Assembly (NCBI GenBank): GCA_012512265.1
Contig: JAAZEM010000131.1
Span: forward strand, 1,837-65,836
Reading direction: 5' to 3'
Source of the DNA: Armatimonadota bacterium
Lineage (GTDB): Bacteria > Armatimonadota > JAAZEB01
Length of the DNA: 64,000 nucleotides
In this document: positions 1 to 64,000 of the stretch, piece after piece
How positions within the stretch are numbered: the first letter of the stretch is position 1
How the letters are laid out: each line of letters opens with the position of its first letter
The notes under the pieces: generated by a model
Seen by the model: only the letters and a program-made list of their open reading frames with translations
The model's database searches: none
What the model was told of the DNA's origin: nothing
Position numbers and translations under genes: made by a program

Positions 1-1565
1 TCATCATCGATGCCACCTATGAGGGCGACATCGCGGCCTATGCCGGCGCTGAATACCGCGTGGGCCGCGAGAGCCGCGACGACTACAACGAGCGCCACGC
101 CGGCGAGATCTTCTGGAACCTCGACGAGAAGAAGATCGTGTGGGGCAGCGGTGCTGGCGACCGTCGTGTGCAGGCCTACAACTACCGCCTCTGCATGACC
201 ACCCGCCCGGATCTCCGCCTTCCCGCCAAGCGCCCGGAAGGCTACGACCGCACGCATTACCTGAAGATCATCGGCGATGCCCGCTCCGGCTACGCCACCG
301 TGAAGCGCGTCCTCGGCTTGCAGGGCGCTCTCCCCAACGACAAGTGGGATATCAACAACAGCGGCGGCTACTGGCCCTCCACCGATTTCGTCGGCGCCAA
401 CTACGACTACCCCGAGGCGGATTGGCAGCGGCGCGAGGAGATCATCCGGGCGCACCGCGCCTATGTCCAGGGCCTCCTCTACTTCATCCAGAACGACCCG
501 GAGCTTCCCGAGGAGTTCCGGAAGGAGGCCAACCGCTGGGGGCTCTGCCGCGACGAGTTCGTCGACAACGACAATTGGCCGACGCAGCTCTACATCCGGG
601 AGGGGCGCCGGATCGTGGGCGAGGTCTGGTTCACCGAGAATGACGAGCGCCCCCGCGAGGGCGAGGAGCGCAGCCCATTGCTCCCCCACGGCATCGCCGT
701 CGGCGACTATCCGCTCGACTCGCATGCCACCCAGGTGCCCAAGCCGGACCAGCCGCACCTGATCGAGGGCTTCTTCTACGGCGGACCCACCCAGCCTTAT
801 CAGATCCCGATGGGGATCATGATCCCGCGGGGTCTCGAGGGCCTGCTGGTGCCGGTCGCGGTCTCCGCGACACACATTGCGTTCAGCACCATCCGCATGG
901 AGCCGACGTGGATGGCCTTGGGCTATGCCGCAGGCACGGCGGCCTATGTGAGCATCCGGCACAACCTTCCGATCCGCGAGGTGCCCCCGGCGCTCGTTCA
1001 GGATGTCACGCTGCTATCGCACCAGGTGACGCTCTTCCTCAAAGATGTGCCCTACCAGCACCGCGACTTCGCCGGCCTGAACTACGGCGGCCTGATCGGG
1101 CTCTTCCCCACGTACGAGGCGAAACCGGATGAGGCGCTCGACCGGGGCACGGCGGCGCAGTGGCTATGGAAGTGGATGCGCGTGCGCCGGCCAGGGATGG
1201 AAGCGCCGCGCGAGGCGCCCCAATTCTCGGATCTGGGCGAGGACTCCCCAGTGGCGCCCGCCGCGCGCGTTCTCGCCGCCACCGGGGTGATGGGGCCGGT
1301 GCCTTCCGGCGAGGCGTTCCGGCCCGACGAGGCACTGACAGCCGCCGATGCGATCCAGTGGATCGCGCGCGCGCATGGGGCTTCCGATCCCACGGGGCGT
1401 TCGCCGCGCGTGAAGGCGGAGCTGGAGCAGAGCGTGCGTGCTCTCCTGGAGGACGCGGTGCAGCGTGCTCCCGAAATCGAGGCCGAGAAGGTGACCCGCG
1501 GCCAGTTCCTGCGCTTGCTCTATCTGGCAGCTCAGGTGGGCCTCCCTGCCTCGGCCACGCGGTAA
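1..1565 (+). CDS. FAD-dependent oxidoreductase family protein (5' end lies outside the window)
   Basis: The frame is open from the window edge (frame of nt 3) to TAA at 1563-1565. The translation IIDATYEGDIAAYAGAEYRVGRE...NYRLCMTTRP...VGDYPLDSH resembles FAD_oxidored-type flavoproteins. The ORF-track GTG at 60 is only an internal codon. Confidence 0.7.
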   Translation, partial: IIDATYEGDIAAYAGAEYRVGRESRDDYNERHAGEIFWNLDEKKIVWGSGAGDRRVQAYNYRLCMTTRPDLRLPAKRPEGYDRTHYLKIIGDARSGYATVKRVLGLQGALPNDKWDINNSGGYWPSTDFVGANYDYPEADWQRREEIIRAHRAYVQGLLYFIQNDPELPEEFRKEANRWGLCRDEFVDNDNWPTQLYIREGRRIVGEVWFTENDERPREGEERSPLLPHGIAVGDYPLDSHATQVPKPDQPHLIEGFFYGGPTQPYQIPMGIMIPRGLEGLLVPVAVSATHIAFSTIRMEPTWMALGYAAGTAAYVSIRHNLPIREVPPALVQDVTLLSHQVTLFLKDVPYQHRDFAGLNYGGLIGLFPTYEAKPDEALDRGTAAQWLWKWMRVRRPGMEAPREAPQFSDLGEDSPVAPAARVLAATGVMGPVPSGEAFRPDEALTAADAIQWIARAHGASDPTGRSPRVKAELEQSVRALLEDAVQRAPEIEAEKVTRGQFLRLLYLAAQVGLPASATR

Positions 1566-1719
1566 GTCCCAGCAGCATCCCGGATCGATGCGATATGCTC
1601 GCGCCGAATCGGGTATACCTCCCGGCGTATGCGGGCGGCCCGGGCAGCAGTTGCCGCGGGCGGTGTACCCTGTTGCCGCTTTGTGCCCGGCCGCCCTGCA
1701 CGCGTGGAGGAGGATGACG

Positions 1720-1974
1720 ATGCGGGTTCGCGACAAACGCGCGGTCGATGTTGAGGAACACGGCAACATCGGTGAGAGCAGGCACCCGACCACGATAGGC
1801 ATCGGCCATATTGGCGAGACTCCGGAGACGGAGTTCGCCGTTGGCGGCGGCACGCGCACCATCCGGATTGATGAGGAGGTGAGCCAGATCGCCGCCGGCG
1901 AGCCGGGCCTGCGCACGACCAGCCCTCCAGGGGGCGTGAGCCCCTCTGAGGATGAAGAAGAAGAGGAGTTCTAA
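1720..1974 (+). CDS. small acidic hypothetical protein (ends EDEEEEEF)
   Basis: GGAGGAGG lies at 1707-1713, just before ATG 1714/1720. Third-position GC is coding-like. The TAA stop abuts the ATG of the next gene at 1975. I recognise no family. Confidence 0.4.
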   Translation: MRVRDKRAVDVEEHGNIGESRHPTTIGIGHIGETPETEFAVGGGTRTIRIDEEVSQIAAGEPGLRTTSPPGGVSPSEDEEEEEF

Positions 1975-2196
1975 ATGGACTCATGGGAGGATGCCCGCCT
2001 GGAAGCGGCAGTCCGGCAATCGCTGGAGCGGGATCCCAACATGGCGGGCTCGCATCTCCAGGTCGAAGTGAAAGCAGGACGAGTGCGCCTCCGGGGGTTC
2101 GTGCGCTCTACCCGCCAGCGCGATCGGGCATTCTCAGTGGCGCGCAACTTTGGCGGGACTGAGGGTGTGGAGGGCGACTTGCTCCTGACACCTTAA
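1975..2196 (+). CDS. BON domain-containing protein
   Basis: The 73-aa product DARLEAAVRQSLERDPNMAGSHLQVEVKAGRVRLRGFVRSTRQRDRAFSVARNFGGTEGVEGDL matches the BON-domain pattern (conserved Gly, 'v.G.V.s...r..a'). Confidence 0.75.
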   Translation: MDSWEDARLEAAVRQSLERDPNMAGSHLQVEVKAGRVRLRGFVRSTRQRDRAFSVARNFGGTEGVEGDLLLTP

Positions 2197-2620
2197 TGCC
2201 CGCGGCGGCATGGACGGTGCTCGCGGACCCAGAACTCTTCTTTCCGACACGCCGCCGCAGGCACGCTTTCCTTTGTGCAAGAGGCGTACCACTCTGCCCC
2301 TGAACGCCTCCCCGGCGAAGGAGGGCGCCCGCGAAGCGGCGAACAGAAGCCCCGGGGTGCTGCCTGCTCCTCAGGGGGGTGGAGCTCACTCATCCTGGAT
2401 TGCCACGCTGGTTCGCACGCTCCGATGCTCCCCTGGCCCCGGATCACGGCTGCCCGACGCATGGCGCCTGGCCGGGGGCTCATCCCTGGAAAGGGGCGCC
2501 CCATGATGAAGCCCGCTTTCACGAGGCGGAGGCATCCCTCGATTGGCTGCCCGGTGCGGATTGCCGGGCCAGAGGGCGCCTCACTCTCCGCATCGCACCC
2601 GTCAGGGGGGAGGATAGAGA

Positions 2621-3679
2621 ATGCGTGATGAGTCGTTAGCTTTCCTGCGCCGTCTGCTGGAGGCCCCCAGCCCTTCCGGATACGAGCGCCCGGCCCAGGA
2701 CGTGGTCCGCGATTGGGCTGGATCGTTTGCTGATGAAGTGCGCACGGACGTCCATGGCAACGTCATTGCCGCCGTGAACCCGTCGGGGCGCCCACGCATC
2801 ATGTTGGCCGGCCACTGCGACCAGATCGGGTTGATGGTCCAGCATATCGACGACGACGGCTACCTCTATGTCAACCAGATCGGTGGCCACGATATCACCG
2901 TCCTCATCGGCCAGAACGTGGTGGTGTGGACGAAGAACGGCCCTGTGTCCGGCGTGATGGCGCGCAAGCCGATCCACCTGATGAAGGATGACGAGGAGAA
3001 GAAGCCCCCCAAGATCCACGACCTCTGGGTGGATATCGGCGCGGCCAACAAGCAGGAGGCACTCGAGGCGGTGGAGATCGGCGACCCGATCACCTGGAGC
3101 CTCGGCATGAGGACGTTGCGCAACGACCTGGCCGCTTCCCCCGCCTTCGACGACAAGGCCGGCGTCTACGTCGTCATGGAGGCGCTCCGGCTTCTCACCG
3201 AGGAGCGGCCTACCGCTGCGGTCTTCGCTGTCTCGACGGTCCAGGAGGAGATCGGCCTGCGTGGCGCGGTCACCAGCACCTTCGCCGTGGAGCCCCAGGT
3301 GGGTATCGCCGTCGATGTGACCTTCGCCACTGACCATCCCGGCGCAGATAAGAAAGTGTGCGGCGACGTCTCTCTCAACAAAGGGCCGGCGATTCACCGT
3401 GGCCCGAATATGAACCCCGTGGTCGTCTCCCGCCTGATCGCCGCGGCCCAGGAGAAGGGGATTCCCTATCAGCTGGTGGGCTCCGCGCGGGCAACCGGCA
3501 CCGATGCCAACGTGATGCAGATCAGCCGCGGCGGCGTCGCGACCGGGCTGGTGAGCGTGCCCAACCGCTACATGCACAGCCCGGTGGAGACGGTTTCGCT
3601 CCGCGATATGCAGCACGCCGCCGAGCTCCTGGCGGCTTTTGTCCTCAAAGTGGAAACGGACGCGGAGTTCATCCCCTGA
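2621..3679 (+). CDS. M42 family metallopeptidase (FrvX/YpdE-like aminopeptidase)
   Basis: The N-terminus LLEAPSPSGYERPAQDVV...DVHGNVIA...IMLAGHCDQIGLMV...IGG and the later FDDKAGV, QEEIGLRGA and NRYMHSP are typical M42 motifs. A GGGGGGAGGA RBS lies upstream. Confidence 0.9.
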   Translation: MRDESLAFLRRLLEAPSPSGYERPAQDVVRDWAGSFADEVRTDVHGNVIAAVNPSGRPRIMLAGHCDQIGLMVQHIDDDGYLYVNQIGGHDITVLIGQNVVVWTKNGPVSGVMARKPIHLMKDDEEKKPPKIHDLWVDIGAANKQEALEAVEIGDPITWSLGMRTLRNDLAASPAFDDKAGVYVVMEALRLLTEERPTAAVFAVSTVQEEIGLRGAVTSTFAVEPQVGIAVDVTFATDHPGADKKVCGDVSLNKGPAIHRGPNMNPVVVSRLIAAAQEKGIPYQLVGSARATGTDANVMQISRGGVATGLVSVPNRYMHSPVETVSLRDMQHAAELLAAFVLKVETDAEFIP

Positions 3680-3807
3680 TGGCGCTTTGAGGTTCCCGTG
3701 GGCAAGGAGCGCATGGTCGCAGTGCGCCCCTTGCCTCGCGCTGTCACGGTTTAGGCGCGAGGCCTCTCGCCGATAGTCCTCGCCACCTTCCCGGAGGGAG
3801 GGAGCAA

Positions 3808-4839
3808 ATGCTTGAGAAGGAGACATGCATCCGGTTGCTGCGGACGATGTACCGCATCCGCTTCTTCGAGGAGCGTCTGAAGAAGCATTACGACTACCGG
3901 GCATATTTCGAGCGGCCCGCTTCGGGAAAGCGAGACACGAGCGACCTCGTTGGCGCGGATGGCTATGACTTCGCGAGCCACGGCCTGATCGGCGGCGCGG
4001 TTCACCTCTCCATCGGCCAGGAGGCTGTCTCGGCCGGCATTGGCGCGCACCTGGGGCCACGAGACGCCGCCTTCAGTAGCCACCGCAGTCACGGGCACGC
4101 GATTGCCAAGGGCGCCGATCTCAAGGCCGCGTTCGCAGAGCTGATGGGGAGGAAGACGGGGCTTTCGCGTGGCTACGGCGGCTCGATGCACCTCTTCGAC
4201 CCGGCGAACGGCTTCCTGGGGGGCAACGGCATCATCGGCGGGCAGATCCCGCTGGCGCTGGGGCCGGCGTTCGCGGCGAAATACCGCGGCGAGCCCCACG
4301 TCTCGGTCGTCTTTTTCGGCGATGGCGGTGCCAACCAGGGCACGCTCCTGGAGTCGCTCAACCTCGCCGCGCTCTGGAAGCTGCCGGTCCTCTTCGTCTG
4401 CGAGAACAACCTGTGGGCCAACCAGACGCCCGTCGCGCTCTCGCTTCCGACGGAGGATGTGGCCCCGCGCGCCGAGGCGTTTGGCATCCCCGGCGAGATC
4501 ATCGATGGCCAGGATGTTCTCGCGGTCTACCACCTCGCCGGCGAGGCGGTGAGCCGGGCGCGCTCCGGCGGCGGCCCCACCTTCATCGAGGCGAAGACGT
4601 TCCGGTTTGAGGGCCACTGCGGCGTCTCGCGGGGGCATGAGGACCCGGAGCAGTGCGCCGAGTGGCGCAAGCGTGACCCGATACTCCTCTTCGAGCAGCG
4701 CCTGGCCTGCGAAGGCACCGTAACCCCGGAAGAGCAGCGCGCGATCCGGACGGCGGTGCTGGCGGAGATTGATGAGGCGGAGGCGTTCGCCACGAGCAGC
4801 CCGTTTCCGGATCCCGAGGAGCTCTCGGCTTTTCTCTGA
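3808..4839 (+). CDS. thiamine-diphosphate-dependent 2-oxoacid (pyruvate/acetoin) dehydrogenase E1 alpha subunit
   Basis: YRIRFFEERL, HLSIGQEAVSAG, SHRSHGHAIAKG, GGSMH, FFGDGGANQGTLLESLNLAALWKLPVLFVCENN (TPP-binding GDG...NN motif). Confidence 0.9.
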   Translation: MLEKETCIRLLRTMYRIRFFEERLKKHYDYRAYFERPASGKRDTSDLVGADGYDFASHGLIGGAVHLSIGQEAVSAGIGAHLGPRDAAFSSHRSHGHAIAKGADLKAAFAELMGRKTGLSRGYGGSMHLFDPANGFLGGNGIIGGQIPLALGPAFAAKYRGEPHVSVVFFGDGGANQGTLLESLNLAALWKLPVLFVCENNLWANQTPVALSLPTEDVAPRAEAFGIPGEIIDGQDVLAVYHLAGEAVSRARSGGGPTFIEAKTFRFEGHCGVSRGHEDPEQCAEWRKRDPILLFEQRLACEGTVTPEEQRAIRTAVLAEIDEAEAFATSSPFPDPEELSAFL

Positions 4840-4878
4840 TCCGGCGTTCTGTGGCGCTTCTGGCGCGCGGGGAGAGCG

Positions 4879-5841
4879 ATGATGCGAGAGATCAGTTACG
4901 CGGCGGCGATTGGCGAGGCCCTCCGGGAGGAGATGGCCCGCGACGAGAGCGTCTTCGTGATCGGCGAGGATATCGGCCCGGTGCGGCAGGCAGAAGACCT
5001 CTTCGCGGCGTTTCGCGAGCGCCGGGTGTGGCAGACGCCGATCTCGGAGGCGGGATTCACCGGCCTGGCGGCGGGTGCGGCGGCGTCCGGCCTGCGCCCG
5101 GTCGTCGAAATCATGTACTGCGACTTTGTCGGTGTCGCCATGGATCAGATTTGCAACCAGGCGGCGAAGATGCACCTGATGTCTGGCGGGCAGGTGAAGG
5201 TGCCGATGGTGATCAAGACGCCCGCCGGGTGCGGCACGCGCGAGGGCGGGCACCACAGTGGCAGCCTGGAAGCGTGGTTCATCCATTCGCCCGGGATCAA
5301 GGTGGTGATGCCCGCCACCGCCTACGACGCCAAGGGATTGCTGAAGTCGGCGATCCGCGACGACGGCCTGGTGCTCTTCATCCAGCATCGCCTGCTCCAT
5401 CCGCTGACGCAGCAGGTGCCGGAAGGCGAGTGGATTGTGCCGCTCGGCAAGGCGGAGGTCAAGCGGACCGGCCGGGAGATCACCGTCGTCTCCTACTCCT
5501 ACGCGCTTACCAAGGTGCTCGCTGCGGCCGAGGAGCTCGCCGGGAGCATCGATGTCGAAGTGGTGGACCCGCGCACGCTCGTGCCGCTCGACGTCGAGAC
5601 CATTCTGGACTCGGTGGCGAAAACCGGCCGGCTGCTGGTCGTCCACGAGGCGCCCGCCCAGGGCGGAGCCGGCGCGGAGATCGTCCGGCAGGTGTCCGAG
5701 AGGGGCCTCAAGCTGCTGAAAGCCCCCCCCAGGGTGCTCGGGGCCAGGCATGTGCCGATGCCCTACAGCCCGCCGCTGGAGGACGCCTGCATTCCGCAGG
5801 TCGCTGATATCATTCGGACGATCCGCGAGATGGTCGAGTAA
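4879..5841 (+). CDS. 2-oxoacid dehydrogenase E1 beta subunit
   Basis: REALREEMARDESVFVIGEDIG, ISEAGFTGLAAGAA..GLRPVVEIM, GGHHSGSLEAWF, and the C-terminal transketolase-like VVDPRTLVPLD. It follows the alpha subunit after a 39-nt gap. Confidence 0.9.
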   Translation: MMREISYAAAIGEALREEMARDESVFVIGEDIGPVRQAEDLFAAFRERRVWQTPISEAGFTGLAAGAAASGLRPVVEIMYCDFVGVAMDQICNQAAKMHLMSGGQVKVPMVIKTPAGCGTREGGHHSGSLEAWFIHSPGIKVVMPATAYDAKGLLKSAIRDDGLVLFIQHRLLHPLTQQVPEGEWIVPLGKAEVKRTGREITVVSYSYALTKVLAAAEELAGSIDVEVVDPRTLVPLDVETILDSVAKTGRLLVVHEAPAQGGAGAEIVRQVSERGLKLLKAPPRVLGARHVPMPYSPPLEDACIPQVADIIRTIREMVE

Positions 5842-5960
5842 CGCCCCAGGCGAAGCTAGCGCGCTCTTCCTGGCAAGGCATGGCTTCTCGCTGCCTGGCG
5901 AGCGCGGGGAATTGGCAGCGCACGCCCGGGATCGGGCCCTGTTGCGAGTGGAGGAAAGAG

Positions 5961-7007
5961 ATGCAAGCCCCTATCGGCTGCGCGGTCATCGGCTATGGGC
6001 CGATGCACAACTTCGGATGGGCGCACTCGGCGTGGATCGATGCCACGCCGGAGTTGCGCCTGGTGGCCGTGTGTGACTGCGACCCGGCACGTACGGCGGC
6101 GGCGAAGGATGCCTTTCCGCATATTCGCACCTATAACGACGTGGCGCAGGTGTGGGAAGACCGCGAGATCCAGCTCGTCTCTATCGTCACGCCCCACTAC
6201 ACGCATTGTCCCCTCGCGTTGCAGGCGTTCGATGCGGGCAAGCACGTGGTGGTGGAGAAGGCGATGTGCCTCAATGTCGCCGAGGCGACCGCGATGGTTG
6301 AGGCCTCACAACGTGCCGGGCGCATGTTCGCCGTCCACCACAACCGCCGCCATGATGGCAACTACCGGCGCATCAAGGAGATCGTGAGCAGCGGCGCGAT
6401 TGGCGAGGTGTTTCATATCGAGCTCACGGCGGGGAGCTACTCAGAGTTTCGCCACGGGTGGTACTCGGAGAAGGAGAAGTCCGGCGGCGCGTTCTACTTC
6501 TGGGGGCCGCACGCGGTGGACTGGGTGCTCGACCTGGTGCCGCAACGGATCACAGGCGTCAACGGTTTCTTCCACAAGCTCGTCTGGCACAACATCTCGA
6601 ACGAGGACCAGGTGCGCGCGATTATCCGCTTCGAAGGCGGCGCCGTGGCCGACGTGACGTGGTCGCACATCGCCGCGATTGGCAAGCCGCTGTGGCGGAT
6701 CCTCGGCACGAAGGGGGCGATCCTCGATACGGGCGCCGGCGGCAATGTGGGCTATGAGAAGCAGATACATGGTCCCTCCGGGGGTAGCCTCACTCTGGTG
6801 ACCGTGGGCGAGGATGGGCGCAAAGAGGAGAAGGTGCCCTATCTGGAGTCCGACTGGGAGCAGTATTGGCAGGACGTGGCGGACCACCTCCTGCGCGGTG
6901 GCCCCGTTCCTGTGCCGGGCACTGTTGGCCGCCGGGTGATCGGCGTCTTCGAGGCGGCCGAACGCTCCTCCCGGACCGGCCAGACAGAGCAGGTGCCGTA
7001 CGAGTAG
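5961..7007 (+). CDS. Gfo/Idh/MocA family oxidoreductase
   Basis: Rossmann N-terminus IGCAVIGYGPMHNFGWAH, then VVVEKAMCLNVAEA and AVHHNRRHD. ATG 5961 is preceded by GGAGGAAAGAG, so the longer ORF-track start at 5880 is unlikely. Confidence 0.85.
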   Translation: MQAPIGCAVIGYGPMHNFGWAHSAWIDATPELRLVAVCDCDPARTAAAKDAFPHIRTYNDVAQVWEDREIQLVSIVTPHYTHCPLALQAFDAGKHVVVEKAMCLNVAEATAMVEASQRAGRMFAVHHNRRHDGNYRRIKEIVSSGAIGEVFHIELTAGSYSEFRHGWYSEKEKSGGAFYFWGPHAVDWVLDLVPQRITGVNGFFHKLVWHNISNEDQVRAIIRFEGGAVADVTWSHIAAIGKPLWRILGTKGAILDTGAGGNVGYEKQIHGPSGGSLTLVTVGEDGRKEEKVPYLESDWEQYWQDVADHLLRGGPVPVPGTVGRRVIGVFEAAERSSRTGQTEQVPYE

Positions 7008-7035
7008 GCCCGAAACGCCACGGAAGACCCCCGTA

Positions 7036-8559
7036 ATGTCTGAATTCTCCGCCCGGTATGGCGAGCGCGTAGGCCTGGAGCGCAGGAAGCAGTTTGGGCA
7101 GTTCTTCACCCCGGAGCCCATCGCGCGATGGATGGTGCGATGGGTTCTGGCGGGCGGAGCGGGGCGGGTGTACGATCCTGCGTTCGGGTTGGGCGCGTTC
7201 CACCAGGCGGCGGGAGAGATAGCCGAGGGCGTTGCCTTCGAGGGCTCCGAGGTCGATCCGGTGATCCTCGGATTCTGGCGTGCGCGAGGGGATGAGAATG
7301 GCGCGGTCGTTCGCCAAGAGGACTACCTGCGCGCGTGGGGCCGACAGTGGCCGGCCATCGTCTGCAATCCGCCCTACAGGCGGTTTCAGAAGTTCCTCGG
7401 GCGCGAGGAGGTGTTCGCGGCGTTCGAGGAACACCTGGGGGTGAAGCTCTCCGGCTACACCAACATCGCCTCGGCGTTCCTGCTCAAGTCGATCTCGGAG
7501 CTGTGCGACGGGGGAAGACTGGCCTACATCCTCCCGCTGGAGTTCCTGAACACCGGGTATGGCGCCGTGGTCAAGCGGCAAATGCTGGCGCGTGGGCAGC
7601 TGCACGCCATCATCCGGCTGGATTGCGAGAAGGCGGCGTTCCCGGACGTGGTCACCAGCGTGGGAATCCTCCTCTTCGAGAAGCGCGCGCCGCGTTTCCC
7701 TACGCGATTCTATGTGGTTTCCCGGCTGGATGCCTTGGAGACGGTGCTGGATACGCCTCCGGTGAACAGCATCCCGCCCGAAGAGCTGCGGCCCGGCGAG
7801 AAATGGCTGCGCCACTTTGAAGCAGGAACGCTCCCACCGCGCTCGCCGCACCTGGTGCCCCTCTCCACCTACGGCACGTTTAGCCGCGGGATCGCCACGG
7901 GGGCGAACGCCTTCTTTGTCCTTCGGCCCTCGCAGGTCACGGCACTGGGACTGGCTCCCGAGGAGGTCGTGCCATGCATCACGCGCAGCGTGCAGATCCG
8001 CGATCCACTCTTCACCGAGAGCGAGTTTCGCCGCCTGGTTGAGGAGGATGCCCCGGTTTACCTCCTGCGCGCGGGCGATCCCCCGTCTGCGGCGGCGGCG
8101 TGCTACATCCGGCGCGGGGAGGCAGAGGGTTACCATAGGCGCTACCTGACGCGTTTCCGCGATCCCTGGTATCGCCTGGAGAGGCGCCGGCCGGCGCCGA
8201 TCCTCTTCGGCGCCTTCTCCCGCGATGGCTACAAAGTGATCCGCAACCACTCCCAGGCGCTGAACCTGACCTGTTATCATGGCTTCCAGCCTGCCGGGCA
8301 GGGAGCGCGTTACGTGGAGCGGCTCTTCCTCTACCTCTTATCGCGGGTGGGGAGGGAGACCGTGGCGCTCAACGTGCGCCAGTACGGGGCCGCTCTGGGA
8401 AAATACGAGCCGAACGACCTCAACCAGGCGCTGGTGCCCTCAATGGAGTGGCTGGATCGGCTCGATGAGGAGCAGGCGGCCGTGGAGATCGAGCATGCGC
8501 GGCACGGCTACCTCTCCTCCGAAATGGAAGCCCTCTTCGAGACGCTGATCGATCCCTGA
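7036..8559 (+). CDS. N6-adenine DNA methyltransferase (gamma-class, Eco57I/TaqI-like), solitary
   Basis: FGQFFTPEPIARWM, an AdoMet motif YDPAFGLGAF, then the catalytic motif IV CNPPY, plus a C-terminal target-recognition-like region. No nuclease-like ORF lies on either side. Confidence 0.85.
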   Translation: MSEFSARYGERVGLERRKQFGQFFTPEPIARWMVRWVLAGGAGRVYDPAFGLGAFHQAAGEIAEGVAFEGSEVDPVILGFWRARGDENGAVVRQEDYLRAWGRQWPAIVCNPPYRRFQKFLGREEVFAAFEEHLGVKLSGYTNIASAFLLKSISELCDGGRLAYILPLEFLNTGYGAVVKRQMLARGQLHAIIRLDCEKAAFPDVVTSVGILLFEKRAPRFPTRFYVVSRLDALETVLDTPPVNSIPPEELRPGEKWLRHFEAGTLPPRSPHLVPLSTYGTFSRGIATGANAFFVLRPSQVTALGLAPEEVVPCITRSVQIRDPLFTESEFRRLVEEDAPVYLLRAGDPPSAAAACYIRRGEAEGYHRRYLTRFRDPWYRLERRRPAPILFGAFSRDGYKVIRNHSQALNLTCYHGFQPAGQGARYVERLFLYLLSRVGRETVALNVRQYGAALGKYEPNDLNQALVPSMEWLDRLDEEQAAVEIEHARHGYLSSEMEALFETLIDP

Positions 8560-8631
8560 CTGCCGGCCCGAGGGCAGGAAAGAACACTGGTCCGGCCTCC
8601 TCTCGGAACCCCGATGGGCATGCCGCTTTGT

Positions 8632-8661
8632 TTGACAGGCTACGGCCCGCTTCGGTATAAT
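8632..8661 (+). promoter_or_regulatory. consensus sigma70-like promoter upstream of scpA
   Basis: Exact TTGACA (8632-8637), an 18-nt spacer, exact TATAAT (8656-8661), in the 163-nt gap before scpA. Confidence 0.4.
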
Positions 8662-8722
8662 GGACAAGGAGGTAGGGGACCTCCAGGGCTTTCCTGCAGC
8701 GGGCAGGTGAGCCTCTCTTTTC

Positions 8723-9502
8723 TTGGGGCGCCAATCGGCGGAGCGAGGCGGAACTTTGGCTTATGTGGTTGAGTTGGACGCGTTTTCGGGCCCCCTGGAT
8801 CTGCTTCTGCACCTGATTCAGAAGCAGGAAATTGATATCTACGACATCCCGATCGCCCGCATCACCGACCAGTACCTCGCCTATCTGCAGCTTCTGGAAG
8901 CCCTCGACATTGAGGTTGCCGGCGAATTCATCGTCATGGCGGCGACTTTGATGGAGATCAAGTCACGCATGTTACTGCCGCCGGCGCCCAAGCAGGAGGA
9001 TGAGGAGGAAGGTCCCGACCCTCGCGCCGAGTTGGTGCAGATGCTCGAGGAGTACCGGCGCTATAAGGAGGCCGCCGAGCAGTTCAAGAAGCGCTCGGAG
9101 GTGTGGGGGCGCGTCTTCCCGCGCGGGAGCGAGCTGCCGGCGGAGATTGCGAGTCTGGTCCCCGAGGCAGGGTTTGCCAACCTCTCCGTGCCGGCGCTGC
9201 TCGAAGCGTTGCAGCAGGTGCTCCTGGAGGCGGAGACCGAGCACGGCGCGCGCACCGTTCAGCGTGAGAAGGTGACGGTGCGCATGAAGATCGCCGAGCT
9301 GTGGCACCGTCTCAGCGTGCATCCGGAGGGGGTCACCTTCCGGTCGCTCTTCGATCGCCCCTTCACCCGGGTGGATGTCATCGCGACCTTCCTGGCCGTG
9401 CTGGAGCTGCTCCGCCTTGGGCGAATCGTCGTCTGCCAGGCGCACGCCTTCGCGGAGCTGCACATTCAAAAGGTCCAGGCGGCTGCCGACGCGACCGCTT
9501 GA
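8723..9502 (+). CDS. scpA: segregation and condensation protein A
   Basis: LDAFSGPLDLLLHLIQKQEIDIYDIPIARITDQYLAYL is the ScpA signature. The real start may be the in-frame GTG at 8765. Confidence 0.9.
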   Translation: MGRQSAERGGTLAYVVELDAFSGPLDLLLHLIQKQEIDIYDIPIARITDQYLAYLQLLEALDIEVAGEFIVMAATLMEIKSRMLLPPAPKQEDEEEGPDPRAELVQMLEEYRRYKEAAEQFKKRSEVWGRVFPRGSELPAEIASLVPEAGFANLSVPALLEALQQVLLEAETEHGARTVQREKVTVRMKIAELWHRLSVHPEGVTFRSLFDRPFTRVDVIATFLAVLELLRLGRIVVCQAHAFAELHIQKVQAAADATA

Positions 9503-9506
9503 GTGA

Positions 9507-10010
9507 GTGAATATGGAAGATAGAGAGCTGAGTGAGGTGCTGGAAGCCCTTCTCTTTGCCTCGGGCGAACCGGTGTCACTGGACCGGCTGATAGATGCGA
9601 CGGAGGAGCCGAGGGAGCGCGTGGCTCGCGTGCTGGAGGAGATGCGCGCCCAGCCGCGGGGCGGGCTCCTGGTGGCCGAAGTCGCCGGAGGCTGGATGCT
9701 TTGCACGCGTCCGGAGTATGCGCCCTTCATCACCCGACTTCTGCGAGTGCAGCCTCAGCGCCTCTCGCGGGCGGCATTGGAGACGCTGGCCATTATTGCC
9801 TACCGCCAGCCAATCACGGGTCCGGAGATAGAAGCGATCCGCGGGGTTTCAATCGACGGCGTGTTGGGAACGTTATTGGCCCGAGGGTTGGTCTGCGAAG
9901 CAGGGCGCAAACAGGCTCCCGGTCGCCCGATCCTCTACAAGACAACGGAGGAGTTTTTGCGGTATCTCGGCATACGGGATCTGGCCGAGCTGCCACCCTT
10001 GGAAGAATAG
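9507..10010 (+). CDS. scpB: segregation and condensation protein B
   Basis: LEALLFASGEPVSLDRL..., ALETLAIIAYRQPITGPEIEAIRGV, RPILYKTTEEFLRYLG. It lies immediately after scpA. ATG 9513 is an alternative start. Confidence 0.9.
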   Translation: MNMEDRELSEVLEALLFASGEPVSLDRLIDATEEPRERVARVLEEMRAQPRGGLLVAEVAGGWMLCTRPEYAPFITRLLRVQPQRLSRAALETLAIIAYRQPITGPEIEAIRGVSIDGVLGTLLARGLVCEAGRKQAPGRPILYKTTEEFLRYLGIRDLAELPPLEE

Positions 10011-11324
10011 ATGGCAAGAGACAGGTTGTTCGCCCCAAGACGTCGTAGGCGCCGGCTCTGGCCCTGGCTGCTGCTGTTAGCCGCCGCTCCGGCGCTTCTT
10101 GTTGCGCGCCCGCGCGCCGAAAGGCGCATGACAGCACGCGAGGTCGAGGTGGTGCGAGAAGTCCTGTTTACCGAGCGCGCGGTGCCTCCTCCGCCGCCGA
10201 TCACCGCCCAGAGCGCCATCCTCGTCGATGCGGATACCGGGAAGGTCCTCTATGAGCGGCATGCCCATGAGCGCCGGCCTATGGCATCGACGACGAAGAT
10301 CATGACCGCCCTCCTCGCGCTCGAGCACGCCCGGATGAACGACACGGTGGTGGTGAGCGAGCATGCCTCGAAGACGCCCTACACCGGGCTCTACCTCAAG
10401 CCGGGCGAGAAACTGACGGTGGGTGACCTCCTCTGGGCGCTCCTCCTGCGTTCCGCGAATGATGCGTGCGTCGCCATCGGCGAGCACATTGCGGGAAGCG
10501 AGGAGAAGTTCGTCGAGATGATGAACGCCCGGGCGCTGGAGATGGGCCTGAAGAACACGCACTTCAAGAACCCCCATGGCCTCCACGCCGAGGATCATTA
10601 CTCGACGGCATATGATCTCGCTCAGATGACGCGCGTGGCGATGCAGCACCCGCTCTTCGCACAGATCGTGGCGCGCAAGCGAAAGCGGATCGACCGCTCT
10701 ATCGAAAAGCAGGATGTGGTGGTGGTGAATAAGAACCGCCTGCTCTTCCGCTGGGATGCCGTGGATGGCGTGAAGACGGGCTACACGCGCCAGGCCGGGC
10801 ATTGCCTGGTTGCGTCCGCTTCCCAGGATGGATGGCGGCTGATCTCTGTTGTGTTGAAGAGTGGAAACTCGTGGGGCGACTCGCGCACGCTGCTCGAGCA
10901 CGGCTTCCGGCAGTACGAGCGCGTCCTGGTAGCCCGGAAGGGCACGCCCCTGTTACAGGTGCGCGTCGTGAACGGGCTTCAAGATTCCGTTCAGGCGATG
11001 TTGGTGAAAGACCTTTCAGTGGTGGTGCCGCGTGGCACGAAGGTTGATGTGCGCACGGAGGTGACCCCGGGCATGGCGCGCGCCCCGCTCTGGCGCGGCG
11101 ATTCCCTCGGCATTGTGGTCGCCCGTCAGGGCGAGACCGAGCTGGGACGCAGTCTGCTCCTTGCCGCCGATCCGGTGGAGCCGGCGCCAAAGCCCCTTCT
11201 CTCTCGCTTCCTGTTCTTTGGATTGGCCGGGTTCACCGGTCTTCTCGCCCTCTCAGTAGTGGTACGCCATGGAAGAAAGGCTGCACAAAGTACTGGCCGC
11301 CGCCGGCGTCGCCTCGCGCCGTGA
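10011..11324 (+). CDS. D-alanyl-D-alanine carboxypeptidase (S11 peptidase, PBP5-like) with N- and C-terminal hydrophobic anchors
   Basis: SAILVDADTGKVLYERHAHERRPMASTTKIMTALLA contains the SxxK active site (STTK). LLLRSANDA contains SxN, and a KTGYT motif is present. Confidence 0.9.
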   Translation: MARDRLFAPRRRRRRLWPWLLLLAAAPALLVARPRAERRMTAREVEVVREVLFTERAVPPPPPITAQSAILVDADTGKVLYERHAHERRPMASTTKIMTALLALEHARMNDTVVVSEHASKTPYTGLYLKPGEKLTVGDLLWALLLRSANDACVAIGEHIAGSEEKFVEMMNARALEMGLKNTHFKNPHGLHAEDHYSTAYDLAQMTRVAMQHPLFAQIVARKRKRIDRSIEKQDVVVVNKNRLLFRWDAVDGVKTGYTRQAGHCLVASASQDGWRLISVVLKSGNSWGDSRTLLEHGFRQYERVLVARKGTPLLQVRVVNGLQDSVQAMLVKDLSVVVPRGTKVDVRTEVTPGMARAPLWRGDSLGIVVARQGETELGRSLLLAADPVEPAPKPLLSRFLFFGLAGFTGLLALSVVVRHGRKAAQSTGRRRRRLAP

Positions 11325-12222
11325 AGCGGAGCGGCTGATCGCCGCAGGCCAAGTGGCCGTCGACGGGAAGACCGTCACCGAGATGGGCGTGAAGGTTGAC
11401 CCGGAGAAACACGCGATCAGCGTCGCGGGTCGCCCGGTGACGATCCCGCGGCGCAAGACGTACGTGCTCCTCAATAAGCCCGGAGGCTACGTCACCACCC
11501 GCGCCGATCCTCATGCCGGGCGCACGGTGATGGATCTGCTGCGCGATCTTGACGTGCCCGTGCATCCAGTGGGCCGGCTGGACAAGGATACCGAAGGCGC
11601 GCTGATCGTCACGAATGATGGGGAGCTCACGCAGTTGCTTACCCATCCCCGGCATGGGGTGCCGAAGATCTATCAGGCGCACGTTCAGGGCGTTCCCGAC
11701 GAAAAGGCGTTGGAAGCACTGCGCACCGGGGTCCGATTGGAGGATGGACTGACCGCGCCCGCTCAGGTGCGGCTACTCTACGCGGGCGAGGATCGCGCTG
11801 TGTTGGAGATCACGCTGCATGAGGGCCGCAAGCGCCAGGTGCGCCGGATGCTCGATGCGGTTGGGCATCCGGTGCGCTATCTGCGGCGCGTCGCCATCGG
11901 ACCGGTCAGCGTGCGCAAGCTGCCGCTCGGCGCGTGGCGCTATCTCACCCAGAAGGAAGTGCATGCGCTGATGCGCATGGCCAAAGGCGAAGTAACTCCG
12001 CAGGCGGCCATGCCGCGCCCGCAAGGAGGCGCTGCGGCCCGCCCCGGGAAAGCTCCACAGAGACGCGCGGCGCGTGCTCCGGCCAAAAACCTCGCAAGCC
12101 ACTCCGCTGCTCCCAAAGAGCGAGACGGGAGTGGACAGAGCGGTGATGGGGCAGGGGGCAGGCTCGCGCCACGCCGGGATGGCCGGATGAGCGGTAGGCC
12201 ACGCGATGCACGCAATCCTTGA
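11269..12222 (+). CDS. rluB: rRNA pseudouridine synthase (RluB/RsuA family) with a basic low-complexity tail
   Basis: S4 domain RLHKVLAAAGVASRREAERLI..G.V.V.G, catalytic VHPVGRLDKDTEGALIVTNDGEL, and HEGRKRQVRRM. Confidence 0.9.
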   Translation: MEERLHKVLAAAGVASRREAERLIAAGQVAVDGKTVTEMGVKVDPEKHAISVAGRPVTIPRRKTYVLLNKPGGYVTTRADPHAGRTVMDLLRDLDVPVHPVGRLDKDTEGALIVTNDGELTQLLTHPRHGVPKIYQAHVQGVPDEKALEALRTGVRLEDGLTAPAQVRLLYAGEDRAVLEITLHEGRKRQVRRMLDAVGHPVRYLRRVAIGPVSVRKLPLGAWRYLTQKEVHALMRMAKGEVTPQAAMPRPQGGAAARPGKAPQRRAARAPAKNLASHSAAPKERDGSGQSGDGAGGRLAPRRDGRMSGRPRDARNP

Positions 12223-13510
12223 GGTAGACCGGATTCGCTGTGGCTACACTGCGGCTCCGGTGTTGGAGGAGGTTTCTTTCTCTCTCGCGCCCGGCGAATT
12301 GGTGGCCGTCATTGGTCCGAACGGCTCCGGGAAATCGACGCTGCTGCGCGCGGTGAGCCGTACCCTGCGCCCGCAATCGGGCGAGGTCCGAGTGGAAGGC
12401 CGCGAGATCTACTCGGCGACGCCCCAGTGGGTGGCGCGGCGGATTGCCGTCGTGCCCCAGGAGACGCGTGTCGATTTTGCGTTCACCGTGCGCGAGATCG
12501 TGCTCATGGGCCGGCTCCCCCACCTTGGCCGCTTCGCGACGGAAAGCGCCACCGATTTCGCGATTGCCCGCGAGGCGCTCCAGCGTACCGGCGTGCTGAA
12601 GCTGGAGGATCGCTCTATTCTGGGGATCAGCGGCGGCGAGCGCCAGCGGGTGATGATCGCCCGCGCGTTGGCGCAACAGACACCCATCCTCCTCCTCGAC
12701 GAGCCGACAGCGCACCTCGATATCAACTACCAGATCGAGATCATGCGCCTGGTGAACACTCTGCGTGCCGATGGCGCGCGCGCGATCCTTGTCGTGCTTC
12801 ATGACCTCAACCTGGCCGCTCAGTTCTGCGACCGGCTTCTCATCCTTCATCGGGGCCGGATCTTCGCGGATGGCCCCCCGGAGAGTGTGCTCACGCGCGA
12901 GAATGTGCATCTGGCCTATGGCGCGGATGTTCTGGTGCGGCGGCACCCGCAGACCGGCCGGCCCTACGTGGTCGCGGAGGCCGGCCGCGGCCTGCCGCAG
13001 TTTGCCGAAGCCGAGGAGAGGCCGCTGGTCCATGTGATCTGCGGCGCGGGCACGGGCGAGGCCGTCTTTGAGAGCCTCCTGGAGCGCGGATGGCGCGTGA
13101 CCGCGGGCGTCGTCAACACGGGCGATAGCGATCAGGTGGCCGCGAAGCGCCTGAACGTGCGCTACGTGGACGAGGCGCCCTTTACGGCGATCACCGAGGA
13201 CACGCACCACGCTCACCTGCGCTTCATCGAGGACGCGGACGCGGTGCTCCTGACGCCCTTCCCGATGGGCCCGGCGAACCTGCGCAACCTGGACGCGGCG
13301 CATCACGCCCTCTCGCTGGGAAAGCCGGTGTGGCTTCTGGATGCAGCGGGCGCTCGGGCACGCGACTTCAGCGGAGGCGCCGCAGGAGATCGCTATGAGG
13401 CACTCCTCACTGCCGGCGCGTGCCCCATCGCATCGATCGCGGAGCTGCCGGTGCCTGCGGCCAGCAATAGCGCATCCGGTGACCGCTCTGGAACCCAGCC
13501 GAATGGGTGA
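12206..13510 (+). CDS. ABC transporter ATP-binding protein (FepC/FecE-like) fused to an uncharacterised C-terminal domain of about 165 aa
   Basis: Walker A GPNGSGKSTLL, signature ISGGERQRV, Walker B ILLLDEPTAHLD, and H-loop VLHDLN. After about aa 265 comes an extra domain (PLVHVICGAGTGEAVF...LLTPFPMGPANL...) that standard FepC lacks. Confidence 0.85.
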   Translation: MHAILEVDRIRCGYTAAPVLEEVSFSLAPGELVAVIGPNGSGKSTLLRAVSRTLRPQSGEVRVEGREIYSATPQWVARRIAVVPQETRVDFAFTVREIVLMGRLPHLGRFATESATDFAIAREALQRTGVLKLEDRSILGISGGERQRVMIARALAQQTPILLLDEPTAHLDINYQIEIMRLVNTLRADGARAILVVLHDLNLAAQFCDRLLILHRGRIFADGPPESVLTRENVHLAYGADVLVRRHPQTGRPYVVAEAGRGLPQFAEAEERPLVHVICGAGTGEAVFESLLERGWRVTAGVVNTGDSDQVAAKRLNVRYVDEAPFTAITEDTHHAHLRFIEDADAVLLTPFPMGPANLRNLDAAHHALSLGKPVWLLDAAGARARDFSGGAAGDRYEALLTAGACPIASIAELPVPAASNSASGDRSGTQPNG

Positions 13511-13610
13511 GTGAAAGGCCGGAGATAGACGCGTGGCGGAGAGGCTGCTCCCCCATCTGCTATCCGTCCGTTCCATCGCCTGACACGCCTGGATGCCGGA
13601 TGGACCGGAT

Positions 13611-14555
13611 TCAAGGCGCTGAGGAGACCCGATTGCGACCCGTCACCTTGGCATGGTAGAGGGCGCGGTCGGCTTCGGCGATCAGGTGGCCGGCATCCGG
13701 CACATCCCCATCTGACGCCGCGGCCACACCGATGCTGGTCGTGCAGTGGATAGTTTGCCCGCCGATGTCGAAGAGCTCCTGCTCGACGCGCTGGCGAATC
13801 CGCTCGGCCAGCACACGGGCGCCCTCGGCACCTGTCTGTGGAAGGATGATCAAGAACTCTTCGCCGCCATAACGGCCCACCACGTCCACCGAGCGCACGG
13901 AGGTGCGCAAGATGTCGGCGACCTGGCGGAGGACCGCATCGCCCGCTGGATGGCCATATGTGTCATTGATCCGCTTGAAGTGATCGAGATCGAGCATCAG
14001 GCAGGAGAGGGGCAGGCGATACCGCTTTGCCCGGGGCACCTCCTCGGAGAGGCGTTGCTCGAGGTAGCGGCGGTTATGCAGTCGGGTGAGCTCATCGTGG
14101 GTAGCCAGCTCGGCGAGGAGCCGGTTGCGCTCTCGAAGCGCATCCTGTAACGCCTTGAGACGCAGGGCCACGTTGACGCGGGCGAGTAGCTCCTCACGGT
14201 GAAACGGCTTTGTGATGTAGTCATTGGCGCCCTCGCGCAGCGCACGGAGCTTGTTCTCCAGGGCGGCCGAGGCGGTCACGAAGATCACCGGAATATGCTG
14301 GGTGCGCTCGTCGTGCCGGAGTGCCTGCGCCACGCTGAGACCGTCCATCCCGGGCATCTCCAGATCCATCAGGATGAGATCAGGTTGGTGAAGGCGGGCC
14401 TGGTGGAGTACCTCGTCGCCGTGGGTTGTCGAGAGGACCTGGTAGTCTTCGCTCACCAGGATGGTGCTCACCAGGTCGATACTCTCAGGCTCGTCATCAG
14501 CTACCAACACGCGCCGTCCTCGAAGTACGATGAGGGGTTCGCCTGTTTGGTCCAT
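13611..14555 (-). CDS. response regulator-diguanylate cyclase (REC + GGDEF, PleD-like)
   Basis: The receiver shows VLVADDEPESID...DLILMDLEMPGMDG...KP. The GGDEF domain has RYGGEEF preceded by an RSVD (RxxD) I-site. The start lies 1 nt after the tadC stop. Confidence 0.9.
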   Translation of the reverse strand: MDQTGEPLIVLRGRRVLVADDEPESIDLVSTILVSEDYQVLSTTHGDEVLHQARLHQPDLILMDLEMPGMDGLSVAQALRHDERTQHIPVIFVTASAALENKLRALREGANDYITKPFHREELLARVNVALRLKALQDALRERNRLLAELATHDELTRLHNRRYLEQRLSEEVPRAKRYRLPLSCLMLDLDHFKRINDTYGHPAGDAVLRQVADILRTSVRSVDVVGRYGGEEFLIILPQTGAEGARVLAERIRQRVEQELFDIGGQTIHCTTSIGVAAASDGDVPDAGHLIAEADRALYHAKVTGRNRVSSAP

Positions 14556-14556
14556 C

Positions 14557-15486
14557 TCAGCGACCTCCTGCTCCCAGGTTGTCTAGCATCTGGATGACCG
14601 CCGGGCCAAGAATCACCGCGAAGAGCGCTGGCAAGATGAGGAAGACGAGCGGGAAAAGCATCTTCACGGGGATCTTCATGGCCGCCTCCCTTGCGCGCTC
14701 GCGGCGGAGATTGCGCATCAGATCCGCCTGTACCCGCAGCACCTGGCCGATGCCCAGGCCGAGGCGTTCGGCCTGGACAATCGCCGCGACGAAGGTGTTC
14801 AGGTCCTCCACGGCGCATCGGTCGCGCATGTCGCGGAGGGCATCGCGGCGCGGCTTACCAATGCGGACCTCATAGGCCACTTGCTGAAACTCCTGCGAGA
14901 GGGGCCCTTCCACCTTCTCGGTCACCTTCTGCATCGCCGCATCGAACGCCAGCCCGGCCTCGACGCTCACGCAGAGGAGGTCGAGGACGTAGGGCAGAGA
15001 GTGCTGGATCTGCTTGCGCCGCTGCTTCGTCTTCTGCAGGATCATCCAATCGACCAGGAGAAAGCCGACGGCGGAGCCGCCCAGTGCGAACAGCACGGAC
15101 TGCTCGGGCTTCTTATGCAGCACCGCGGCGCCCAGCGCGAGGCCTACGATCGCGCCGGTGGCGGCGAGCACGATCTTGGCGAAGATTACCTCCTCTGAGT
15201 GGGCGCGCCAGGGATTGCCCGCGATCTGCAGGCGGCGTCGGATGCTGTCCTTGAGGCCGGGTGGTGAGAAGCGGGCCACCAGCAGGAGGGCGCGCTGCGC
15301 GACGGGGCCGATGAGGCGCGCAAGGACCGGCCGGCGCAGTTCCGCCTCTTCCGGGGTCAGCTCCTGAGTCTCCTTCGTCTGGCGCTGCAGCCGCGCCAGA
15401 GGGGAAGTACTCTCCCGCTCGATCCGGATTCCGATCGTCAAGAAGATGATCGACAGGAAGAAGGTGAGAGCGATGAGAACCAGCAT
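14557..15486 (-). CDS. tadC: type II secretion system F family protein (TadC)
   Basis: Polytopic membrane protein with a T2SSF-type core (LPYVLDLLCVSVEAGLAFDAAM...REAAMKIPVKMLFPLVFLILPALF). It follows tadB. Confidence 0.85.
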   Translation of the reverse strand: MLVLIALTFFLSIIFLTIGIRIERESTSPLARLQRQTKETQELTPEEAELRRPVLARLIGPVAQRALLLVARFSPPGLKDSIRRRLQIAGNPWRAHSEEVIFAKIVLAATGAIVGLALGAAVLHKKPEQSVLFALGGSAVGFLLVDWMILQKTKQRRKQIQHSLPYVLDLLCVSVEAGLAFDAAMQKVTEKVEGPLSQEFQQVAYEVRIGKPRRDALRDMRDRCAVEDLNTFVAAIVQAERLGLGIGQVLRVQADLMRNLRRERAREAAMKIPVKMLFPLVFLILPALFAVILGPAVIQMLDNLGAGGR

Positions 15487-15494
15487 CGTTCCTG

Positions 15495-16490
15495 CTATAC
15501 CTCGATCTTGACCACGCGCATGATGGCCAGAATCCCTATCACTTGCAGCACGCCGCCCGCGATCAGCATTCCCTTGCCCATCGCGGTGGTTAAGAGCAGA
15601 TTCATATAGTCTGGGTTCACGGATGTGAGTAACAGTGTCAGCCCGATCGGGAGCGCGCAGAGGATGCCCCCGGATAGCTTTCCCTGAGCCGTCAATGTCT
15701 GGATCTCACGCTTCAGCTTCACGCGCATCCGGATCGTCTCGGCGATGTTTTCCAAGATCTCCGCCAGGTTGCCGCCCACCTCCCTCTGGATCATGAACGC
15801 AGTGACCGCGAGGTCCAGGTCCTCGCTGTGACAGCGCTGAGTCATCTTGAGGAAGGCTTCCTGGACCGGCACGCCGAGTGTGATATCACGTAGCGTGCGC
15901 TCGAACTCCTCGCTGATCGGTGGAGGCATCTCGCGCGACACCACCTCCATCGCATCCAGGAAGCTCGTTCCCGAGCGCAACGAGTTCGTCATCAGGAGCA
16001 GGGCATCCGAAACCTGGAGATCGATCTTCGCGAACCGCATCCGTTGGCTGATCCGCAAGACGTAAAAAGGCGCGAAGCCGGCCACTAGGGCGACCGTCAA
16101 CGCCACAAAGAGGTTGCTCGAAAAGAACTGTACGATCGCCAGCGTCAGGAAGAGCGCGGTGACGGTGATGTAGAGAAACTCTACCGCCTTCAGTGGAATG
16201 CGCGCCAGGGCCAATGCATGGTCCAATTGAGCGAGGATGGGCCGAATCCGCGTCCGAGAGAGGATGCGCGTGAGCATCGGAAGCAGGGTGCGCGGTTTTT
16301 GCGGGGCAGAGGCGTCTGACTCGGGGGCATCTTTCTGGCTCTTTTTGCCCAGCCGCTCTTGCAGGATCCGCTTCGATCGCCGGTGCAGCAGGATGCTTGC
16401 GATTGGGACGATCTGCATCAGGCCCCTGATGGAGAGGTACGCGCCCGCGATCCCGAACAAGATGCCATAGATAAGCAGCCGGCTGTTCAC
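15495..16490 (-). CDS. tadB: type II secretion system F family protein (TadB)
   Basis: T2SSF core (LLMTNSLRSGTSFLDAM...LTAQGKLSGGILCALPIGL). GTG 16490 is preceded by GGAGG (16496-16500) and begins just after the cpaF stop, so the ORF-track start at 16592 is an overextension. Confidence 0.85.
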   Translation of the reverse strand: MNSRLLIYGILFGIAGAYLSIRGLMQIVPIASILLHRRSKRILQERLGKKSQKDAPESDASAPQKPRTLLPMLTRILSRTRIRPILAQLDHALALARIPLKAVEFLYITVTALFLTLAIVQFFSSNLFVALTVALVAGFAPFYVLRISQRMRFAKIDLQVSDALLLMTNSLRSGTSFLDAMEVVSREMPPPISEEFERTLRDITLGVPVQEAFLKMTQRCHSEDLDLAVTAFMIQREVGGNLAEILENIAETIRMRVKLKREIQTLTAQGKLSGGILCALPIGLTLLLTSVNPDYMNLLLTTAMGKGMLIAGGVLQVIGILAIMRVVKIEV

Positions 16491-16500
16491 CGAAACCTCC

Positions 16501-18474
16501 TCAACGCCCTGGCGCAAAGAGCGAAGCGGGAAGGCTGATTCCCGCCTGTTCAAACTTCTCCAGGCATTTCGGGCGCAATCCGGTTGCCTCATGCCGGGCG
16601 ATCACCTTGTTGTTCTTGTCGACGCCGAGTTGGCGCAGGACGAAGATATCCTGCAGCGTGATCACATCGCCCTCCATCCCGACGACTTCGGTGATCTGGA
16701 TAATCTTGCGCGAGCCATCGCGCAATCGCGCCTGCTGGATGATGAGGTCAATCGCCGCGGCGATCTGCTCGCGAATGGCGCGCACCGGCAGCTCCATGCC
16801 CGACATCAGGGCCATCGTTTCCAGGCGCGAGAGCATCTCGCGAGGCGAGTTGGCGTGGCCAGTCGTCAATGAGCCGTCGTGGCCGGTGTTCATCGCCTGA
16901 AGCATATCGAGGGCCTCGCCGCGTCGGCACTCGCCGACGACGATCCGGTCAGGGCGCATGCGGAGCGAGTTCACTACCAGGTCCCGGATGGTGACCGCAC
17001 CTTTGCCCTCGATGTTCGGCGGGCGCGCCTCCAGGGTGACGACGTGAGGCTGCTTGAGCTGCAGCTCTGCGGCATCCTCGATTGTGACGATCCGCTCATC
17101 CGCCGGGATGAACCCGGAGAGACAGTTGAGGAGCGTCGTCTTCCCCGATCCCGTGCCTCCGGAGACCACGATGTTCAGCTTGGCGAGCACTGCGGCGCGC
17201 AGAAAATCGGCCATGCCATGGGTCAGGGTGCCGAAGGAGATCAAGTCTTCGATGGTGAGCGGGTCGCGCGAGAACTTGCGGATCGTGAGCGATGCCCCGC
17301 GCAGGGCGATGGGTGGGATGACGGCATTCACGCGCGAGCCATCCTGGAGACGCGCATCCACGAGCGGGCTTGCCTCATCGATGCGCCGGCCCACCGCCGA
17401 ACAGATCTTCTGGATGATGCCGATCAGGTGCTCGTCGTCGCGGAATTGCTTCTCCGAAAGCTGCAACCGCCCGTCGCGCTCGTACCAGATCTGCTTCGGG
17501 CCATTCACCATGATCTCGCTCACGGACGGGTCGTTCAGGAGGGCCTGAAGTGGTCCGAGACCCGTCACCTCGTCCAGGAGCTCGAAGACAAGCTGGTTGC
17601 GCTGCGTGCGGCTGACGGCGACGCCCTGTTCGTCCAGCAGGTTGAGGATGATCTCCTGCACCTGGCGACGGAGGGCCATCTCGTCGCCGCGCGCTAGAAA
17701 CTCCTGATCGAGTTGTGCGATCAGGCGGTCGAGAAGGCGGTATTTTAGCTCGTAGAACGACTCGATGGCGGTGACGGAGGCTGTCTCGCGTTGGGTTTGC
17801 AGGTTCTGGAAGGGGTTGCCCAGCGCCTTGGTGATCGTCAGTGTCGGCGTGGGCGCGAGGGGCGGCAGCACGGCCTGCACCCGGGCGCCATCCTGAAGCG
17901 TGGCCGACATGCGCGGGATGCTATCATCGAGCGGGACCTCCACCAGACTGGCGATACGGCGAACGATGAGCACCAGATGGGCGTCATCCTTGAAGGCGGC
18001 ATCGGTTTTCTCCAGGCCGCTGTAACGCTCGGCGAGCACCTCGCGAGGCCCATTGACAACGATGCGCCTGACCGTGGAGTCGTCCAGGAGCGATTCGAGC
18101 GGGCCGAGGCCGAACAGCTCGTCGTAGAGGCGCGAGAAGACCTTGGTGCGTTCTGTCGGGGTGAGGCTAATCCCCTCCTGCTGTAGGATGGGGAGCGCGT
18201 GCTCCTCGATCGCGTACATCCGCTGGTCGCGCTCACCGCGCTCCACATTGCGTGAAGTCACTCCCGACGGCGCGATTACCTGGCCAACCTGCGCCATCAA
18301 TCGCCAGACGATGCCATCGAGCTCCGGGGGCTGGGTTGCCTGAGGTTGCGAGGTGCCGGCAGCAGGCAAGCGTTCGGGCGCGTCGGGGGTGGGCAATCGA
18401 TCCGCCATGGGCTGCCGGTCTGGATCCGGCAGCGGGGCACCTCCTCCTTTGCTGATGCGGGAAAGCAGCGACAT
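16501..18474 (-). CDS. cpaF: CpaF/TadA-family secretion ATPase with a duplicated N-terminal domain
   Basis: Walker [13 protein letters not shown], Asp box [10 protein letters not shown], Walker [15 protein letters not shown]-like, His box [13 protein letters not shown]. The likely start is ATG 18474 ([11 protein letters not shown]). Confidence 0.9.
17275..18222 (-). repeat. intragenic tandem duplication of the CpaF helical-bundle/N-terminal domain (copy 1 at 17827-18222, copy 2 at 17275-17673)
   Basis: Copy 1 reads [56 protein letters not shown]. Copy 2 reads [56 protein letters not shown]. Confidence 0.7.
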
Positions 18475-18618
18475 AACAGCTCCGCGGCCCGCCAGTACCC
18501 AGGCGCGTCGCAAGCTTCCGGAGCGCCTCCGGCCGGCGAGGCCAGCTCATCCCCTTTCCGAATAACGCTTCAAACCACGTGAATGCGGGTTCTGAATAAG
18601 CTCTACGCCACCGTGGGG

Positions 18619-19857
18619 TTAGCTTGAGGTGCCAGTGCCTAGCAGCTGGCGCAAAAGCATGCCAAAGCCCTTGCGCGGCGCTTCGGCAGGTGCCCGCACC
18701 GCTTCGAACTCCGGCGCGAAGAGATAGGCCAGTTGGTGAATTGCCTCGCTCACCTTTGCCTCTGGGTTCGATATCACAAAGGGAGTTCCTTGATTTACGG
18801 ACGCCACGACGGTCCGCCCCTCGCTAGGGATACGGGCGGCCACCGGGTGTTCAAGATACTCCTCCACTTCGTCTGCCTTGATCCCCATCTCGCCTGTTGC
18901 GCGGTTGATCACCAGCTTGATCTTCTCCGTCTCGTAGTGCAGGTCGTGCATCGTCTCGAGGCAGATCTTGGCGTTGCGCAGCGAGGGCACGTCGAGATTG
19001 GTGATGAGCAGGATCTCATCCGAGAGGTCGAGCGCCGCCAGGGTGGTGTCGTTCAGCACGGAGGCAGCATCCACGATGACGTAGCGATAGCTCTCCTTGA
19101 GGACGCGGAGCACTTGCTGCACGCAGTAGACGGTCACCGTCTCGGCATACTGGGGCCGCGGCGGAGCGGCGAGAAGCCGGACGCCGGACTCGTGCGGTGT
19201 CAGAAAAGTCTCAATCATGCTCGCGTCCAGGTGTTGGAACTGGGGCAGCGCATCCACGATGGTCCGCTGTGGGGCCAGATTCAGGACGAGGTCCAGATCT
19301 CCAAACTGCAGGTTGAGATCGACGAGAGCTACCGGGTCTCCCGTATCGAGCGCCAGCGCCACCGCCATGTTGGCCGAGAGCGTGGTCTTGCCCACGCCAT
19401 CATGCGGGCTGTAGAAGGTGATGATCTTGGAGTCTACGGGGGAACGCGGGGTGAGGCCGCGCTCGCGCTGCTTGCGCCGGCGCTCTTTGTCCCACACGCG
19501 TTGGGTGGCGGTCACCACCTCGTCACTGGTGAACGGCTTGATGAGATAGTCGCGTGCGCCGGCCTGCATCGCCTTGCGGAGGTACTCCTGGTCTCCCGCC
19601 GCGGACATGACGATCACGCAGGAGTCGGGGTGGTCGGTGGTAATGCGCTCGGTCGCCTGGATCCCATCGACGCCCGGCATATTCACATCCATGATGACCA
19701 CGTCAGGATGAAGCTCGGCCACCCGCTGAACGGCCTCCTGACCGTCCGACGCCTCGCCGACCACCTGGATCTCCTTTTCGAGGGAGAGAATGTTTCGCAA
19801 CGTCTCCCTCGTCTGCTCGGAGTCATCCACAATCAGGACTTTGATGTCCTCTTGCAT
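18619..19857 (-). CDS. cpaE: response-regulator receiver fused to a CpaE-like (MinD/ParA family) pilus assembly ATPase
   Basis: Canonical REC residues (VDDSEQ...VIMDVNMPGVDG...MSA...IKP), followed by the deviant Walker A SPHDGVGKTTLSANMA and a MinD-like core. Confidence 0.85.
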   Translation of the reverse strand: MQEDIKVLIVDDSEQTRETLRNILSLEKEIQVVGEASDGQEAVQRVAELHPDVVIMDVNMPGVDGIQATERITTDHPDSCVIVMSAAGDQEYLRKAMQAGARDYLIKPFTSDEVVTATQRVWDKERRRKQRERGLTPRSPVDSKIITFYSPHDGVGKTTLSANMAVALALDTGDPVALVDLNLQFGDLDLVLNLAPQRTIVDALPQFQHLDASMIETFLTPHESGVRLLAAPPRPQYAETVTVYCVQQVLRVLKESYRYVIVDAASVLNDTTLAALDLSDEILLITNLDVPSLRNAKICLETMHDLHYETEKIKLVINRATGEMGIKADEVEEYLEHPVAARIPSEGRTVVASVNQGTPFVISNPEAKVSEAIHQLAYLFAPEFEAVRAPAEAPRKGFGMLLRQLLGTGTSS

Positions 19858-19885
19858 CGCCTTCTACACGCTCCTTTGGCGGCCG

Positions 19886-22039
19886 CTATCGGGTGCCGCC
19901 GCTGCTTGTTCCAACACCACTTCCCTGCATGGATGTGCTCGTGCTGAGGTTGAACGGGTTGGTGGACCCACCGCCGGGCTTCAGTACGGGAGTCTGCCGC
20001 AGACCAGCAGGCGGCTCCGGGCCGGGCAGGAGTTCCGGCGTCAGGAAAAGCACCAACTCGCGCGCGAACTTCTCCTTGCGGATCGACCGGAAGAAGCTGC
20101 CGAAGATCGGGATGTCGGCCAGGATCGGGAACCTGTGCACGGTGGATGCCTCTTCGTGCGAGATCAGGCCGCCCACCACCAGAGTTTCGCCTGCCTTTAG
20201 GCGAAGCTCGTTCAGCGCGCGCTTGGTTGAGAAGCCGGGGATCTCGCTGCCGTTGACGGTGACCGCGTTGTTGCGATCGATGCTGCTTACCTCCACCAGA
20301 AGCCGCAGCGTGATCTCATCGCCCGGTTCGGCCACCGGCTCGATGCCGAGCAGGACGCCGAAGTTGCGGTAGGTCACCGTCGTGGTAAGTACCGAGTCGG
20401 TGCCTCCCGTCGCTCCGCTCAGTTGTGGGATCGGAACCTCGCCGCCAATGTGAATGTAGCCGGTTCCGCCACTATTGACCACCGTGCTGGGTGCCGAGAG
20501 GAGTTCGGCGTGTGCATCCTCGAGCAGAGTTTTGATATTGGCCTGGATGCTGGTCAGCAGCTGGAACCCGCCCGTCGGCGTCGTCTGCCCAAAGAGCGTT
20601 GGCCCGGTGGTGGAGGTATCCATCCAGCGCACGCCCAACTCGCGGAGCCGCCGCGAGTCCACATTCAGCATGCGCGCTTGAACTCGCACCTGCCGCGGCT
20701 GGGCCAGCTGGACCAGGTTGATCACCGTGCCGTTGACGGGAGCCACCACCTTCTCTGCGATCGCGACCAGGCCATCGATATCCTCAACGCGAGGGGCCTG
20801 CCCACGGAGCACCACCGTGGTTGGCTGGCCGGGGAGGAGCTCCGCCGTTACCTCGCCAGCCGGAAGGACCGCCTGGAGTTGCTCCAAAAGGCTTGGCCCG
20901 CCGGGGGCCGGGGGCTGCGCCGGCGGTGGCGCGGGTAGCTGCAGCAGATTGACCACCTGGACCGAGAACGCCTCCGCGATCCTTTGGGCGCGCATCATCT
21001 GCTCTACGCTGCCTACCTCGCCTTCTAGGATGCAGGTGTTCTCCACGACGCGCACGGTGATCTTGCTATCATTGATGGCTTCCTGGATCATCTGCTGCCG
21101 GCGCGCCGGACCCGGCTCCACTGTGAGCTCATACTCGGTGCGGCCGCGTCGATCCCAGACGCGAACCATTGTTACCCCCGGACCCTTCGCCAGGAGCAGG
21201 ATCTCGGTATCACTCACCGGCTGTACTTCAGCGACGGCGCCCGACGGGTCGTCAATCTGGATGGTGCGCACACCCTGCGTTGGCAAGATGCGCGATTTGC
21301 CCTCCACCATGCGAAGACGTACCACCCCATCAGATGGCTCGGCACCAGGGTGAGCGGGCTCTGGGGCGAGAGGGGTCGCGTCTGAAACGGCGCGAGCCCC
21401 CGCGAGCAGGGTGATGGCGTCCCTCGCTCCCTGGGCCACCATCTGCTCACGGGGCGCGGCGATGCGCACGACCGGGTTGGATACTCGCGCCCCGGCCGCA
21501 TCTTTAAGGGCCGGCGTGGTCTGCGATACCGGTGCCACGGCATCGGGGGGCCTGTGTGCCCCGGCCCCCGTCGGAACCGTGAGGCGCCAGCCGCTTGGCG
21601 TTGCTTTCAGGCGCGGAGCACGGACGAGTCGCGATGCGAAGACCGGCACGGATGGGACGCGCATGCTGCCTTCCAACACCGATCGGGGCGCGCTCAGACG
21701 GGGTGGCACCGGCGTGGGTGGAATACGGGTGCCTGCGACCGTGCTCGAGAACGCCAGACGGTGCGTGGGTGCCGGAACGGTGATCGTCGCCGCCCCACGC
21801 CGGCACATCCGCGCGCTTCCATCGGCGAGCATGACAGCACCGAGGGAGTGTTGGCCGGCGATCCCCGGCGCCTGATGGAGGGCAGGGGAGGGGAGCGCGG
21901 TGGAGGAGTGACTGGGCGGGCACGGCGACACGCTGCATCGCGATGCGCCTCGGGAACCGGCATCCGAAACGCCGGTGCCGAGAAGCAGCACCACGCTGAT
22001 CCACAGCGTGGCCGCCCTTCCAAGATAGGTTGCCCGCAT
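19886..22039 (-). CDS. cpaC: secretin (CpaC/RcpA-like type II/III secretion system protein), paralog 1
   Basis: C-terminal secretin core LLSAPSTVVNSGG...FGVLLGIEP...IPGFSTKRALNELRLKAGETLVVGGLI...FPILADIPIFGSFFRS. ATG 22039 (MRATYLGRAATLWISVVLLLG, signal-like) is preceded by GGAGGG. Confidence 0.85.
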   Translation of the reverse strand: MRATYLGRAATLWISVVLLLGTGVSDAGSRGASRCSVSPCPPSHSSTALPSPALHQAPGIAGQHSLGAVMLADGSARMCRRGAATITVPAPTHRLAFSSTVAGTRIPPTPVPPRLSAPRSVLEGSMRVPSVPVFASRLVRAPRLKATPSGWRLTVPTGAGAHRPPDAVAPVSQTTPALKDAAGARVSNPVVRIAAPREQMVAQGARDAITLLAGARAVSDATPLAPEPAHPGAEPSDGVVRLRMVEGKSRILPTQGVRTIQIDDPSGAVAEVQPVSDTEILLLAKGPGVTMVRVWDRRGRTEYELTVEPGPARRQQMIQEAINDSKITVRVVENTCILEGEVGSVEQMMRAQRIAEAFSVQVVNLLQLPAPPPAQPPAPGGPSLLEQLQAVLPAGEVTAELLPGQPTTVVLRGQAPRVEDIDGLVAIAEKVVAPVNGTVINLVQLAQPRQVRVQARMLNVDSRRLRELGVRWMDTSTTGPTLFGQTTPTGGFQLLTSIQANIKTLLEDAHAELLSAPSTVVNSGGTGYIHIGGEVPIPQLSGATGGTDSVLTTTVTYRNFGVLLGIEPVAEPGDEITLRLLVEVSSIDRNNAVTVNGSEIPGFSTKRALNELRLKAGETLVVGGLISHEEASTVHRFPILADIPIFGSFFRSIRKEKFARELVLFLTPELLPGPEPPAGLRQTPVLKPGGGSTNPFNLSTSTSMQGSGVGTSSGGTR

Positions 22040-22330
22040 TGAAGTCACCCTCCTGCCGGCCGCACGCGATTGGACGAAACACTGTCGATGCTGCGGTATA
22101 GGCCGGCGGCCCTCAAAAGTTCGGTCTGGTGACCTGTGGCCACCAACCTCATTATACATCAACTCCTTGAACGCGCCAAGGCAGTCCTGGATTGGGTCAC
22201 GGCAGCGCCCTCTTGCGGTCGCTGCGAAGATGCGCGCCTGGGAGAGTGACCCATGCTCTCTCCCAGCGCGTGGGCAGCGGCTCCGCGAAAGGGCAGGAGC
22301 CGGACGCCCGATTGCCGACGTCAACAGCCA

Positions 22331-22373
22331 GGCAGGAGGCGGGCAGCTGGATACTCACCGCTCGCCTCCTGCC
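22331..22373 (-). terminator. strong stem-loop in the inter-secretin gap (possible terminator, attenuator or processing site)
   Basis: Perfect 11-bp inverted repeat GGCAGGAGGCG (22331-22341) / CGCCTCCTGCC (22363-22373), located 60 nt downstream of the upstream secretin stop. There is no clear U-tract. Confidence 0.3.
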
Positions 22374-22432
22374 TCCACGTCGCCAAGCTCAATCTCTCTC
22401 AACACCCTGGGGTGCGAACCCACGAGGTGTTG

Positions 22433-24466
22433 TCAGTGTGCGGTCGTCACTCCAGGCGCCGGATGGAGGTCGCCCGTCTTGGCAGAGGCAACCGAGCCAT
22501 CCGTGACCAGTTGCGGCGTGACGAAAATGATCAGCTCGCGCTCGGCGCTATCCTTGCGCACCGACTGGAAGAACTTGCCCAGCACCGGAATGTCCGCGAG
22601 GATCGGGAACTTATGCACCGCCTTGGCCTCTTCCTTCGAGATCAGGCCACCGATCACGAGCGTTTCCCCGTCGCGGATTCGGAACGCTGTCTCCGTGCGC
22701 TTCGTGCTGAACCCGGGAACAACGCTCCCGTTGATCGTGACGGCGGTCGAACGATCGATGGCGCTGACCTCGGTGCCCAGTTTGAGCGCGATCTCGTTGC
22801 CGGCCAACACTACCGGTGCCAGCTGCAGCTTCACCCCGAAGTCGACGAACTCGACACTCTGGCCGAGCAGGCCGTTGCCAACGGTGCTGTTGCCCGTGGC
22901 TGGGGCGACCAGACCGCCGTTTGCCCCGGTGTAGCCGGTAATGAGCGCGGGAATCGGCAATCGACCACCGATGACGATCTCACCCTTTTCACCGCTGGCC
23001 ACGAGGAGGCTCGGCGTAGCGAGTGTGTTGGCACGGTTCTCCTCCAGGAGAGCGTGTATGCTCGCGGTGAGGCTCGTCAGCATTCGAAACTCGCCTTCGG
23101 GCGTTGCCTGGCCATACGTCGCCTGATCCGGCCAGCGGATGCCCAGCTCGCGCAAAACGCGCCGGTCCACGTCCACCATGCGCACCTGAACGCGCACCTG
23201 GTCGGGGCGGGTGACCTGGATCTGGTTCACTACTGTCTGCGCGAAGGCGCTGGCGGTCTTCTGCGCGCGCTCCACGTCCTCGATCCGCCCGACGGTGCCG
23301 CGCAAGATGATGACATCCGAGCGTCCGGGCACTCCCTCGACGGTGAGCCGGGGGTCACCCAGCGCGGCGCGTACCTGGGCAGCGACATCGGGGGTTGGCG
23401 CGGGCTTGGGGGCCGGCGTCGCGGGCGCTTGCAGCAGGTTGAGCACCTTGGACGAAAAAGCCCCCGCGATCTGCTCTGCGCGAGTCGCTTCTGCGGCGCT
23501 CGTGACACGCCCTTCGAGAAGCACCGTGTCGTTGACCATGCGCGCCGTGATAGTGGGCGAGCCGATGGTGCGCGTGATCTGAGCGTCCAGATCCGCCGAT
23601 GGAGCGATCACCTGGATCTCATGCTCGATGATGCCGCGCTCGTCCCAGACACGCAGCATGGTGGTGCCCGGCGTGTTGGCCAGAATGAGCAGCTCACGCG
23701 TAGAGAGAGGCTGCACCTCCGCGATTGCCCCGGCGGCATCGTCGATCTGCACCCGCTTTGCACCCTGGACCGCAAGCAGCCGCGAGCGCGACGGCGTGAT
23801 GACGATGGTCTCTCCTTTTCGGCGAGTCACATCCGTGCGGGGCGCCGTGGTCGCTTTGGCGACAGTTGCTATGGGCACCTCCTTGCGCACCGCGGGCTCT
23901 ACGGGAATGGGCGATGCTTCCGCCATGCGCGCCGTAGTGGGCGCGGCCGGCTTCGAGGGCATCGCCGCAACGTCGGTCGCGCGCGTCGTCGCAGGCGCGG
24001 CCGGCTTCGGGGGCTTCACCGCGGCCTCGGTTTTGGCCGGAGCGGGCTTGGCGGGAGCGGCCTGGGCAGTTGCCGCTTTGGCATCGGCGGGCGCAGCCTT
24101 GGGAGACGCGGGCTTCGCCTTGGCGACGCGCGCGGCGTAACCGGCCTTCGGGATCACCAGGAGAGAGCCCGCCAGGACTCTATCGGGATCGGTGATCTTG
24201 TTGGCTTGCAGGAGATCCTGAAGCGAGATGCCGTAACGCTTGGCGATGCGCACTGCCGTTTCGCCCTTCGCCACCCGGTGCGTGCGCTGTATGGTAACGC
24301 GCGCTTTTGATGCGCGCGCGGGTGCGCTTGCCACACCGCCGGTAGGCGTCAAGACGACCAGTAACCCCAGGGCTGCCGCAGCCAGGCGGTGCGGAAGGCC
24401 AGAAGCCCCAGGGCACATGGACCGAGAACCATGAAGAGTATCAGCGTTGGTCCTGTTCGGGTTCAT
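22433..24466 (-). CDS. secretin with an N-terminal LysM peptidoglycan-binding domain, paralog 2
   Basis: LysM HRVAKGETAVRIAKRYGISLQDLLQANKITDPDRVLAGSLLVIP (about 24149-24295), then an Ala/Pro/Lys-rich linker and the secretin core TLATPSLLVASGE...FGVKLQLAP...VPGFSTKRTETAFRIRDGETLVIGGLI...FPILADIPVLGKFFQS. ATG 24418 is an alternative start. Confidence 0.85.
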   Translation of the reverse strand: MNPNRTNADTLHGSRSMCPGASGLPHRLAAAALGLLVVLTPTGGVASAPARASKARVTIQRTHRVAKGETAVRIAKRYGISLQDLLQANKITDPDRVLAGSLLVIPKAGYAARVAKAKPASPKAAPADAKAATAQAAPAKPAPAKTEAAVKPPKPAAPATTRATDVAAMPSKPAAPTTARMAEASPIPVEPAVRKEVPIATVAKATTAPRTDVTRRKGETIVITPSRSRLLAVQGAKRVQIDDAAGAIAEVQPLSTRELLILANTPGTTMLRVWDERGIIEHEIQVIAPSADLDAQITRTIGSPTITARMVNDTVLLEGRVTSAAEATRAEQIAGAFSSKVLNLLQAPATPAPKPAPTPDVAAQVRAALGDPRLTVEGVPGRSDVIILRGTVGRIEDVERAQKTASAFAQTVVNQIQVTRPDQVRVQVRMVDVDRRVLRELGIRWPDQATYGQATPEGEFRMLTSLTASIHALLEENRANTLATPSLLVASGEKGEIVIGGRLPIPALITGYTGANGGLVAPATGNSTVGNGLLGQSVEFVDFGVKLQLAPVVLAGNEIALKLGTEVSAIDRSTAVTINGSVVPGFSTKRTETAFRIRDGETLVIGGLISKEEAKAVHKFPILADIPVLGKFFQSVRKDSAERELIIFVTPQLVTDGSVASAKTGDLHPAPGVTTAH

Positions 24467-25487
24467 GAGGAATGCCCTTGCTTTCCGTTACCCGGAGCGT
24501 CACAGTCTCGCGCTGTGTGCCCCGAATGACCTCCACCGTATGCGGTGGAGTGGCCGCCGGGAGTGCTGGCCCATCACTGATACTTCTCGCCATCGTGGGG
24601 CGAGAGGGGACCGGCGGCGGTATAGGAGTGATCAACTCCGGCTTGGCCGGAGGCAGCACAGGGGGCGCCAGGCTCAGTGCCGGGGTGGAACTCGGCGGCT
24701 GAGACCGGCGCACGCCGGAGCGCGTCGTTCGGGCACGAGCACGCGTTGATTGCCGTGCGCGTGGCTGGCTTGGGCGCGCGACGATCCGGACGGACTCTTG
24801 GGGGATGGGAGGCGGTGATGGCTCGAGGGCCATCTCCGACTCCGTGAGAGGGCGGAGCACCAACTGGATGGTCGCCTTCGTTTGCGCGAAGGTGAGCGCC
24901 CGGGCTTCGCTCGGCGTGACCGCGAGGGTGACCAGGTTGTTGGGCTCCACCGCGTTAAGCGATTTTTGGTCCAGCGCCTTGCCTACCGCGATCACCTGCA
25001 CCCCCTGAAGCAGCGTGTCGGTAACCGGCGTCTCTCCCGTGAAAGTGCCGAGAACATCCACCCGATCTCCCGGACGGAGGAAGCCAGCCACGGCGGTCGT
25101 ATCGGAGACCTGGATCGTCATGGCGCGTTTGCCGGGGGGCAGGTGGGCTGAGAGACCCAGCTCGTCTCCTGAGAGTAGTCCCCCCGTGGTGACAGGGCGG
25201 CCCGCACTGATCTCTGCCCGGGTGAACTTTCCTTGAGCGGCGTCGAGGGATGTCAGGGCGTCCTGGGGCACCATCTCACGGGTGGGGTCCACCTTCTGCA
25301 GCTCGATCATCTCTGGCGTGATCATCGCCCACTTGGGGATGGTCTGCCGGGCGACCACCACGTCACGCAGAACGGCGCTCTCTTCCCGGGCGCGCGCGTG
25401 CCGCTCGCGGTGCAGGTAGGCGCGCACCAGGATTAGGGAGAGGATCAGGAGGAGGACTCCCGTCATCAGGTATTTGTTTCTACGCAT
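24441..25487 (-). CDS. cpaB: Flp pilus assembly protein CpaB (RcpC-like) with a Pro-rich C-terminal extension
   Basis: N-terminal TM (LMTGVLLLILSLILV) and a SAF-like segment VVVARQTIPKWAMITPEMIE, followed by an RcpC-like beta domain. It sits between cpaA and the secretins. Confidence 0.8.
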   Translation of the reverse strand: MRRNKYLMTGVLLLILSLILVRAYLHRERHARAREESAVLRDVVVARQTIPKWAMITPEMIELQKVDPTREMVPQDALTSLDAAQGKFTRAEISAGRPVTTGGLLSGDELGLSAHLPPGKRAMTIQVSDTTAVAGFLRPGDRVDVLGTFTGETPVTDTLLQGVQVIAVGKALDQKSLNAVEPNNLVTLAVTPSEARALTFAQTKATIQLVLRPLTESEMALEPSPPPIPQESVRIVARPSQPRARQSTRARARTTRSGVRRSQPPSSTPALSLAPPVLPPAKPELITPIPPPVPSRPTMARSISDGPALPAATPPHTVEVIRGTQRETVTLRVTESKGIPHEPEQDQR

Positions 25488-25587
25488 GCTGTATCTCTCC
25501 GGCGCGCAGGCTCTTCCCGGGAACGATCTGCCAGGGGTGGGCTGGAGACGTGGGCCACAACGCGTCGTGCGCCAGGGGCGCGGTGTG

Positions 25588-26115
25588 CTATCTCAGGTAC
25601 CAGTAAGCGGCGGCGGCTCCCAGTGCGATGGCGAGCGCGTAGCTCATGCGAAAGCTTTGGGACGTCGGTTCCACCCGGCCGAGCGAGCCCGCTGCGGCCA
25701 TGCGGTAGATCGACGCACCCACGTTCCGCAGTACCTGGGCGGTGCCGCCTCTCCAGGCCAATGCGGCCAGGGCGAATATTCCCCCTGCGACGGCGCCAAA
25801 GAGCGCCGTCCAGAGTGCGAACTGAGGGCCTTGCAGCGCCCCGACCATCCCCATTAGCTTCACATCGCCTGCGCCCGTGCCCCCGTTCAGCCAGACCGGC
25901 ATCAAAAGGACCATGCCCAGCAGCAGCCCGCCGAGGCTGTTGCTCAGGCCAGACCATCCGGAGCCCCATACGTTCGCCACGACGCCCAGGAGGGCGATCG
26001 GCGCCGTCACGAGGTTCGGGATGCGGCGTGAGCGCAAATCGATGATGACCGCCGCGGCCAACCCGAGAACCAGAAGGGCATTGAGGAACACCTGCGATGA
26101 CAAGTCGTTCAGCAT
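25588..26115 (-). CDS. cpaA: A24-family prepilin peptidase (CpaA/TadV-like)
   Basis: 175-aa polytopic protein with AAAVIIDLRSRRIPN and GTGAGDVKLMGMVGA (the two catalytic Asp contexts). Confidence 0.8.
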   Translation of the reverse strand: MLNDLSSQVFLNALLVLGLAAAVIIDLRSRRIPNLVTAPIALLGVVANVWGSGWSGLSNSLGGLLLGMVLLMPVWLNGGTGAGDVKLMGMVGALQGPQFALWTALFGAVAGGIFALAALAWRGGTAQVLRNVGASIYRMAAAGSLGRVEPTSQSFRMSYALAIALGAAAAYWYLR

Positions 26116-26294
26116 CTCTCCCTAACCGCGCGCGGAGTCATCCGCCGCCCGGATCCAAAGGATCGGCCTGCATAGATGGCCGATCCCTGAGAATTCACCA
26201 CTACTATTATGCCTGAGACCCCGCGTCTCTGCCATATCACGATGGTCCTAACGGTGGTAGGCTAAAAGTCCTACGCACCAACAACCGGCTGGTA

Positions 26295-27002
26295 TCATGG
26301 GATACCCCCATCAGGTGACTTGGGCGCGCGAGGGACTCGGCTGTTGGAGGGAATCAGGTTGTGCTCGAAGGCATAGATAAGCGCCTGCATGCGATCATTG
26401 ACTTGGAGCTTGCTGAAGATGCTGCTGAGGTGGTTCTTGACCGTCTTCTCGCTAATCGAGAGCCGGAAGGCGATCTCCTTGTTGCTGAGGCCCTCGGCCA
26501 GCAGGTGAAGGATTTCGACCTCCCGCTTCGTGAGTTGCTGGAAGAGATCCGGCACCATGCGCTCTTGCTCCCGGGTCAGGCGCGTGAATTCATCCAGCAC
26601 CCGGGCGGCGATGGCCGGATGGATGAGTGATTCGCCCCGGGCAGCGCGCCGGATCGAGTCGATGAGCTGGTCGGTATCTACATCCTTAAGGATATAGCCA
26701 CATGCGCCCGCCTTGATCGCGCTGAAGATCGATGCGTCATCCTCGTACACGGTGAGGATGATCACGCGGATATGCGGGCTGGCATGCCGGATTCGGCGCG
26801 TCGCCTCGACGCCATCCTCGCCTGGCATTCGGATATCCATGAGGATAACGTCCGGTTCCAGTTCGAGTGCCTGCTTCACGGCGGTTGGCCCATCCGAGGC
26901 CTTGCCAACAACTTCGATCCCCTCCTGGCGTTCCAGGAGGCTCCACAGACCCTCCAGGATCAGAGGGTGATCATCGGCGATCAGAACGCGAACTCTATCC
27001 AT
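26295..27002 (-). CDS. LuxR/NarL-family response regulator
   Basis: MDRVRVLIADDHPLILEGL...DVILMDIRMPGEDG...IILTVYEDD, plus a C-terminal HTH LTKREVEILHLLAEGLSNKEIAFRLSISEKTVKNHLSSIFSKL. The ATG at 27002 overlaps the kinase stop. Confidence 0.9.
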   Translation of the reverse strand: MDRVRVLIADDHPLILEGLWSLLERQEGIEVVGKASDGPTAVKQALELEPDVILMDIRMPGEDGVEATRRIRHASPHIRVIILTVYEDDASIFSAIKAGACGYILKDVDTDQLIDSIRRAARGESLIHPAIAARVLDEFTRLTREQERMVPDLFQQLTKREVEILHLLAEGLSNKEIAFRLSISEKTVKNHLSSIFSKLQVNDRMQALIYAFEHNLIPSNSRVPRAPKSPDGGIP

Positions 27003-27786
27003 GGTCAGCCGTGGTCTTCTGGGCGACAAGTGGAACGGTGATGCACACTTCCGTGTGACCATCACGGCTCTCGATCTGCAGCGTGCCATTCAGAGCACGC
27101 GCACGATCCTCCATGCTGGCGAGGCCCAGGCGCTTCTCGTGTTGGGCGCGGGTCCGCGTGGTAATCACATCAAATCCCTGGCCATTATCCCGGATCGTTG
27201 CCTTGACCACCGGGCCCTGGCGGGAAAGCGTCGCATCCACCTGCGAGGCATTGGCATGCTTGCGCACATTGGTGAGCGCTTCCTGGATGATTCGGAAGAG
27301 GTTGACCTCAATATCGCGCCCAAGAGACCAATCGCTGTCTGAGAGGTGGAGCCCGACGGGGATGTGGTACTGGGCGCGGTAATCCTGCACGTACTGGCGG
27401 AGGACAGGAAGCAGCGAGAACTCTTCCAGGGAGGAGGGGCGCAGCTCGAACATGAAGCGGCGCATATCGTGCAGCGTGCTCTTGGCGAGTTGGTGCAGCG
27501 AGGCCATCTCCGTTCGCGCCTCCATGGCATCGGCCGGGATCACCTTTTGCGCCATATCCAGACGGAGGATGAGGTTTGCCAGTTGCTGGATTGGCCCGTC
27601 GTGGAGATCCACTGCTATTCGCCGGCGCTCCTCCTCGCGAGCCTCGGCGCAGCGCAGCGAGATCAGCCGTTCATCCATAACCCCAGTCTCGCTCGTGGGA
27701 GAAGCTGTTGCGGCGGAGGCAGCACCAAGACCATCGCCACGCGGGCGGAGGCGTCGAATAAACTCGCTGACAAAACCCAGGGACAT
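26995..27786 (-). CDS. cytoplasmic sensor histidine kinase (HisKA_3 + HATPase_c, DegS/NarX-like), with no TM segments
   Basis: H-box EEERRRIAVDLHDGPIQQL, N-box QEALTNVRKHANA, and G-box RDNGQGFD...LGLASM. ATG 27786 is preceded by GGAGG about 10 nt upstream. The longer ORF-track N-terminus looks non-coding. Confidence 0.85.
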   Translation of the reverse strand: MSLGFVSEFIRRLRPRGDGLGAASAATASPTSETGVMDERLISLRCAEAREEERRRIAVDLHDGPIQQLANLILRLDMAQKVIPADAMEARTEMASLHQLAKSTLHDMRRFMFELRPSSLEEFSLLPVLRQYVQDYRAQYHIPVGLHLSDSDWSLGRDIEVNLFRIIQEALTNVRKHANASQVDATLSRQGPVVKATIRDNGQGFDVITTRTRAQHEKRLGLASMEDRARALNGTLQIESRDGHTEVCITVPLVAQKTTADHG

Positions 27787-28156
27787 CGAGAGGTATCCTC
27801 CCACGGCTTGGATTGCTTCCCGACTCGCTCGTTGTAGAACGCGTGAACGGCAGGAGACAATACGATATGGCCTTCTAACCCAACTGACAGTATAGCACAC
27901 ATCCGTTAGGATGTAAAGAAGCATGCCGAGGGTGTTCTGGCTCCTCCATCTCGGCGAGTAGCGATGCGGATGGCGCGTGAGGAGGCGGGCGGCGTGGTGC
28001 CAGCGAGGGGCTGGCGCTGCAGGCGCGCCGGGCAGGTTTGGCAGCCGGAGCATCCGGGTAAGCAGGTCACAAGTGAGCTCAGGGATCGGCTTGTCTGGCT
28101 TGGGGCGATGGTGTGCTGCGCAGGCAGGAGGCGGGGCAAGGTGAGGAGGTCGCGAG

Positions 28157-28516
28157 GTGGCCAGGAAAGAGGGAAAGAAGGAGATCAGCGTCCGCGAGGC
28201 AGGACGCAAGGGTGGCGAGACAACCGCCGAGCGCCACGGCCGGGAGTTTTATGAGAGAATTGGGCGCAAGGGCGGCCCGATTGGGGGGCAGCGCCGTAAG
28301 GAGGAGTTGGGCCACGGGGGCTATGAGGAGCTGGGGCGCAAGGGCGGGAACGTGCGCAAGCGGCAGCTTGGCCCCGAAGGCTATTCGGAGCTGGGCAAGA
28401 TGGGCGGGAATGTGCGCAAGCAGCAACTGGGCCACGAGGGATACGAGGAACTGGGCCAGAAGGGCGGCCAGCGCGTCCGCGAGCTGATCGAAAAGGGGAA
28501 GCAGGCCGAGAGCTGA
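28157..28516 (+). CDS. KGG-repeat general stress protein (YciG/Con-10-like)
   Basis: Five GRKGG/GQKGG/GKMGG repeats spaced by GYEELG-type segments, a typical KGG-motif stress-induced protein. Confidence 0.8.
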
Positions 28517-28539
28517 GCGCCGCATTCGCGCGCGGGGCC

Positions 28540-28565
28540 GGGGAGGGAGACCGCGCTCTTCCTCC
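28540..28565. terminator. hairpin between the convergent KGG gene and dsbD (possible bidirectional terminator)
   Basis: 10-bp stem (GGGAGGGAGA / TCTTCCTCCC, with one G-U pair) and a 6-nt loop. No obvious U-tract. Confidence 0.35.
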
Positions 28566-28581
28566 CTAGCCCCCTGCCATT

Positions 28582-30408
28582 TCACTCGCCCTGGCCAGAG
28601 GCCGGTGGCACGAGTACCACCGTTGGCAGCCCGACGATCCCATACTCTTCCTTCAGTCGCTGGGTCTGGGCCGCGTTCCAGCGCGTCATATCCACCTTCA
28701 AAGGGAGCAGATCGCGCGTCGCGGCGACCACCTTCGGGTCGCGAAACGTCTTCGTCTCCAGCTCGCGGCATGCCGTGCACCACTCCGCACGGAAGTCGAT
28801 GAGCACGCCGCGGCCCTCGGCCAGCGCCTCCTGCAGGCGCTCCTCGCTATACGCCTCGAAGGGAATCCCGGCTGGCTGCGCGCGTGGGATGAGCAGCGAT
28901 ACGCCGGCCACGGCTACGAGTGCTCCCAGGCCGCGCTTGGCGGCGAAAAAGCCCCGCAGGCTTCGCCCGGCGGAATCGAAGAAGAGAAGGTAGACGCCGG
29001 CGCCCAGGGTGTAGAGCCCCATGAGGGTGCCCGAGATCGGCCGGTCGAGCAGCGGAGCGAGGTAGTAGACTGCCATCCCGAACAGGATCAGTCCGAAGAT
29101 GTGCTTCACTGCGTTCATCCACTCGCCGGAGCGGGGCAGGCGCTGGATGAGCCCCGAGAAGACGCCAAGGAGGAGATAGGGCGTTCCCAGCCCCAGAGCG
29201 AGCGCGAAGAAGATGCCAAAGCCCATCCCTGGATGGCCGAGCTGGCTAACGACCGCCAGGAGCGCCACGACGACCGGACCGATACAGGGCGCCGCAACAA
29301 AGCCGACGAGAAGTCCCATGAACAGCGCGCCTGCGAAGCCCGCGCGGCCGGAAACCCGGCCAGCCAGCCCTGCCGGCACGCGGAACTCCCACACACCAAA
29401 CATGGAAAGCCCCAGCGCGATCATCACCGCGGCGAAGCCCAGCAGCACATACGGGTTCTGAAGCTGGTTTCCAAAGAGTTGCCGGTTCATGGCCGCAACG
29501 ACGCCCAGCGTGGAGTACATCAGCGCCATTCCCAGCACGTAGAGCGAGGCCAGGCTCAGCAGATGCCGGCGGCTTCCGCCGCTCTGCCCGCCAAAAAAGC
29601 CGATGGTGATCGGGATCAGGGGGTAGACGCAGGGCGTCAGGTTCAAAGCCAGCCCCGCAAGATAGATGAGCGGCAATGCAAGAAGCCAATGGCCCCCCAG
29701 AATCAGGTCGCTCAAGCGGCTCTTCTCCTCGGCAGGAGCGCCCTCTTCCAGCCAATGCACGAATTCATCGGGGGGGACGAACTTCGTCAGCCGGGAATAG
29801 TGCGCCCGACTGCCGGCTGCCGCTATGGCTCCAGACTGGGGCGTGCCTTCTTCTCCCGGCCCCATCGTCGCTCCCGCGGCAAACAGCTCCGGGCGCACTG
29901 GCTTCACCGCTGCGCCGGCGACATCCACCGCCAGCTTGAGCGAGAAGGGCACTGTGGATGGGGGAAAGCACGACTCATCGTTGCATGCCTGCGCGGTGAG
30001 GGTGCCCTCCAGCACCAATGGAGCTCGCGCGAGGTTCGCGGATGCTGTTGCCGGCGCCAGCATCACCACTTCGCCCTCGTAAACCGCAATCGGCTTGGGT
30101 GTGAAGGAGAGAGCCCGCTCCCTGGCCGCGGGATACTCCACCGCGCCCACTTCGATTCCCGGGGGCGGCGTGATCTCCACCACCGTGGGGATGAGATCCG
30201 GATCGCTCGGCAGGTGCGCGTTCACGTGCAGCCCGGGCGGGAGGCTCAGGATGATGGCGATCTGGAAGGAATCCCCTGGGCGGATGCGATCCACGGAGGC
30301 CACGCTCTCAACCTTCAGCTGCGGCCCTGTGAAGCCCTGAGCGCGGGTAGGCGCGCCCGCGGACAAGACCGCGATGGCGGCGATGGCGAGTACTCTCCAG
30401 ATCGACAT
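28582..30408 (-). CDS. dsbD: protein-disulfide reductase DsbD (N-terminal DsbD-alpha-like domain, CcdA-type membrane core, C-terminal thioredoxin)
   Basis: Signal peptide, AQACNDESCF (alpha-domain Cys pair), membrane-core LTPCVYPLIPI and AAPCIGPVV, and C-terminal thioredoxin WCTACRELE. Confidence 0.85.
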   Translation of the reverse strand: MSIWRVLAIAAIAVLSAGAPTRAQGFTGPQLKVESVASVDRIRPGDSFQIAIILSLPPGLHVNAHLPSDPDLIPTVVEITPPPGIEVGAVEYPAARERALSFTPKPIAVYEGEVVMLAPATASANLARAPLVLEGTLTAQACNDESCFPPSTVPFSLKLAVDVAGAAVKPVRPELFAAGATMGPGEEGTPQSGAIAAAGSRAHYSRLTKFVPPDEFVHWLEEGAPAEEKSRLSDLILGGHWLLALPLIYLAGLALNLTPCVYPLIPITIGFFGGQSGGSRRHLLSLASLYVLGMALMYSTLGVVAAMNRQLFGNQLQNPYVLLGFAAVMIALGLSMFGVWEFRVPAGLAGRVSGRAGFAGALFMGLLVGFVAAPCIGPVVVALLAVVSQLGHPGMGFGIFFALALGLGTPYLLLGVFSGLIQRLPRSGEWMNAVKHIFGLILFGMAVYYLAPLLDRPISGTLMGLYTLGAGVYLLFFDSAGRSLRGFFAAKRGLGALVAVAGVSLLIPRAQPAGIPFEAYSEERLQEALAEGRGVLIDFRAEWCTACRELETKTFRDPKVVAATRDLLPLKVDMTRWNAAQTQRLKEEYGIVGLPTVVLVPPASGQGE

Positions 30409-30861
30409 AGTCGCTCCTCTCCTCCCGGGTGGGCAACCGCACGGGCTTGGGCTACCGCCCCTTTGTTCCGACAGCCACCGCGTGACCTCTCAGGTGCGGC
30501 GGTGCGGGCGCCCGGCGCGAGGCTCCATAGAGAAAGATACCTGCTCAGGCCCAGAGGTTGCGCCTCCTGGGGAGAGAATCGCCGGCTGCCTGGCGCGCGG
30601 AGCCGGAAGGAGAGGCGCGCGGTGTCAACGAACAGCGTACCACTCTCGCCGATGAGGCCCCCATGCAAGAGGGCAGGCCGATCTCGCGGATGTCATGAAG
30701 AGGGGAACTCTCTCGATGGCTTCCGCTATCCAGAGCGCGGCTGACTCCAGCGACCTCTACGCCTTCACTGGATGGATGCCCCGCTCGGATACGGTGCGCG
30801 CGCCTGGTTGGAGCCGAGTCCGCGGGATTTGCGAGCATCGAAATATGGAGGAGAGACCACC

Positions 30862-31077
30862 ATGAGTGAGAAAAACGGCGGCGTCAACACGGGTCTCGCG
30901 GTGGTAATCATCGCGGTGATCGTGCTCGCCATCGGCTTCTTCTACTGGCATGGCAGCACGCCCAAGCCTGCGGAGGAGATCCCTGGGCCGCCCATGTCGC
31001 AGATGATGGGCAACATGCCCGGGAGCGGTCCGGAAGGCAAACCGGCCAACGCACCGGCGGCGCCTGCGAAGCCTTGA
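30862..31077 (+). CDS. small single-pass membrane protein, Pro/Ala-rich tail (hypothetical)
   Basis: ATG 30862 is preceded by GGAGGAGAG. The product contains the TM segment GLAVVIIAVIVLAIGFFYW. I recognise no family. Confidence 0.45.
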   Translation: MSEKNGGVNTGLAVVIIAVIVLAIGFFYWHGSTPKPAEEIPGPPMSQMMGNMPGSGPEGKPANAPAAPAKP

Positions 31078-31138
31078 AGCGTGCCGGTGTGCTTCCTGGG
31101 GATCTGACGCTCGTGAGCTTTGTAGCCGGATGCTCTCG

Positions 31139-31167
31139 CAGGGGCCGCCCTTTCTGGGCAGCCCCTG
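31139..31167. terminator. hairpin between convergent genes (possible bidirectional terminator)
   Basis: CAGGGGC-C-GCCC / TTTCT loop / GGGC-A-GCCCCTG. The stem is GC-rich and no U-tract follows. Confidence 0.35.
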
Positions 31168-31219
31168 CAGGAGTGCTGACATGGCGCGCCTCCACGGCGG
31201 AGAGACGTGCCGGTGTCGC

Positions 31220-32404
31220 TCACCCGGTCGTTTCCGCCGCGTAGACAGAGCCGGAGACGCGCTCCGGCGTGGCGCGGATCACGCGCAATCCAAAGGCCTG
31301 CAGTGCTGCCGAGCTCTCGAGGTGCGCGCCCAGGCTGGCAGCGGCCTCCTCCGCGACCCTCACCTGAAGGGTGAGCACGCCCTCGGTGTAGGTCTGGCCT
31401 TCCACCCGGCGGATGGCGGGCACGGAGGAGAGCGCCTCGATGAAGGCAGTCGCATCGGTCACGCCTTCGAACCCGGAGAGGGTGAGGCACATGGCGCGTG
31501 AGGCAGCTCCCGGCAGGCGCAGCAGCGACTCGGATAGCTTGCGGCCAGCGCGGCGCAGGGTGTGCGTCATTCCGGCATGAACCGCCTTCTGCGTGGGCAC
31601 GCCGTCACCCTCGCCCGCCACCGTATCCGCCATCACCACTTCCCCCGTATCGCAGCGAATGGCGCGCAGTGCCGCTCGCACCCAACACCGGGCATAGTCG
31701 ATTCCCAGCCGCTCGCGGGATATCGAAAGCCCGGGTGCCACTCGGGCGGAGACCTGCCCCGTGATCACGACATCGAAGCCGTGCCGCCGCCCCCAATCGG
31801 AGACCTCCGCGGGGGTGGCAGACTGCAACTGCCGCGCCTCTTCCCCGGAGACCTCCGCTCCCTGGTCATCCGCATCGATCCCGAGGCTTTCCAGGTGTCG
31901 GGAGAGGAGAGCCGCCGCATCCGATGCCGCAGTGGGCACATAGCCATAGTAGGTGCTGGATGCCAGCACGATTCCCACTCGCCAGCGCCGCACGGCAGGG
32001 GATGACGAGAGCTCCCTCAGCAATGGGCGCAGGCGCACGGCGACCCTAGCGCGCACCCGATAGACGTGATCCGCGCGCCCCTCCTCCAGGACCTCCTCCA
32101 GAATGGCAAGGCCCGCGGCTCGAGTGGAGACGCGATCCTCCTGGACGATGTGGTTGTGAACCCGGACGCTGCCGGTGACGTACACCCCCACGGTGCGCAG
32201 CACGGCCTCGCGCAGGGCGCGGTCGATGGCGGCCTGCCGCGCGTTACTGATATTCCCATCAACGATTGGGGCGAACCCCTCGGCCTCGACAATTCGCAGA
32301 GGCTCTGGCTGCTCGTCCTTGGATTGGGGCGCGCCGCTGGCGCCTCCCAGGGCGCCCCATGCCAGCGCGACCACGACCAGCACGCAGAGCCGTGATGCTC
32401 TCAT
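31220..32404 (-). CDS. secreted multi-domain hypothetical protein (N-terminal LPP20/FlgT_N-like segment, tentative)
   Basis: ATG 32404 follows GGAGG. Signal peptide MRASRLCVLVVVALAWGALGGASG. The segment AEGFAPIVDGNISNARQAAIDRALREAVLRTVG resembles LPP20/FlgT_N-type domains. Confidence 0.6.
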   Translation of the reverse strand: MRASRLCVLVVVALAWGALGGASGAPQSKDEQPEPLRIVEAEGFAPIVDGNISNARQAAIDRALREAVLRTVGVYVTGSVRVHNHIVQEDRVSTRAAGLAILEEVLEEGRADHVYRVRARVAVRLRPLLRELSSSPAVRRWRVGIVLASSTYYGYVPTAASDAAALLSRHLESLGIDADDQGAEVSGEEARQLQSATPAEVSDWGRRHGFDVVITGQVSARVAPGLSISRERLGIDYARCWVRAALRAIRCDTGEVVMADTVAGEGDGVPTQKAVHAGMTHTLRRAGRKLSESLLRLPGAASRAMCLTLSGFEGVTDATAFIEALSSVPAIRRVEGQTYTEGVLTLQVRVAEEAAASLGAHLESSAALQAFGLRVIRATPERVSGSVYAAETTG

Positions 32405-32545
32405 CGCCACCTCCCACTGGCGACCCGCAATCACCGTTCGCATTCGTGGCATGCAAGGATGCAGCCAATGGAGTAGGGGCCTTCACGGTGCAATCCTCTT
32501 TACGCTGCGGGAGGTGTCGCGCGCCACGCGGCGAATCTTCTCCAC

Positions 32546-32800
32546 GTGGAACTGCGTTGTCAGCTGAGGTTTGTGGATGACGCGGATGGCAAGCGCGCTT
32601 TTCTCGAGGCGCGTGATGCCCGCGGGTGCGTTCGGGTCACCATCGAGGCGACCGGCGGGGATGAGGGGGAGGCACTCTCCGCGCTCGCGGAGCGCACGCG
32701 AGAGCTGTATGGCGCCGTCTGCGGCATCGTGGACACGGTCGAGGATGTTGTGCGCCGCTACTATGACAGCGAGCGCGTGGAGACCATTCCGACAGAGTGA
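32546..32800 (+). CDS. small acidic hypothetical protein
   Basis: Coding-like third-position GC. GTG start (alternative GTG at 32573 after GAGG). No recognisable domain. Confidence 0.35.
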   Translation: MELRCQLRFVDDADGKRAFLEARDARGCVRVTIEATGGDEGEALSALAERTRELYGAVCGIVDTVEDVVRRYYDSERVETIPTE

Positions 32801-32956
32801 TGGCCAAAGCCATCTCTTGGGCGAAGGGGCGTTCCGTTCCGGGACTTCCCGGTGGGAGAGACCGTCAGGAGCCGGGGGAGTATCCGTTCGGTGGGTTGCG
32901 ATTCCTTGTGCCGAAACCGGTGTGGCAGTTCGATTTGGCCGGCTACTGGTGCCGCT

Positions 32957-33229
32957 TCAACCCATGCAGACGAAATCGTTGCCCGGGCATTCGGCCAGGC
33001 AGCCGTGCTCATTCTTCTGGTAGCGTAGCGGGCGTCCGCAGAAGGGGCAGGGAATACGCAACTGTGGATTCCCGGTAGCGTAGGCCTCCTCGATCTGGCG
33101 CAGGACGCGAACCGCTGCGCCGGTGGCGGCATCCGCTTCGTCGTCGGGGGCCACCTCAATCTGCACCGAGTCTGGATCGATCACGCCTTGCAAGAGATCC
33201 AGCTCCGGGGCATCCGGATCGAAATCCAT
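32957..33229 (-). CDS. small acidic protein with a C-terminal Cys-rich (zinc-ribbon-like) motif
   Basis: GAGGAGAAGAGG lies immediately upstream of the ATG. The C-terminus reads CPFCGRPLRYQKNEHGCLAECPGNDFVC. Confidence 0.55.
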   Translation of the reverse strand: MDFDPDAPELDLLQGVIDPDSVQIEVAPDDEADAATGAAVRVLRQIEEAYATGNPQLRIPCPFCGRPLRYQKNEHGCLAECPGNDFVCMG

Positions 33230-33319
33230 CCTCTTCTCCTCTATGTTCCCTCGGATCGCCCGTGGTCAAGAGAGGGGCGCGGCGCGGGATGCCTCTCCAG
33301 CGCCACGCCACCGATCATA

Positions 33320-33967
33320 TCAGCGAGAGCGCTGACCAGTGGTCATGCCCTCGATCACCATGCTGCCGCTCGTTGCCTCGATGGAGTGGACGGAAACGCC
33401 CGTCTCTGCGAGGATCTTCTGCAGCTCTTGCTGGATGCGCCGGGCGGCCTCGCTGCGCATCTGCGCGGGCATGGGCATCTTCCCGATCATCATTTCATCC
33501 GGAAGAAAGGCAAGGCTCCCCGACCCATCCGGAACGACACGGCCTGACACGGTGGTGTGCACCTGCCGGCCCCAGGCGGTCACCGTGCCCGTCACGACGA
33601 TGCGGCCGCCCTCAAACGCGACGCGCACGTCGCGGACGCTTTCGATGCCGGCCGGCAACCCGTGGGCGGGCGGCGCCTGCGCGCTCAGATACGCATTGAT
33701 GTCGTCGCTGCGAATCTGCAAGCGATAGGGCGCCGGAGGGCGCGTCTGCGCGTGCCGCCGGATCGCGACCACCTGCTCCTGTAGCTGGCGCACCGACCGC
33801 TCCGCCTGCTGCGGGGAAACCTGGGGTGGCGGTGGCGGCGGGGGCGTGTAGGTCACCATCGTGTAGAGGTACGCTACGCTCCCGACGCCTGCCGCCACCA
33901 GCAACAGGGCAGCCCAGCCCAGGCGGCGTATCCAAAGCCGTCGTCTATCCGATCCGGGCGACCTCAA
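33320..33967 (-). CDS. membrane-anchored hypothetical protein
   Basis: The TTG start overlaps the trpB2 stop (TTGA). N-terminal TM segment [19 protein letters not shown] recognise no family. Confidence 0.5.
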
Positions 33968-35316
33968 AGGTTCTCCAATCGCGCCAGAGCGTCTTGGACC
34001 TTCTCCTCGGGATAGTCGTAGTCTTCGAGCTTGCCGGCCATATACGCTTCATAGGCCGATAGATCAAAGTGACCGTGGCCACTCAGGTTGAAGACAATCG
34101 TCTCCTTCCGGCCCTCGCGCTTGCACCGCTCGGCCTCATCGATCGCGGCGCGAATGGCGTGCGACGACTCGGGGGCTGGTACAATGCCTTCCGTCTTGGC
34201 GAAGAGCGTGGCTGCTGCGAAGACGGGGTTCTGGGGGTAGGCCTTGGCCTCAATCAGCCCCTGGTGGTACAACTCGCTGACCAGCGGGGCCATGCCGTGA
34301 TAGCGGAGGCCGCCGGCATGGATCGCCGTGGGCACAAAGTCGTGGCCGAGCGTGTACATCATCATCAACGGCGTCATGCGCGCCACGTCACCGAAGTCAT
34401 AGTGTCGGATGCCGCGAGTGAGCGTCGGGCACGCGGTCGGCTCCACCGCGATGATGCGGATCTTCTTGCCGCTCAGCTTATCCGGCACGAAGGGGAAAGC
34501 GAGCCCGGCGAAGTTGCTGCCGCCACCCGCGCAGCCGATGATGACGTCGGGATAGTCGTCCACCATCTCGAACTGCTTCTTGGCCTCCAGGCCGATCACG
34601 GTCTGGTGCAGCAGGACGTGGTTCAAAACGCTCCCGAGGGAATACTTGGTATCCTCGCGCCCGACGGCATCCTCGACGGCCTCGCTAATCGCCATGCCCA
34701 GGCTTCCGGGGGAGTCGGGATCGCGTGCGAGGATCTCTCGCCCGGCGTTCGTGTCCTCGCTCGGGCTGGCGACCACGTTGGCGCCCCACATCTGCATCAG
34801 CGAGCGGCGGTAAGGCTTCTGGTGATAGCTCACCTTCACCATGTAGACCTTGCACTCGATGTCAAACAGGTTGCAGGCAAGCGAGAGAGCGCTGCCCCAC
34901 TGGCCGGCGCCGGTCTCGGTGGTGATGCGCTTGGTGCCCGCCTCCTTGTTATAGTACACCTGAGCGACGGCGGTGTTTGCCTTGTGGCTGCCGGCGGGGC
35001 TGGCGCCTTCGTTCTTGTAGTAGATGTGCGCCGGGGTATCGAGCGCCTGCTCCAACCGTCGCGCGCGCACCAGGGGGGTTGGCCGCCACAGGCGGAGGAT
35101 CTCCCGCACGGGGTCCGGAATCGTGATCCACCGCTCCCGGGACACCTCCTGCTGGATCAGCTCCATGGGGAAAAGCGGCAGGAGCGCATCAGGGCCGAGC
35201 GGCTCCTTGGTCACCGGATGCAGGGGCGGAGGGACCGGTGTGCTCATATCGGCCTGAACATTATACCACTGCTCCGGCAGGTACTTCTCCGGAAGGTGAA
35301 TCCTCAACTCGGGCAT
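33964..35316 (-). CDS. trpB: TrpB-like PLP-dependent enzyme (tryptophan synthase beta chain 2 type)
   Basis: The long TrpB2-type N-terminus ([12 protein letters not shown]...[13 protein letters not shown]), the PLP lysine context GSHKANTA, and [11 protein letters not shown]. Confidence 0.9.
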
Positions 35317-35354
35317 TGCAATCCTCCTGGCAGACGGAATTCAACGTGCTCGAC

Positions 35355-35975
35355 TTACGGCCGGCACACCTTGCATGGCTGACACCCCGCGGCCACCGCG
35401 TGGGCCAAGCTCGCGAACGAAATGCGCTCGGCTGGGGCGATCTTCTCACCAAATGCACAACCCGGCCGGTGCGCCTTTTTGCTCCCGCTCCGCTTGATGA
35501 AGACGGGGCCAACATATTTCGGTTTTGATGGAGCTGCCCCAAGTGCTACTCCTGAACCGCCTGGGGCTATCGAGGGCGTCTTCGCCGCCTGCCCTGCTGA
35601 GAGCAGCGCCTTCTGCTGCAAATAGATCTGCTCTTGCAGGCGGAGTGAGAGGAGCAGCAGCTCCGTATTCAACTGCGCGCGGGCGTGCAAACGGCCCGCG
35701 TCATCTGGCGCGGCGGCCTCCTCCTCGACCGCCCTCTTTTGAAGGCGCTCGGCCTCAGCTCGCAACGCCTTGAGGAAAGGATCGGCCAAGGGATCTCCCG
35801 CCGGCACGGCAGACGGCTGAGAAACCGCGCCAGCCGCGGCCCCTGCTGCACCCGCCCGTACTTCCGTCGAGACCACCGGTTTGGAGGGAACCGATGGCGC
35901 AGCGGGCGGCGGGGCGCCCGGGGCAGCGAACAACACCCACGTCAGTGCCGCTTGAATGAGACTGGACACGGGCAT
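35355..35975 (-). CDS. secreted Ala/Pro-rich coiled-coil protein with a C-terminal Ada-like Cys4 metal-binding motif
   Basis: Signal-like N-terminus MPVSSLIQAALTWVLFAAPGA. The C-terminus HRPGCAFGEKIAPAERISFASLAHAVAAGCQPCKVCRP resembles the Ada_Zn_binding pattern. Confidence 0.55.
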   Translation of the reverse strand: MPVSSLIQAALTWVLFAAPGAPPPAAPSVPSKPVVSTEVRAGAAGAAAGAVSQPSAVPAGDPLADPFLKALRAEAERLQKRAVEEEAAAPDDAGRLHARAQLNTELLLLSLRLQEQIYLQQKALLSAGQAAKTPSIAPGGSGVALGAAPSKPKYVGPVFIKRSGSKKAHRPGCAFGEKIAPAERISFASLAHAVAAGCQPCKVCRP

Positions 35976-36141
35976 CCCTCCCCGGGGGAAGACCGCTCAA
36001 ACAGATGCGGACCGAGAGAGCCCACGGCCGACCCCCGGCAACGCGATAGCCGGCGCGGCTGCCCCGCGGGGATTCGGACGGCCAGGGGCCTGTGCGCCCG
36101 CCGCGGGCGCGGCCTCCCAACCGAGGCGCTGCGCGGCCGAA

Positions 36142-36576
36142 CTAATCCTCCAGCTCCAGATCGTCTCCTTCGGTATCCTCTTCGAGCGGACTGTACATCA
36201 AGGCGACAATCTGGCCATAGTACTTATCGTGCAGGGATGTGACATTCATCACGGCCTGTTCAAACTGCTCGACGCCGAGCGTCTCGGCGAGAACCTCGGT
36301 CATCAAGTAGACGTCACCTTCGCTATCGATGACGAACTTGGTGAGCATGATATCCATGTTCAGCTCGAGCAGGCGCTTGTAGATCCCCGCGCGATTCTTC
36401 CGTGGCGCGTTGATGAAGGGCGAAATCACGATGAGCACGGAATCGGCCAGCCGGATCTGCACGTCGATGTCTTTGACATCGCCACGGAAACCCGTCCGCC
36501 ACAACCGGTCATCCAGACGCTCATACGGGATGTTGAGGTCCTGTAGATACTGCTCAATCGTGTTCTCTGTCACCAT
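36142..36576 (-). CDS. YbjN domain-containing protein
   Basis: IEQYLQDLNIPYERLDDRLWRTGFRGD...DVQIRL...LIVISPF matches the YbjN / type III chaperone-like pattern. The C-terminal tail is acidic. Confidence 0.7.
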   Translation of the reverse strand: MVTENTIEQYLQDLNIPYERLDDRLWRTGFRGDVKDIDVQIRLADSVLIVISPFINAPRKNRAGIYKRLLELNMDIMLTKFVIDSEGDVYLMTEVLAETLGVEQFEQAVMNVTSLHDKYYGQIVALMYSPLEEDTEGDDLELED

Positions 36577-36842
36577 CTGTATGTCCCTACAGGCGGGCCA
36601 CCGAGCCGCCTGCTTGCTCCCATCTTAGCATACGGAATGGGCCCTGTCAACACACCGGCGCTTGCCATCACGGGATGCCGCCGGTTCGCATATACCCGGG
36701 ACGAACACCAATCCACCCCGATATTCGGGGGCCAAATCTCTGGCCAGGATGCGCTTGGGGAGGGCGCGGATCGTGGCGAGTGTTGCCACGCCGGCGCCCT
36801 CCCCATAGACACTCCACAGCTGCCCCTGGGTCGCGGCTGGAA

Positions 36843-37775
36843 CTACCGAAGGCGTTCCAGATGTACCTGGGGATAGATGGCCTGGATCTCCGCCTGCGTG
36901 CAGAGGCCGGCATCTGGCGAGGCAGCGGTGGCGGCGCCTGCGGCGGCGCCAAGCCGGAGAGCGTCGCCAACGCCGGCGCCCTTCGCCAGGGCGGCGGCGA
37001 TGCCGGCCAGCATCGAATCGCCGGATCCGACGGTGCTCTTCGAGGTCACGACCGGTGGCCTAACCCTCCACACCTCCTCGCTCGTGGCGCCAACGGCGCC
37101 TTTCACTCCCATCGAGATGACCGCAAAGCTCACCCCGCGCTGAACAAGCTCCAGGGCTCCGGACGCGGCATCCTCGATAGAGCGGATCGACCTTCCGAGA
37201 AGGCGCTCTGCCTCGGCGCGATTCGGCTTCACCAGATACGGCTTCGCATTCAAACCCGCCATGAGGGGCGTGCCGTCGGCATCGAGGATGGCGCGCACGC
37301 CATTGTCCTGGCAATTGCGGATCAGCGTGGCATAGACGTCGTTGGGCACTCCGGGAGGCAGGCTCCCGCCGAAGGCGATGAACTGGGCCTGTTTGAGGAG
37401 GGGCCGGATCCGGTCCCACAACTGGCGCAGGTCCTCCATGCCTACTTCCGGCCCCGGCTCATGGAGCGTCGTGGGGGGGCCGCCGCCCGCGTCCTCCACC
37501 GCGATGTTGATCCGTGTCTCGCCCTTCACCTCCACGAAGGAGGTCGCGATGCCTCGGTTCTCCAGGTAGGTCTTGATGAACTGACCCGTATGCCCGGCAA
37601 TGAAGCCGAGGGCAGTGGTCTGGACGCCGCACTCGCGGAGCACGAGCGACATGTTGATCCCTTTGCCGCCCGGATCCATCACACTACGCAGCACGCGGTT
37701 CGTATCGCCGGGCGCCAGACTGCGCACCCACAGCGTGCGGTCCACCGCCGGGTTCAGGGTGACAGTGACGATCAT
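36843..37775 (-). CDS. pfkB: 1-phosphofructokinase-family sugar kinase (PfkB family)
   Basis: MIVTVTLNPAVDRTLWV...GGKGINMS, with GSGDSMLAG and DALRLGAAAGA motifs near the C-terminus. Confidence 0.85.
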   Translation of the reverse strand: MIVTVTLNPAVDRTLWVRSLAPGDTNRVLRSVMDPGGKGINMSLVLRECGVQTTALGFIAGHTGQFIKTYLENRGIATSFVEVKGETRINIAVEDAGGGPPTTLHEPGPEVGMEDLRQLWDRIRPLLKQAQFIAFGGSLPPGVPNDVYATLIRNCQDNGVRAILDADGTPLMAGLNAKPYLVKPNRAEAERLLGRSIRSIEDAASGALELVQRGVSFAVISMGVKGAVGATSEEVWRVRPPVVTSKSTVGSGDSMLAGIAAALAKGAGVGDALRLGAAAGAATAASPDAGLCTQAEIQAIYPQVHLERLR

Positions 37776-37846
37776 CCGCTTATACCATTCTCATCGGGAC
37801 AGGACGCCCTTGCGCGCCTTAGCCGTCATGATGAGCCAAGAGGGGG

Positions 37847-38422
37847 CTACACCTCGGGTTCGATCAACCCGTAGTCGCCGCCTCGGCGCCGGTAGACCAC
37901 GTTGATCTGCTCGGTCTCGGCGTTGGCGAAGACGAAGAAGTCGTGACCAAGCAGCTCCATCTGCATCGCTGCTTCTTCTGGAGACATCGGCTTGACTGCG
38001 AAGCGCTTGGTGCGCACGACGCGGATGCTGTCGAGAGGGCTCTCGCCCGGTTCGGGCTCTGCCGGAACCTCCTCGACCAGCTCTTCCGCGGCCGCGTCTC
38101 CCAGGCGCTCCTTCATCTGGGCTGTCTGCTCGCGCGGAAGCAGAATCCGCTTCCCCTTGAACTTCTGGAGCTGGCGCTCCAACTTCTCAAGAACCTGGTC
38201 GATGGAGGCGTACATGTCCGACGTGCGCTCTTCACCCCTCAGGAGGATGCCGTCCCCCTGGACGAGGACCTCGACCACGTGCCACTGGCGCTCCACACTC
38301 TGCGTGATCTGCACCTCCTGGATGTGATGGAAGTACTTTTCGAGCTTACGCAACTTCTTCTCAGCGTAGCTCTTCAGCCCATCCGTCACTTCCATGCGCT
38401 TGCCTTTGACCGTGATTCGCAT
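37847..38422 (-). CDS. hpf: ribosome hibernation-promoting factor (long HPF)
   Basis: MRITVKGKRMEVTDGLKSYAEKKLRKLEKYF...DMYASIDQVLEKLERQLQKFK, plus the C-terminal dimerisation domain IVRTKRFAVKPMSPEEAAMQMELLGHDFFVF. Confidence 0.9.
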   Translation of the reverse strand: MRITVKGKRMEVTDGLKSYAEKKLRKLEKYFHHIQEVQITQSVERQWHVVEVLVQGDGILLRGEERTSDMYASIDQVLEKLERQLQKFKGKRILLPREQTAQMKERLGDAAAEELVEEVPAEPEPGESPLDSIRVVRTKRFAVKPMSPEEAAMQMELLGHDFFVFANAETEQINVVYRRRGGDYGLIEPEV

Positions 38423-38436
38423 CGCGCACTCCTCCT

Positions 38437-39651
38437 CTATCCGCCAGCCTCCGACTCACACACTGTGGCAACAGCCTGTGCTGCCATGCCCTCGCCTCTG
38501 CCGGTGAAGCCCATGCCTTCGGTGGTGGTGGCCTTCACGCTCACCCGGTCGAGCTCAATCTGCAGCGTCTCCGCGATAGCGGCTCGCATCTGGGGCACGT
38601 AGGGGGCGATCTTTGGGGCCTCGGCCATCAGCGTGGCATCGACGCAGAGGATGCGCATGCCACGCTCGCGCACGCACTCGCCTGCCCGGCGCAGGAAGAG
38701 GCGGCTATCGGCGTCTTTATACGCGGGGTCGGTGGGTGGGAACAGCCGGCCGATATCGCCGGCCGCGATAGCGCCGAGCAGCGCATCAGTCACGGCGTGG
38801 AGCAGCACATCGGCGTCCGAATGCCCCTCCAGCCCCCGCTCATACGGGATGCGCACGCCTCCCAGCACCAGCGCCCGCCCTGGCGCCAGGCGATGCGCAT
38901 CGTATCCGAACCCCACGCGTACGCCTGCCATGCCCGGCTTCTGCCCGCTCCTTTCGCGTAAGATCCCTTCCGCGATCGCGAAGTCCTGCGGTGATGTGAT
39001 TTTGATGTTCTCCGGTGAACCCGGCACAACCTTCACGGGATAGCCCAGGCGCTCCAGGAGATCGCAGCAATCCGTGGCCTGATAGCCTTCCGCCGCTGCG
39101 CGCCGGTGGGCATCCAACAGCCAATCGCGGCGAAACACCTGAGGCGTTTGAGCCCTCCACACGCAGCTTCGGTCGAGTGTGCGGCGTACCTGGCCCTCCG
39201 GGTCGACATCCTTCAGGGTATCGGTGACCGGGAGGGCAAGCAGGGCAGCCCCAACGCGCGCGGCTTCCTCGATACACGCCGTGATCTGACTGGGCAGGAT
39301 GAGGGGACGCGCGCCATCGTGGACGGCGACGAGGGGGATCTCGTCTGGAACCGCCTGCACGCCATGGTACACCGACTCTTGCCGCGAGGCGCCGCCGGCC
39401 ACTACCTCGCGCACCTTGCGTATCCCGTGGGCGCGCACCAAGGCGCAGATCGCCTCGCGCTCTTGTTCGCGCACGGCCAAGATGATGGCGGCGATTTCAG
39501 GACATGCGTCCAGGGCAGCCAGCGTGCGCGCAAGAACCGGTTTCCCGGCGAGCGGCAGTAGCAGCTTATTGCACGGACTGCCGACTCTTTCGCCTCTGCC
39601 CGCCGCCGGCACTACCGCTGCGCATGTTGCTCCCACCCTCTTCGCCTCCAT
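38437..39651 (-). CDS. ispDF: bifunctional 2-C-methyl-D-erythritol 4-phosphate cytidylyltransferase / 2,4-cyclodiphosphate synthase
   Basis: IspD N-terminal half [12 protein letters not shown]...VHDGARP. IspF C-terminal half [11 protein letters not shown]...[19 protein letters not shown]. Confidence 0.9.
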
Positions 39652-40744
39652 TTGCCGACTTGACCTCGGCGAAAATCATCTTGCCAGCTACCGTCTGGAG
39701 CACGCTCGTGACAGTGACATCGAGCGTCTCGCCGATGTGGCGGCGGCCGCCCTCAACCACGACCATGGTACCATCTTCGAGATAAGCGACACCCTGGTTA
39801 ATCTCTTTCCCTTCGCGAATCAGGGTGACACTCATCTCCTCGCCCGGCAGCACCACGGGCTTCAGCGCGTTCGCGAGTTCATTGACGTTGAGGACAGTAA
39901 CCCCCTCCAGCTCGGCCACCTTGTTGAGGTTGAAGTCGTTGGTGATGATGGCCCCATCCAGCTTCTTGGCCAGCTGCACCAATTGGTAGTCCACCTCGCC
40001 ATTCCCCTCCAGGGGGAGATGGTCGTAGGTACGGACAAGGAGGTGCATATCTTTCTGCATCTGCTGGAGGATATCCAGGCCGCGGCGCCCACGCGCGCGC
40101 TTGAGCGGCTCCGTGGAGTCGGCGATATGGTGTAGCTCCTCGAGGACGCAGCCCGGAACGTAGATAGGGCCCTCGACGAAGCCGGTGCGGCACACATCCG
40201 AGATCCGGCCATCGATGATCACGTTTGTATCCAGGATCTTGATCCGCTCTCGCGGCTTTTCACCCTGGTCCTGCTGTGCCTGTGCCTTGGCCAGCCCGCT
40301 CCCTGAAGGCAAGATCAGGAAGATATCCTCCTTCATGCTGAGGAACAGACGGGCGCCCAGGTAGGCGAACGCGGTGCCCGCGACCATCCACACGCACACC
40401 TTGATCGTTGCCGACAACGGCCAGGGATAGACCATGATCGTGGCCACCGTGATGCCCACCACGACGCCGATGAGTACCTCCAGCTTCTCGGCGGTGGAAA
40501 GCTTCTCGAGGTTGTTGCTCAACAGCATCACCTGGCGGTTGATCACCTGGGAGAGGTAGCTGGTCATGATGACGCCCAGGGCTATGAATGCAATCGTTGC
40601 CGTGATGGAGTAGAGCTCGGAGGTGCCCATCAGCCGCCTGACCGCTCCGATCCGGAAGTAGATATCACCCGCGGCTTTGCCAAGGATCCCCCCGATGATG
40701 CTGAAAAGAATCAGGAAGGCCCAACTCAGGTAGCGCGTTACCAC
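39566..40744 (-). CDS. yacL: PIN/TRAM domain-containing membrane protein (YacL-like)
   Basis: Four N-terminal TM helices, a PIN domain [38 protein letters not shown], and a C-terminal TRAM-like beta domain. Its 3' end overlaps the ispDF start by about 86 nt. Confidence 0.85.
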
Positions 40745-41113
40745 TCGGTGTCACCCCTCTTTCTACGCCATATCCCAGGGAACGCTGGCCCAGTCACACG
40801 CCCTCGCGCGATCTGGTCTTGCGGTTCAGGCGGTCGTCCGGGGGATAGTGGCCGGGTCGTCGCTATCCGGGGGGAAGAAACCCGGTATCAGCGAGTGGAC
40901 CCGTTCCCGGTTGCGTCTGATGGCGAGCAGGCAGAATAGACGGCATGGGATCCTCTGCCCGAGACGCACTCTTACTCTATATGTATGCGCCGGATCCTCC
41001 CGAGTCCTTCTTCGCGAGCAGGCAGGCACTGCCCCTTCCCAGGATGCGCCGGCGGGTTGCGACGGCTAGAAAGCGCGGTCGGCTGGATGCCCCGGGCAAG
41101 CCAGGATGCGAGG

Positions 41114-42514
41114 CTATTCATGGGTCTCCTGGCCATTCCCCAGTACCAGGTCGACGGCCTGATGGGCCGTTTCCACGCCCACCACACGGAGCCCGCCTCG
41201 GGGGGCGCCGGACTTCACCGCCTGACGTTCGGCGACGATGGCGCGCGTGAATCCAAGGCGCGCGGCCTCGTTTAGCCTTCGGTCGATCTGCTGCACGGCG
41301 CGCACCTCCCCGGCGAGACCCACTTCACCGATGAAGACGGTGGTCGGATCCACTGGGGCATCGAAGAAACTCGACGCGATGGAGACGGCCACGCCGAGAT
41401 CCGCCGCCGGCTCGGTGACGCGGACTCCGCCGGCGATGCTCAGGTAGACGTCGCGAGCTCCCAGACCCAGCCCGAGGCGCTTTTCGAGCACGGCGACGAT
41501 CAGACACATGCGGTTGTAATCAATGCCGGCGGCAACGCGGCGCGGCGTGCCGAAGTAGGCGGGAGATGCGAGCGCCTGCACCTCCACCAGGAGTGGCCGG
41601 GTGCCTTCCAGGGCGGCGATGACGACGGATCCCGGCACCTGCATCGGTCGCTCCGAGAGGAAGATCTCGGAGGGGTTGGCGATCTCGGTCAATCCGCTGT
41701 CGCGCATCTCGAAGATGCCCAGCTCGTCGGTGGAGCCAAAGCGGTTTTTTACGGCGCGCAGCACCTTGAACGCCTGGTGCCGGTCGCCTTCGAAGTAGAG
41801 GACGGTATCGACCATATGCTCCAGGACGCGCGGGCCTGCCAGGTTGCCCTCTTTGGTGACGTGCCCTACCAGGAAGACCGGCAGGTGAGTCGCCTTCGCG
41901 AGGCGCATCAGCCGGGCGGTGCACTCACGCACCTGGCTCACCGTGCCTGGGGCGCTCTCTATGCCCGGCGTGTACACCGTCTGGATGGAATCGATGATGA
42001 GAAACTGCGGTTGGGAAGCCGCAACCTGGCCCTCGATGAGGTCGATGTCGGTCTCCGAGAGCAGGAACAACTCGTCTGCGGCCACCGAGAGCCGGTCGGC
42101 ACGCAGCTTGATCTGCTGAGTCGACTCCTCGCCGGAGACGTAGAGGACGCGCCCGTGGCGCTCGGCCAGGACATTCGCGACCTGGAGCAACAGGGTTGAC
42201 TTGCCGATGCCGGGGTCGCCACCAACCAGGATGAGGGAGCCGGGCACGACGCCTCCCCCAAGCACGCGGTCAAACTCGCCGATGCCGGTCATGCGGCGCG
42301 GGTGCTCCTCGCGATCGATAGCGCCGATGGGCTGCGAGCGCGCCGTGGTGAGACCCCTTCCTCCAGCGGCGGCAGAGCGAGAGCCAGGCGATGCGGGCCG
42401 CACCATCTCCTCCACCAGGCTGTTCCACTCCCCACAGTCGGGGCATCGGCCCATCCATCTGGGCGCTTCATGGCCACAGGCGGAGCACACGAACTTCGTG
42501 TAGGCTTTCGGCAC
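41114..42514 (-). CDS. radA: DNA repair protein RadA
   Basis: Zn finger FVCSACGHEAPRWMGRCPDCGEWNS, Walker A GGDPGIGKSTLLLQ, KNRFG motif, and a Lon-like C-terminus. GTG 42514 is preceded by GGAG, and the upstream ORF-track extension is unlikely. Confidence 0.9.
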   Translation of the reverse strand: MPKAYTKFVCSACGHEAPRWMGRCPDCGEWNSLVEEMVRPASPGSRSAAAGGRGLTTARSQPIGAIDREEHPRRMTGIGEFDRVLGGGVVPGSLILVGGDPGIGKSTLLLQVANVLAERHGRVLYVSGEESTQQIKLRADRLSVAADELFLLSETDIDLIEGQVAASQPQFLIIDSIQTVYTPGIESAPGTVSQVRECTARLMRLAKATHLPVFLVGHVTKEGNLAGPRVLEHMVDTVLYFEGDRHQAFKVLRAVKNRFGSTDELGIFEMRDSGLTEIANPSEIFLSERPMQVPGSVVIAALEGTRPLLVEVQALASPAYFGTPRRVAAGIDYNRMCLIVAVLEKRLGLGLGARDVYLSIAGGVRVTEPAADLGVAVSIASSFFDAPVDPTTVFIGEVGLAGEVRAVQQIDRRLNEAARLGFTRAIVAERQAVKSGAPRGGLRVVGVETAHQAVDLVLGNGQETHE

Positions 42515-42624
42515 GCAAAGACTCCATCCATGAAAAAAGCGGGGGCCCGGCTCTACCGGATTCGATATCGCCGCACCCCCGCGCACCTACAGCGCGATCA
42601 CTCGCGCCTTGAAGAAGGCGGTCG

Positions 42625-45096
42625 CTAGATCGGCAGCGCTGCCTCCTTTTCGGCATCTGCCGCGTCCAGGCTCACCTTATGGAAGGTGATCTTATCGCCT
42701 TCGGCTTCGAGGCGAATCACATCGCCCCGGTGGAAGGTGCCGAGGAGAATATCCTCGGAGAGCGGATCCTCGACCAGGCGCTGGATCGCGCGCCGCAGCG
42801 GCCGCGCTCCGTAGGTCGGGTCGAAGCCCTCCCGCGCGAGCAGGTCACGCGCACTCTCGCTTGTCTCCAGCTCGATGCCGTGCTGCCGGAGCTGCTCGGC
42901 CACGCGCGAGAGCATCAGATCCACGATCTGCCGGATCTCGTACGACGTCAGCGCGTGGAAGAAGACCGTCTCATCGACGCGGTTCAAGAACTCCGGCCGG
43001 AAGGTCTTCTTCAGCTCTTCCATCACGCGCTTCTTCATCGCCTCGTACTGCTTCTCATCCGGCTCCTGCTTCTCGGGAGTGCGGCGCAGGCCCATCCGGT
43101 CTTCCTGGATCATCTGGGCGCCGACGTTCGACGTCATGATGATCACGGCGTTGCGGAAGTCCACCACGCGGCCCTGGCTATCAGTGAGCCGGCCATCCTC
43201 CATCACCTGGAGGAGGATGTTGAACACCTCGGGGTGGGCTTTCTCGATCTCGTCGAGCAAGACCACCGTGTAGGGCCGCCGGCGCACCGCCTCGGTGAGC
43301 TGGCCTCCCTCATCATACCCGACATAGCCCGGAGGCGCACCAACCAGTCGCGACACGGCGAAGCGCTCCATGTACTCAGACATGTCGATGCGCACCATCG
43401 CGGTCTCGTCATCGAAGAGGAACTCCGCGAGCGCGCGCGCCAGCTCCGTCTTCCCGACGCCGGTGGGGCCGAGGAAGATGAACGAGCCCGTGGGGCGGCG
43501 CGGATCCTTGAGGCCCGAGCGCGCCCGGCGAATCGCGCGTGCCACTGCGTTCACCGGCTCGTCCTGGCCGATGATGCGCTTGTGGAGCTGCTCCTCCATG
43601 CGCAGGAGCTTCGCCGTCTCCGCCTCCACCAGGCGTGTTACGGGCACGCCAGTCCACGAGGCGATGATCTGGGCCACCTCTTCCTCATCCACGAGGAGCT
43701 TGGCTTCGGCCTGGCGCTGGCGCCACTCCTCTTCCAGCTCGGCGATGCGCGTCTGGAGACGCTGGACACGCTCCCGAATCTGGGCCACCTCTTCGTACTC
43801 GTAGTTCTTGGTGGCCTCTTCCTTCTGTCGCTGGAGGTCCTCCAGCTCCTGCTTGGCCGTGCGGATCTCCGCCGGCGGGAGCGCCGAGCGCAGGCGCACG
43901 CGCGATGACGCCTCGTCGATCACGTCGATTGCCTTGTCCGGCAGGAAGCGGTCCGTGATGTAGCGGCTCGAAAGCCGCGCGGCCGCCGCCACGGCATCAT
44001 CACCGATGCGCACCTGGTGGTGCTGCTCGTAGCGCTGGCGCAGGCCCTTGAGGATCTCCTCGGTCTCCTCGATCGTGGGCTCATCGACCTTCACCTGCTG
44101 GAAGCGTCGGGCCAGCGCGCCATCGCGCTCGATGTACTTGCGATACTCATCCATCGTGGTCGCGCCGATGCACTGCAGCTCGCCGCGCGCCAGCGCTGGC
44201 TTGAGGATGTTCGAGGCGTCGATAGCGCCCTCGGCGGCGCCGGCGCCCACCAGGGTGTGCAGCTCATCCACAAAGAGGATGATCTCGCCCTGAGCGCGCC
44301 GGATCTCCTCCATCACGCGCTTCATGCGCTCCTCGAACTCGCCGCGATACTTTGTGCCGGCGACCAGACCGGCCAGATCCAGCGAGACAACGCGCTTGTC
44401 CTTCAGCGGCTCCGGGATGTCGCCGCGGACGATCCGCTGCGCCAGACCCTCAGCGACGGCCGTCTTGCCGACACCCGGCTCGCCGATCAGGCACGGGTTG
44501 TTCTTGGTGCGCCGGCTCAGGATCTGGATGACGCGCTCGATCTCCTTGTGGCGCCCGACCACCGGATCGAGCTTATCCTCGCGAGCCAGCTGTGTCAGAT
44601 CGCGCCCGAACTCGTCGAGAGTCGGCGTCTTCGAGCGCTGCCGCTGGGGCGCGGCCGCCACGTCGCCACCCAGGTAGGCGATCACTTCTCGCCTTGCGGA
44701 GAGAAGATCGACGCCCAGCTTGGAGAGGATGCGCGCAGCGAGGCCGTCCCCCTCGCGGATCAAGCCGAGGAGCAGGTGCTCCGTGCCTATATGGTTGTTA
44801 TTCAATTGCCGCGCCTCGTCGTAGGCCAGATCCAGCACCTTGCGCGCACGCGGGTCGAGAGTCATGTCCTGCGTCGTCCGGCCTTCGCCACGGACGATGC
44901 GGCGTTCGACCTCGGCGCGCACGCGGGAGGGCGGCACTCCTAGGCGGTCCAGCACGCGAGCAGCTACGCTATCGCCCTCGCGCACCAATCCCAGTAGGAG
45001 GTGCTCGGGGCTGACGTAGTTCTCGCCCAGGTGGGCCGCTTCTTCTTGCGCGAAGAAGACCACCCGTTTCGCCCTATCGGTAAATCGCTGCCACAT
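42625..45096 (-). CDS. clpC: ATP-dependent Clp protease ATP-binding subunit ClpC
   Basis: Clp_N repeats ([20 protein letters not shown]..., EHLLLGL twice), two AAA+ modules (GEPGVGKT and [11 protein letters not shown]), and a UVR-like middle domain. Confidence 0.95.
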
Positions 45097-45126
45097 CCTC
45101 TGCTTCCCTCCAATCCAGTGGCATAC

Positions 45127-45999
45127 TCAACGGCTGATAGGTACACCTTCCTCCGCTACGAGTGCCCGGAACTCCGCCATCAAACGCTTGGTCAGCGGGC
45201 CCGGGCGGCCGGTGCCAATCAAGCGGCCGTCCACCTTCACCGCGGGAACAATCTCGGCAGCGGTACCGGTTAGGAAACACTCGTCGGCGTTATAGATATC
45301 GTAAAGCGTCAGCATTCGCTCCGATACCGGGATTTCAAGTCTTCGGGCAAGCTCCATCGCGGCCGCGCGCGTGATTCCTTCCAGGATGCCCACATGCGCC
45401 GGCGGCGTGAACATCTCCCCCTTGCACAGGATGAAGATGTTGTCGCCGGTCGCCTCTGCGACATAGCCATCGCTGCTGAGCATCAGGCCTTCGCCCGCGC
45501 CCGCGCGGTTTGCCTCCATCTTGGCCAGGATGTTGTTGACGTACTTCCCGAGCGACTTGATGCGCGGCTCCAGCGCCTGTGCCGGAGGAACGCGCAGCGC
45601 CACGGTGACCAACTCCAGGCCGTTTTCATACATCTCTCGGGGATAGAGGGCCAGCTGGCTGGCGATAATCACCAGAGTCGGGTTGGTGATGTTCTTCGGA
45701 TCCAGCCCCAGGCCCACGCCGCGCGTCAGCGTGACGCGGATATAGCCATCCGTCAGGTTGTTGGCGCGGGCGGTGCGCAGGATCGCCTCCGCGAGGCCAT
45801 CCCGGGTCACGGGCACCTGGATCGCCAGGTGCTGCGCGGACCGGAAAAGGCGGTCGACGTGCTCGTGCAGCCGGAAGATCCGCCCACCATAGGCGCGAAT
45901 CCCCTCGAACGCCCCGTCCCCATACAGGAGACCGTGGTCGAACACCGACACCTTCGCCTCGGCTTCTGGCACCAATTCCCCGTTGATGTAGATCTGCAA
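45127..45999 (-). CDS. ilvE: branched-chain amino acid aminotransferase (class IV)
   Basis: INGELVPEAEAKVSVFDHGLLYGDGAFEGIRAY, KSLGKYVNNILA, GILEGITR. TTG start. Confidence 0.9.
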   Translation of the reverse strand: MQIYINGELVPEAEAKVSVFDHGLLYGDGAFEGIRAYGGRIFRLHEHVDRLFRSAQHLAIQVPVTRDGLAEAILRTARANNLTDGYIRVTLTRGVGLGLDPKNITNPTLVIIASQLALYPREMYENGLELVTVALRVPPAQALEPRIKSLGKYVNNILAKMEANRAGAGEGLMLSSDGYVAEATGDNIFILCKGEMFTPPAHVGILEGITRAAAMELARRLEIPVSERMLTLYDIYNADECFLTGTAAEIVPAVKVDGRLIGTGRPGPLTKRLMAEFRALVAEEGVPISR

Positions 46000-46405
46000 T
46001 GGTTTTTCACCCCATCCGTGCTGCGCCTGCGCCGGGCAGTCCGGTTCCTCGTCTCCTCGACACAGACGCCCCGGACTCGACAGCCGTCTACAATGTAAGA
46101 CGTGCTGTTCCTTCGGAATTCAGTATAACACACAATCTCCTTATAGATCAACCAAATAGGGCGGCGCGGCGGTGGCACCGCGGGCCCTCCAGATCGCTTC
46201 TGACAGGCGCTTTCGAGGCCTCCAAGCGGCCCTATTGACGGGGTCTCGGAGGCCTGCTGCGACTGCCTCTCACCCCATTCTTCCCACTTCAGCGCGCCGG
46301 CATGCACCCAGCGTCAGGAGAAGGGAGTGGGTGTGAAGGACGCCTTGCTCGCCCCGCCGAACCGGACTCGCGATAGCGCCTCTCGCGCCCACCCGGAGGA
46401 GTTCC

Positions 46406-47449
46406 ATGATTCGTGTTGGCATCATCGGTTACGGTTTCGCGGGTCGCTGCTTTCACGCTTACCTGATTGGCCTGGCGCAGGGACTGCAGCTGAGCGCAGT
46501 CGTCTCGCGCGACGCGGAGCGCCGGGCGCGCGCCCAGGCGGAGTATGGCGTGCGAACCTACGCCGCCGTCGATGACCTCCTGGCCGATCCCGATATTGAT
46601 CTGGTCGTCGTGGCAACACCGCACGACACCCACGCGGACCTCACGATCCGCGCCCTGGAAGCGGGCAAGCACGTCGTCACCGACAAGGTGATGGCGATGA
46701 CCGCCGCAGAGTGCGACGCGATGATTGCCGCGGCGCGGCGCACCGGCAGGCTGCTCAGCGTCTTCCACAATCGCCGCTGGGACTTTGATTTTGCTACCGT
46801 GCGCCAAGTGATCGCGGAGGGATGGATCGGCGAGCCTTTCCTCTACGAGTCTTCCATCACCGGCTACGGGGCGCCGCGCGGCTGGCGCGCCGATGCCGGG
46901 GCGGCCGGCACGCTCCTGGCCGATTGGGGCGCCCACCTGATTGACCAAGCGCTTCTCCTAGTCGATGCCGACGTCGAGAGCGTGTGGTGCGACGTGCAGG
47001 CGCGCAAATGGGAAGCGACCAGCGGCAGCCATGGCCTCCTGCAGATGCGGTTTGCCAACGGGGTGCTCTTCCGCGTCGAGGTGAGCCGGCTGGCGAAGGC
47101 GCCCAAGCCGCGGTGGTACATCCTCGGGGAAGAGGGGGGCCTGGTAAAGACGGGGCGTGACCCACAGGAGCCCGCCATGATCGCCGGCAACATCGATGCG
47201 GCGAGAGAAGACCCTGCCGACCGGGCCCGTGTCTTCACCCAACGCGGCGGGCTCTCCACCGAGATGGTGATCGAGAGCCTCCGCCCAAGCTGGAAATCTT
47301 ACTACCAGAACGTCGCCGACGTGCTCCTAAAGGGCGGGGAGCTGGCCGTGAAGCCGGAGGAGGCGCGCCGAGTCGTCGCCGTTCTGGACGCGGCCGCGGA
47401 GTCGCTGCGTACCCGCGCCAGCGTGGCGGTCGCCAGCACCTGGGGATAG
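46406..47449 (+). CDS. Gfo/Idh/MocA family oxidoreductase
   Basis: MIRVGIIGYGFAGRCFH, VVATPHDTH, HVVTDKVMAMT, SVFHNRRWD. GGAGGAG RBS. Confidence 0.85.
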   Translation: MIRVGIIGYGFAGRCFHAYLIGLAQGLQLSAVVSRDAERRARAQAEYGVRTYAAVDDLLADPDIDLVVVATPHDTHADLTIRALEAGKHVVTDKVMAMTAAECDAMIAAARRTGRLLSVFHNRRWDFDFATVRQVIAEGWIGEPFLYESSITGYGAPRGWRADAGAAGTLLADWGAHLIDQALLLVDADVESVWCDVQARKWEATSGSHGLLQMRFANGVLFRVEVSRLAKAPKPRWYILGEEGGLVKTGRDPQEPAMIAGNIDAAREDPADRARVFTQRGGLSTEMVIESLRPSWKSYYQNVADVLLKGGELAVKPEEARRVVAVLDAAAESLRTRASVAVASTWG

Positions 47450-47714
47450 GCGTTCTTCTCGCGCATCGCCCGCCAGCCGCCCCGCGGTTGCCCGGAGGAT
47501 GGATGGAAGCCCCCAACCCGTCCCTCCCCGCGCTGTCAAAGCTTCTCTGACCGTGACGCCCGCGCGTATCACTGGTTGCGGAAGGAGTAGCGCCACTCGT
47601 CATAGAAGTTGAAATCACGAAGAGGTGTTCTCATGCCTTCATGGAGCTACCGCACGTGAAGACCCCTTGGGCCGCGCCAATCACTCAGCGCGATCGAGTT
47701 GGGGGAACGCCGGA

Positions 47715-48644
47715 GTGACACGACCTCTTCATCCTGGGGAGGCACCTATCGTTGCGGGGCTCACCCTGGCGTTGGGAGAGCCGGCACGGGCAGCGATGTA
47801 TCAGCCCCTGCTACGCCGCGCGGTCGCGGCGGAGTGGGAGATGGCCTTTGCCCGGCTGGCCGCGGGCGGCGCGGGGGCGGTCGCCGGCATCGTGTCTCGC
47901 GAAGGCGAGGGCGATCTCCAGGAGGGGATGTTCGCTCTCCCGCGCCTCGTACACCGGACCGGCATCGAGCCCTATCGTGCCCTCTTCCTCGCGGCGCTCC
48001 ACGACCGGATCCTCGATCGCCAGGAGCACGGCGTGTGCCTCTTCATCGACTGGGATACCGGTGGGCTTGGCGTCTACGCTGTTGACTTCGCCGATGGGAA
48101 CGCGCGCATCCTCACCTCCTCATTTCAACCGGCGATCTGCACGGTGGCGCTGGGAGAGGCGGTCGCCAGGCACGTGCTCCTGCCGGCAGCCATGCCAGGC
48201 GGGGCCAGCCTCTGGAACGATCTGGAGAGCGAGGAGAGAGCGCGTCTCCGCGGGGCAGGGGAGGGCCTGCTGCGGCGGTGCTGGCTTGGAAGTCGGGAGC
48301 GGTTCGTGTGCGCGATCCCGCCGGTGCCGAGGGGCCGGGCTCTCGCCCGCGGCGCGGTACTCTCGATCACGCGCGAGGCGCTCTTCGCGCAGTGTCGGCT
48401 GGCCCTTGCGACGGCGGTTGACGCGCTGAGTGGTGCGCTGGAGACGGTGATGAGCCGCTGCGACACGCCGCTCCGGGTGGTGGTGTCGGGCGAGGCGGCC
48501 CGCTGGCACGAGTTTCAGAGCGCCGTGCGCCGGACATGCGGCGATCTTCCGGTGCATCTGGCGCCAAGGCCGGAGTCTTTCGCGGCGCGAGGCGCCGCCC
48601 TGGCGGTGGCAGAGGAGCACCTTGGAACGAAGGGAACCGTGTGA
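47715..48644 (+). CDS. degenerate Hsp70/actin-fold protein (predicted pseudo-ATPase), first gene of the Hsp70/vWA/tubulin-like cluster
   Basis: Hsp70 NBD motifs are recognisable but eroded. Phosphate-1 GIDLGT is replaced by AGLTLALG, phosphate-2 DLGGGTFD by DWDTGGLGV, and adenosine motif GGSTRIP by VSGEAARWH. The C-terminus ESFAARGAALAV corresponds to 'deaVA.GAA'. The start is uncertain (GTG 47715 or GTG 47625). The stop overlaps the next ATG (ATGA). Confidence 0.6.
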   Translation: MTRPLHPGEAPIVAGLTLALGEPARAAMYQPLLRRAVAAEWEMAFARLAAGGAGAVAGIVSREGEGDLQEGMFALPRLVHRTGIEPYRALFLAALHDRILDRQEHGVCLFIDWDTGGLGVYAVDFADGNARILTSSFQPAICTVALGEAVARHVLLPAAMPGGASLWNDLESEERARLRGAGEGLLRRCWLGSRERFVCAIPPVPRGRALARGAVLSITREALFAQCRLALATAVDALSGALETVMSRCDTPLRVVVSGEAARWHEFQSAVRRTCGDLPVHLAPRPESFAARGAALAVAEEHLGTKGTV

Positions 48645-50761
48645 TGGCAAACGCCATTTCCGTGGGGATCGATCTGGGTACCAGCACGTGCGAGGTCGCC
48701 TATTGGGACTCCGTAGCCCGGCGGATACGCAACGTCTCCTTCGGCGGTGAAGGCGGGCCCATTGTGCCCTCCGCGGTGTGGTTTGATCGCGCGCGAGGGC
48801 GCACGGTGGTTGGTGACCAGGCCTACGCGATGCGCGTGCCCAAACACCGGGAGGTCGTGCTCAACATCAAGCGCCAGATGGGCACCGACTACCGGTTCGC
48901 GCTGGGTGGGCGGGAGTACACGCCTGCCGAGATCTCGGGCGAGATCCTCAGGTACCTGAAGGCGGAGGCGGAGCGCTTTACCGATGGCGAGGTGAAGCAG
49001 GCGGTGATCACCGTGCCGGCCAAGTTTGACACGCTGGCCCGCGAGCACACCGAGGAAGCGGCGCGGATCGCCGGCCTGGAGACGCTGATGCTCCTGCCGG
49101 AGCCCGTGGCCGCGCTTATCGGCTATGAGAGCGTGGCCCAGGATCCCGAGCGCGAGTATGTCGCCATGGTCTACGACTTCGGCGGCGGCACCTTCGACTG
49201 CAGTGTTGTCCATGCCAGGGGCAGGCAGTATCGCGTTCTCTCTAAGGCGGGGGTACACCGCCTGGGCGGCGCCCAGATTGACGAGCGGATCGCCGATCAG
49301 TTGATCCGCCCCAAGGTGTTGCATGCGGGCTTCGACCTGGCCAGCGAGGAGGAGTGGGCGCTCAAGATCCGCGCGAAGATCCTCGAGGTTGCGGAGGCCG
49401 CCAAGAAAAGCCTCTCCGATGAAAGCCGGCGCTCCGTGGTCGCCGTGCTCCCCCATCTCGTGGCGCCGGGGCGGCCTCCTCAGACCGTGCGCGTGGAGAT
49501 CACCCAGGAGGATCTGCAGAAGACCATCGCTGACCTGTTGCGTGTGGCCAACGAGCAGATGGCGCTCGCCCTGGAGAACGCGGGAATCTCTCGCGCCGAG
49601 CTCGATATGGTCGTCCTTGTCGGTGGCTCGACGCGCCTGCCCGCGATTCGAGAGGCTGTTCGCCAGTTCATGGGCGAGAAGGCGTTCGACGGCAGGGATG
49701 GCGGGGTTCGCAAGGTGCTCGCCGATGCCAATCCGGATCTCGTCGTCTCGCGCGGCGCCGCGCGCGTGGCCACCTCCTATGACCTGCGCGACGAGCGAAT
49801 TGAGCTGGTCGATATCCTCCTCGACACTGTCTACCTGCGCGTGCCGGGTTCCCTCACTCAATTCAGGCCGCTCTTCGCTCGGGGCACCGAGATCGAGCAG
49901 GCGAAGCGCACGCTTCGGCTGCAGTGGCCCCGAGGCGACACCGTCGCCGTCGATCTCTATGAGGGCGAGAAGGACGGCGCCCCGGGAGCGAAGTACGTGG
50001 GCACCCTCAAGTTGGGTCCGGCCTCTGTGCCCAAAGGGACTCCCGTTGAGCTCACCATCCAGTACCGCACCGACCGCGCGCTCCCAGAGGTGACGGCGCG
50101 GGTGAGGAAGACGGGCACCCCCATCCGGGCCACGGTGGAGTACGAGCAGCATAGCGTCCAGGCATCGGGATCGGCACGGCTGCAGGTGACCCCGGAGCTG
50201 GACCTCGTCTTCTGCATCGACACCACGGGGAGCATGGTGCATGGCGACCACCTCGAGAAGCTGCGCCACTGCTGCACCCGCTTCGTCAACGCCCTTGCCG
50301 AGAGTGATCTGGATCTCCGCCTGGCGGCGATCAGCTTTGGCGACCGCGCCGGCGGCGAGCGCGAGACGGTCTACTCCTTCACCCCGGACCCGCGCCTCTT
50401 CATCACGCGCGTTGGAAGCCTGAACGAGAACGACGGGGGAGACGAGCGGGAATCGGCGCTCGATGCACTGGCCGTGGCGCTCCGGCTTCCCTTCCGCGAG
50501 GGAGACACCCGGCATCACATCGTGCTCGTTACCGACGCGCCCCCGCACCGGCCGGAGAAGGGCTCGCTAGAGCAACTGGTCTCGCAACTGGCTGCCCACA
50601 ACATTCGAGTCGATGTGGTCGGGCCGTTCTGCCAGGAGTATGACACCGTGGTCGCTGGCACGGGAGGGCGGCTCTACAACATCGACGACGAGCTGGATCA
50701 GCTGTTTGCCGATCTCGAGGAGAGTATCGGGCACGCGAGCAGCGGCACGGAAGGGGCATGA
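48644..50761 (+). CDS. Hsp70-family ATPase (NBD plus beta-sandwich substrate-binding-like domain) fused to a C-terminal von Willebrand factor A domain
   Basis: Canonical motifs GIDLGTSTCEVA, ITVPAKFD, LLPEPVAALIGY, VYDFGGGTFDCSVV, and VVLVGGSTRLPAIREAV. An SBD-beta-like segment reads VDLYEGEK...GTPVELTIQYRTD. The vWA domain carries the MIDAS motif LVFCIDTTGSM (DTTGS at 50219-50233). Confidence 0.85.
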   Translation: MANAISVGIDLGTSTCEVAYWDSVARRIRNVSFGGEGGPIVPSAVWFDRARGRTVVGDQAYAMRVPKHREVVLNIKRQMGTDYRFALGGREYTPAEISGEILRYLKAEAERFTDGEVKQAVITVPAKFDTLAREHTEEAARIAGLETLMLLPEPVAALIGYESVAQDPEREYVAMVYDFGGGTFDCSVVHARGRQYRVLSKAGVHRLGGAQIDERIADQLIRPKVLHAGFDLASEEEWALKIRAKILEVAEAAKKSLSDESRRSVVAVLPHLVAPGRPPQTVRVEITQEDLQKTIADLLRVANEQMALALENAGISRAELDMVVLVGGSTRLPAIREAVRQFMGEKAFDGRDGGVRKVLADANPDLVVSRGAARVATSYDLRDERIELVDILLDTVYLRVPGSLTQFRPLFARGTEIEQAKRTLRLQWPRGDTVAVDLYEGEKDGAPGAKYVGTLKLGPASVPKGTPVELTIQYRTDRALPEVTARVRKTGTPIRATVEYEQHSVQASGSARLQVTPELDLVFCIDTTGSMVHGDHLEKLRHCCTRFVNALAESDLDLRLAAISFGDRAGGERETVYSFTPDPRLFITRVGSLNENDGGDERESALDALAVALRLPFREGDTRHHIVLVTDAPPHRPEKGSLEQLVSQLAAHNIRVDVVGPFCQEYDTVVAGTGGRLYNIDDELDQLFADLEESIGHASSGTEGA

Positions 50762-50766
50762 CACCA

Positions 50767-52298
50767 TGGCACGGATTGCTGAGAGGCCGCCAATCGTTAT
50801 CGGCGTGGACCTGGGGAATGCCTCCTGCCGGATGGCGCCCTGGCGCAACGTGAACAGCCACTCGCCAACGCCCGATACGATGGGCTTTCGCTCCTGCCCG
50901 GCGGTGGTGGCGCGCGACCATGAGGAGGGCGGGTGGCTTGCCGGCGCCAGCGCCCTGGAGATCGCCTATCGGGATGGGGTGGAGCTGTTTGACCACCTGA
51001 AGGACGGCATCCTCCAGGAGCGCGGGGCGAACGCGCGGAAGACGGCTGTCCAGCGCCTGCTCTCCAAGCTCAAGTTTGATCTCCAGGCGGAGTGCGCCGC
51101 GCGCGTCATTGACGCCGTGCTTTCCGTTCCCTACTCGTACACGCTGAAGCAGCGCCGGGCGCTCCGCAACGCCTGCTCGCTGGCGGGTCTCCCCGTGGCC
51201 GGGCTGATCAACGAGCCGGAGGCGGCTGTTCTGGGGTATCGGATTGACGAGCAGATTGAGGAAGGCAGCGAGCGGATTCTCGTCTTCGATGCCGGGGCCA
51301 CGCGGTGCACCGCGAGCGTGGTCCGGCTGAGCAAGCAGGGGGCCTACATCGATATCGAGCTCCTGAGCGAGGCGCACGCAGTTACAGAGGAGGGAGAGCC
51401 GGTCGGCGGCGACAGGATCGACGCCCGGCTGCTCGAGATGTTCGAGAGGGGCCGGCTGCAGATCCCGCCACTGCCTTCGCCAGAGGCCCAGGCGGCCGGG
51501 GATCAGATGGACCCGGTGGAGTACGAGCGCTGGCTGCGGCAACAGCTCCGGCGTGTCCTGCGCGAGGCCCGGCACCAGTTGAGCGGCGAGACCTCCTTCG
51601 AGTTTTCGGTGCCCTGGGCCGAGGAGAGCCTCGGCCGGCTGACACGCGACCATCTGGAGCGATGGGCCAGCTTCGATACCGAGATCACCGCGGCGATCCA
51701 GATGGCGGTGCAGGGCGCGCGCGACCGCGATGCCCCGAACGGCCTCCGGAATGACCAGATAGACCGCGTCCTGATCACCGGTGGGCTCAACCGCTCGCCT
51801 TTGATCCGCCGGCTCGTGGATCACTTCCCCCATGTGGAGCCGTGCGAGGATGGGTTCGAGGAGTACGCGGTCGCCTATGGCGCGGCGCGGTGCGCGGCGA
51901 TCCTCACGGGCCGGTGCGAGGGAGTGGTCTTCCGCCCGCGCGAGACGCCCGCGTTTGGGATCCGCACCGGGATCGACACCTTCGACAAGGTGATCCCGGA
52001 AAACGCGCCGCCAGGGTTCAAGGCGAAGAAGGTCTACACCCTGCCCAACCGCTACGCCGACCGCATGGTGCTGGAGGTGTGCCAGGGCTTCTCCCGACGG
52101 TTCCAAGACGAGCTGTCGCTGGGCGCGAAGGAGCTCCCCCTCCAGTTCCCCGAGGGCGCCGGCAAGGGCACCTACCTCGAGCGTGAGATCCACGTCGAGA
52201 TGGATCTCGCCGATACCAGGCTCCTGGTCACGGTGACCGACCGCACCAAGGGGATTTCCCAGCCGGTGCCCGATAGGCTGGAGCTCGAGGTGAGGTGA
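50767..52298 (+). CDS. divergent Hsp70-like protein (NBD plus SBD-beta-like) with partly degenerate nucleotide-binding motifs
   Basis: VIGVDLGNASCRMA (phosphate 1, T to N), LSVPYSYT, LINEPEAAVLGY, VFDAGATRCTASVV (degenerate phosphate 2), VLITGGLNRSPLI. It starts 5 nt after the previous stop and follows GGAAGGGG. Confidence 0.8.
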
Positions 52299-52310
52299 AG
52301 GAGGAAGCCC

Positions 52311-52889
52311 ATGGAAGGCCGTCCGAGAACGGTGGAAGAGGTCGACGAGAGGCAGAGGACGCTGCGGGAGGAGTTTCGCCGGCTCAACGATGCGCTTGAA
52401 AGCAAGTTTGGAGAAGCGATCACGAAGCGTCAGATCCTGGATGCCGCGCAGGCGTGCGAGGTGCTCCGACAGTTAGCTCGGGAACTGAAGGTGCTGAGCG
52501 ATGAGAGTGACAGGATGCGGGAACCCGAGGCGAGGCAGAGGGCGCTCGAGAGGTTCGTCAGCGGCCGCATGGATGACAAGGTGGGTGCCATCCAGAGCGA
52601 GGAGATTGGCAAGCTCAAGGATGATCTCAACGCGATACAAGCGGAACTGGCCAATCTGAGGGAGCAGCTAGAGACTGGGGTCAACCATGCGCTTCAGAAG
52701 ATAGCGGATGCGCAAGGGAAGGTAGATGTGACCGATGGTCTCCTGAAGGAGGCCATCAGGCAGCGGGACGATCTTTCCCAGAAAATCGAGCGCCTCGAGA
52801 GGATTGCCAGGGATCTGGATGCTTGCGAAAGGATGGCGGAGGTCGCTGGGGCTGAGCCAGCCGGCGGCCAGTGGGGGGATCACGGGTAA
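52311..52889 (+). CDS. coiled-coil protein (hypothetical)
   Basis: AAGGAGGAAG RBS. The 192-aa sequence is rich in E/R/L/K/Q with a heptad-like character. I see no globular motif. Confidence 0.6.
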   Translation: MEGRPRTVEEVDERQRTLREEFRRLNDALESKFGEAITKRQILDAAQACEVLRQLARELKVLSDESDRMREPEARQRALERFVSGRMDDKVGAIQSEEIGKLKDDLNAIQAELANLREQLETGVNHALQKIADAQGKVDVTDGLLKEAIRQRDDLSQKIERLERIARDLDACERMAEVAGAEPAGGQWGDHG

Positions 52890-52953
52890 CCGCCCCGGAT
52901 GTGTGGCGCGGTTTGCTATCCCGGAACGCCAGGGAGAGAGGCTGGGCTCGAAG

Positions 52954-54495
52954 ATGAAGAACGACTGGGGCCGGGCGGACTGGAGTCGGGTATTCTATGT
53001 ATCGCTGGTGTTCGCGATCGTGCTTGTCCCTGCCGCGTTGATCCATGTTCTCTACCGCCACTGGGGAGTCCCTGCCGCGTTGATCCCGACGGTCTGGGAA
53101 GCCCCGTGGTTCGAGCACTTGGTGGTAGTCTTTGCGTTTATGTCAGTGGTCGTTGCCTGGATCAGCTCTCGGAAGGCCAGGGAGTCGCCGTTGAAACCTG
53201 AGCCCGCTCTGGAGTCGAGCCCGCGGGTAGAGCCCTGGCGGGCGGAGAGCCTGCAGGAAGAGTGGAATGGCTGGGAGCGAAAGCTCGACACCTACCGCTG
53301 GATCCTGGACGGGGATCTGCCCGCGCTGGATCCGGGAGAATTGAGCCAGGCGCAGGCTGCATTCAACAGCTTGCGGGAGGGGATCGAGCGCTTGCAGGAC
53401 CCGGGCGATTCCGAGCGGCCTCGTGCCAACGTCCCGGACCGCACCTGGGTCCGGAATAGCCTCGAGACGGGCATCAGTGCGATACTCGACCGGGAAGAGG
53501 AGAGGCAGCGCCTTCGCGCTCTCGTTGAGAAGACGGTGACGGAGTTCCGGGAGCAGGTGGAAACCCTGCGGGAAGAGGTGCGCGTGCTTCAGCGAGAGGC
53601 GGGCGTGCCGGCGGAAGAGGCAGAAGGCCCGGGCGAGTCTGACAGCGGGGCGGGCCACCTTGCCAGCTTGCAGGAGAAGATAGGAGAGCTCCAGCGGCGT
53701 GTTGAGGCGCTGGCGGGTGAGTCCGCCGATGAGACTTCGGGCGCAGGAGCAGACGTGCTCCAGACCATCGACGGCCGGCTGTCGCGGATTACCGATGCCC
53801 TGGAAGCGAGGGCGTACGAGATTTCAATCCGCGATTTTCACCGCCGGCACGAGGAGTTCACTAACCTTCGCCGCCGGCTTGCCGGGGAGGTGCTGCCGCT
53901 CCTGGAAACCGCTCCTGGGGACGAGGCGGCGCGGCATTGCCACCGCGCGCTCTCGGAGCTGCTGGAGCGCCTGGATGGCCGTCTGGCGGCTGCGAAAGAG
54001 GCGGTCCGCCACCGGGGCGAAACCCCGGGTGGAGGCGGAGAGCTGGAGCGGCGCATCGAGCGGCTGGAGACGCGCGCGCACCGGCTGAAGGATGGTGGTG
54101 ACGCCTGTCTGATGGAGCTGGCCGAGCCGCTGGTGCAGGAGCACCTGCGTCCCTTAGTCGAGATGATCATCCGCGATTTTCTCCGGCCGCTGCTGGAGGA
54201 GGCGACACCGGTGGAAGGAGAGACCGCCAGGAGTGCCCGCGCCACGTTGCTGGGCGAAGTGGTAACGCTCGCGCGTAGAGTCCTGTTGGAGAGCATCCAG
54301 TTGGAGGTGATCGACCCAAAGGCAGGCAGCAAGCTGGAGGAGGAGGCGCACGACGAGATAGAGGTACTCGCCCCGGAGGGAGACGCGAGCCCGAACACGG
54401 TGGCGGAGGTGGTCGCGCCGGGCTACCGCTGGGCGGGAGAGGTGATCCAAAGGGCGCGCGTGTGCTCCTATCGGGAGAGAATGGACAGGGCCTGA
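52954..54495 (+). CDS. membrane-anchored long coiled-coil protein with a GrpE-like C-terminal beta-domain
   Basis: Two N-terminal TM helices (VFYVSLVFAIVLVPAALIHVLY and LVVVFAFMSVVVAWISS), then about 350 aa of coiled coil. The C-terminus LEVIDPKAGSKLEEEAHDEIEV...NTVAEVVAPGYRWAGEVIQRARVCSY parallels the GrpE C-terminus (cf. E. coli VEVI...PLDPNVHQAIAMV...[23 protein letters not shown]). The start is uncertain (an ATG at 52804 is also in frame). Confidence 0.65.
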   Translation: MKNDWGRADWSRVFYVSLVFAIVLVPAALIHVLYRHWGVPAALIPTVWEAPWFEHLVVVFAFMSVVVAWISSRKARESPLKPEPALESSPRVEPWRAESLQEEWNGWERKLDTYRWILDGDLPALDPGELSQAQAAFNSLREGIERLQDPGDSERPRANVPDRTWVRNSLETGISAILDREEERQRLRALVEKTVTEFREQVETLREEVRVLQREAGVPAEEAEGPGESDSGAGHLASLQEKIGELQRRVEALAGESADETSGAGADVLQTIDGRLSRITDALEARAYEISIRDFHRRHEEFTNLRRRLAGEVLPLLETAPGDEAARHCHRALSELLERLDGRLAAAKEAVRHRGETPGGGGELERRIERLETRAHRLKDGGDACLMELAEPLVQEHLRPLVEMIIRDFLRPLLEEATPVEGETARSARATLLGEVVTLARRVLLESIQLEVIDPKAGSKLEEEAHDEIEVLAPEGDASPNTVAEVVAPGYRWAGEVIQRARVCSYRERMDRA

Positions 54496-55623
54496 ATGGC
54501 GGGCAACCGGAGCGCGCTTCTCTCGGAATCAGAGCTCCGCGAGCTGCGCGCGCTGCTCTATGCGACCCGGTCGAAGAGCATCGACACCTTGCAGCGGCAG
54601 GTGAGCCAGATCGGGATCCGCCTGGCGGATCTCCTCGTCAAGGTGGCTGCCGGGCTCGAGGCCGGCCTTCAGGAGACGCGCGGGCACCTGAAGGTGGCGG
54701 TCGAGACGATGATGGAGCAGGCGGAGGAGCTGGAGCAGATCAAGGCGTGGATCGAGGCGGCCTGCCTGACACCGGCCTCCCTCGCCAGCTCCCCCCGAGG
54801 TGGAAAAGACGCTGCCGAGGTCGCCCGCGTGGCGGAGAAGCTCTCCGAGACGGAGACGCGCCTGGCCGCCCTCGAAAGCGAGGTGGCGGATGTGAGCCAC
54901 CAGCTGCGGACCGCGGGCGAGCGTGTCGAGACGCCCGACCGGCCTGCGGGGGACGAGGCGCTGTTGGAGCGCCTGGAGGAGCACATCTCTCTTCTCGCCC
55001 TGGCGGGGGCTCGCCGGGTGGCGCGCGACCGCCAGGCGCGCATCCGGGCGCTCGAGCGTGTGGCCGAAGCGGTCGAGCAGCGGTTCATCCCGCGCGCCGT
55101 GGCCTTCCGCCGGCAGCTGAGCGGCGATGTGACGAGCTATGACGGCTGCCGGGCTCTGGAAGAGCGGGCGCGCGAGGCACGCCGCCTGGGAGAGGTGGCG
55201 GCGACGGAAGCCATGCGGTTGAGCGCCGCGCCCGACTCGGGGTCGGAGCGATGGGAGAGCGTTCGCGAGCTCCTGGCGCTGGGCGGAGTGCCCGATGGCG
55301 AGGACGACCTCGATTTTGAGATCCGGCGCGTGCTTAGCGAGTGGTTCCTCCCGCTCATCGATCTCACCGTCTCCTATCGGGAGACGGGGGCTCCAGAGGG
55401 AGAGGCTGCCTTCCAGGCGCTCCTTGGCGATCTGATGGAGGCGGGCTGGCGGGCGGACCTCGAAGCCATCGTGCCTGCACAGGGGGCGGCGTTCGATCCA
55501 GCGCTCCATGAGGCGGTGGGTTCAACCCCCGCTCGAGACGCGCGCGTGGCGCAGGTTGAGGCGCCTGGTTACTGCTGCGGCGGCGGAATCATGCGCCTGG
55601 CCAGAGTGCGTGTGCGCGAGTGA
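54496..55623 (+). CDS. coiled-coil protein with a GrpE-like C-terminal beta-domain (putative nucleotide-exchange factor)
   Basis: The ATG abuts the preceding TGA. A long helical region ends in LEAIVPAQGAAFDPALHEAVGSTPARDARVAQVEAPGYCCGGGIMRLARVRV, matching the GrpE pattern 'G..FDP..HeAv......V..v...GY...g.i.R.A.V.V'. Confidence 0.7.
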   Translation: MAGNRSALLSESELRELRALLYATRSKSIDTLQRQVSQIGIRLADLLVKVAAGLEAGLQETRGHLKVAVETMMEQAEELEQIKAWIEAACLTPASLASSPRGGKDAAEVARVAEKLSETETRLAALESEVADVSHQLRTAGERVETPDRPAGDEALLERLEEHISLLALAGARRVARDRQARIRALERVAEAVEQRFIPRAVAFRRQLSGDVTSYDGCRALEERAREARRLGEVAATEAMRLSAAPDSGSERWESVRELLALGGVPDGEDDLDFEIRRVLSEWFLPLIDLTVSYRETGAPEGEAAFQALLGDLMEAGWRADLEAIVPAQGAAFDPALHEAVGSTPARDARVAQVEAPGYCCGGGIMRLARVRVRE

Positions 55624-55644
55624 CAGGATGTGATGGGAGAAGTG

Positions 55645-57639
55645 ATGGCGGATAGTCGTTCGGCGAGCGTGGTGGAGGAGTTCCTGCCAGCGCCCTATCC
55701 GGCGCCTCTCTTCGTGGCGTGGGAGCAGCACCTCGATTTCGGGGAAGTTCGCCGGCCAGCGAGGAAGCGGTTGACATTCAAGGTCTCCAACATCGGCGGG
55801 GATGGTAACCTGGATGTGACGCTCCGACCGAACATCCCGGACCAGCAGTGGTTCCAGGTTCGCCCGACTCATCTCGTGATTCCGGCGGGCGAGGATCGCA
55901 TCGTTGACGTGGAGATCGATACGAGCCTGGAATCGTGCCCCCTCGGCCGGCACGACCTCGACATCCAGGTAGAGGCGCCCGGATCGATGGAGCCGGAGAT
56001 CCCGCGCATTCGGGTGTCGGTGGAGGTGCTCCGGGAGATTGTGCTGGTGTGCGACCCGGGCGAGATCGACCTGGGCGAAGTGCCCCTGGGCGAGAGCCGC
56101 ACCGTGACGGTGAGCATCCAGCGCAGTGATGAACGCGAGGTTTGCCTGAACGAGCGCCTGATCCAGCTGGTGGATGAAACCGGCAAGCCCCGGCCGGCGT
56201 GGGCCGACATTGAATTGGGAGCGCCGGGCCGGAAGCAGGAAGTCACGCTCACCTTCCACACGGCCAACCGGGCGATGCGCGAGTACCGCTGTGAACTGCG
56301 CCTGTGTGATACCGTCCCTGAGGTGAACCAGGTGGCGGTGCCCATCCACGTTTCCGTCAGCCCGCCGCCGCAGCTGGAGGTAGAGTGGGCGATCCCGCCG
56401 ATGCCGAACTTCACCGGCGACACCCAGGACGCGCAGCTCGCGGTGGGCAACTCCGGGGGCGGCGTCCTCCGCGGCCGAATCGCTGGCGACCAGTACTGGT
56501 TGCGTGTCCTGAATGGCGAGTTCAGCGTGGCGGCCGGCCAGATGCACACGGCGACGGTCCGAATCGGTGACGCCCGGTTGCGGGTTGGCACGTATCACGG
56601 TCATCTTGAAATCTTCTCGAATGACGGCGGGCGTAGCCGCGTGCTGCGCGTGCCAATCGAGCTGGAGGTGGTGGACCGGAGCCGCTGCCCCGTGGAGATC
56701 TACTTCGAGCCGGATCTGGGCGCGCTTCACCGCCGCCAGACGGCGGAGCGCGCGCTCACGATCACTAACCTGATGGCCCAGCCGTTTGAGGGGAGACTGA
56801 TCTCCGGGAGCCCCGACTGGATCCGGGTGAAGGGGGGCATGGAGGAGGTGCGCCTTGGCCCGGGCGAGTCCAGGCAACTCCTCCTGGAGGTCGACCCGCG
56901 GCGCCTCCCCGCGAAGGACGGCCCCACCAGGCACAAGGCGGCGTTGCAGCTGGTCGATTCCACGGGCAAGGAACGCTGGAAAAAGACCGCGACTTTGGAG
57001 CTCGTGCCCGCACCGTCCTCGCCGCTCGTGCGGTTGCTTCTGGCCTTCTGGGCGTTGGTGCTCCTCGCGGGCCTGGCATGGGGCGGAAAGCAGGTGTATG
57101 ACGGCCCGGTGCAAAGGATCCTCTCCGCGCGCACCCGGGCCGCGACGGTGGCCACGCCGGCGCCCGCACCGGCGGCACCGCCGGCTCAGCAGCAGGCGGC
57201 CACGGCCAGACCGGCCCCGGCTCAGCCGGCTCCTGAGTCGCAGAGCGCGCCTGAGGCCACGGAGAAACCACGCAGGGTAGCGCCGGATTCGGCCCGGGCG
57301 CGCTCTCTCTACGCGGAGGGGACCGCGCACTTCCAGCGGGGAGAGTGGCGCCTGGCTGCCGACCTCTTTGACCAGGCTGCGGCGGTGGATCCCGCGCCCG
57401 CTGGGTCGCTTTTGATGGTGGGCCGCAGCCGCTACCACCTCGGCGAGTGGGATGCCGCGGCGAAGGCGCTGGAGGAGGCGACGCGGCTCAAGCCCGATTC
57501 GGCGGCGGCCCACTTGTGGCTGGGCCGGGTCTATCTGGAGCAGGGCAACCGGGAAGCGGCCTCGCGTGAGTTTGAGGCCGCGCTGAAGGCAGATCCGATG
57601 AATAGGCAGGCACGCGATGAGCTTCAGAAGCTTCGGTAA
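55645..57639 (+). CDS. membrane protein with 4-5 N-terminal Ig-like (ASH/PapD-like) repeats, one TM helix, a Pro/Ala-rich linker and C-terminal TPR repeats
   Basis: Repeats take the form LDFGEV...LTFKVSNIGGDG.L, IDLGEVPLGESRTVTVSI, LAVGNSGGGVLRG and so on. The TM helix is LVRLLLAFWALVLLAGLAW, and the TPR region reads ARSLYAEGTAHFQRGEWRLAADLFDQAAAVDP...LGRVYLEQGNREAASREFEAALKADP. ATG 55645 follows GGGAG, with in-frame alternatives at 55630 and 55633. Confidence 0.7.
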   Translation: MADSRSASVVEEFLPAPYPAPLFVAWEQHLDFGEVRRPARKRLTFKVSNIGGDGNLDVTLRPNIPDQQWFQVRPTHLVIPAGEDRIVDVEIDTSLESCPLGRHDLDIQVEAPGSMEPEIPRIRVSVEVLREIVLVCDPGEIDLGEVPLGESRTVTVSIQRSDEREVCLNERLIQLVDETGKPRPAWADIELGAPGRKQEVTLTFHTANRAMREYRCELRLCDTVPEVNQVAVPIHVSVSPPPQLEVEWAIPPMPNFTGDTQDAQLAVGNSGGGVLRGRIAGDQYWLRVLNGEFSVAAGQMHTATVRIGDARLRVGTYHGHLEIFSNDGGRSRVLRVPIELEVVDRSRCPVEIYFEPDLGALHRRQTAERALTITNLMAQPFEGRLISGSPDWIRVKGGMEEVRLGPGESRQLLLEVDPRRLPAKDGPTRHKAALQLVDSTGKERWKKTATLELVPAPSSPLVRLLLAFWALVLLAGLAWGGKQVYDGPVQRILSARTRAATVATPAPAPAAPPAQQQAATARPAPAQPAPESQSAPEATEKPRRVAPDSARARSLYAEGTAHFQRGEWRLAADLFDQAAAVDPAPAGSLLMVGRSRYHLGEWDAAAKALEEATRLKPDSAAAHLWLGRVYLEQGNREAASREFEAALKADPMNRQARDELQKLR

Positions 57640-58882
57640 CCGTGGGTGGAGGCGGCTCCTTCTTGCCACGCTTGTTGGCGCGGCCAGCCTGGGCGCGTGC
57701 CCGAGGGTTTGGGCAGAGGCAGGCGAGGGCGTCGAGACTGTGCAGGAGCAGGCGGGGCAGATCGCGCAGAAGATCGCGCCGTACAAGGGGAAGTTTGTCG
57801 TCTTCGTCCTGGACGTCTCTGGGAGCATGACGAACCAGGGGCGGCTGCAGGCGAGCAACGAGGCGCTGGCCACGATCGTGCGCAATGGCACGCGGGTGGG
57901 CGACCGCGTCGCGATCTTCTCCTTCGACGTCAGCCCGGAGCTGCTGCTTAAGGAGACGGTCATCCAGAAGGAGAGCGACAAGAAGATCGTGATCGACCGG
58001 ATCCCGACGGTGAGCAGCAACACGGTGGGCTCGAACATCCGGTGGGCGCACCACGAGGCGCTCAAGCTGCTGGAGCCGTCGGAGTGTCCTTACCAGGTGT
58101 GCGTCCTGGTGAGCGACAACCTGCACGACCCGCCGGGTGAAACGGACCGCTTCTATCCGGATTACCTGAACTACTACATTCCCGGCACGATGGAGGCGCC
58201 CTCCACCCCGCAGAGTAACGACTACGCTCGCCTGCGCGAGAAGTTTCGCGGCGGCACCCGGCTCACCTTCGGGATTGGCGTCAACATCTCCGAGACGGGC
58301 GCCGTGCAGGAGCTGCCGCCACTGAAGAAGACTCCGGCCTGGGTGTGGCTGGTGGCCGCGGCGGCGGTTGTCGCGCTGGCTGGCGCCGGCTGGGTGGGAG
58401 CAAGCGCGTGGCGACGCGCCGCAGAGGCACGCCAGATCGCCAACAGTCCGATGAACGTTGTGATTCGCAACGTCACCCCGGATGGCACGGCCAGCCCCTT
58501 CAGCGCGGAGACGCATCTGGTGCTGCAGCCGAACGAGTCGTTCACCATCGGAGGCGCGCCTTTCGGTATCGGGCAGGTGGTTTCCCTCCCCGGCGCCATG
58601 ATGAAGGAACCGGTGGCGCGAGTCCACCGGCGCGGCCTTAGCTTCAGCCTCGAGGCGCTGCCCGGCCAGGAGACGGTGGCGGTTTACGTGGACGGCATCG
58701 AGGCCGTGCCTGGCGGAGATGCGATCCCTATCCGCTTGGGGCAGACGATCAGCGTGCGCTATCGGGTGATGGCTGGGATCGAGAAGAGCGTGGATCTTCT
58801 CTTCGCAGACCCGCGGGCGGCCGAAGAGCAGGCGGCAACCGAGGAAGTAGTCTTCGACGAGAGTCACCAGTCTCCCTATTGA
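57617..58882 (+). CDS. lipoprotein-like vWA domain protein with a TM helix and a C-terminal FHA-like domain
   Basis: Signal peptide with a possible lipobox (LGAC). vWA MIDAS FVVFVLDVSGSM (DVSGS at 57812-57826). TM helix AWVWLVAAAAVVALAGAGWVGA. The C-terminal segment FTIGGAPFG...VARVHRRGLSFSLE...VYVDG..V.....IRLGQTISV is FHA-like (tentative). It overlaps the previous gene by 23 nt. Confidence 0.75.
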   Translation: MSFRSFGNRGWRRLLLATLVGAASLGACPRVWAEAGEGVETVQEQAGQIAQKIAPYKGKFVVFVLDVSGSMTNQGRLQASNEALATIVRNGTRVGDRVAIFSFDVSPELLLKETVIQKESDKKIVIDRIPTVSSNTVGSNIRWAHHEALKLLEPSECPYQVCVLVSDNLHDPPGETDRFYPDYLNYYIPGTMEAPSTPQSNDYARLREKFRGGTRLTFGIGVNISETGAVQELPPLKKTPAWVWLVAAAAVVALAGAGWVGASAWRRAAEARQIANSPMNVVIRNVTPDGTASPFSAETHLVLQPNESFTIGGAPFGIGQVVSLPGAMMKEPVARVHRRGLSFSLEALPGQETVAVYVDGIEAVPGGDAIPIRLGQTISVRYRVMAGIEKSVDLLFADPRAAEEQAATEEVVFDESHQSPY

Positions 58883-58913
58883 GGGGGAGCGGCATAGCAG
58901 GGGGGAGCAGACG

Positions 58914-61900
58914 ATGGCCGTGGAGTTGGATGCCGTAGGCGTATCCCGAAGCATCATCATTGGCTGCGGGGGCACCGGACACAGGATCATCCTGGAGACG
59001 CGCAAGCGCCTGGTGGACAAGTACGGGTCGCTGAGCAAGATCCCGATAGTGCAGTTCCTACAGCTCGATACGACACCACTCAAGGAGGAAGTGCGCTACG
59101 CGAAGGAGGTCAACCTGACCCCCAACGAGTACGTCTTCATGCAGGTGCAGAACATCGCCAAGTACCGGCGTGGCCTTGAGAATGAGCCCCACCTCTACCC
59201 GCATCTGGCGTCCTGGGTGCCGCGCTCGATCCTCACGACGAACGTCGACCAGGGCGCGGGCCAGGTGCGTGCGCGGGGGCGCTTCGCCTTCTTTGAAAAC
59301 TACCCTACGATCCGCGAGCGCCTCTACGCGGCGATGAACCGCGTCACCAGCGACCAGGCGTATCGCGAGGCCACGTCGAACGGCATCCGGGTAAGCGAAG
59401 GCGGGATCTCGGTCTACATCCTCACCTCGCTGATGGGGGGCACGGGGAGCGGCATCTTCCTGGACCTGGCCTACCTGGCCAAGAATGAGTTGAGCCAGGC
59501 CGCGGGCGCGAAGACGATCGACACGATTGGCATCCTGTTGCTGCCCCCGGTGGGCGGCGACCTGGTGGGCGTCTACTTTGCGAACGCCTATGCCTCGCTG
59601 ATGGAGCTCAACCACTTCAACAACCCCGCCACCGAGTTCGTGGCCCAATACCAGCCGGGCATGCCCGAGTTGCGCGATCCGGACGACCCCTTCACCTTCT
59701 GCTACCTGATGGACTCGCGCAACGAAGAGGGAGACGTGATCGGAGAGGACAAGCTGATCCAGATGATCGGCCACTACCTCTTCCTCGATCTCACGCACGA
59801 GTTCGCGAGCAAGAAGCGCGAGAACCGCGACAACCACAAGCAGTGGCTGCGCCGCGATGAGTTCGACTGCCCCACCAAGTACCTTAGCTTCGGCCTCTCG
59901 GCGCTCTGCTTCCCCAAGGACCAGGTGCTTCACGTCTGCGCCAATCGGCTGGCAAAGGAGCTCGTCTCGGGGTGGATGGATCCCGCGGCCGTCTTCGATG
60001 ATCGCGAGCTTCACGAGGAGGCCATCAACCGCATGGCCCAGGCCAACTGGGACTGCGATCGCGTGCGGGCCGGACTGGCGGTAGAGGGCCAGAGCCAGCA
60101 TGGGAGGAGCGCGACCGATGCCGTAGGCGAGATGGTGCGCCGCGCTGAAGCCACCGCCAAACAGGCGATGAACGAGAGCGCGATTCGCGCCCTGGAGAGG
60201 CTGATCCAGCAGGATCTCCCCCCCTGGATCTCCGCCGGCGACGAGGCCAATCCGGACGTGCGCCAGCGCAGGGGGCTGGGCATCTACCCGGAAGAGATCC
60301 GCAAGGGGCTTGAACGGCGCATCGAGCACATGAGCGCGTGGCTGGTGGAGCTGGTGACGGAGCTGGTGAACGACCCGAAGTACCGCCACGAAGGCTGCCG
60401 CCGCATGCTGGCCTGCCTGGAGCGGATTGCGACCCAATCTCGCGACCGGTTGATCCGCGACAGCACCGAGCTGAAGGCGCGGATGGACGCGCTGAATGGT
60501 CAGATCCAGAAGATGCTGAGCCAGTCGCGTGGCGAGATCCGGAAGGCGATGGAATCCGCCGCCAACGGCAGCCGGCGAAAAGCCGGCCGCGGCGCGACCA
60601 CCAATCGCGGCACGGCCGAGGCGGCGATCTCCAGCTTCTGCCGGGCAGTGGCTCAGCACGCGCAGGACAGCGTGCAGGCGTTCGTCTGCGACGCCGCCCA
60701 CCGCTTCTACACCGAGATGCTCGCCTGCCTGGCCGAGCGTAATCGCGATCTGAGGCGCTACGAGGAGCATGTGGGCGGGCTGCGCGAGCGCTTCCGTGCC
60801 GAGGAGATGCGCTTCCTGGAATCCTCCCCGGCCGTCAACGGTGAGATCCTCTACACCGGCGGAGATGAGGACGCGGATGAAGCGATCAACCGCTATTACC
60901 AGCATGTGACCGCGACAGAGAGACGCCAGATAGACGACCGCGTCCAGGCGGAGCTGGGCATCACCTCCATGGGCCTCTACGGCTACTTCCTGGCCGAGGG
61001 CGCCGGCTCTATCGACACGATTGCAGGAACTATCCTGCGGCACACGACGGCGGCGTTCAAAGACGACATTGAGGCGGTCGAAGTGCTCAATCTCTTCTTC
61101 GAAAGGTACCCGGACGACCGCGCCGCCGAGGAGCAGATGAAGCGCCTCAACCGCCTCTGCTCGCCATTCGTCCACGCGAAAGCGGGCGGGATGGCCGGCT
61201 TCACCGACGACCCGCAGATGCGCCAGCGCAACATCGGCATCCCCAACGCCGAGGAGCCGAAGACATCGGCGGAGCGGCGCTTCCGGGCGATGGTCACCAA
61301 AGCCGCGTCGGTGACCGACCCGCGCACCTGGGTGACGGTGGCCTCGCGCAGTGAGGCGCTCTTCCTCCATGAGCGTTCCGGCTTTCCCCTGCGGCTCATG
61401 GAGGACGCGTTGCGTCGGTGCGAAAGCCACTACGAACACACGCGCAAGCGCCGGAAAGAGCCAGTGCACGCCCGCGTGGATTTCCAACAGTGGGAGAGTC
61501 TCACGCCGGCGCCGCCACACCTGAAGGCGGAAGCGTGGAAGATCTTCTTCATCGCGGCGGCTTCCGGCGTGCTCACGTGCCGGCCGGTGGAGGTGCAGAC
61601 CCAGCGCGGCCAGGAGGAGCGCTTCAGCTACGAGATCAGCTATTTCGATGACCAGGGCGTGCAGCATACCGAGGTGGTGGCCGACCGCCTCCCGCCCTTC
61701 GATGCCCTCCGCTTCGATGGGAGAGACTATCCGAATGGCGTGATGCAGCTCCTCCTGAAGCTGTGTCACCCCGAGGGATTGACCGATCTGGCCCGGCGCA
61801 TCCAGCGCAAGCAGGAGGAGACTGTGGCCAAAGAAGGGGTGGCGGCGATCCGGGAGCGCCTCCTCGATCTCGTCAACAACCGGCTGTCGCCTCAAGCCGA

Positions 61901-62345
61901 GTTCACGCCGCACGCGCGCGAGGTGGTGAGTGGCTACCTCCGCTCGCTTCAGAGCGCGCCAGGAGCGGGCGCGCCCGCGACTCCCCCGGCGCCGGCACCC
62001 GCGGGCGCTACAGGCGACCGGCTCGCGAAACTGCGCGGCCTCCTCGAGAAGCGCCTGATGACCGCTTCGGACTACGCCGCGAAGCTGAAGGAGATGCGCG
62101 GCGAGGGCGTGCTCACATCGGATGAGTGCCGGGCGAGCCTGAATGAACTCCGCGACGCCGGTCTCCTGACGCCGGCGGAGTACGACGCAGCTTGCCAGGC
62201 GCTCGGCCTCGAAACGGCGGAGAGCCCGGCGGAAGAGAACTCGATTGAGGCCCGCCTGATGAAGCTGAAGAGCCTCTTCGAGAAGGGATTGATCACCCAG
62301 GAGGATTACGACGCGAAGCGAACCGCGATTCTGGCGGAAATTTGA
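58914..62345 (+). CDS. giant tubulin/FtsZ-like GTPase (Tubulin_2-type) with a long helical region and C-terminal SHOCT-like repeats
   Basis: N-terminal T1-like IIIGCGGTGHRI. Tubulin signature LTSLMGGTGSGIFLDLAYL (MGGTGSG at 59433-59453). GAGQVRARGRFAFF. Three C-terminal repeats of the SHOCT type at about 62010-62342 (LAKLRGLLEKRLMTASDYAAKL, LNELRDAGLLTPAEYDAA, LMKLKSLFEKGLITQEDYDAKRTAIL). GGGGGGAG RBS. Confidence 0.8.
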   Translation: MAVELDAVGVSRSIIIGCGGTGHRIILETRKRLVDKYGSLSKIPIVQFLQLDTTPLKEEVRYAKEVNLTPNEYVFMQVQNIAKYRRGLENEPHLYPHLASWVPRSILTTNVDQGAGQVRARGRFAFFENYPTIRERLYAAMNRVTSDQAYREATSNGIRVSEGGISVYILTSLMGGTGSGIFLDLAYLAKNELSQAAGAKTIDTIGILLLPPVGGDLVGVYFANAYASLMELNHFNNPATEFVAQYQPGMPELRDPDDPFTFCYLMDSRNEEGDVIGEDKLIQMIGHYLFLDLTHEFASKKRENRDNHKQWLRRDEFDCPTKYLSFGLSALCFPKDQVLHVCANRLAKELVSGWMDPAAVFDDRELHEEAINRMAQANWDCDRVRAGLAVEGQSQHGRSATDAVGEMVRRAEATAKQAMNESAIRALERLIQQDLPPWISAGDEANPDVRQRRGLGIYPEEIRKGLERRIEHMSAWLVELVTELVNDPKYRHEGCRRMLACLERIATQSRDRLIRDSTELKARMDALNGQIQKMLSQSRGEIRKAMESAANGSRRKAGRGATTNRGTAEAAISSFCRAVAQHAQDSVQAFVCDAAHRFYTEMLACLAERNRDLRRYEEHVGGLRERFRAEEMRFLESSPAVNGEILYTGGDEDADEAINRYYQHVTATERRQIDDRVQAELGITSMGLYGYFLAEGAGSIDTIAGTILRHTTAAFKDDIEAVEVLNLFFERYPDDRAAEEQMKRLNRLCSPFVHAKAGGMAGFTDDPQMRQRNIGIPNAEEPKTSAERRFRAMVTKAASVTDPRTWVTVASRSEALFLHERSGFPLRLMEDALRRCESHYEHTRKRRKEPVHARVDFQQWESLTPAPPHLKAEAWKIFFIAAASGVLTCRPVEVQTQRGQEERFSYEISYFDDQGVQHTEVVADRLPPFDALRFDGRDYPNGVMQLLLKLCHPEGLTDLARRIQRKQEETVAKEGVAAIRERLLDLVNNRLSPQAEFTPHAREVVSGYLRSLQSAPGAGAPATPPAPAPAGATGDRLAKLRGLLEKRLMTASDYAAKLKEMRGEGVLTSDECRASLNELRDAGLLTPAEYDAACQALGLETAESPAEENSIEARLMKLKSLFEKGLITQEDYDAKRTAILAEI

Positions 62346-62387
62346 GACCGTGCCACGTTTGGTTGCTGGTGAGTGGAGGCCGGTGCA

Positions 62388-63194
62388 GTGAGTGAGTCGG
62401 ACCGGCTGAGGCGGCTTCGCAAGCTGCGGGAGGCGCTCGATGCGCCGCTCGTGCCGCGCGGCATGTCGCGCGCCTCGGTCGCTCACTATCCGACCGTGCC
62501 GCCCCGGTACACCTATCCGGGTCCGGTGGTACCGGGCACGCGCGCGGAGCTCGCCGCGGCGCCGAAGGGCTCGCGCCCGCTCCGGTGGCTCGCGGCCGCG
62601 CTCTCGCCACTCGCCGCTCTGGAGCGGTGGCACCTGCAGGCAGCCACGGTCGCGCTGGCGATCCTAGGCGCGCTGAACGCCTACTGGTTTCAGTGGGGCC
62701 TGGAAAAGGCGGCGATCACCATCATCGCCACGGCGGCGCTGCCGGCGCTACTCAGCGGCCTCTGCGACCTCCTTTTCCGGCTTACCGTCATTCCGGGGAT
62801 TCGCCTGCACGTGGCGCTGCTTCAGTGGGCGCGCGAGCGCCATCGCGCGCTCGTGATTGTGAGAGCCTGGGCCGACACCCCTCTCCGGGGGCGCTGGAAA
62901 CGGGCGGTGCAGGTTCAGTTCGCCTCGGGGGCGATCCCGGCGCGGACGCTCGACGTGGTGACGGACCTCTACGACGACAACTCGAAGCTGGATATCGCCC
63001 TCCTGGTGGAGGCGCCGGCACTCCCTTTGGACGACCTCCTTGTCTGGGTGCGCGTGCCGGATGGCCGGCTGGCTGGGATGGAGGCGAGCATCCGCCGGTT
63101 TCGAGAGGAGCGGTGCGCGCGCTGCCTGGGCGAGGAGACAGACTGCGCCCTCTGCGGCGGCACCTACCGGGTGCCAGAGGCGCAATTCCTGTGA
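62388..63194 (+). CDS. membrane protein with a C-terminal CxxC...CxxC zinc-ribbon (hypothetical), last gene of the cluster
   Basis: GTG 62388 lies 8 nt after GGAGG (alternative GTG at 62373). TM helices ATVALAILGALNAYWF and ITIIATAALPALLSGLCDLLF. The C-terminus reads RCARCLGEETDCALCGGTYRVP. Confidence 0.55.
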   Translation: MSESDRLRRLRKLREALDAPLVPRGMSRASVAHYPTVPPRYTYPGPVVPGTRAELAAAPKGSRPLRWLAAALSPLAALERWHLQAATVALAILGALNAYWFQWGLEKAAITIIATAALPALLSGLCDLLFRLTVIPGIRLHVALLQWARERHRALVIVRAWADTPLRGRWKRAVQVQFASGAIPARTLDVVTDLYDDNSKLDIALLVEAPALPLDDLLVWVRVPDGRLAGMEASIRRFREERCARCLGEETDCALCGGTYRVPEAQFL

Positions 63195-63377
63195 TTTGCC
63201 CTTTCGCGGGCAGAGGGCACGACCGGCCGCTTTCGGAAACGCCGCGTGCCCGGCGGTGGAAACCCGGGGCCGCGTGTATCGCGCGGCGATAGATCACCGC
63301 GCTGCCTGCAAGCGAAGCCCTGCCGGGCTGGTGATGGCTGTCTGCAGTGCAAAGTGGATGGGCAGGGTTGGGAGGGG

Positions 63378-63428
63378 AAGCCCCGAAGGGGCTTTGCAGG
63401 GAAGCAGCGCGGAGCTTCCAGCTCCGCG
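63378..63428 (+). terminator. two tandem GC-rich hairpins downstream of the cluster (candidate terminators)
   Basis: AAGCCCC-GAA-GGGGCTT followed by T (63378-63394), and CGCGGAGC-TTCCA-GCTCCGCG (63408-63428). They lie about 185 nt after the stop at 63194. U-tracts are poor. Confidence 0.3.
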
Positions 63429-63527
63429 TGCGCGTGTTGGCCACGCACCTGCGCAACGGCGGTTGGCTGGGCCTGGGATGTCGCGATAGACGCGCGCGGG
63501 GTAGGCTCCCAGGGGACAGGGAGGAGA

Positions 63528-64000
63528 TGGCGGAGATGGAACAACGCCGGCGAGGGCTGTTCTCACCGCGGGCGGTCGCGTGCGCGGCAGCCCTGTTGTT
63601 GCTCGGGAGTCCGGCGGGCGCCGCGCCTGAGAAGCCTGCGCCCAAACCAGCTTCCCTCTCGCCGACCAACCCCGGGTTCGAGAAAGAGCTGGTGGGATGG
63701 ACGCTCGAGCGTCCCCTCAGCCCTGAGCAGGGCCGCGTGAGCGTGGTCGAGGGCGACGCCGCCGAGGGGAAGCACGCGGCGGTGCTGCGCGCGCACTCAT
63801 CGCGGGTTACGGTGGGGCTGACGTGCGACCCGGTCGCGCTCCCAGAAGGCGGGACGAACCTCCTCCTCCGCCTGCGCTACCGGGTGGCCGGCCAGCCGGA
63901 GAGCGTCGAGCTCCACGTACGCCCGCTGGACGATAAAGGCCAGGTGCTGCTCCCGGTGGAGGAGTACCCCCAGGTGCGCGCGCGCCTGTCGATGGCTGAG
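63528..64000 (+). CDS. secreted hypothetical protein (3' end lies outside the window)
   Basis: ATG 63528 follows GGAGGAG. Signal peptide LFSPRAVACAAALLLLGSPAGAAPE. The frame stays open to the window edge, so the ORF is missing from the ORF track. NPGFEKELVGW resembles the start of a carbohydrate-binding-module-like beta-sandwich (tentative). Confidence 0.6.

Follow-up and report, generated by a model that had tools for sequence, protein, structure and literature searches.

GrpE, a housekeeping cofactor of DnaK, is commonly seen as one uniform protein. Cryo-EM of the GrpEL1-mortalin complex shows that its bundle helices and beta wing form two surfaces that contact the nucleotide-binding domain of the Hsp70 (PMC11685456; PMC4753570). 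Hsp70 and GrpE modules beside tubulin/vWA systems have already been noted by Kaur et al. (2020, eLife, PMC7159879); in the part of that article considered here, an accessory theme of GAP1-N2 DO-GTPase systems comprises an Hsp70, a GrpE, a second Hsp70 without the peptide-binding domain and a beta-sandwich-repeat-TPR protein, with tubulin plus TM-vWA as its sister theme. A further relative is the FtsZl1-vWA operon (Makarova and Koonin 2010, Biol Direct, PMC2875224), in which a Tubulin_2 GTPase adjoins a vWA protein whose MIDAS is intact; genes I and H of the locus described here show this pairing too.

This locus is an operon of ten genes, A to J (Table 1), within a stretch of 64,000 nucleotides from an Armatimonadota bacterium, which we call the window. 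By sequence, two of its genes, E and F, are true, divergent GrpE homologues that keep a predicted Hsp70-binding module. They are a variant of the known cofactor GrpE and no new kind of system.

Table 1. Features of the operon, with positions counted from the first letter of the window.
Feature	Position	Strand	Description
Gene A	47796..48644	+	282 aa from ATG 47796; ORF opens at 47625; first gene of the operon
Gene B	48641..50761	+	Hsp70 nucleotide-binding domain, substrate-binding beta subdomain, vWA
Gene C	50766..52298	+	Hsp70-like: nucleotide-binding domain and beta subdomain, without lid
Gene D	52311..52889	+	192-aa coiled-coil protein, heptad-rich
Gene E	52954..54495	+	513 aa: TM hairpin, long helical spacer, C-terminal GrpE module
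TM hairpin of E	52996..53166	+	Residues 15-33 and 53-71
Direct repeat in E	53026-53044 and 53068-53086	+	Perfect 19-nt repeat GTCCCTGCCGCGTTGATCC in the TM1-loop coding region
GrpE module of E	54133..54468	+	Residues 394-505, bundle helices and beta wing
Gene F	54496..55623	+	375-aa soluble helical protein, C-terminal GrpE module
Conserved N-terminal block of F	54496..54750	+	Residues 1-85
GrpE module of F	55297..55617	+	Residues 268-374, bundle helices (FLPLIDL) and beta wing
Gene G	55630..57639	+	Ig-like (HYDIN/ASH-type) beta-sandwich repeats, Pro/Ala-rich linker, TPR repeats (Pfam)
Gene H	57617..58882	+	vWA, Pfam VWA_2 2.1e-9, DVSGS MIDAS motif
Gene I	58914..62345	+	Tubulin_2 (FtsZl1-type) GTPase, PF13809 3.1e-73; two SHOCT domains, 1.8e-11
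Gene J	62373..63194	+	Hydrophobic, C-terminal CxxC...CxxC zinc-ribbon-like motif; last gene of the operon

Gene content and conservation of the operon

The ten same-strand genes are separated by -23 to 64 nt and form a tight operon; gene A overlaps gene B by 4 nt, the ATG of F directly abuts the TGA of E, and the coordinates and ORFs of D, E and F check out in the source stretch. In every operon gene the GC content by codon position runs GC3 > GC1 > GC2, as in coding DNA of GC-rich genomes. Housekeeping genes lie on both sides, an aminotransferase-like ORF and ClpC upstream and, as seen in a related locus (L006), GH123 and hypE/D/F after J. The order B-C-D-E-F-G-H-I-J is also present in the Armatimonadota MAG JAAZEB010000392, where the orthologs of E and F share only 31% and 45% identity compared to 58-65% for B, C, G, H and I; the ortholog of J is 30% identical and the positional equivalent of D 24%. 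Tubulin-domain scans of genomes and metagenomes yielded nothing beyond a single MAG at 78% identity and contigs that are nearly the same.

E and F are encoded directly downstream of two Hsp70 genes. The initial annotation had placed three Hsp70 paralogs there, of which B and C are borne out by Pfam and gene A is unsupported, with no match in Pfam, NCBIfam or the PDB and an hhalign probability of 3.4% against the nucleotide-binding domains of B and C. Gene B (Pfam HSP70 1e-65, also VWA/VWA_4) has Geobacillus DnaK as its best PDB match (2v7y/4ani, 1.7e-59), carries its vWA domain in the place of the helical lid and aligns with intact phosphate-1, phosphate-2 and adenosine motifs; it is apparently an ATPase-competent Hsp70-vWA fusion. 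Gene C (Pfam HSP70 1.8e-35) aligns to E. coli DnaK chains at 3e-23, and its phosphate-2 motif is degenerate (DAGATRCT vs DLGGGTFD). A search of the operon genes for a J-domain protein or HPD motif (Pfam, translations) found none, so that a full Hsp70 cycle would require an outside partner. As for gene A, a related locus (L002) has an identical gene of 282 aa, and by eye the product of A resembles Hsp70 motifs (DWDTGG, VVVSGEAAR), which remains an impression.

The description of D as a coiled-coil ORF holds, a crude heptad scan finding the pattern over 63% of its length compared to 1% in shuffles. Family searches with D (Pfam, NCBIfam, PADLOC) gave only weak coiled-coil-type matches, and in public records its relatives are named 'hypothetical protein' or 'chromosome segregation ATPase'. 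The defence-system models of PADLOC-DB 2.0 likewise returned only weak coiled-coil matches among the operon genes, to D and E, and those to ZorA, JetC and LmuB were rejected as coiled-coil composition. Downstream of F, G has one TM helix (residues 466-484) and H another (243-261), the latter followed by a C-terminal domain without a family; I contains a helical region of about 650 residues, also without a family, and J matched nothing in NCBIfam or Pfam. No DO-GTPase or GAP1 was found in genes A-J (Pfam, NCBIfam) or the flanks, leaving the tubulin as the sole GTPase.

GrpE homology of E and F

The initial annotation held that both ORFs end in GrpE-like sequence, and the GrpE profile search it proposed returned significant matches for both C-termini. 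Against PF01025, for which the gathering cut-off is 25.8 bits, E scores 28.4 bits (residues 444-503) and F 31.4 bits (residues 321-374), in matches that cover profile positions 104-165 of 165 only. F also matches the Thermus thermophilus GrpE 3a6m directly (E=2.3e-5), and hhalign against a profile of 20 canonical GrpEs gives a probability of 98.6% (E=5e-16) for residues 268-374 of F and of 96.2% (E=2.5e-9) for residues 435-505 of E. GC-rich DNA does yield many long false ORFs, and antisense ORFs overlap both E and F; yet the idea that the likeness arose by chance, or that the ORFs are spurious, is already refuted by these independent matches, by the correct codon-position GC pattern and by orthologs in several assemblies.

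The likeness had been confined to the beta domain, and that part stands as far as the beta wing goes, but the homology also takes in the bundle helices with their LLPViD-like motif. The short helices of the four-helix bundle are present in F, where FLPLIDL aligns opposite LLPV.D in hhalign. For E, a local hmmsearch widens the match to HMM positions 69-180 on residues 394-505, and residues 394-450 fall on the bundle-helix region of the profile (LRPLVEM/LRPLLEE), more weakly than in F. Profile-profile alignment did not detect the motif of the long N-terminal dimerisation helix of GrpE (R..AE.EN.R.R) in either protein: the hhalign alignments begin at consensus column 89 (F) or 129 (E), and the few single GrpE matches that reach F residue ~220 do so without a recognisable motif. 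The beta-wing motif proposed for both proteins (FDP..HEA, GY, R.A.V.V) is complete in F, which reads GAAFDPALHEAV...GY...RLARVRV and retains G-x-x-FDP-x-x-HEA, GY, R186, V190 and V192 (E. coli numbering), but not in E, which keeps H, GY and RARV and has LEE in place of FDP (LEE..HDE for FDP..HEA). At E. coli GrpE position 183, where the consensus is Arg, F orthologs have Gly or Thr and E has Glu.

In NCBI records, fragments of E and F are named 'nucleotide exchange factor GrpE, partial', as would be expected if one of them were no more than the organism's usual GrpE extended at the N-terminus. This we regard as very improbable. The best scores against the NCBIfam GrpE equivalogs are 22.7 bits (E) and 21.0 bits (F) compared to cut-offs of 137-266, so far below that E and F are not orthodox GrpEs. 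Both are much longer than canonical GrpE (513 and 375 aa vs about 170-250), E carries a TM hairpin, and the pair sits in tandem inside a tubulin/vWA operon with no hrcA/dnaK/dnaJ context. Neither E nor F looks like the cell's housekeeping copy of GrpE.

In both proteins constraint is strongest on the GrpE module. In E the module is 100% invariant among 10 alleles, the unchanged stretch extending over residues ~355-513, and identity to the JAAZEB010000392 ortholog climbs from 0.11 in the TM region to 0.49 in the beta wing; F has, besides its ortholog in that MAG, one of 56% identity (P0002). When 1.84 billion representatives were searched exhaustively by profile, about three lineages of F came up and after them only ordinary short GrpEs, while word-based searches returned near relatives of E and F only. 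As ordinary GrpEs, partners of DnaK, are thus the closest matches to the modules, E and F could be adaptors that bring the housekeeping DnaK, rather than B and C, to a membrane complex, and B and C do lack the helical lid that is touched by one face of the canonical beta wing (PMC11685456). We consider such adaptors improbable in view of the tight operon linkage and kept synteny with B and C and the strong divergence of the interface; the 64-kb window, moreover, holds no canonical dnaK or grpE for comparison, nor did a local hmmsearch of it find any GrpE-like ORF besides E and F.

N-terminal extensions and the membrane hairpin of E

The claim that hundreds of residues in E and F are coiled coil was overstated, as a crude heptad scan covers 13% of E (182-218, 266-296) and 20% of F (23-52, 103-146), although AF2 models of low confidence are indeed nearly all helical ahead of the C-terminus. 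Built from three-sequence alignments, the model of F has a pLDDT of 51 and four short strands at 353-374, and that of E a pLDDT of 47 with helix throughout, C-terminus included. Searched with Foldseek against the PDB, the F model matched long-helix proteins only, all at E>0.3, and we use the models of both proteins as a hint of helicity only. E and F are better described as a GrpE core of divergent sequence that bears a long helical extension at its N-terminus. Outside the GrpE module of F, conservation in a three-way alignment is highest at residues 51-75 (64% invariant), within an N-terminal block that matches no Pfam family.

The two TM helices reported for E were recovered as 19-residue hydrophobic segments with Kyte-Doolittle means of 2.45 (15-33) and 2.01 (53-71), and the basic residues after TM2 imply that the remainder of E should be cytoplasmic. 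The hairpin is absent in 3 of the 10 near-identical alleles, and the distant E ortholog has one TM helix in its stead; the membrane tether originally proposed is therefore weakened and would apply to most alleles, not as a fixed trait. The two copies of the 19-nt repeat in this region are spaced 42 nt start to start, which fits a 14-residue indel between E alleles.

Possible function and relation to known systems

Taken together, the sequence evidence leads us to think that E and F are, on balance, probably dedicated and possibly heterodimeric GrpE-type cofactors of the operon's own Hsp70s, B and C. The two proteins would pair through their bundle helices and stalks, much like the canonical GrpE dimer, and the small coiled-coil protein D may join the pair. 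One beta wing would then wedge open the nucleotide cleft of an Hsp70, presumably B or C, which are encoded just upstream, and so promote ADP release; F is the likelier supplier of the wedge because it keeps the FDP contact motif. In most alleles E would anchor both proteins at the membrane on its cytoplasmic side, where the TM proteins G, H and J may form, with the tubulin-like GTPase I, a membrane-associated assembly of the FtsZl1-vWA class. Of the earlier proposal of dedicated exchange factors or tethers, the first half gains support from the GrpE homology, the adjoining Hsp70s, the kept synteny and the constraint on the GrpE module, and the second is weakened by the variable hairpin.

Among the points that count against such a cofactor are the poor structure models, the undetected motif of the long N-terminal helix, the want of a J-domain protein in the operon, the hairpin missing from 3 alleles and the confinement of the E/F family to about three lineages. 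Others are the absence of FDP in E, the loss of Arg183 and the degenerate phosphate-2 motif of C. These last three, Arg183 being gone in both families, would suit a GrpE fold that serves for docking or scaffolding only and holds the Hsp70-like proteins, or keeps them open and nucleotide-free, on long stalks as structural parts of the tubulin/vWA assembly without catalysis. The lack of a J-domain in the operon and the resemblance of D and the long helical extensions to structural spacers point the same way. We nevertheless think a pure scaffold unlikely, since B retains all ATPase motifs and F most of the beta-wing signature residues; the constraint on the GrpE module fits a working interface, though it does not separate catalysis from mere binding.

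Within the cofactor reading, we offer, as a speculation of low probability, that E and F might form an obligate asymmetric heterodimer, F supplying the wedge and E a partly degenerate protomer with a long, variably anchored stalk, and might couple the ATPase of the Hsp70-vWA protein to an FtsZl1 polymer at the membrane. Were that so, no bacterial exchange factor of the GrpE type would have been tethered to a membrane before it, and chaperone action would serve as the switch of a tubulin-like assembly. A heterodimeric GrpE would also be a natural test of the asymmetric action of canonical GrpE.

Genes B, C, E, F, G, H and I match the accessory themes of the GAP1-N2 DO-GTPase systems, and both are membrane-proximal. 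A difference, beside the missing DO-GTPase and GAP1, is that the tubulin and Hsp70/GrpE themes, given as non-overlapping in the part of Kaur et al. considered here (PMC7159879), are joined in this operon; the same part does not mention Armatimonadota, the phylum concerned, nor, in its main text, a long helical or TM-bearing GrpE architecture, and the text of one supplementary file contains neither 'GrpE' nor 'Armatimonad'. With the FtsZl1-vWA operons (PMC2875224) the locus shares membrane-associated partners but not their OmpA, protein-kinase and GTPase partners, and the portion of that paper's main text considered here mentions neither Hsp70 nor GrpE. Distant plasmid Tubulin_2 loci of Nostoc, Thermus and Deinococcus have vWA but no Hsp70 or GrpE. 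A similar idea is seen in Myxococcus xanthus GrpS (PMC10313047), a second, non-essential GrpE homologue beside domain-fused PilZ-DnaK paralogs; as described, GrpS has a conserved GrpE domain and, unlike E and F, no TM segment or tandem partner is mentioned. A survey of M. xanthus Hsp70s leaves GrpE unmentioned.

Canonical GrpE (PF01025; 1DKG, 3A6M, human GrpEL1) is like E and F in its bundle helices, beta wing and linkage to Hsp70, and shares with F the signature G-x-x-FDP-x-x-HEA ... GY ... R-x-A-x-V-x-V. E and F differ from it in length, which is two to three times greater, in an N-terminal helical region without homology to it, in keeping neither Arg183 nor, in E, FDP, and in forming a tandem divergent pair, one of them membrane-anchored, instead of a single homodimer-forming gene. 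The Hsp70-binding core of GrpE is duplicated here, set on long helical stalks and in one copy joined to a membrane anchor, and its operon also encodes atypical Hsp70s, vWA proteins and a tubulin-like GTPase. Should E and F act in the proposed way, bacteria would, like eukaryotes with their BAG proteins, diversify exchange factors to direct Hsp70s to specific sites and jobs, and the uncharacterised FtsZl1-vWA systems would become more open to experiment. Yeast Snl1 is a membrane-anchored BAG-domain exchange factor that places Hsp70 at the membrane; the idea of a TM-anchored Hsp70 exchange factor is the same as that suggested for E, although Snl1 is eukaryotic and its fold, a BAG three-helix bundle, is unrelated, so that the two are alike by analogy only.

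Operon layout and gene content

Genes A to J are a same-strand run of ten genes in DNA of ~65% GC, with intergenic distances between -23 and 64 nt; in all ten, GC content across codon positions follows the pattern expected of genuine genes in GC-rich genomes. On the upstream side are oxidoreductase-like and aminotransferase-like ORFs and ClpC on the other strand, and the downstream flank, read in a near-identical contig, holds GH123 and hypE/D/F; the operon is thus flanked on both sides by housekeeping genes. The order B-C-D-E-F-G-H-I-J is kept at locus L005 in a second Armatimonadota MAG (JAAZEB010000392).

Operon genes and sequence features, with amino acid identity to the distant orthologs at L005 (58-65% is the range for B, C, G, H and I together)
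Feature	Window position	Length (aa)	Description	Identity to L005
Operon A-J	47625/47796-63194
A	47625-48644 (start 47625/47796)	282	first operon gene
B			Hsp70 nucleotide-binding domain (NBD) and beta subdomain, vWA domain fused on	58-65%
C	50766-52298		Hsp70-like, without lid	58-65%
D	52311-52889	192		24%
E	52954-54495	513		31%
E TM hairpin	52996-53166		residues 15-71
Direct repeat copies in E	53026-53044, 53068-53086		19 nt each
F	54496-55623	375		45%
G			Ig-like beta-sandwich repeats, one TM helix, TPR repeats	58-65%
H	57617-58882		vWA domain, one TM helix	58-65%
I	58914-62345	1143	Tubulin_2/FtsZl1 GTPase, two SHOCT domains	58-65%
J	62373-63194		hydrophobic protein, C-terminal CxxC...CxxC motif	30%

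The initial annotation counted three Hsp70 paralogs just upstream of D, E and F, and B and C are certainly such, but A has no detectable relationship to them: it has no family match, and hhalign against Hsp70 NBDs gave only 3.4%. By eye, A contains two strings, DWDTGG and VVVSGEAAR, reminiscent of the phosphate-2 and adenosine motifs of ASKHA proteins. B keeps all three DnaK motifs, phosphate-1, phosphate-2 and adenosine. In C, DAGATRCT occupies the site of the DnaK phosphate-2 motif DLGGGTFD, and the helical lid is missing; the ATPase activity of this paralog may be weak or absent.

Further downstream, the start of H is uncertain. In the long form the N-terminus resembles a signal peptide, including a possible lipobox (LGAC), and the gene overlaps G by 23 nt; the gene model of a close relative is shorter by 41 residues, and the membrane side of the vWA domain depends on which start is real. 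By eye only, the C-terminal ~160 residues resemble an FHA domain. I contains ~650 residues of largely helical sequence with no assigned family, and an Ala/Pro-rich linker between its two C-terminal SHOCT domains.

GrpE homology of E and F

As initially annotated, both E and F have GrpE-like C-termini. Pfam GrpE matches the last ~60 residues of each (28.4 bits for E and 31.4 bits for F, against a gathering score of 25.8 bits), and F directly matches the solved Thermus thermophilus GrpE structure (E=2.3e-5). In profile-profile comparison with 20 ordinary GrpEs, the F-family profile reached 98.6% probability (E=5e-16, F residues 268-374), and the E-family profile matched GrpE at 96.2% (E=2.5e-9, residues 435-505), a match that a local HMM search widens to residues 394-505. 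Judged on sequence, the finding that E and F are GrpE homologues is real. The aligned region opens at the motif LLPViD, whose equivalent in F is FLPLIDL, which means that the homology comprises two short four-helix-bundle helices and the beta wing; the likeness to the GrpE beta domain claimed for each C-terminus holds, but the homology is not restricted to it. The bundle helices and the beta wing form the two contact surfaces for the Hsp70 NBD (review, PMC4753570; GrpEL1-mortalin cryo-EM, PMC11685456). Profile comparison did not recover the conserved motif of GrpE's long N-terminal helix in E or F. We give very little credence to the alternatives that either protein is an 'ordinary GrpE' or resembles GrpE by chance.

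Word-based searches returned only a handful of E/F relatives, and a profile search run exhaustively over 1.84 billion representatives gave about three F lineages, then nothing but ordinary GrpEs (150-250 aa, appearing from E ~1e-7 upward). The family is very narrow and confined to a small clade, and in public records it sits in Armatimonadota MAGs, where full-length members are named 'hypothetical protein' and the name 'nucleotide exchange factor GrpE, partial' is given to C-terminal fragments alone. The representative search also returned P0069, an unrelated protein of 345 aa whose C-terminus is GrpE-like (FNPMLHRAIE...YGY) and whose N-terminal extension is ~250 residues long; extended GrpE homologues may occur in other lineages too.

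Residues were mapped onto E. coli GrpE, with the sequence checked against 1DKG. The F family retains G-x-x-F-D150-P151-x-x-H154-E-A, G177-Y178, R186, V190 and V192; in place of the consensus Arg183 it has Gly, with Thr in the distant ortholog. In the E family, H154, GY and R-A-R-V are retained, LEE (or IVP) stands where FDP is expected, and position 183 is Glu. In the human complex, the Asp-Pro of the FDP motif contacts NBD lobe IB from one protomer and the helical lid from the other (PMC11685456); since B and C have no lid, we infer that the cleft-opening protomer is more likely F, with E as the partner that has degenerated further.

Membrane anchor, helical regions and allele variation

The two TM helices annotated in E are borne out by clear hydrophobic helices at residues 15-33 and 53-71; basic residues follow, so the remaining ~440 residues should be cytoplasmic. 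D is likewise a coiled-coil protein, with strong heptad repeats covering 63% of its length in a crude heptad test. The long coiled coil proposed for E and F stands only in part: low-confidence AF2 models are helical almost throughout, but only two segments of each protein score as coiled coil in the same test.

Among ten near-identical alleles, E residues ~355-513 are invariant and the TM region is structurally polymorphic, the hairpin being precisely missing in three. The perfect direct repeat, with 42-nt spacing, corresponds to a 14-residue loop indel. Two alternative juxtamembrane segments of E occur in mosaic combinations among such alleles. The L005 ortholog of E has a single TM helix, and identity to it is 0.11 over the TM region and climbs to 0.49 over the beta wing. 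F is conserved in its N-terminal 85 residues, segment 150-300 and the GrpE module, with a variable linker between. The eight residues EACEELRR, absent from F in the window, are present in its 92%-identical relative P0001 and in more distant orthologs.

Proposed role and comparison with known systems

E and F probably pair with each other, given the analogy of the obligate GrpE dimer, their shared bundle helices and translational coupling, the TGA of E (54493-54495) abutting the ATG of F (54496). A long helical stalk would, in most alleles, suspend the pair from the inner membrane face. We slightly favour the reading that E and F are divergent cofactors of the GrpE type that specifically serve the Hsp70s of their own operon, including a role as exchange factors; the initial annotation's interpretation, dedicated exchange factors or membrane tethers, is reasonable but unproven. 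The reservations are real: there is no J-domain gene, Arg183 is lost, C is degenerate and the anchor is dispensable. Pure docking or scaffolding by E and F, without catalysis, is an unlikely alternative that nonetheless carries some weight. Recruitment of the housekeeping DnaK by E and F seems to us distinctly improbable. As dedicated cofactors, E and F could be a built-in asymmetric, membrane-placed GrpE pair for atypical Hsp70s in a tubulin-like system. Extra GrpE paralogs serving specialised DnaKs are known, such as GrpS of Myxococcus xanthus (PMC10313047), but we found no description in the literature of long GrpE homologues in tandem of which one bears a TM hairpin.

The FtsZl1-vWA core defined by Makarova and Koonin (2010; PMC2875224) is present in this operon. 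Distant Tubulin_2 loci on plasmids of Nostoc punctiforme (pNPUN01), Thermus oshimai (pTHEOS01) and Deinococcus radiophilus (pRadio2) keep the vWA gene, directly upstream in Nostoc and Thermus and ~10 kb off in Deinococcus, but unlike this operon lack Hsp70 and GrpE. Because the plasmid Tubulin_2 genes adjoin CHAT/caspase, BrxL or Cas6 genes, there are hints that the tubulin-vWA core plays a part in biological conflict. PADLOC defence models gave no match in the operon. In the GAP1-N2 DO-GTPase systems of Kaur et al. (2020; PMC7159879), zinc ribbons are described on DO-GTPases; J ends in a zinc-ribbon-like CARC...CALC and, in contrast, has no GTPase domain. Family profile searches detected neither a DO-GTPase nor GAP1 in the operon, and it falls outside those systems as defined. 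According to the same authors, the accessory genes of those systems follow one of two themes: either tubulin and vWA, or HSP70 with GrpE, a further HSP70 that lacks the peptide-binding domain, and a protein in which FNIII repeats are fused to DnaJ or TPR. The present operon combines both themes.

Follow-up and report, generated by a model that had tools for sequence, protein, structure and literature searches.

The FtsZl1 family, first described by Makarova and Koonin in 2010 (PMC2875224) and represented in Pfam by Tubulin_2 (PF13809), makes up a large branch within the tubulin superfamily, comprising ~4,700 clusters at 50% identity, mostly of proteins 900-1400 aa in length. Its typical members have a coiled coil, a helical C-terminal domain and a vWA neighbor and lack FtsZ_C/Tubulin_C, and their frequent partners are genes for a diverged P-loop GTPase, a kinase or OmpA (PMC2875224). 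Our literature search found no biochemical, structural or genetic characterization of any FtsZl1/Tubulin_2 member.

Tubulin-like genes have also been described in another setting. Kaur, Burroughs, Iyer and Aravind (2020) reported that tubulin+vWA and HSP70+GrpE(+TPR or DnaJ) gene sets are variable parts of predicted GAP1-N2 GTPase-centered conflict systems, in which the two themes, tubulin and HSP70/GrpE, do not overlap and are attached to a DO-GTPase/GAP1 core, made up of one or two TRAFAC-clade DO-GTPase genes and a GAP1 protein with GAP1-N2/M/C domains (PMC7159879).

Here we analyzed a window of 64,000 nucleotides (the whole stretch of DNA examined, to which all positions refer) from an Armatimonadota bacterium, containing a conserved 10-gene operon whose ninth gene encodes a 1143-aa protein that is almost certainly a member of FtsZl1/Tubulin_2 (Table 1). 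Like the GAP1-N2 systems, the operon encodes a coiled-coil tubulin-like protein, a TM-anchored extracellular vWA protein, HSP70 and GrpE, as well as another HSP70-type protein and one that combines a beta-sandwich with TPR. Unlike those systems, it carries both themes at once, and the Armatimonadota are absent from the phyla listed by Kaur et al. 2020.

Table 1. Positions in the window of the operon genes and of the parts of the tubulin-like protein
Feature	Position	Strand	Evidence
Operon gene 1, ~310-339 aa	47625..48644	+	same-position gene in L087 and L003
Hsp70-vWA fusion, 705 aa	48644-50761	+	PF00012 E=1e-65 + vWA families
Second, divergent Hsp70, 510 aa	~50766-52298	+	PF00012 E=2e-35
Coiled-coil protein, 192 aa	52311..52889	+	weak matches, coiled-coil type only
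Two GrpE-like genes (~52954-54495, 54496-55623)	52804..55623	+	PF01025
Ig-like (ASH/HYDIN) + TPR protein, one hydrophobic segment (461-487)	55630..57639	+	Pfam
Membrane vWA protein, 421 aa	57617..58882	+	PF13519
Tubulin-like gene, 1143 aa	58914..62345 (stop codon included)	+	ATG start, intact ORF
Predicted tubulin/FtsZ-fold nucleotide-binding domain (head), residues ~8-355	58935..59978	+	PF13809, AF2, Foldseek, hhalign
T1-like glycine loop IIIGCGGTGHRI, residues 14-25	58953-58988		
Segment LTSLMGGTGSGIFLDLA containing GGTGSG	59421-59471		
GGTGSG, residues 175-180	59436-59453		
Helical bundle + long antiparallel coiled-coil hairpin, residues 356-636	59979..60821	+	AF2
C-terminal alpha/beta region, residues 637-1014	60822..61955	+	AF2; no known domain
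Pro/Ala-rich flexible linker SAPGAGAPATPPAPAPAGATG, residues 1015-1031	61956..62006	+	sequence; pLDDT <50 at 1018-1030
Three SHOCT repeats, helix-turn-helix each	62016..62342	+	PF09851 + AF2
Operon last gene, ~268-273 aa, hydrophobic segment 112-143	62373..63194	+	homologue at same position in L003

The tubulin-like gene and its family

The 1143-aa ORF noted in a preliminary description of this locus was borne out. It contains no internal stops, and a Shine-Dalgarno-like GGGGGAG lies ~7 nt 5' of its start. Given that the protein was called at 99% identity on four independent contigs, and that full-length homologues exist at 30-63% identity, it is neither a chance ORF nor the product of a frameshift. 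A 99% identical protein from an Armatimonadota MAG has already been named by NCBI 'tubulin-like domain-containing protein [Armatimonadota bacterium]'. A 1191-aa antisense ORF (59058..62633, minus strand) was rejected as the usual high-GC artifact.

The Tubulin_2 model matched residues 14-351 over model positions 1-355 of 356, scoring 247.5 bits (cut-off 27; E=3e-73), while PF00091 stayed below threshold (14.2 bits, cut-off 33; E=0.055) and matched around T4 only. With other FtsZl1 proteins it shares this full-length model match, an FtsZ-like head with a GGTGSG T4, a coiled coil, a family-specific C-terminal region, a length of ~1000-1150 aa, a vWA gene directly upstream, membrane-associated partners and the invariant family residues. 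It is an ordinary member of a known family and not a new kind of protein. The preliminary description was right that it is far larger than FtsZ, TubZ or BtubA/B, although this size is no oddity, as it is usual within the family.

Beyond the head, the same description expected about 800 mostly helical residues, which held for the helical bundles and coiled-coil hairpin at 356-636 and failed for the alpha/beta region at 637-1014 in the AF2 model. The hairpin region, with helices at 457-486, 491-551 and 554-636, found PDB sequence matches of coiled-coil type only (e.g., apolipoprotein) and is the least conserved part of the protein, at 19-20% identity to 30%-identity homologues. The alpha/beta region, in which strands at 770-776, 814-824 and 887-926 are modeled together with helices, had no match in Pfam and no sequence match in the PDB. 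Its conserved residues include P751, G775, E820, F824, L826, Y840, P850 and H852, and residues 637-860 rank second in conservation, at 66% identity to the orthologue and 27% to 30%-identity homologues.

We confirmed three C-terminal SHOCT repeats (residues 1035-1061, 1071-1097 and 1113-1143; 27-31 aa each), which are identical to one another at 7-13 of 27 positions in pairwise comparisons. PF09851 scored 43.8 bits (cut-off 27; E=1.8e-11), with two stretches passing alone, the best at 1114-1140, and the AF2 model placed helix pairs at 1032-1045/1051-1063, 1069-1081/1087-1096 and 1111-1123/1129-1141. These bihelical C-terminal units of ~28 aa above the Pfam threshold are what the protein has in common with SHOCT proteins in general, from which it differs in carrying three copies in tandem behind a Pro/Ala linker. 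Two properties previously attributed to the repeats were not supported: the helices were no more amphipathic than shuffled versions in a simple hydrophobic-moment test, and oligomerization was proposed, tested and found to lack support in the very paper that defined SHOCT (Eberhardt et al. 2013; PMC3581485). In a later paper, the role predicted for SHOCT is a membrane-proximal one (PMC11237479). The tail is confined to part of the FtsZl1/Tubulin_2 family, occurring in ~20 of 108 homology matches.

The operon and its possible role in conflict

The 10-gene operon was found in only three related lineages (L087, L003 and L090), with synteny preserved at 99%, 63% and ~54% identity, respectively. 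The product of its first gene had no Pfam match, but it aligned with lobe II of the Hsp70 NBD at E=7e-4 (pairwise BLASTP), and on this sequence similarity it may possibly be a degenerate Hsp70/actin-fold protein. For the two Hsp70 genes that follow (48644..52298), boundaries were taken from the calls in L087; the fusion of Hsp70 to vWA is a rare one. Each GrpE-like protein has long coiled coils in front of the GrpE C-terminal beta domain, the only part of GrpE that it includes; the two matched PF01025 with 27.9 and 31.4 bits (cut-off 25.8), over model positions 104-165 only. L003 and L090 have a 160-173 aa counterpart of the 192-aa coiled-coil protein at the same position, and the Ig/TPR protein gene is also present in both. 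The vWA gene ends 31 nt upstream of the tubulin-like gene, and its product is predicted from sequence to have a signal-peptide-like N-terminus, a TM segment (239-264) with a tail in the cytoplasm, and the MIDAS motif DVSGS. The last gene product had no match in Pfam.

Relative to FtsZl1 loci as described, this operon has extra genes for the Hsp70-vWA fusion, another Hsp70 and two GrpE-like proteins, and it has none for a diverged P-loop GTPase, a kinase or OmpA. The preliminary description considered the whole context unusual, which is correct for the Hsp70 and GrpE-like part but not for vWA, the hallmark partner of the family: in at least 30 of 66 Tubulin_2 loci, a vWA gene on the same strand lies upstream at a distance of no more than 7 kb. 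The rare feature is thus the operon with its Hsp70 chaperones and exchange factors, rather than the tubulin-like protein.

Since the operon holds both accessory sets of Kaur et al. (tubulin+vWA and HSP70+GrpE+TPR), it could represent a biological-conflict (anti-phage or programmed-death) system, in which the extracytoplasmic vWA and Ig/TPR proteins would sense an invader or envelope damage, and the tubulin-like protein and Hsp70s would form a threshold-setting multimer to block the invader or kill the cell. Such a role would fit the variation among accessory genes beside Tubulin_2 in related Armatimonadota, where the neighbors are a kinase or PQQ protein plus vWA as opposed to Hsp70, and the variety of domains that Tubulin_2 carries as terminal fusions (kinase, PP2C, zinc ribbon, GYF, SHOCT). 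However, the defining DO-GTPase and GAP1 core was not found: a motif scan detected Walker A ([AG]xxxxGK[ST]) in none of the 10 operon proteins, Pfam searches of these proteins returned no GTPase family, and, as far as GAP1 is represented in the Pfam copy used, they also returned no GAP1 match, with three of the operon proteins left without a family assignment. No operon protein matched a defense model in PADLOC-DB v2 beyond weak coiled-coil matches to JetC and ZorA (E ~1e-3 to 1e-4), and just one borderline 'viral' contig bears a relative. The operon is flanked by housekeeping genes (ClpC, RadA, an aminotransferase, GH123 and hyp genes), with no mobile-element or defense genes among its neighbors, and the presence of the GH123 gene 3' of the operon in both the 99% and the 63% lineages suggests a stable chromosomal site. 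We therefore regard a conflict system as possible but somewhat unlikely. This alternative concerns biological role, and it is compatible with the assembly mechanism that we propose below.

The N-terminal head and polymerization

The preliminary description read the N-terminal part as a tubulin/FtsZ-like GTPase and proposed HMMER profile searches and an AlphaFold-Foldseek comparison as checks; both agreed with this reading, and the T1-like glycine loop and GGTGSG core that it reported are present. The AF2 models of the N-terminal part (pLDDT 89.6, pTM 0.89) and of the full-length protein (pLDDT 88.4, pTM 0.73) matched solely CetZ, FtsZ, tubulin and BtubA structures among their best 50 Foldseek matches in the PDB, all with probability 1.0. 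An hhalign comparison with E. coli FtsZ (E=9e-6) aligned T1, an NTD-like loop, T3 (GAG), T4 (GGTGSG) and T5, where the alignment ends. Together, these results support the prediction of a divergent tubulin/FtsZ-superfamily GTPase domain.

The head motifs comprise G17-x-G19-G-T-G22 (T1), D52-T53, G114-A-G116..R119..R123 (T3), G175-G-T-G-S-G180 (T4), P211, N224/Y226/E231 and FLDLTHEF at 290-297. Among 87 homologues, the T4 motif is invariant and the nucleotide-pocket residues are invariant or nearly so; position 54 is T in our protein and D in 71 of the 87. In the AF2 model, FLDLTHEF falls at the predicted H7/H8 junction, the place at which tubulins carry their catalytic T7 loop, with an acidic residue that completes the active site of the adjacent subunit, and its sequence resembles the tubulin NVDLTEF. 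The 39 closest homologues all share D292, T294, E296, F297, R305 and N307, which lie at this junction, and the T7-like acidic residues, including D292/E296, vary in distant family members.

The best structural matches, from CetZ, FtsZ and tubulin/BtubAB (e.g., 3zid, 4b45, 8gzv, 1ofu, 7quq), can be aligned through T1-T5 and keep the S6-H7-junction-H8-S7-H9 order. Yet identity to them is 12-17% and TM-scores are modest (0.37-0.50 overall, 0.37-0.45 to FtsZ/CetZ), and our protein has a shorter H7, a two-residue helix break at the T7 position and ~790 extra residues. As previously reported, Pfam found no FtsZ_C or Tubulin_C domain. The canonical C-terminal activation domain (S7-H9-S8-H10-S9-S10) is reduced in the AF2 model, over contiguous sequence, to S7 (323-332) and H9 (335-355), followed by a helical region. 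Given this reduction, the modest TM-scores and the end of the hhalign alignment at T5, head-to-tail polymerization is only a tentative prediction.

An alternative is a non-polymerizing head that would act as a GTP-binding switch and regulate the stalk and C-terminal domain as an adaptor, placing the protein nearer to a signaling GTPase than to a cytoskeletal filament. The missing C-terminal domain, the entry of the chain after S7-H9 into helices and not S8-S10, the modest structural similarity and T54 in place of the usual Asp would all agree with such a switch, and Makarova and Koonin themselves left open that FtsZl1 may form no filaments (PMC2875224). On the other hand, the motif at the T7 position retains two acidic residues that are invariant in the 39 closest homologues, and, within the protein, conservation peaks in the head, whose 350 aa as a whole are 79% identical to the orthologue, versus 51-66% for the following structured regions. 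Moreover, strand 323-332 is complete only in the full-length model and not in the N-terminal one, a hint from modeling that distal segments may complete the second subdomain of the head. On this evidence, we consider a non-polymerizing switch unlikely.

A substitute for FtsZ in cell division, or a DNA-segregation motor of the TubZ/PhuZ type, would have the superfamily fold in common with our protein, and TubZ/PhuZ are likewise divergent prokaryotic tubulins with non-canonical C-terminal extensions. Their architecture is different, however, and the sub-threshold PF00091 score and lack of FtsZ_C also argue against these roles. As the preliminary description anticipated, the locus resembles neither a division nor a plasmid-segregation locus, having no division-cluster genes and no TubR-like, centromere, plasmid or phage context; its neighbors are chaperone-like, vWA and TPR genes. 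A viral structure library yielded weak matches only, none significant, and the FtsZl1 family normally coexists with canonical FtsZ (PMC2875224), leaving both roles highly improbable. The idea that the glycine motifs derive from an unrelated Rossmann/P-loop fold, with a spurious resemblance to tubulin, is refuted by the Pfam, Foldseek and hhalign results and has nothing left in its favor.

A candidate assembly mechanism

As the most likely mechanism, although one that we rate as less probable than not, we tentatively propose that the tubulin-like protein forms a GTP-regulated, self-assembling submembrane scaffold that is remodeled by Hsp70s. The head would bind GTP and self-associate, the stalk and C-terminal region would bind partners, and the linker and SHOCT tail would hold the assembly near a membrane complex. 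Other products of the operon are the membrane-spanning vWA protein with its outward-facing MIDAS, the Ig/TPR protein and the two GrpE-like exchange factors; the dedicated Hsp70/GrpE-like machinery, with two or three Hsp70-type ATPases in the operon, one of which has a vWA replacing its lid, would assemble, remodel or dismantle the scaffold. The outcome would be a membrane-associated, nucleotide-gated assembly, serving either envelope remodeling or, in a conflict (immune-like) system, the assembly step. We infer the action of Hsp70 on the tubulin-like protein from gene linkage in only three related lineages. As a whole, the combination of FtsZl1 membership, part layout, operon and assembly mechanism is the best explanation of this locus, and we judge it to be probable.

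A more specific and distinctly more doubtful version is a self-contained, chaperone-driven tubulin-like machine, in which the tubulin+vWA and HSP70+GrpE modules, so far known only as alternative accessories in DO-GTPase/GAP1 systems, would cooperate without a P-loop GTPase. The Hsp70-vWA protein would load or dismantle FtsZl1 polymers at the membrane, together with the two GrpE-like factors, anchored in the membrane or through coiled coils, much as Hsc70 uncoats clathrin.

The 1143-aa protein alone adds little on FtsZl1 function. Its operon, however, points to specific candidate partners, namely the membrane vWA protein, the Hsp70-vWA fusion and the dedicated GrpE-like factors, and it shows that gene sets of both kinds, 'tubulin' and 'HSP70', described from predicted conflict systems, can co-occur in the absence of the GTPase core. 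Concrete targets for mutation are offered by the D292/E296 motif and the confident AlphaFold model. If true, the chaperone-driven machine would be the first functional handle on the FtsZl1 family.

An FtsZl1/Tubulin_2 protein with a tubulin-fold head

The 1143-amino-acid (aa) protein encoded by the ninth gene of the operon almost certainly belongs to the FtsZl1/Tubulin_2 family. Its residues 14 to 351 cover the complete Tubulin_2 model of Pfam (PF13809; 247.5 bits, E = 3e-73), while the classical Tubulin/FtsZ GTPase model, PF00091, scored only 14.2 bits. PF13809 corresponds to the FtsZ-like 1 (FtsZl1) family defined in 2010 by Makarova and Koonin, whose members, about 1000 aa long, begin with an FtsZ-like head that leads through an extended coiled coil into a mostly helical C-terminal domain; neither T6-H7 nor a C-terminal FtsZ domain is recognisable in them (PMC2875224). 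Tubulin_2 proteins also served as a divergent outgroup in a 2023 phylogeny (PMC9871819), and a 99% identical protein carries the NCBI name 'tubulin-like domain-containing protein [Armatimonadota bacterium]'. When residues 1 to 360 were used in an exhaustive phmmer search, 4,691 cluster representatives matched at E ≤ 1e-3, of which 2,248 also passed E ≤ 1e-10; their lengths lie mostly between 900 and 1400 aa. A scan of species-representative genomes, with an alignment of 27 sequences as the query, found family relatives at more than 550 loci, the best 80 of which come from Armatimonadota, Vulcanimicrobiota, Cyanobacteria, and Acidobacteriota. The preliminary description had drawn attention to the protein's large size and its architecture; given the 2010 family description and the lengths of these relatives, both are the family norm. 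This protein adds a member to a family known from 2010 onwards, and its tubulin-like annotation predates the present analysis.

The open reading frame is intact, starts with ATG, and has a purine-rich ribosome-binding site (GGGGGAG) about 7 nt to its 5' side. Since a 99% identical 1143-aa protein is called on four independent contigs, and full-length homologues occur at 91%, 63%, and approximately 30% identity, we can exclude both a frameshift that splits the gene and a chance open frame. An antisense frame of 1191 aa (59058-62633, reverse strand) lacks support as a gene and is a usual by-product of 65% G+C. A promoter and terminator scan was uninformative.

We built AlphaFold2 models with 87 to 103 homologues; the models are confident, with a pLDDT of 88.4 and pTM of 0.73 for the full-length protein and a pLDDT of 89.6 and pTM of 0.89 for residues 1 to 360. 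With either model, all 50 of the best Foldseek matches in the PDB were CetZ, FtsZ, tubulins, BtubA, or Asgard tubulin (probability 1.0, E from 1e-6 to 3e-4), at TM-scores of only 0.37 to 0.50 and identities of 12 to 17%. A profile-sequence comparison with a hand-entered sequence of E. coli FtsZ gave E = 9e-6. The alignment pairs GCGGTG with GVGGGG of FtsZ at S1 and T1, LDT with NTD at S2, GAGQVR with GAGANP at T3, and MGGTGSG with MGGGTGTG at S4 and T4; it reaches S5 and T5 and stops beyond. The Pfam, Foldseek, and profile comparisons bear out the initial reading of a tubulin/FtsZ-like GTPase domain, and none pointed to another fold. The motifs also lie where they had been placed, with IIIGCGGTGHRI, the T1-like loop, at residues 14-25 and the tubulin signature GGTGSG at residues 175-180 (nucleotides 59436-59453). 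Pfam detected no FtsZ_C or Tubulin_C domain in the protein, in agreement with the preliminary description. A profile of 87 homologues searched against PDB sequences returned nothing beyond coiled-coil noise (FtsZ came in at E = 0.8) and detected no solved structure of any FtsZl1/Tubulin_2 member, and NCBIfam and PADLOC gave nothing meaningful for this protein.

Across the 87 homologues, the invariant or nearly invariant residues of the nucleotide pocket are G17, G19, G22, D52, T53, G114, A115, R119, R123, S172, G175-G180, D184, P211, N224, Y226, and E231. Taken together, sequence and model predict that the head (residues ~8-355) is a tubulin fold with complete phosphate- and ribose-binding loops, followed by a long stalk, a conserved C-terminal region, and a flexible linker ahead of the three SHOCT units; the head would be expected to bind GTP.

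After S6 (262-266), the predicted elements of the head are H7 (278-294), a two-residue break, H8 (297-311), S7 (323-332), and H9 (335-355), an order that mirrors the S6-H7-T7-H8-S7-H9 of FtsZ. Unlike in FtsZ and tubulin, strands S8 to S10 are missing, because the chain departs from the tubulin topology after H9. The motif FLDLTHEF sits at the predicted H7/H8 break; the 39 closest homologues all share D292, T294, E296, F297, R305, and N307, which vary in distant ones. Judged by the order of secondary structure and by conservation, FLDLTHEF may correspond to the catalytic T7 loop; it resembles NVDLTEF of alpha-tubulin. Strand 323-332 is complete only in the full-length model, as compared with that of residues 1 to 360, a hint that distal segments may finish the second subdomain.

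Conservation and the SHOCT tail

The head is the best conserved part of the protein, with 79% of residues identical in the 63% orthologue and 46% in the 30%-identity homologues; residues 637-860 follow, and the coiled coil ranks lowest. Pfam placed a SHOCT domain (PF09851) above threshold, and the three C-terminal SHOCT-like repeats noticed earlier were recovered in the model (see table). Their description as amphipathic found no support, as a hydrophobic-moment test on the helices showed no special amphipathicity. The oligomerisation role given for SHOCT in the preliminary description was proposed in the paper that defined the domain, where it was tested and not supported (PMC3581485); a comparative study published later predicts that SHOCT anchors at the inner membrane leaflet (PMC11237479).

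An operon with Hsp70-vWA and GrpE-like genes

The gene lies within ten co-directional, closely packed genes that span 47625 to 63194.

Operon genes and upstream neighbours (nucleotides of the window) and regions of the tubulin-like protein beyond its head (residues, AlphaFold2 model)
Feature	Position	Strand	Description
radA	41114-42586	-	housekeeping, just upstream of operon
clpC-type AAA+ chaperone	42625-45096	-	housekeeping, just upstream of operon
Gene 1	47625-48644	+	~310-339 aa, no Pfam match
Gene 2, Hsp70-vWA fusion	48644-50761	+	Hsp70 nucleotide-binding domain (NBD) and beta part of substrate-binding domain
Gene 3, second Hsp70	50766-52298	+	more degenerate
Gene 4			192-aa coiled-coil protein
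Genes 5 and 6, GrpE-like pair	52804-55623	+	Pfam PF01025
Gene 7			Ig-like (ASH/HYDIN) domain, one hydrophobic segment, TPR repeats
Gene 8, vWA protein	57617-58882	+	signal-peptide-like N-terminus, intact MIDAS DVSGS
Gene 9, tubulin-like protein	58914..62345	+
Gene 10	ends at 63194		hydrophobic protein, ~270 aa
Helical bundles	residues 356-456
Antiparallel coiled-coil hairpin	helices 491-551, 554-636
Alpha/beta region	residues 637-1014		conserved P751, G775, E820, F824, L826, Y840, H852
Pro/Ala linker	residues 1015-1031		low confidence
Three SHOCT units	residues 1035-1061, 1071-1097, 1113-1143		helix-turn-helix

The Hsp70-vWA fusion keeps intact phosphate motifs (DLGT and DFGGGT), and a vWA domain with a MIDAS-like DTTGS replaces the helical lid. 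Only three clusters among 5.8 billion proteins reach at least 54% identity to it, the next being ordinary DnaK at 33 to 35%. In the protein database, just two close clusters precede ordinary DnaK for the second Hsp70, whose phosphate-2 motif is degenerate (FDAGATR versus DLGGGTFD). Searches with these two proteins revealed no bridge to other systems, and a metagenome scan with the fusion found only near-identical copies. The gene 1 product aligns weakly but co-linearly with lobe II of the Hsp70 NBD (pairwise E = 7e-4) and contains a phosphate-2-like IDWDTGGLG and an adenosine-motif-like VVVSGEAAR; it could represent a third, degenerate Hsp70/actin-fold protein. In both GrpE-like proteins, a long coiled coil precedes all that is kept of GrpE, its C-terminal beta domain (PF01025 positions 104-165, barely over threshold); the first has two hydrophobic segments and might therefore act as an exchange factor anchored in the membrane. 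The vWA protein carries a transmembrane segment (239-264), followed by a beta-rich cytoplasmic tail of ~155 aa that matched no family and could be where the tubulin-like protein docks.

The locus of the 63% orthologue (L003) has a nearly identical gene order. A further locus, found through a 54% homologue of the Hsp70-vWA fusion, preserves the core order; a single 524-aa gene occupies the place of the two GrpE-like genes, and Tubulin_2 is preceded by two unassigned genes of 516 and 103 aa. By comparison, three Armatimonadota loci with homologues of ~30% identity (L001, L002, and L005) contain no Hsp70; there, full-length Tubulin_2 is accompanied by vWA, by either a Ser/Thr kinase or a PQQ beta-propeller protein, and by several small or unassigned genes, with a ~640-aa gene downstream. 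It follows that accessory sets are swapped around a constant pair of vWA and Tubulin_2. At no fewer than 30 of 66 Tubulin_2 loci, the 7 kb upstream include a vWA gene on the same strand, which confirms the known vWA linkage. A general linkage with Hsp70 can be rejected, as only two of 86 loci have one: that of the orthologue and a cyanobacterial locus, where a Uma2 gene lies between the tubulin gene and an ordinary dnaK-dnaJ pair, so that the linkage is probably coincidental. The preliminary description had set the operon context (Hsp70, GrpE-like, vWA) apart from cell-division and plasmid-segregation loci; the sole unusual aspect is the rare Hsp70-vWA/GrpE-like part, and not the vWA neighbour.

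The operon is flanked by housekeeping genes (ClpC, RadA, an aminotransferase, an oxidoreductase, GH123, and hyp genes), and no mobile-element or defence genes were seen nearby. A GH123 glycoside hydrolase gene lies 3' of the operon in both the 99% (L087, 14623-17022) and 63% (L003, 14477-16015) lineages, which suggests a conserved, stable chromosomal site rather than a mobile island. Elsewhere in the window, a DsbD-like thiol:disulfide interchange membrane protein (28582-30408, reverse strand) is encoded where the AT skew spikes (0.21, at 28-30 kb).

A possible scaffold or conflict system

FtsZl1 operons usually contain a vWA gene and often membrane-associated partners, and a membrane-remodelling role has been proposed for the family (PMC2875224). 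Here, too, membrane-spanning partners are predicted from sequence, including an outward-facing MIDAS vWA domain. We tentatively suggest a scaffold, possible rather than probable, in which the head would bind GTP and self-associate in a GTP-dependent manner via the invariant acidic H7/H8 motif, the tail would tether the protein near the membrane, and the Hsp70 and GrpE-like proteins would remodel the assembly.

As to its biological role, the operon could be a conflict system, which we consider somewhat unlikely. Tubulin+vWA and HSP70+GrpE(+TPR/DnaJ) are accessory themes of the predicted DO-GTPase and GAP1 conflict systems (Kaur et al. 2020, PMC7159879); our operon carries both, although in those systems the two do not overlap. 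However, none of the operon proteins has a Walker A motif or a Pfam match to a GAP1 or GTPase family, and PADLOC gave only coiled-coil noise for the nine other proteins. In addition to the housekeeping flanks, viral collections yielded essentially nothing: a viral structure library gave no significant match, and a viral-contig scan found a single locus (L093, IMGVR_UViG_3300031452_000003) with a full-length relative at 30% identity. Its gene order, compared by ORF order only, resembles that of L001 and similar Armatimonadota loci of the kinase/vWA type, so this is probably a bacterial contig, either misclassified or flagged as a prophage. That the head is instead a non-polymerising switch seems improbable.

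We regard the operon as a rare variant of FtsZl1/vWA systems with recruited private Hsp70/GrpE-like machinery, differing from other variants, which include a P-loop GTPase, in that none was found here. Its biological role may lie in envelope remodelling or in a conflict response. The 1143-aa protein alone would not surprise a specialist. However, we found no report of biochemistry, structure, or genetics for any FtsZl1/Tubulin_2 member, and the Hsp70-vWA operon offers partners that can be tested.
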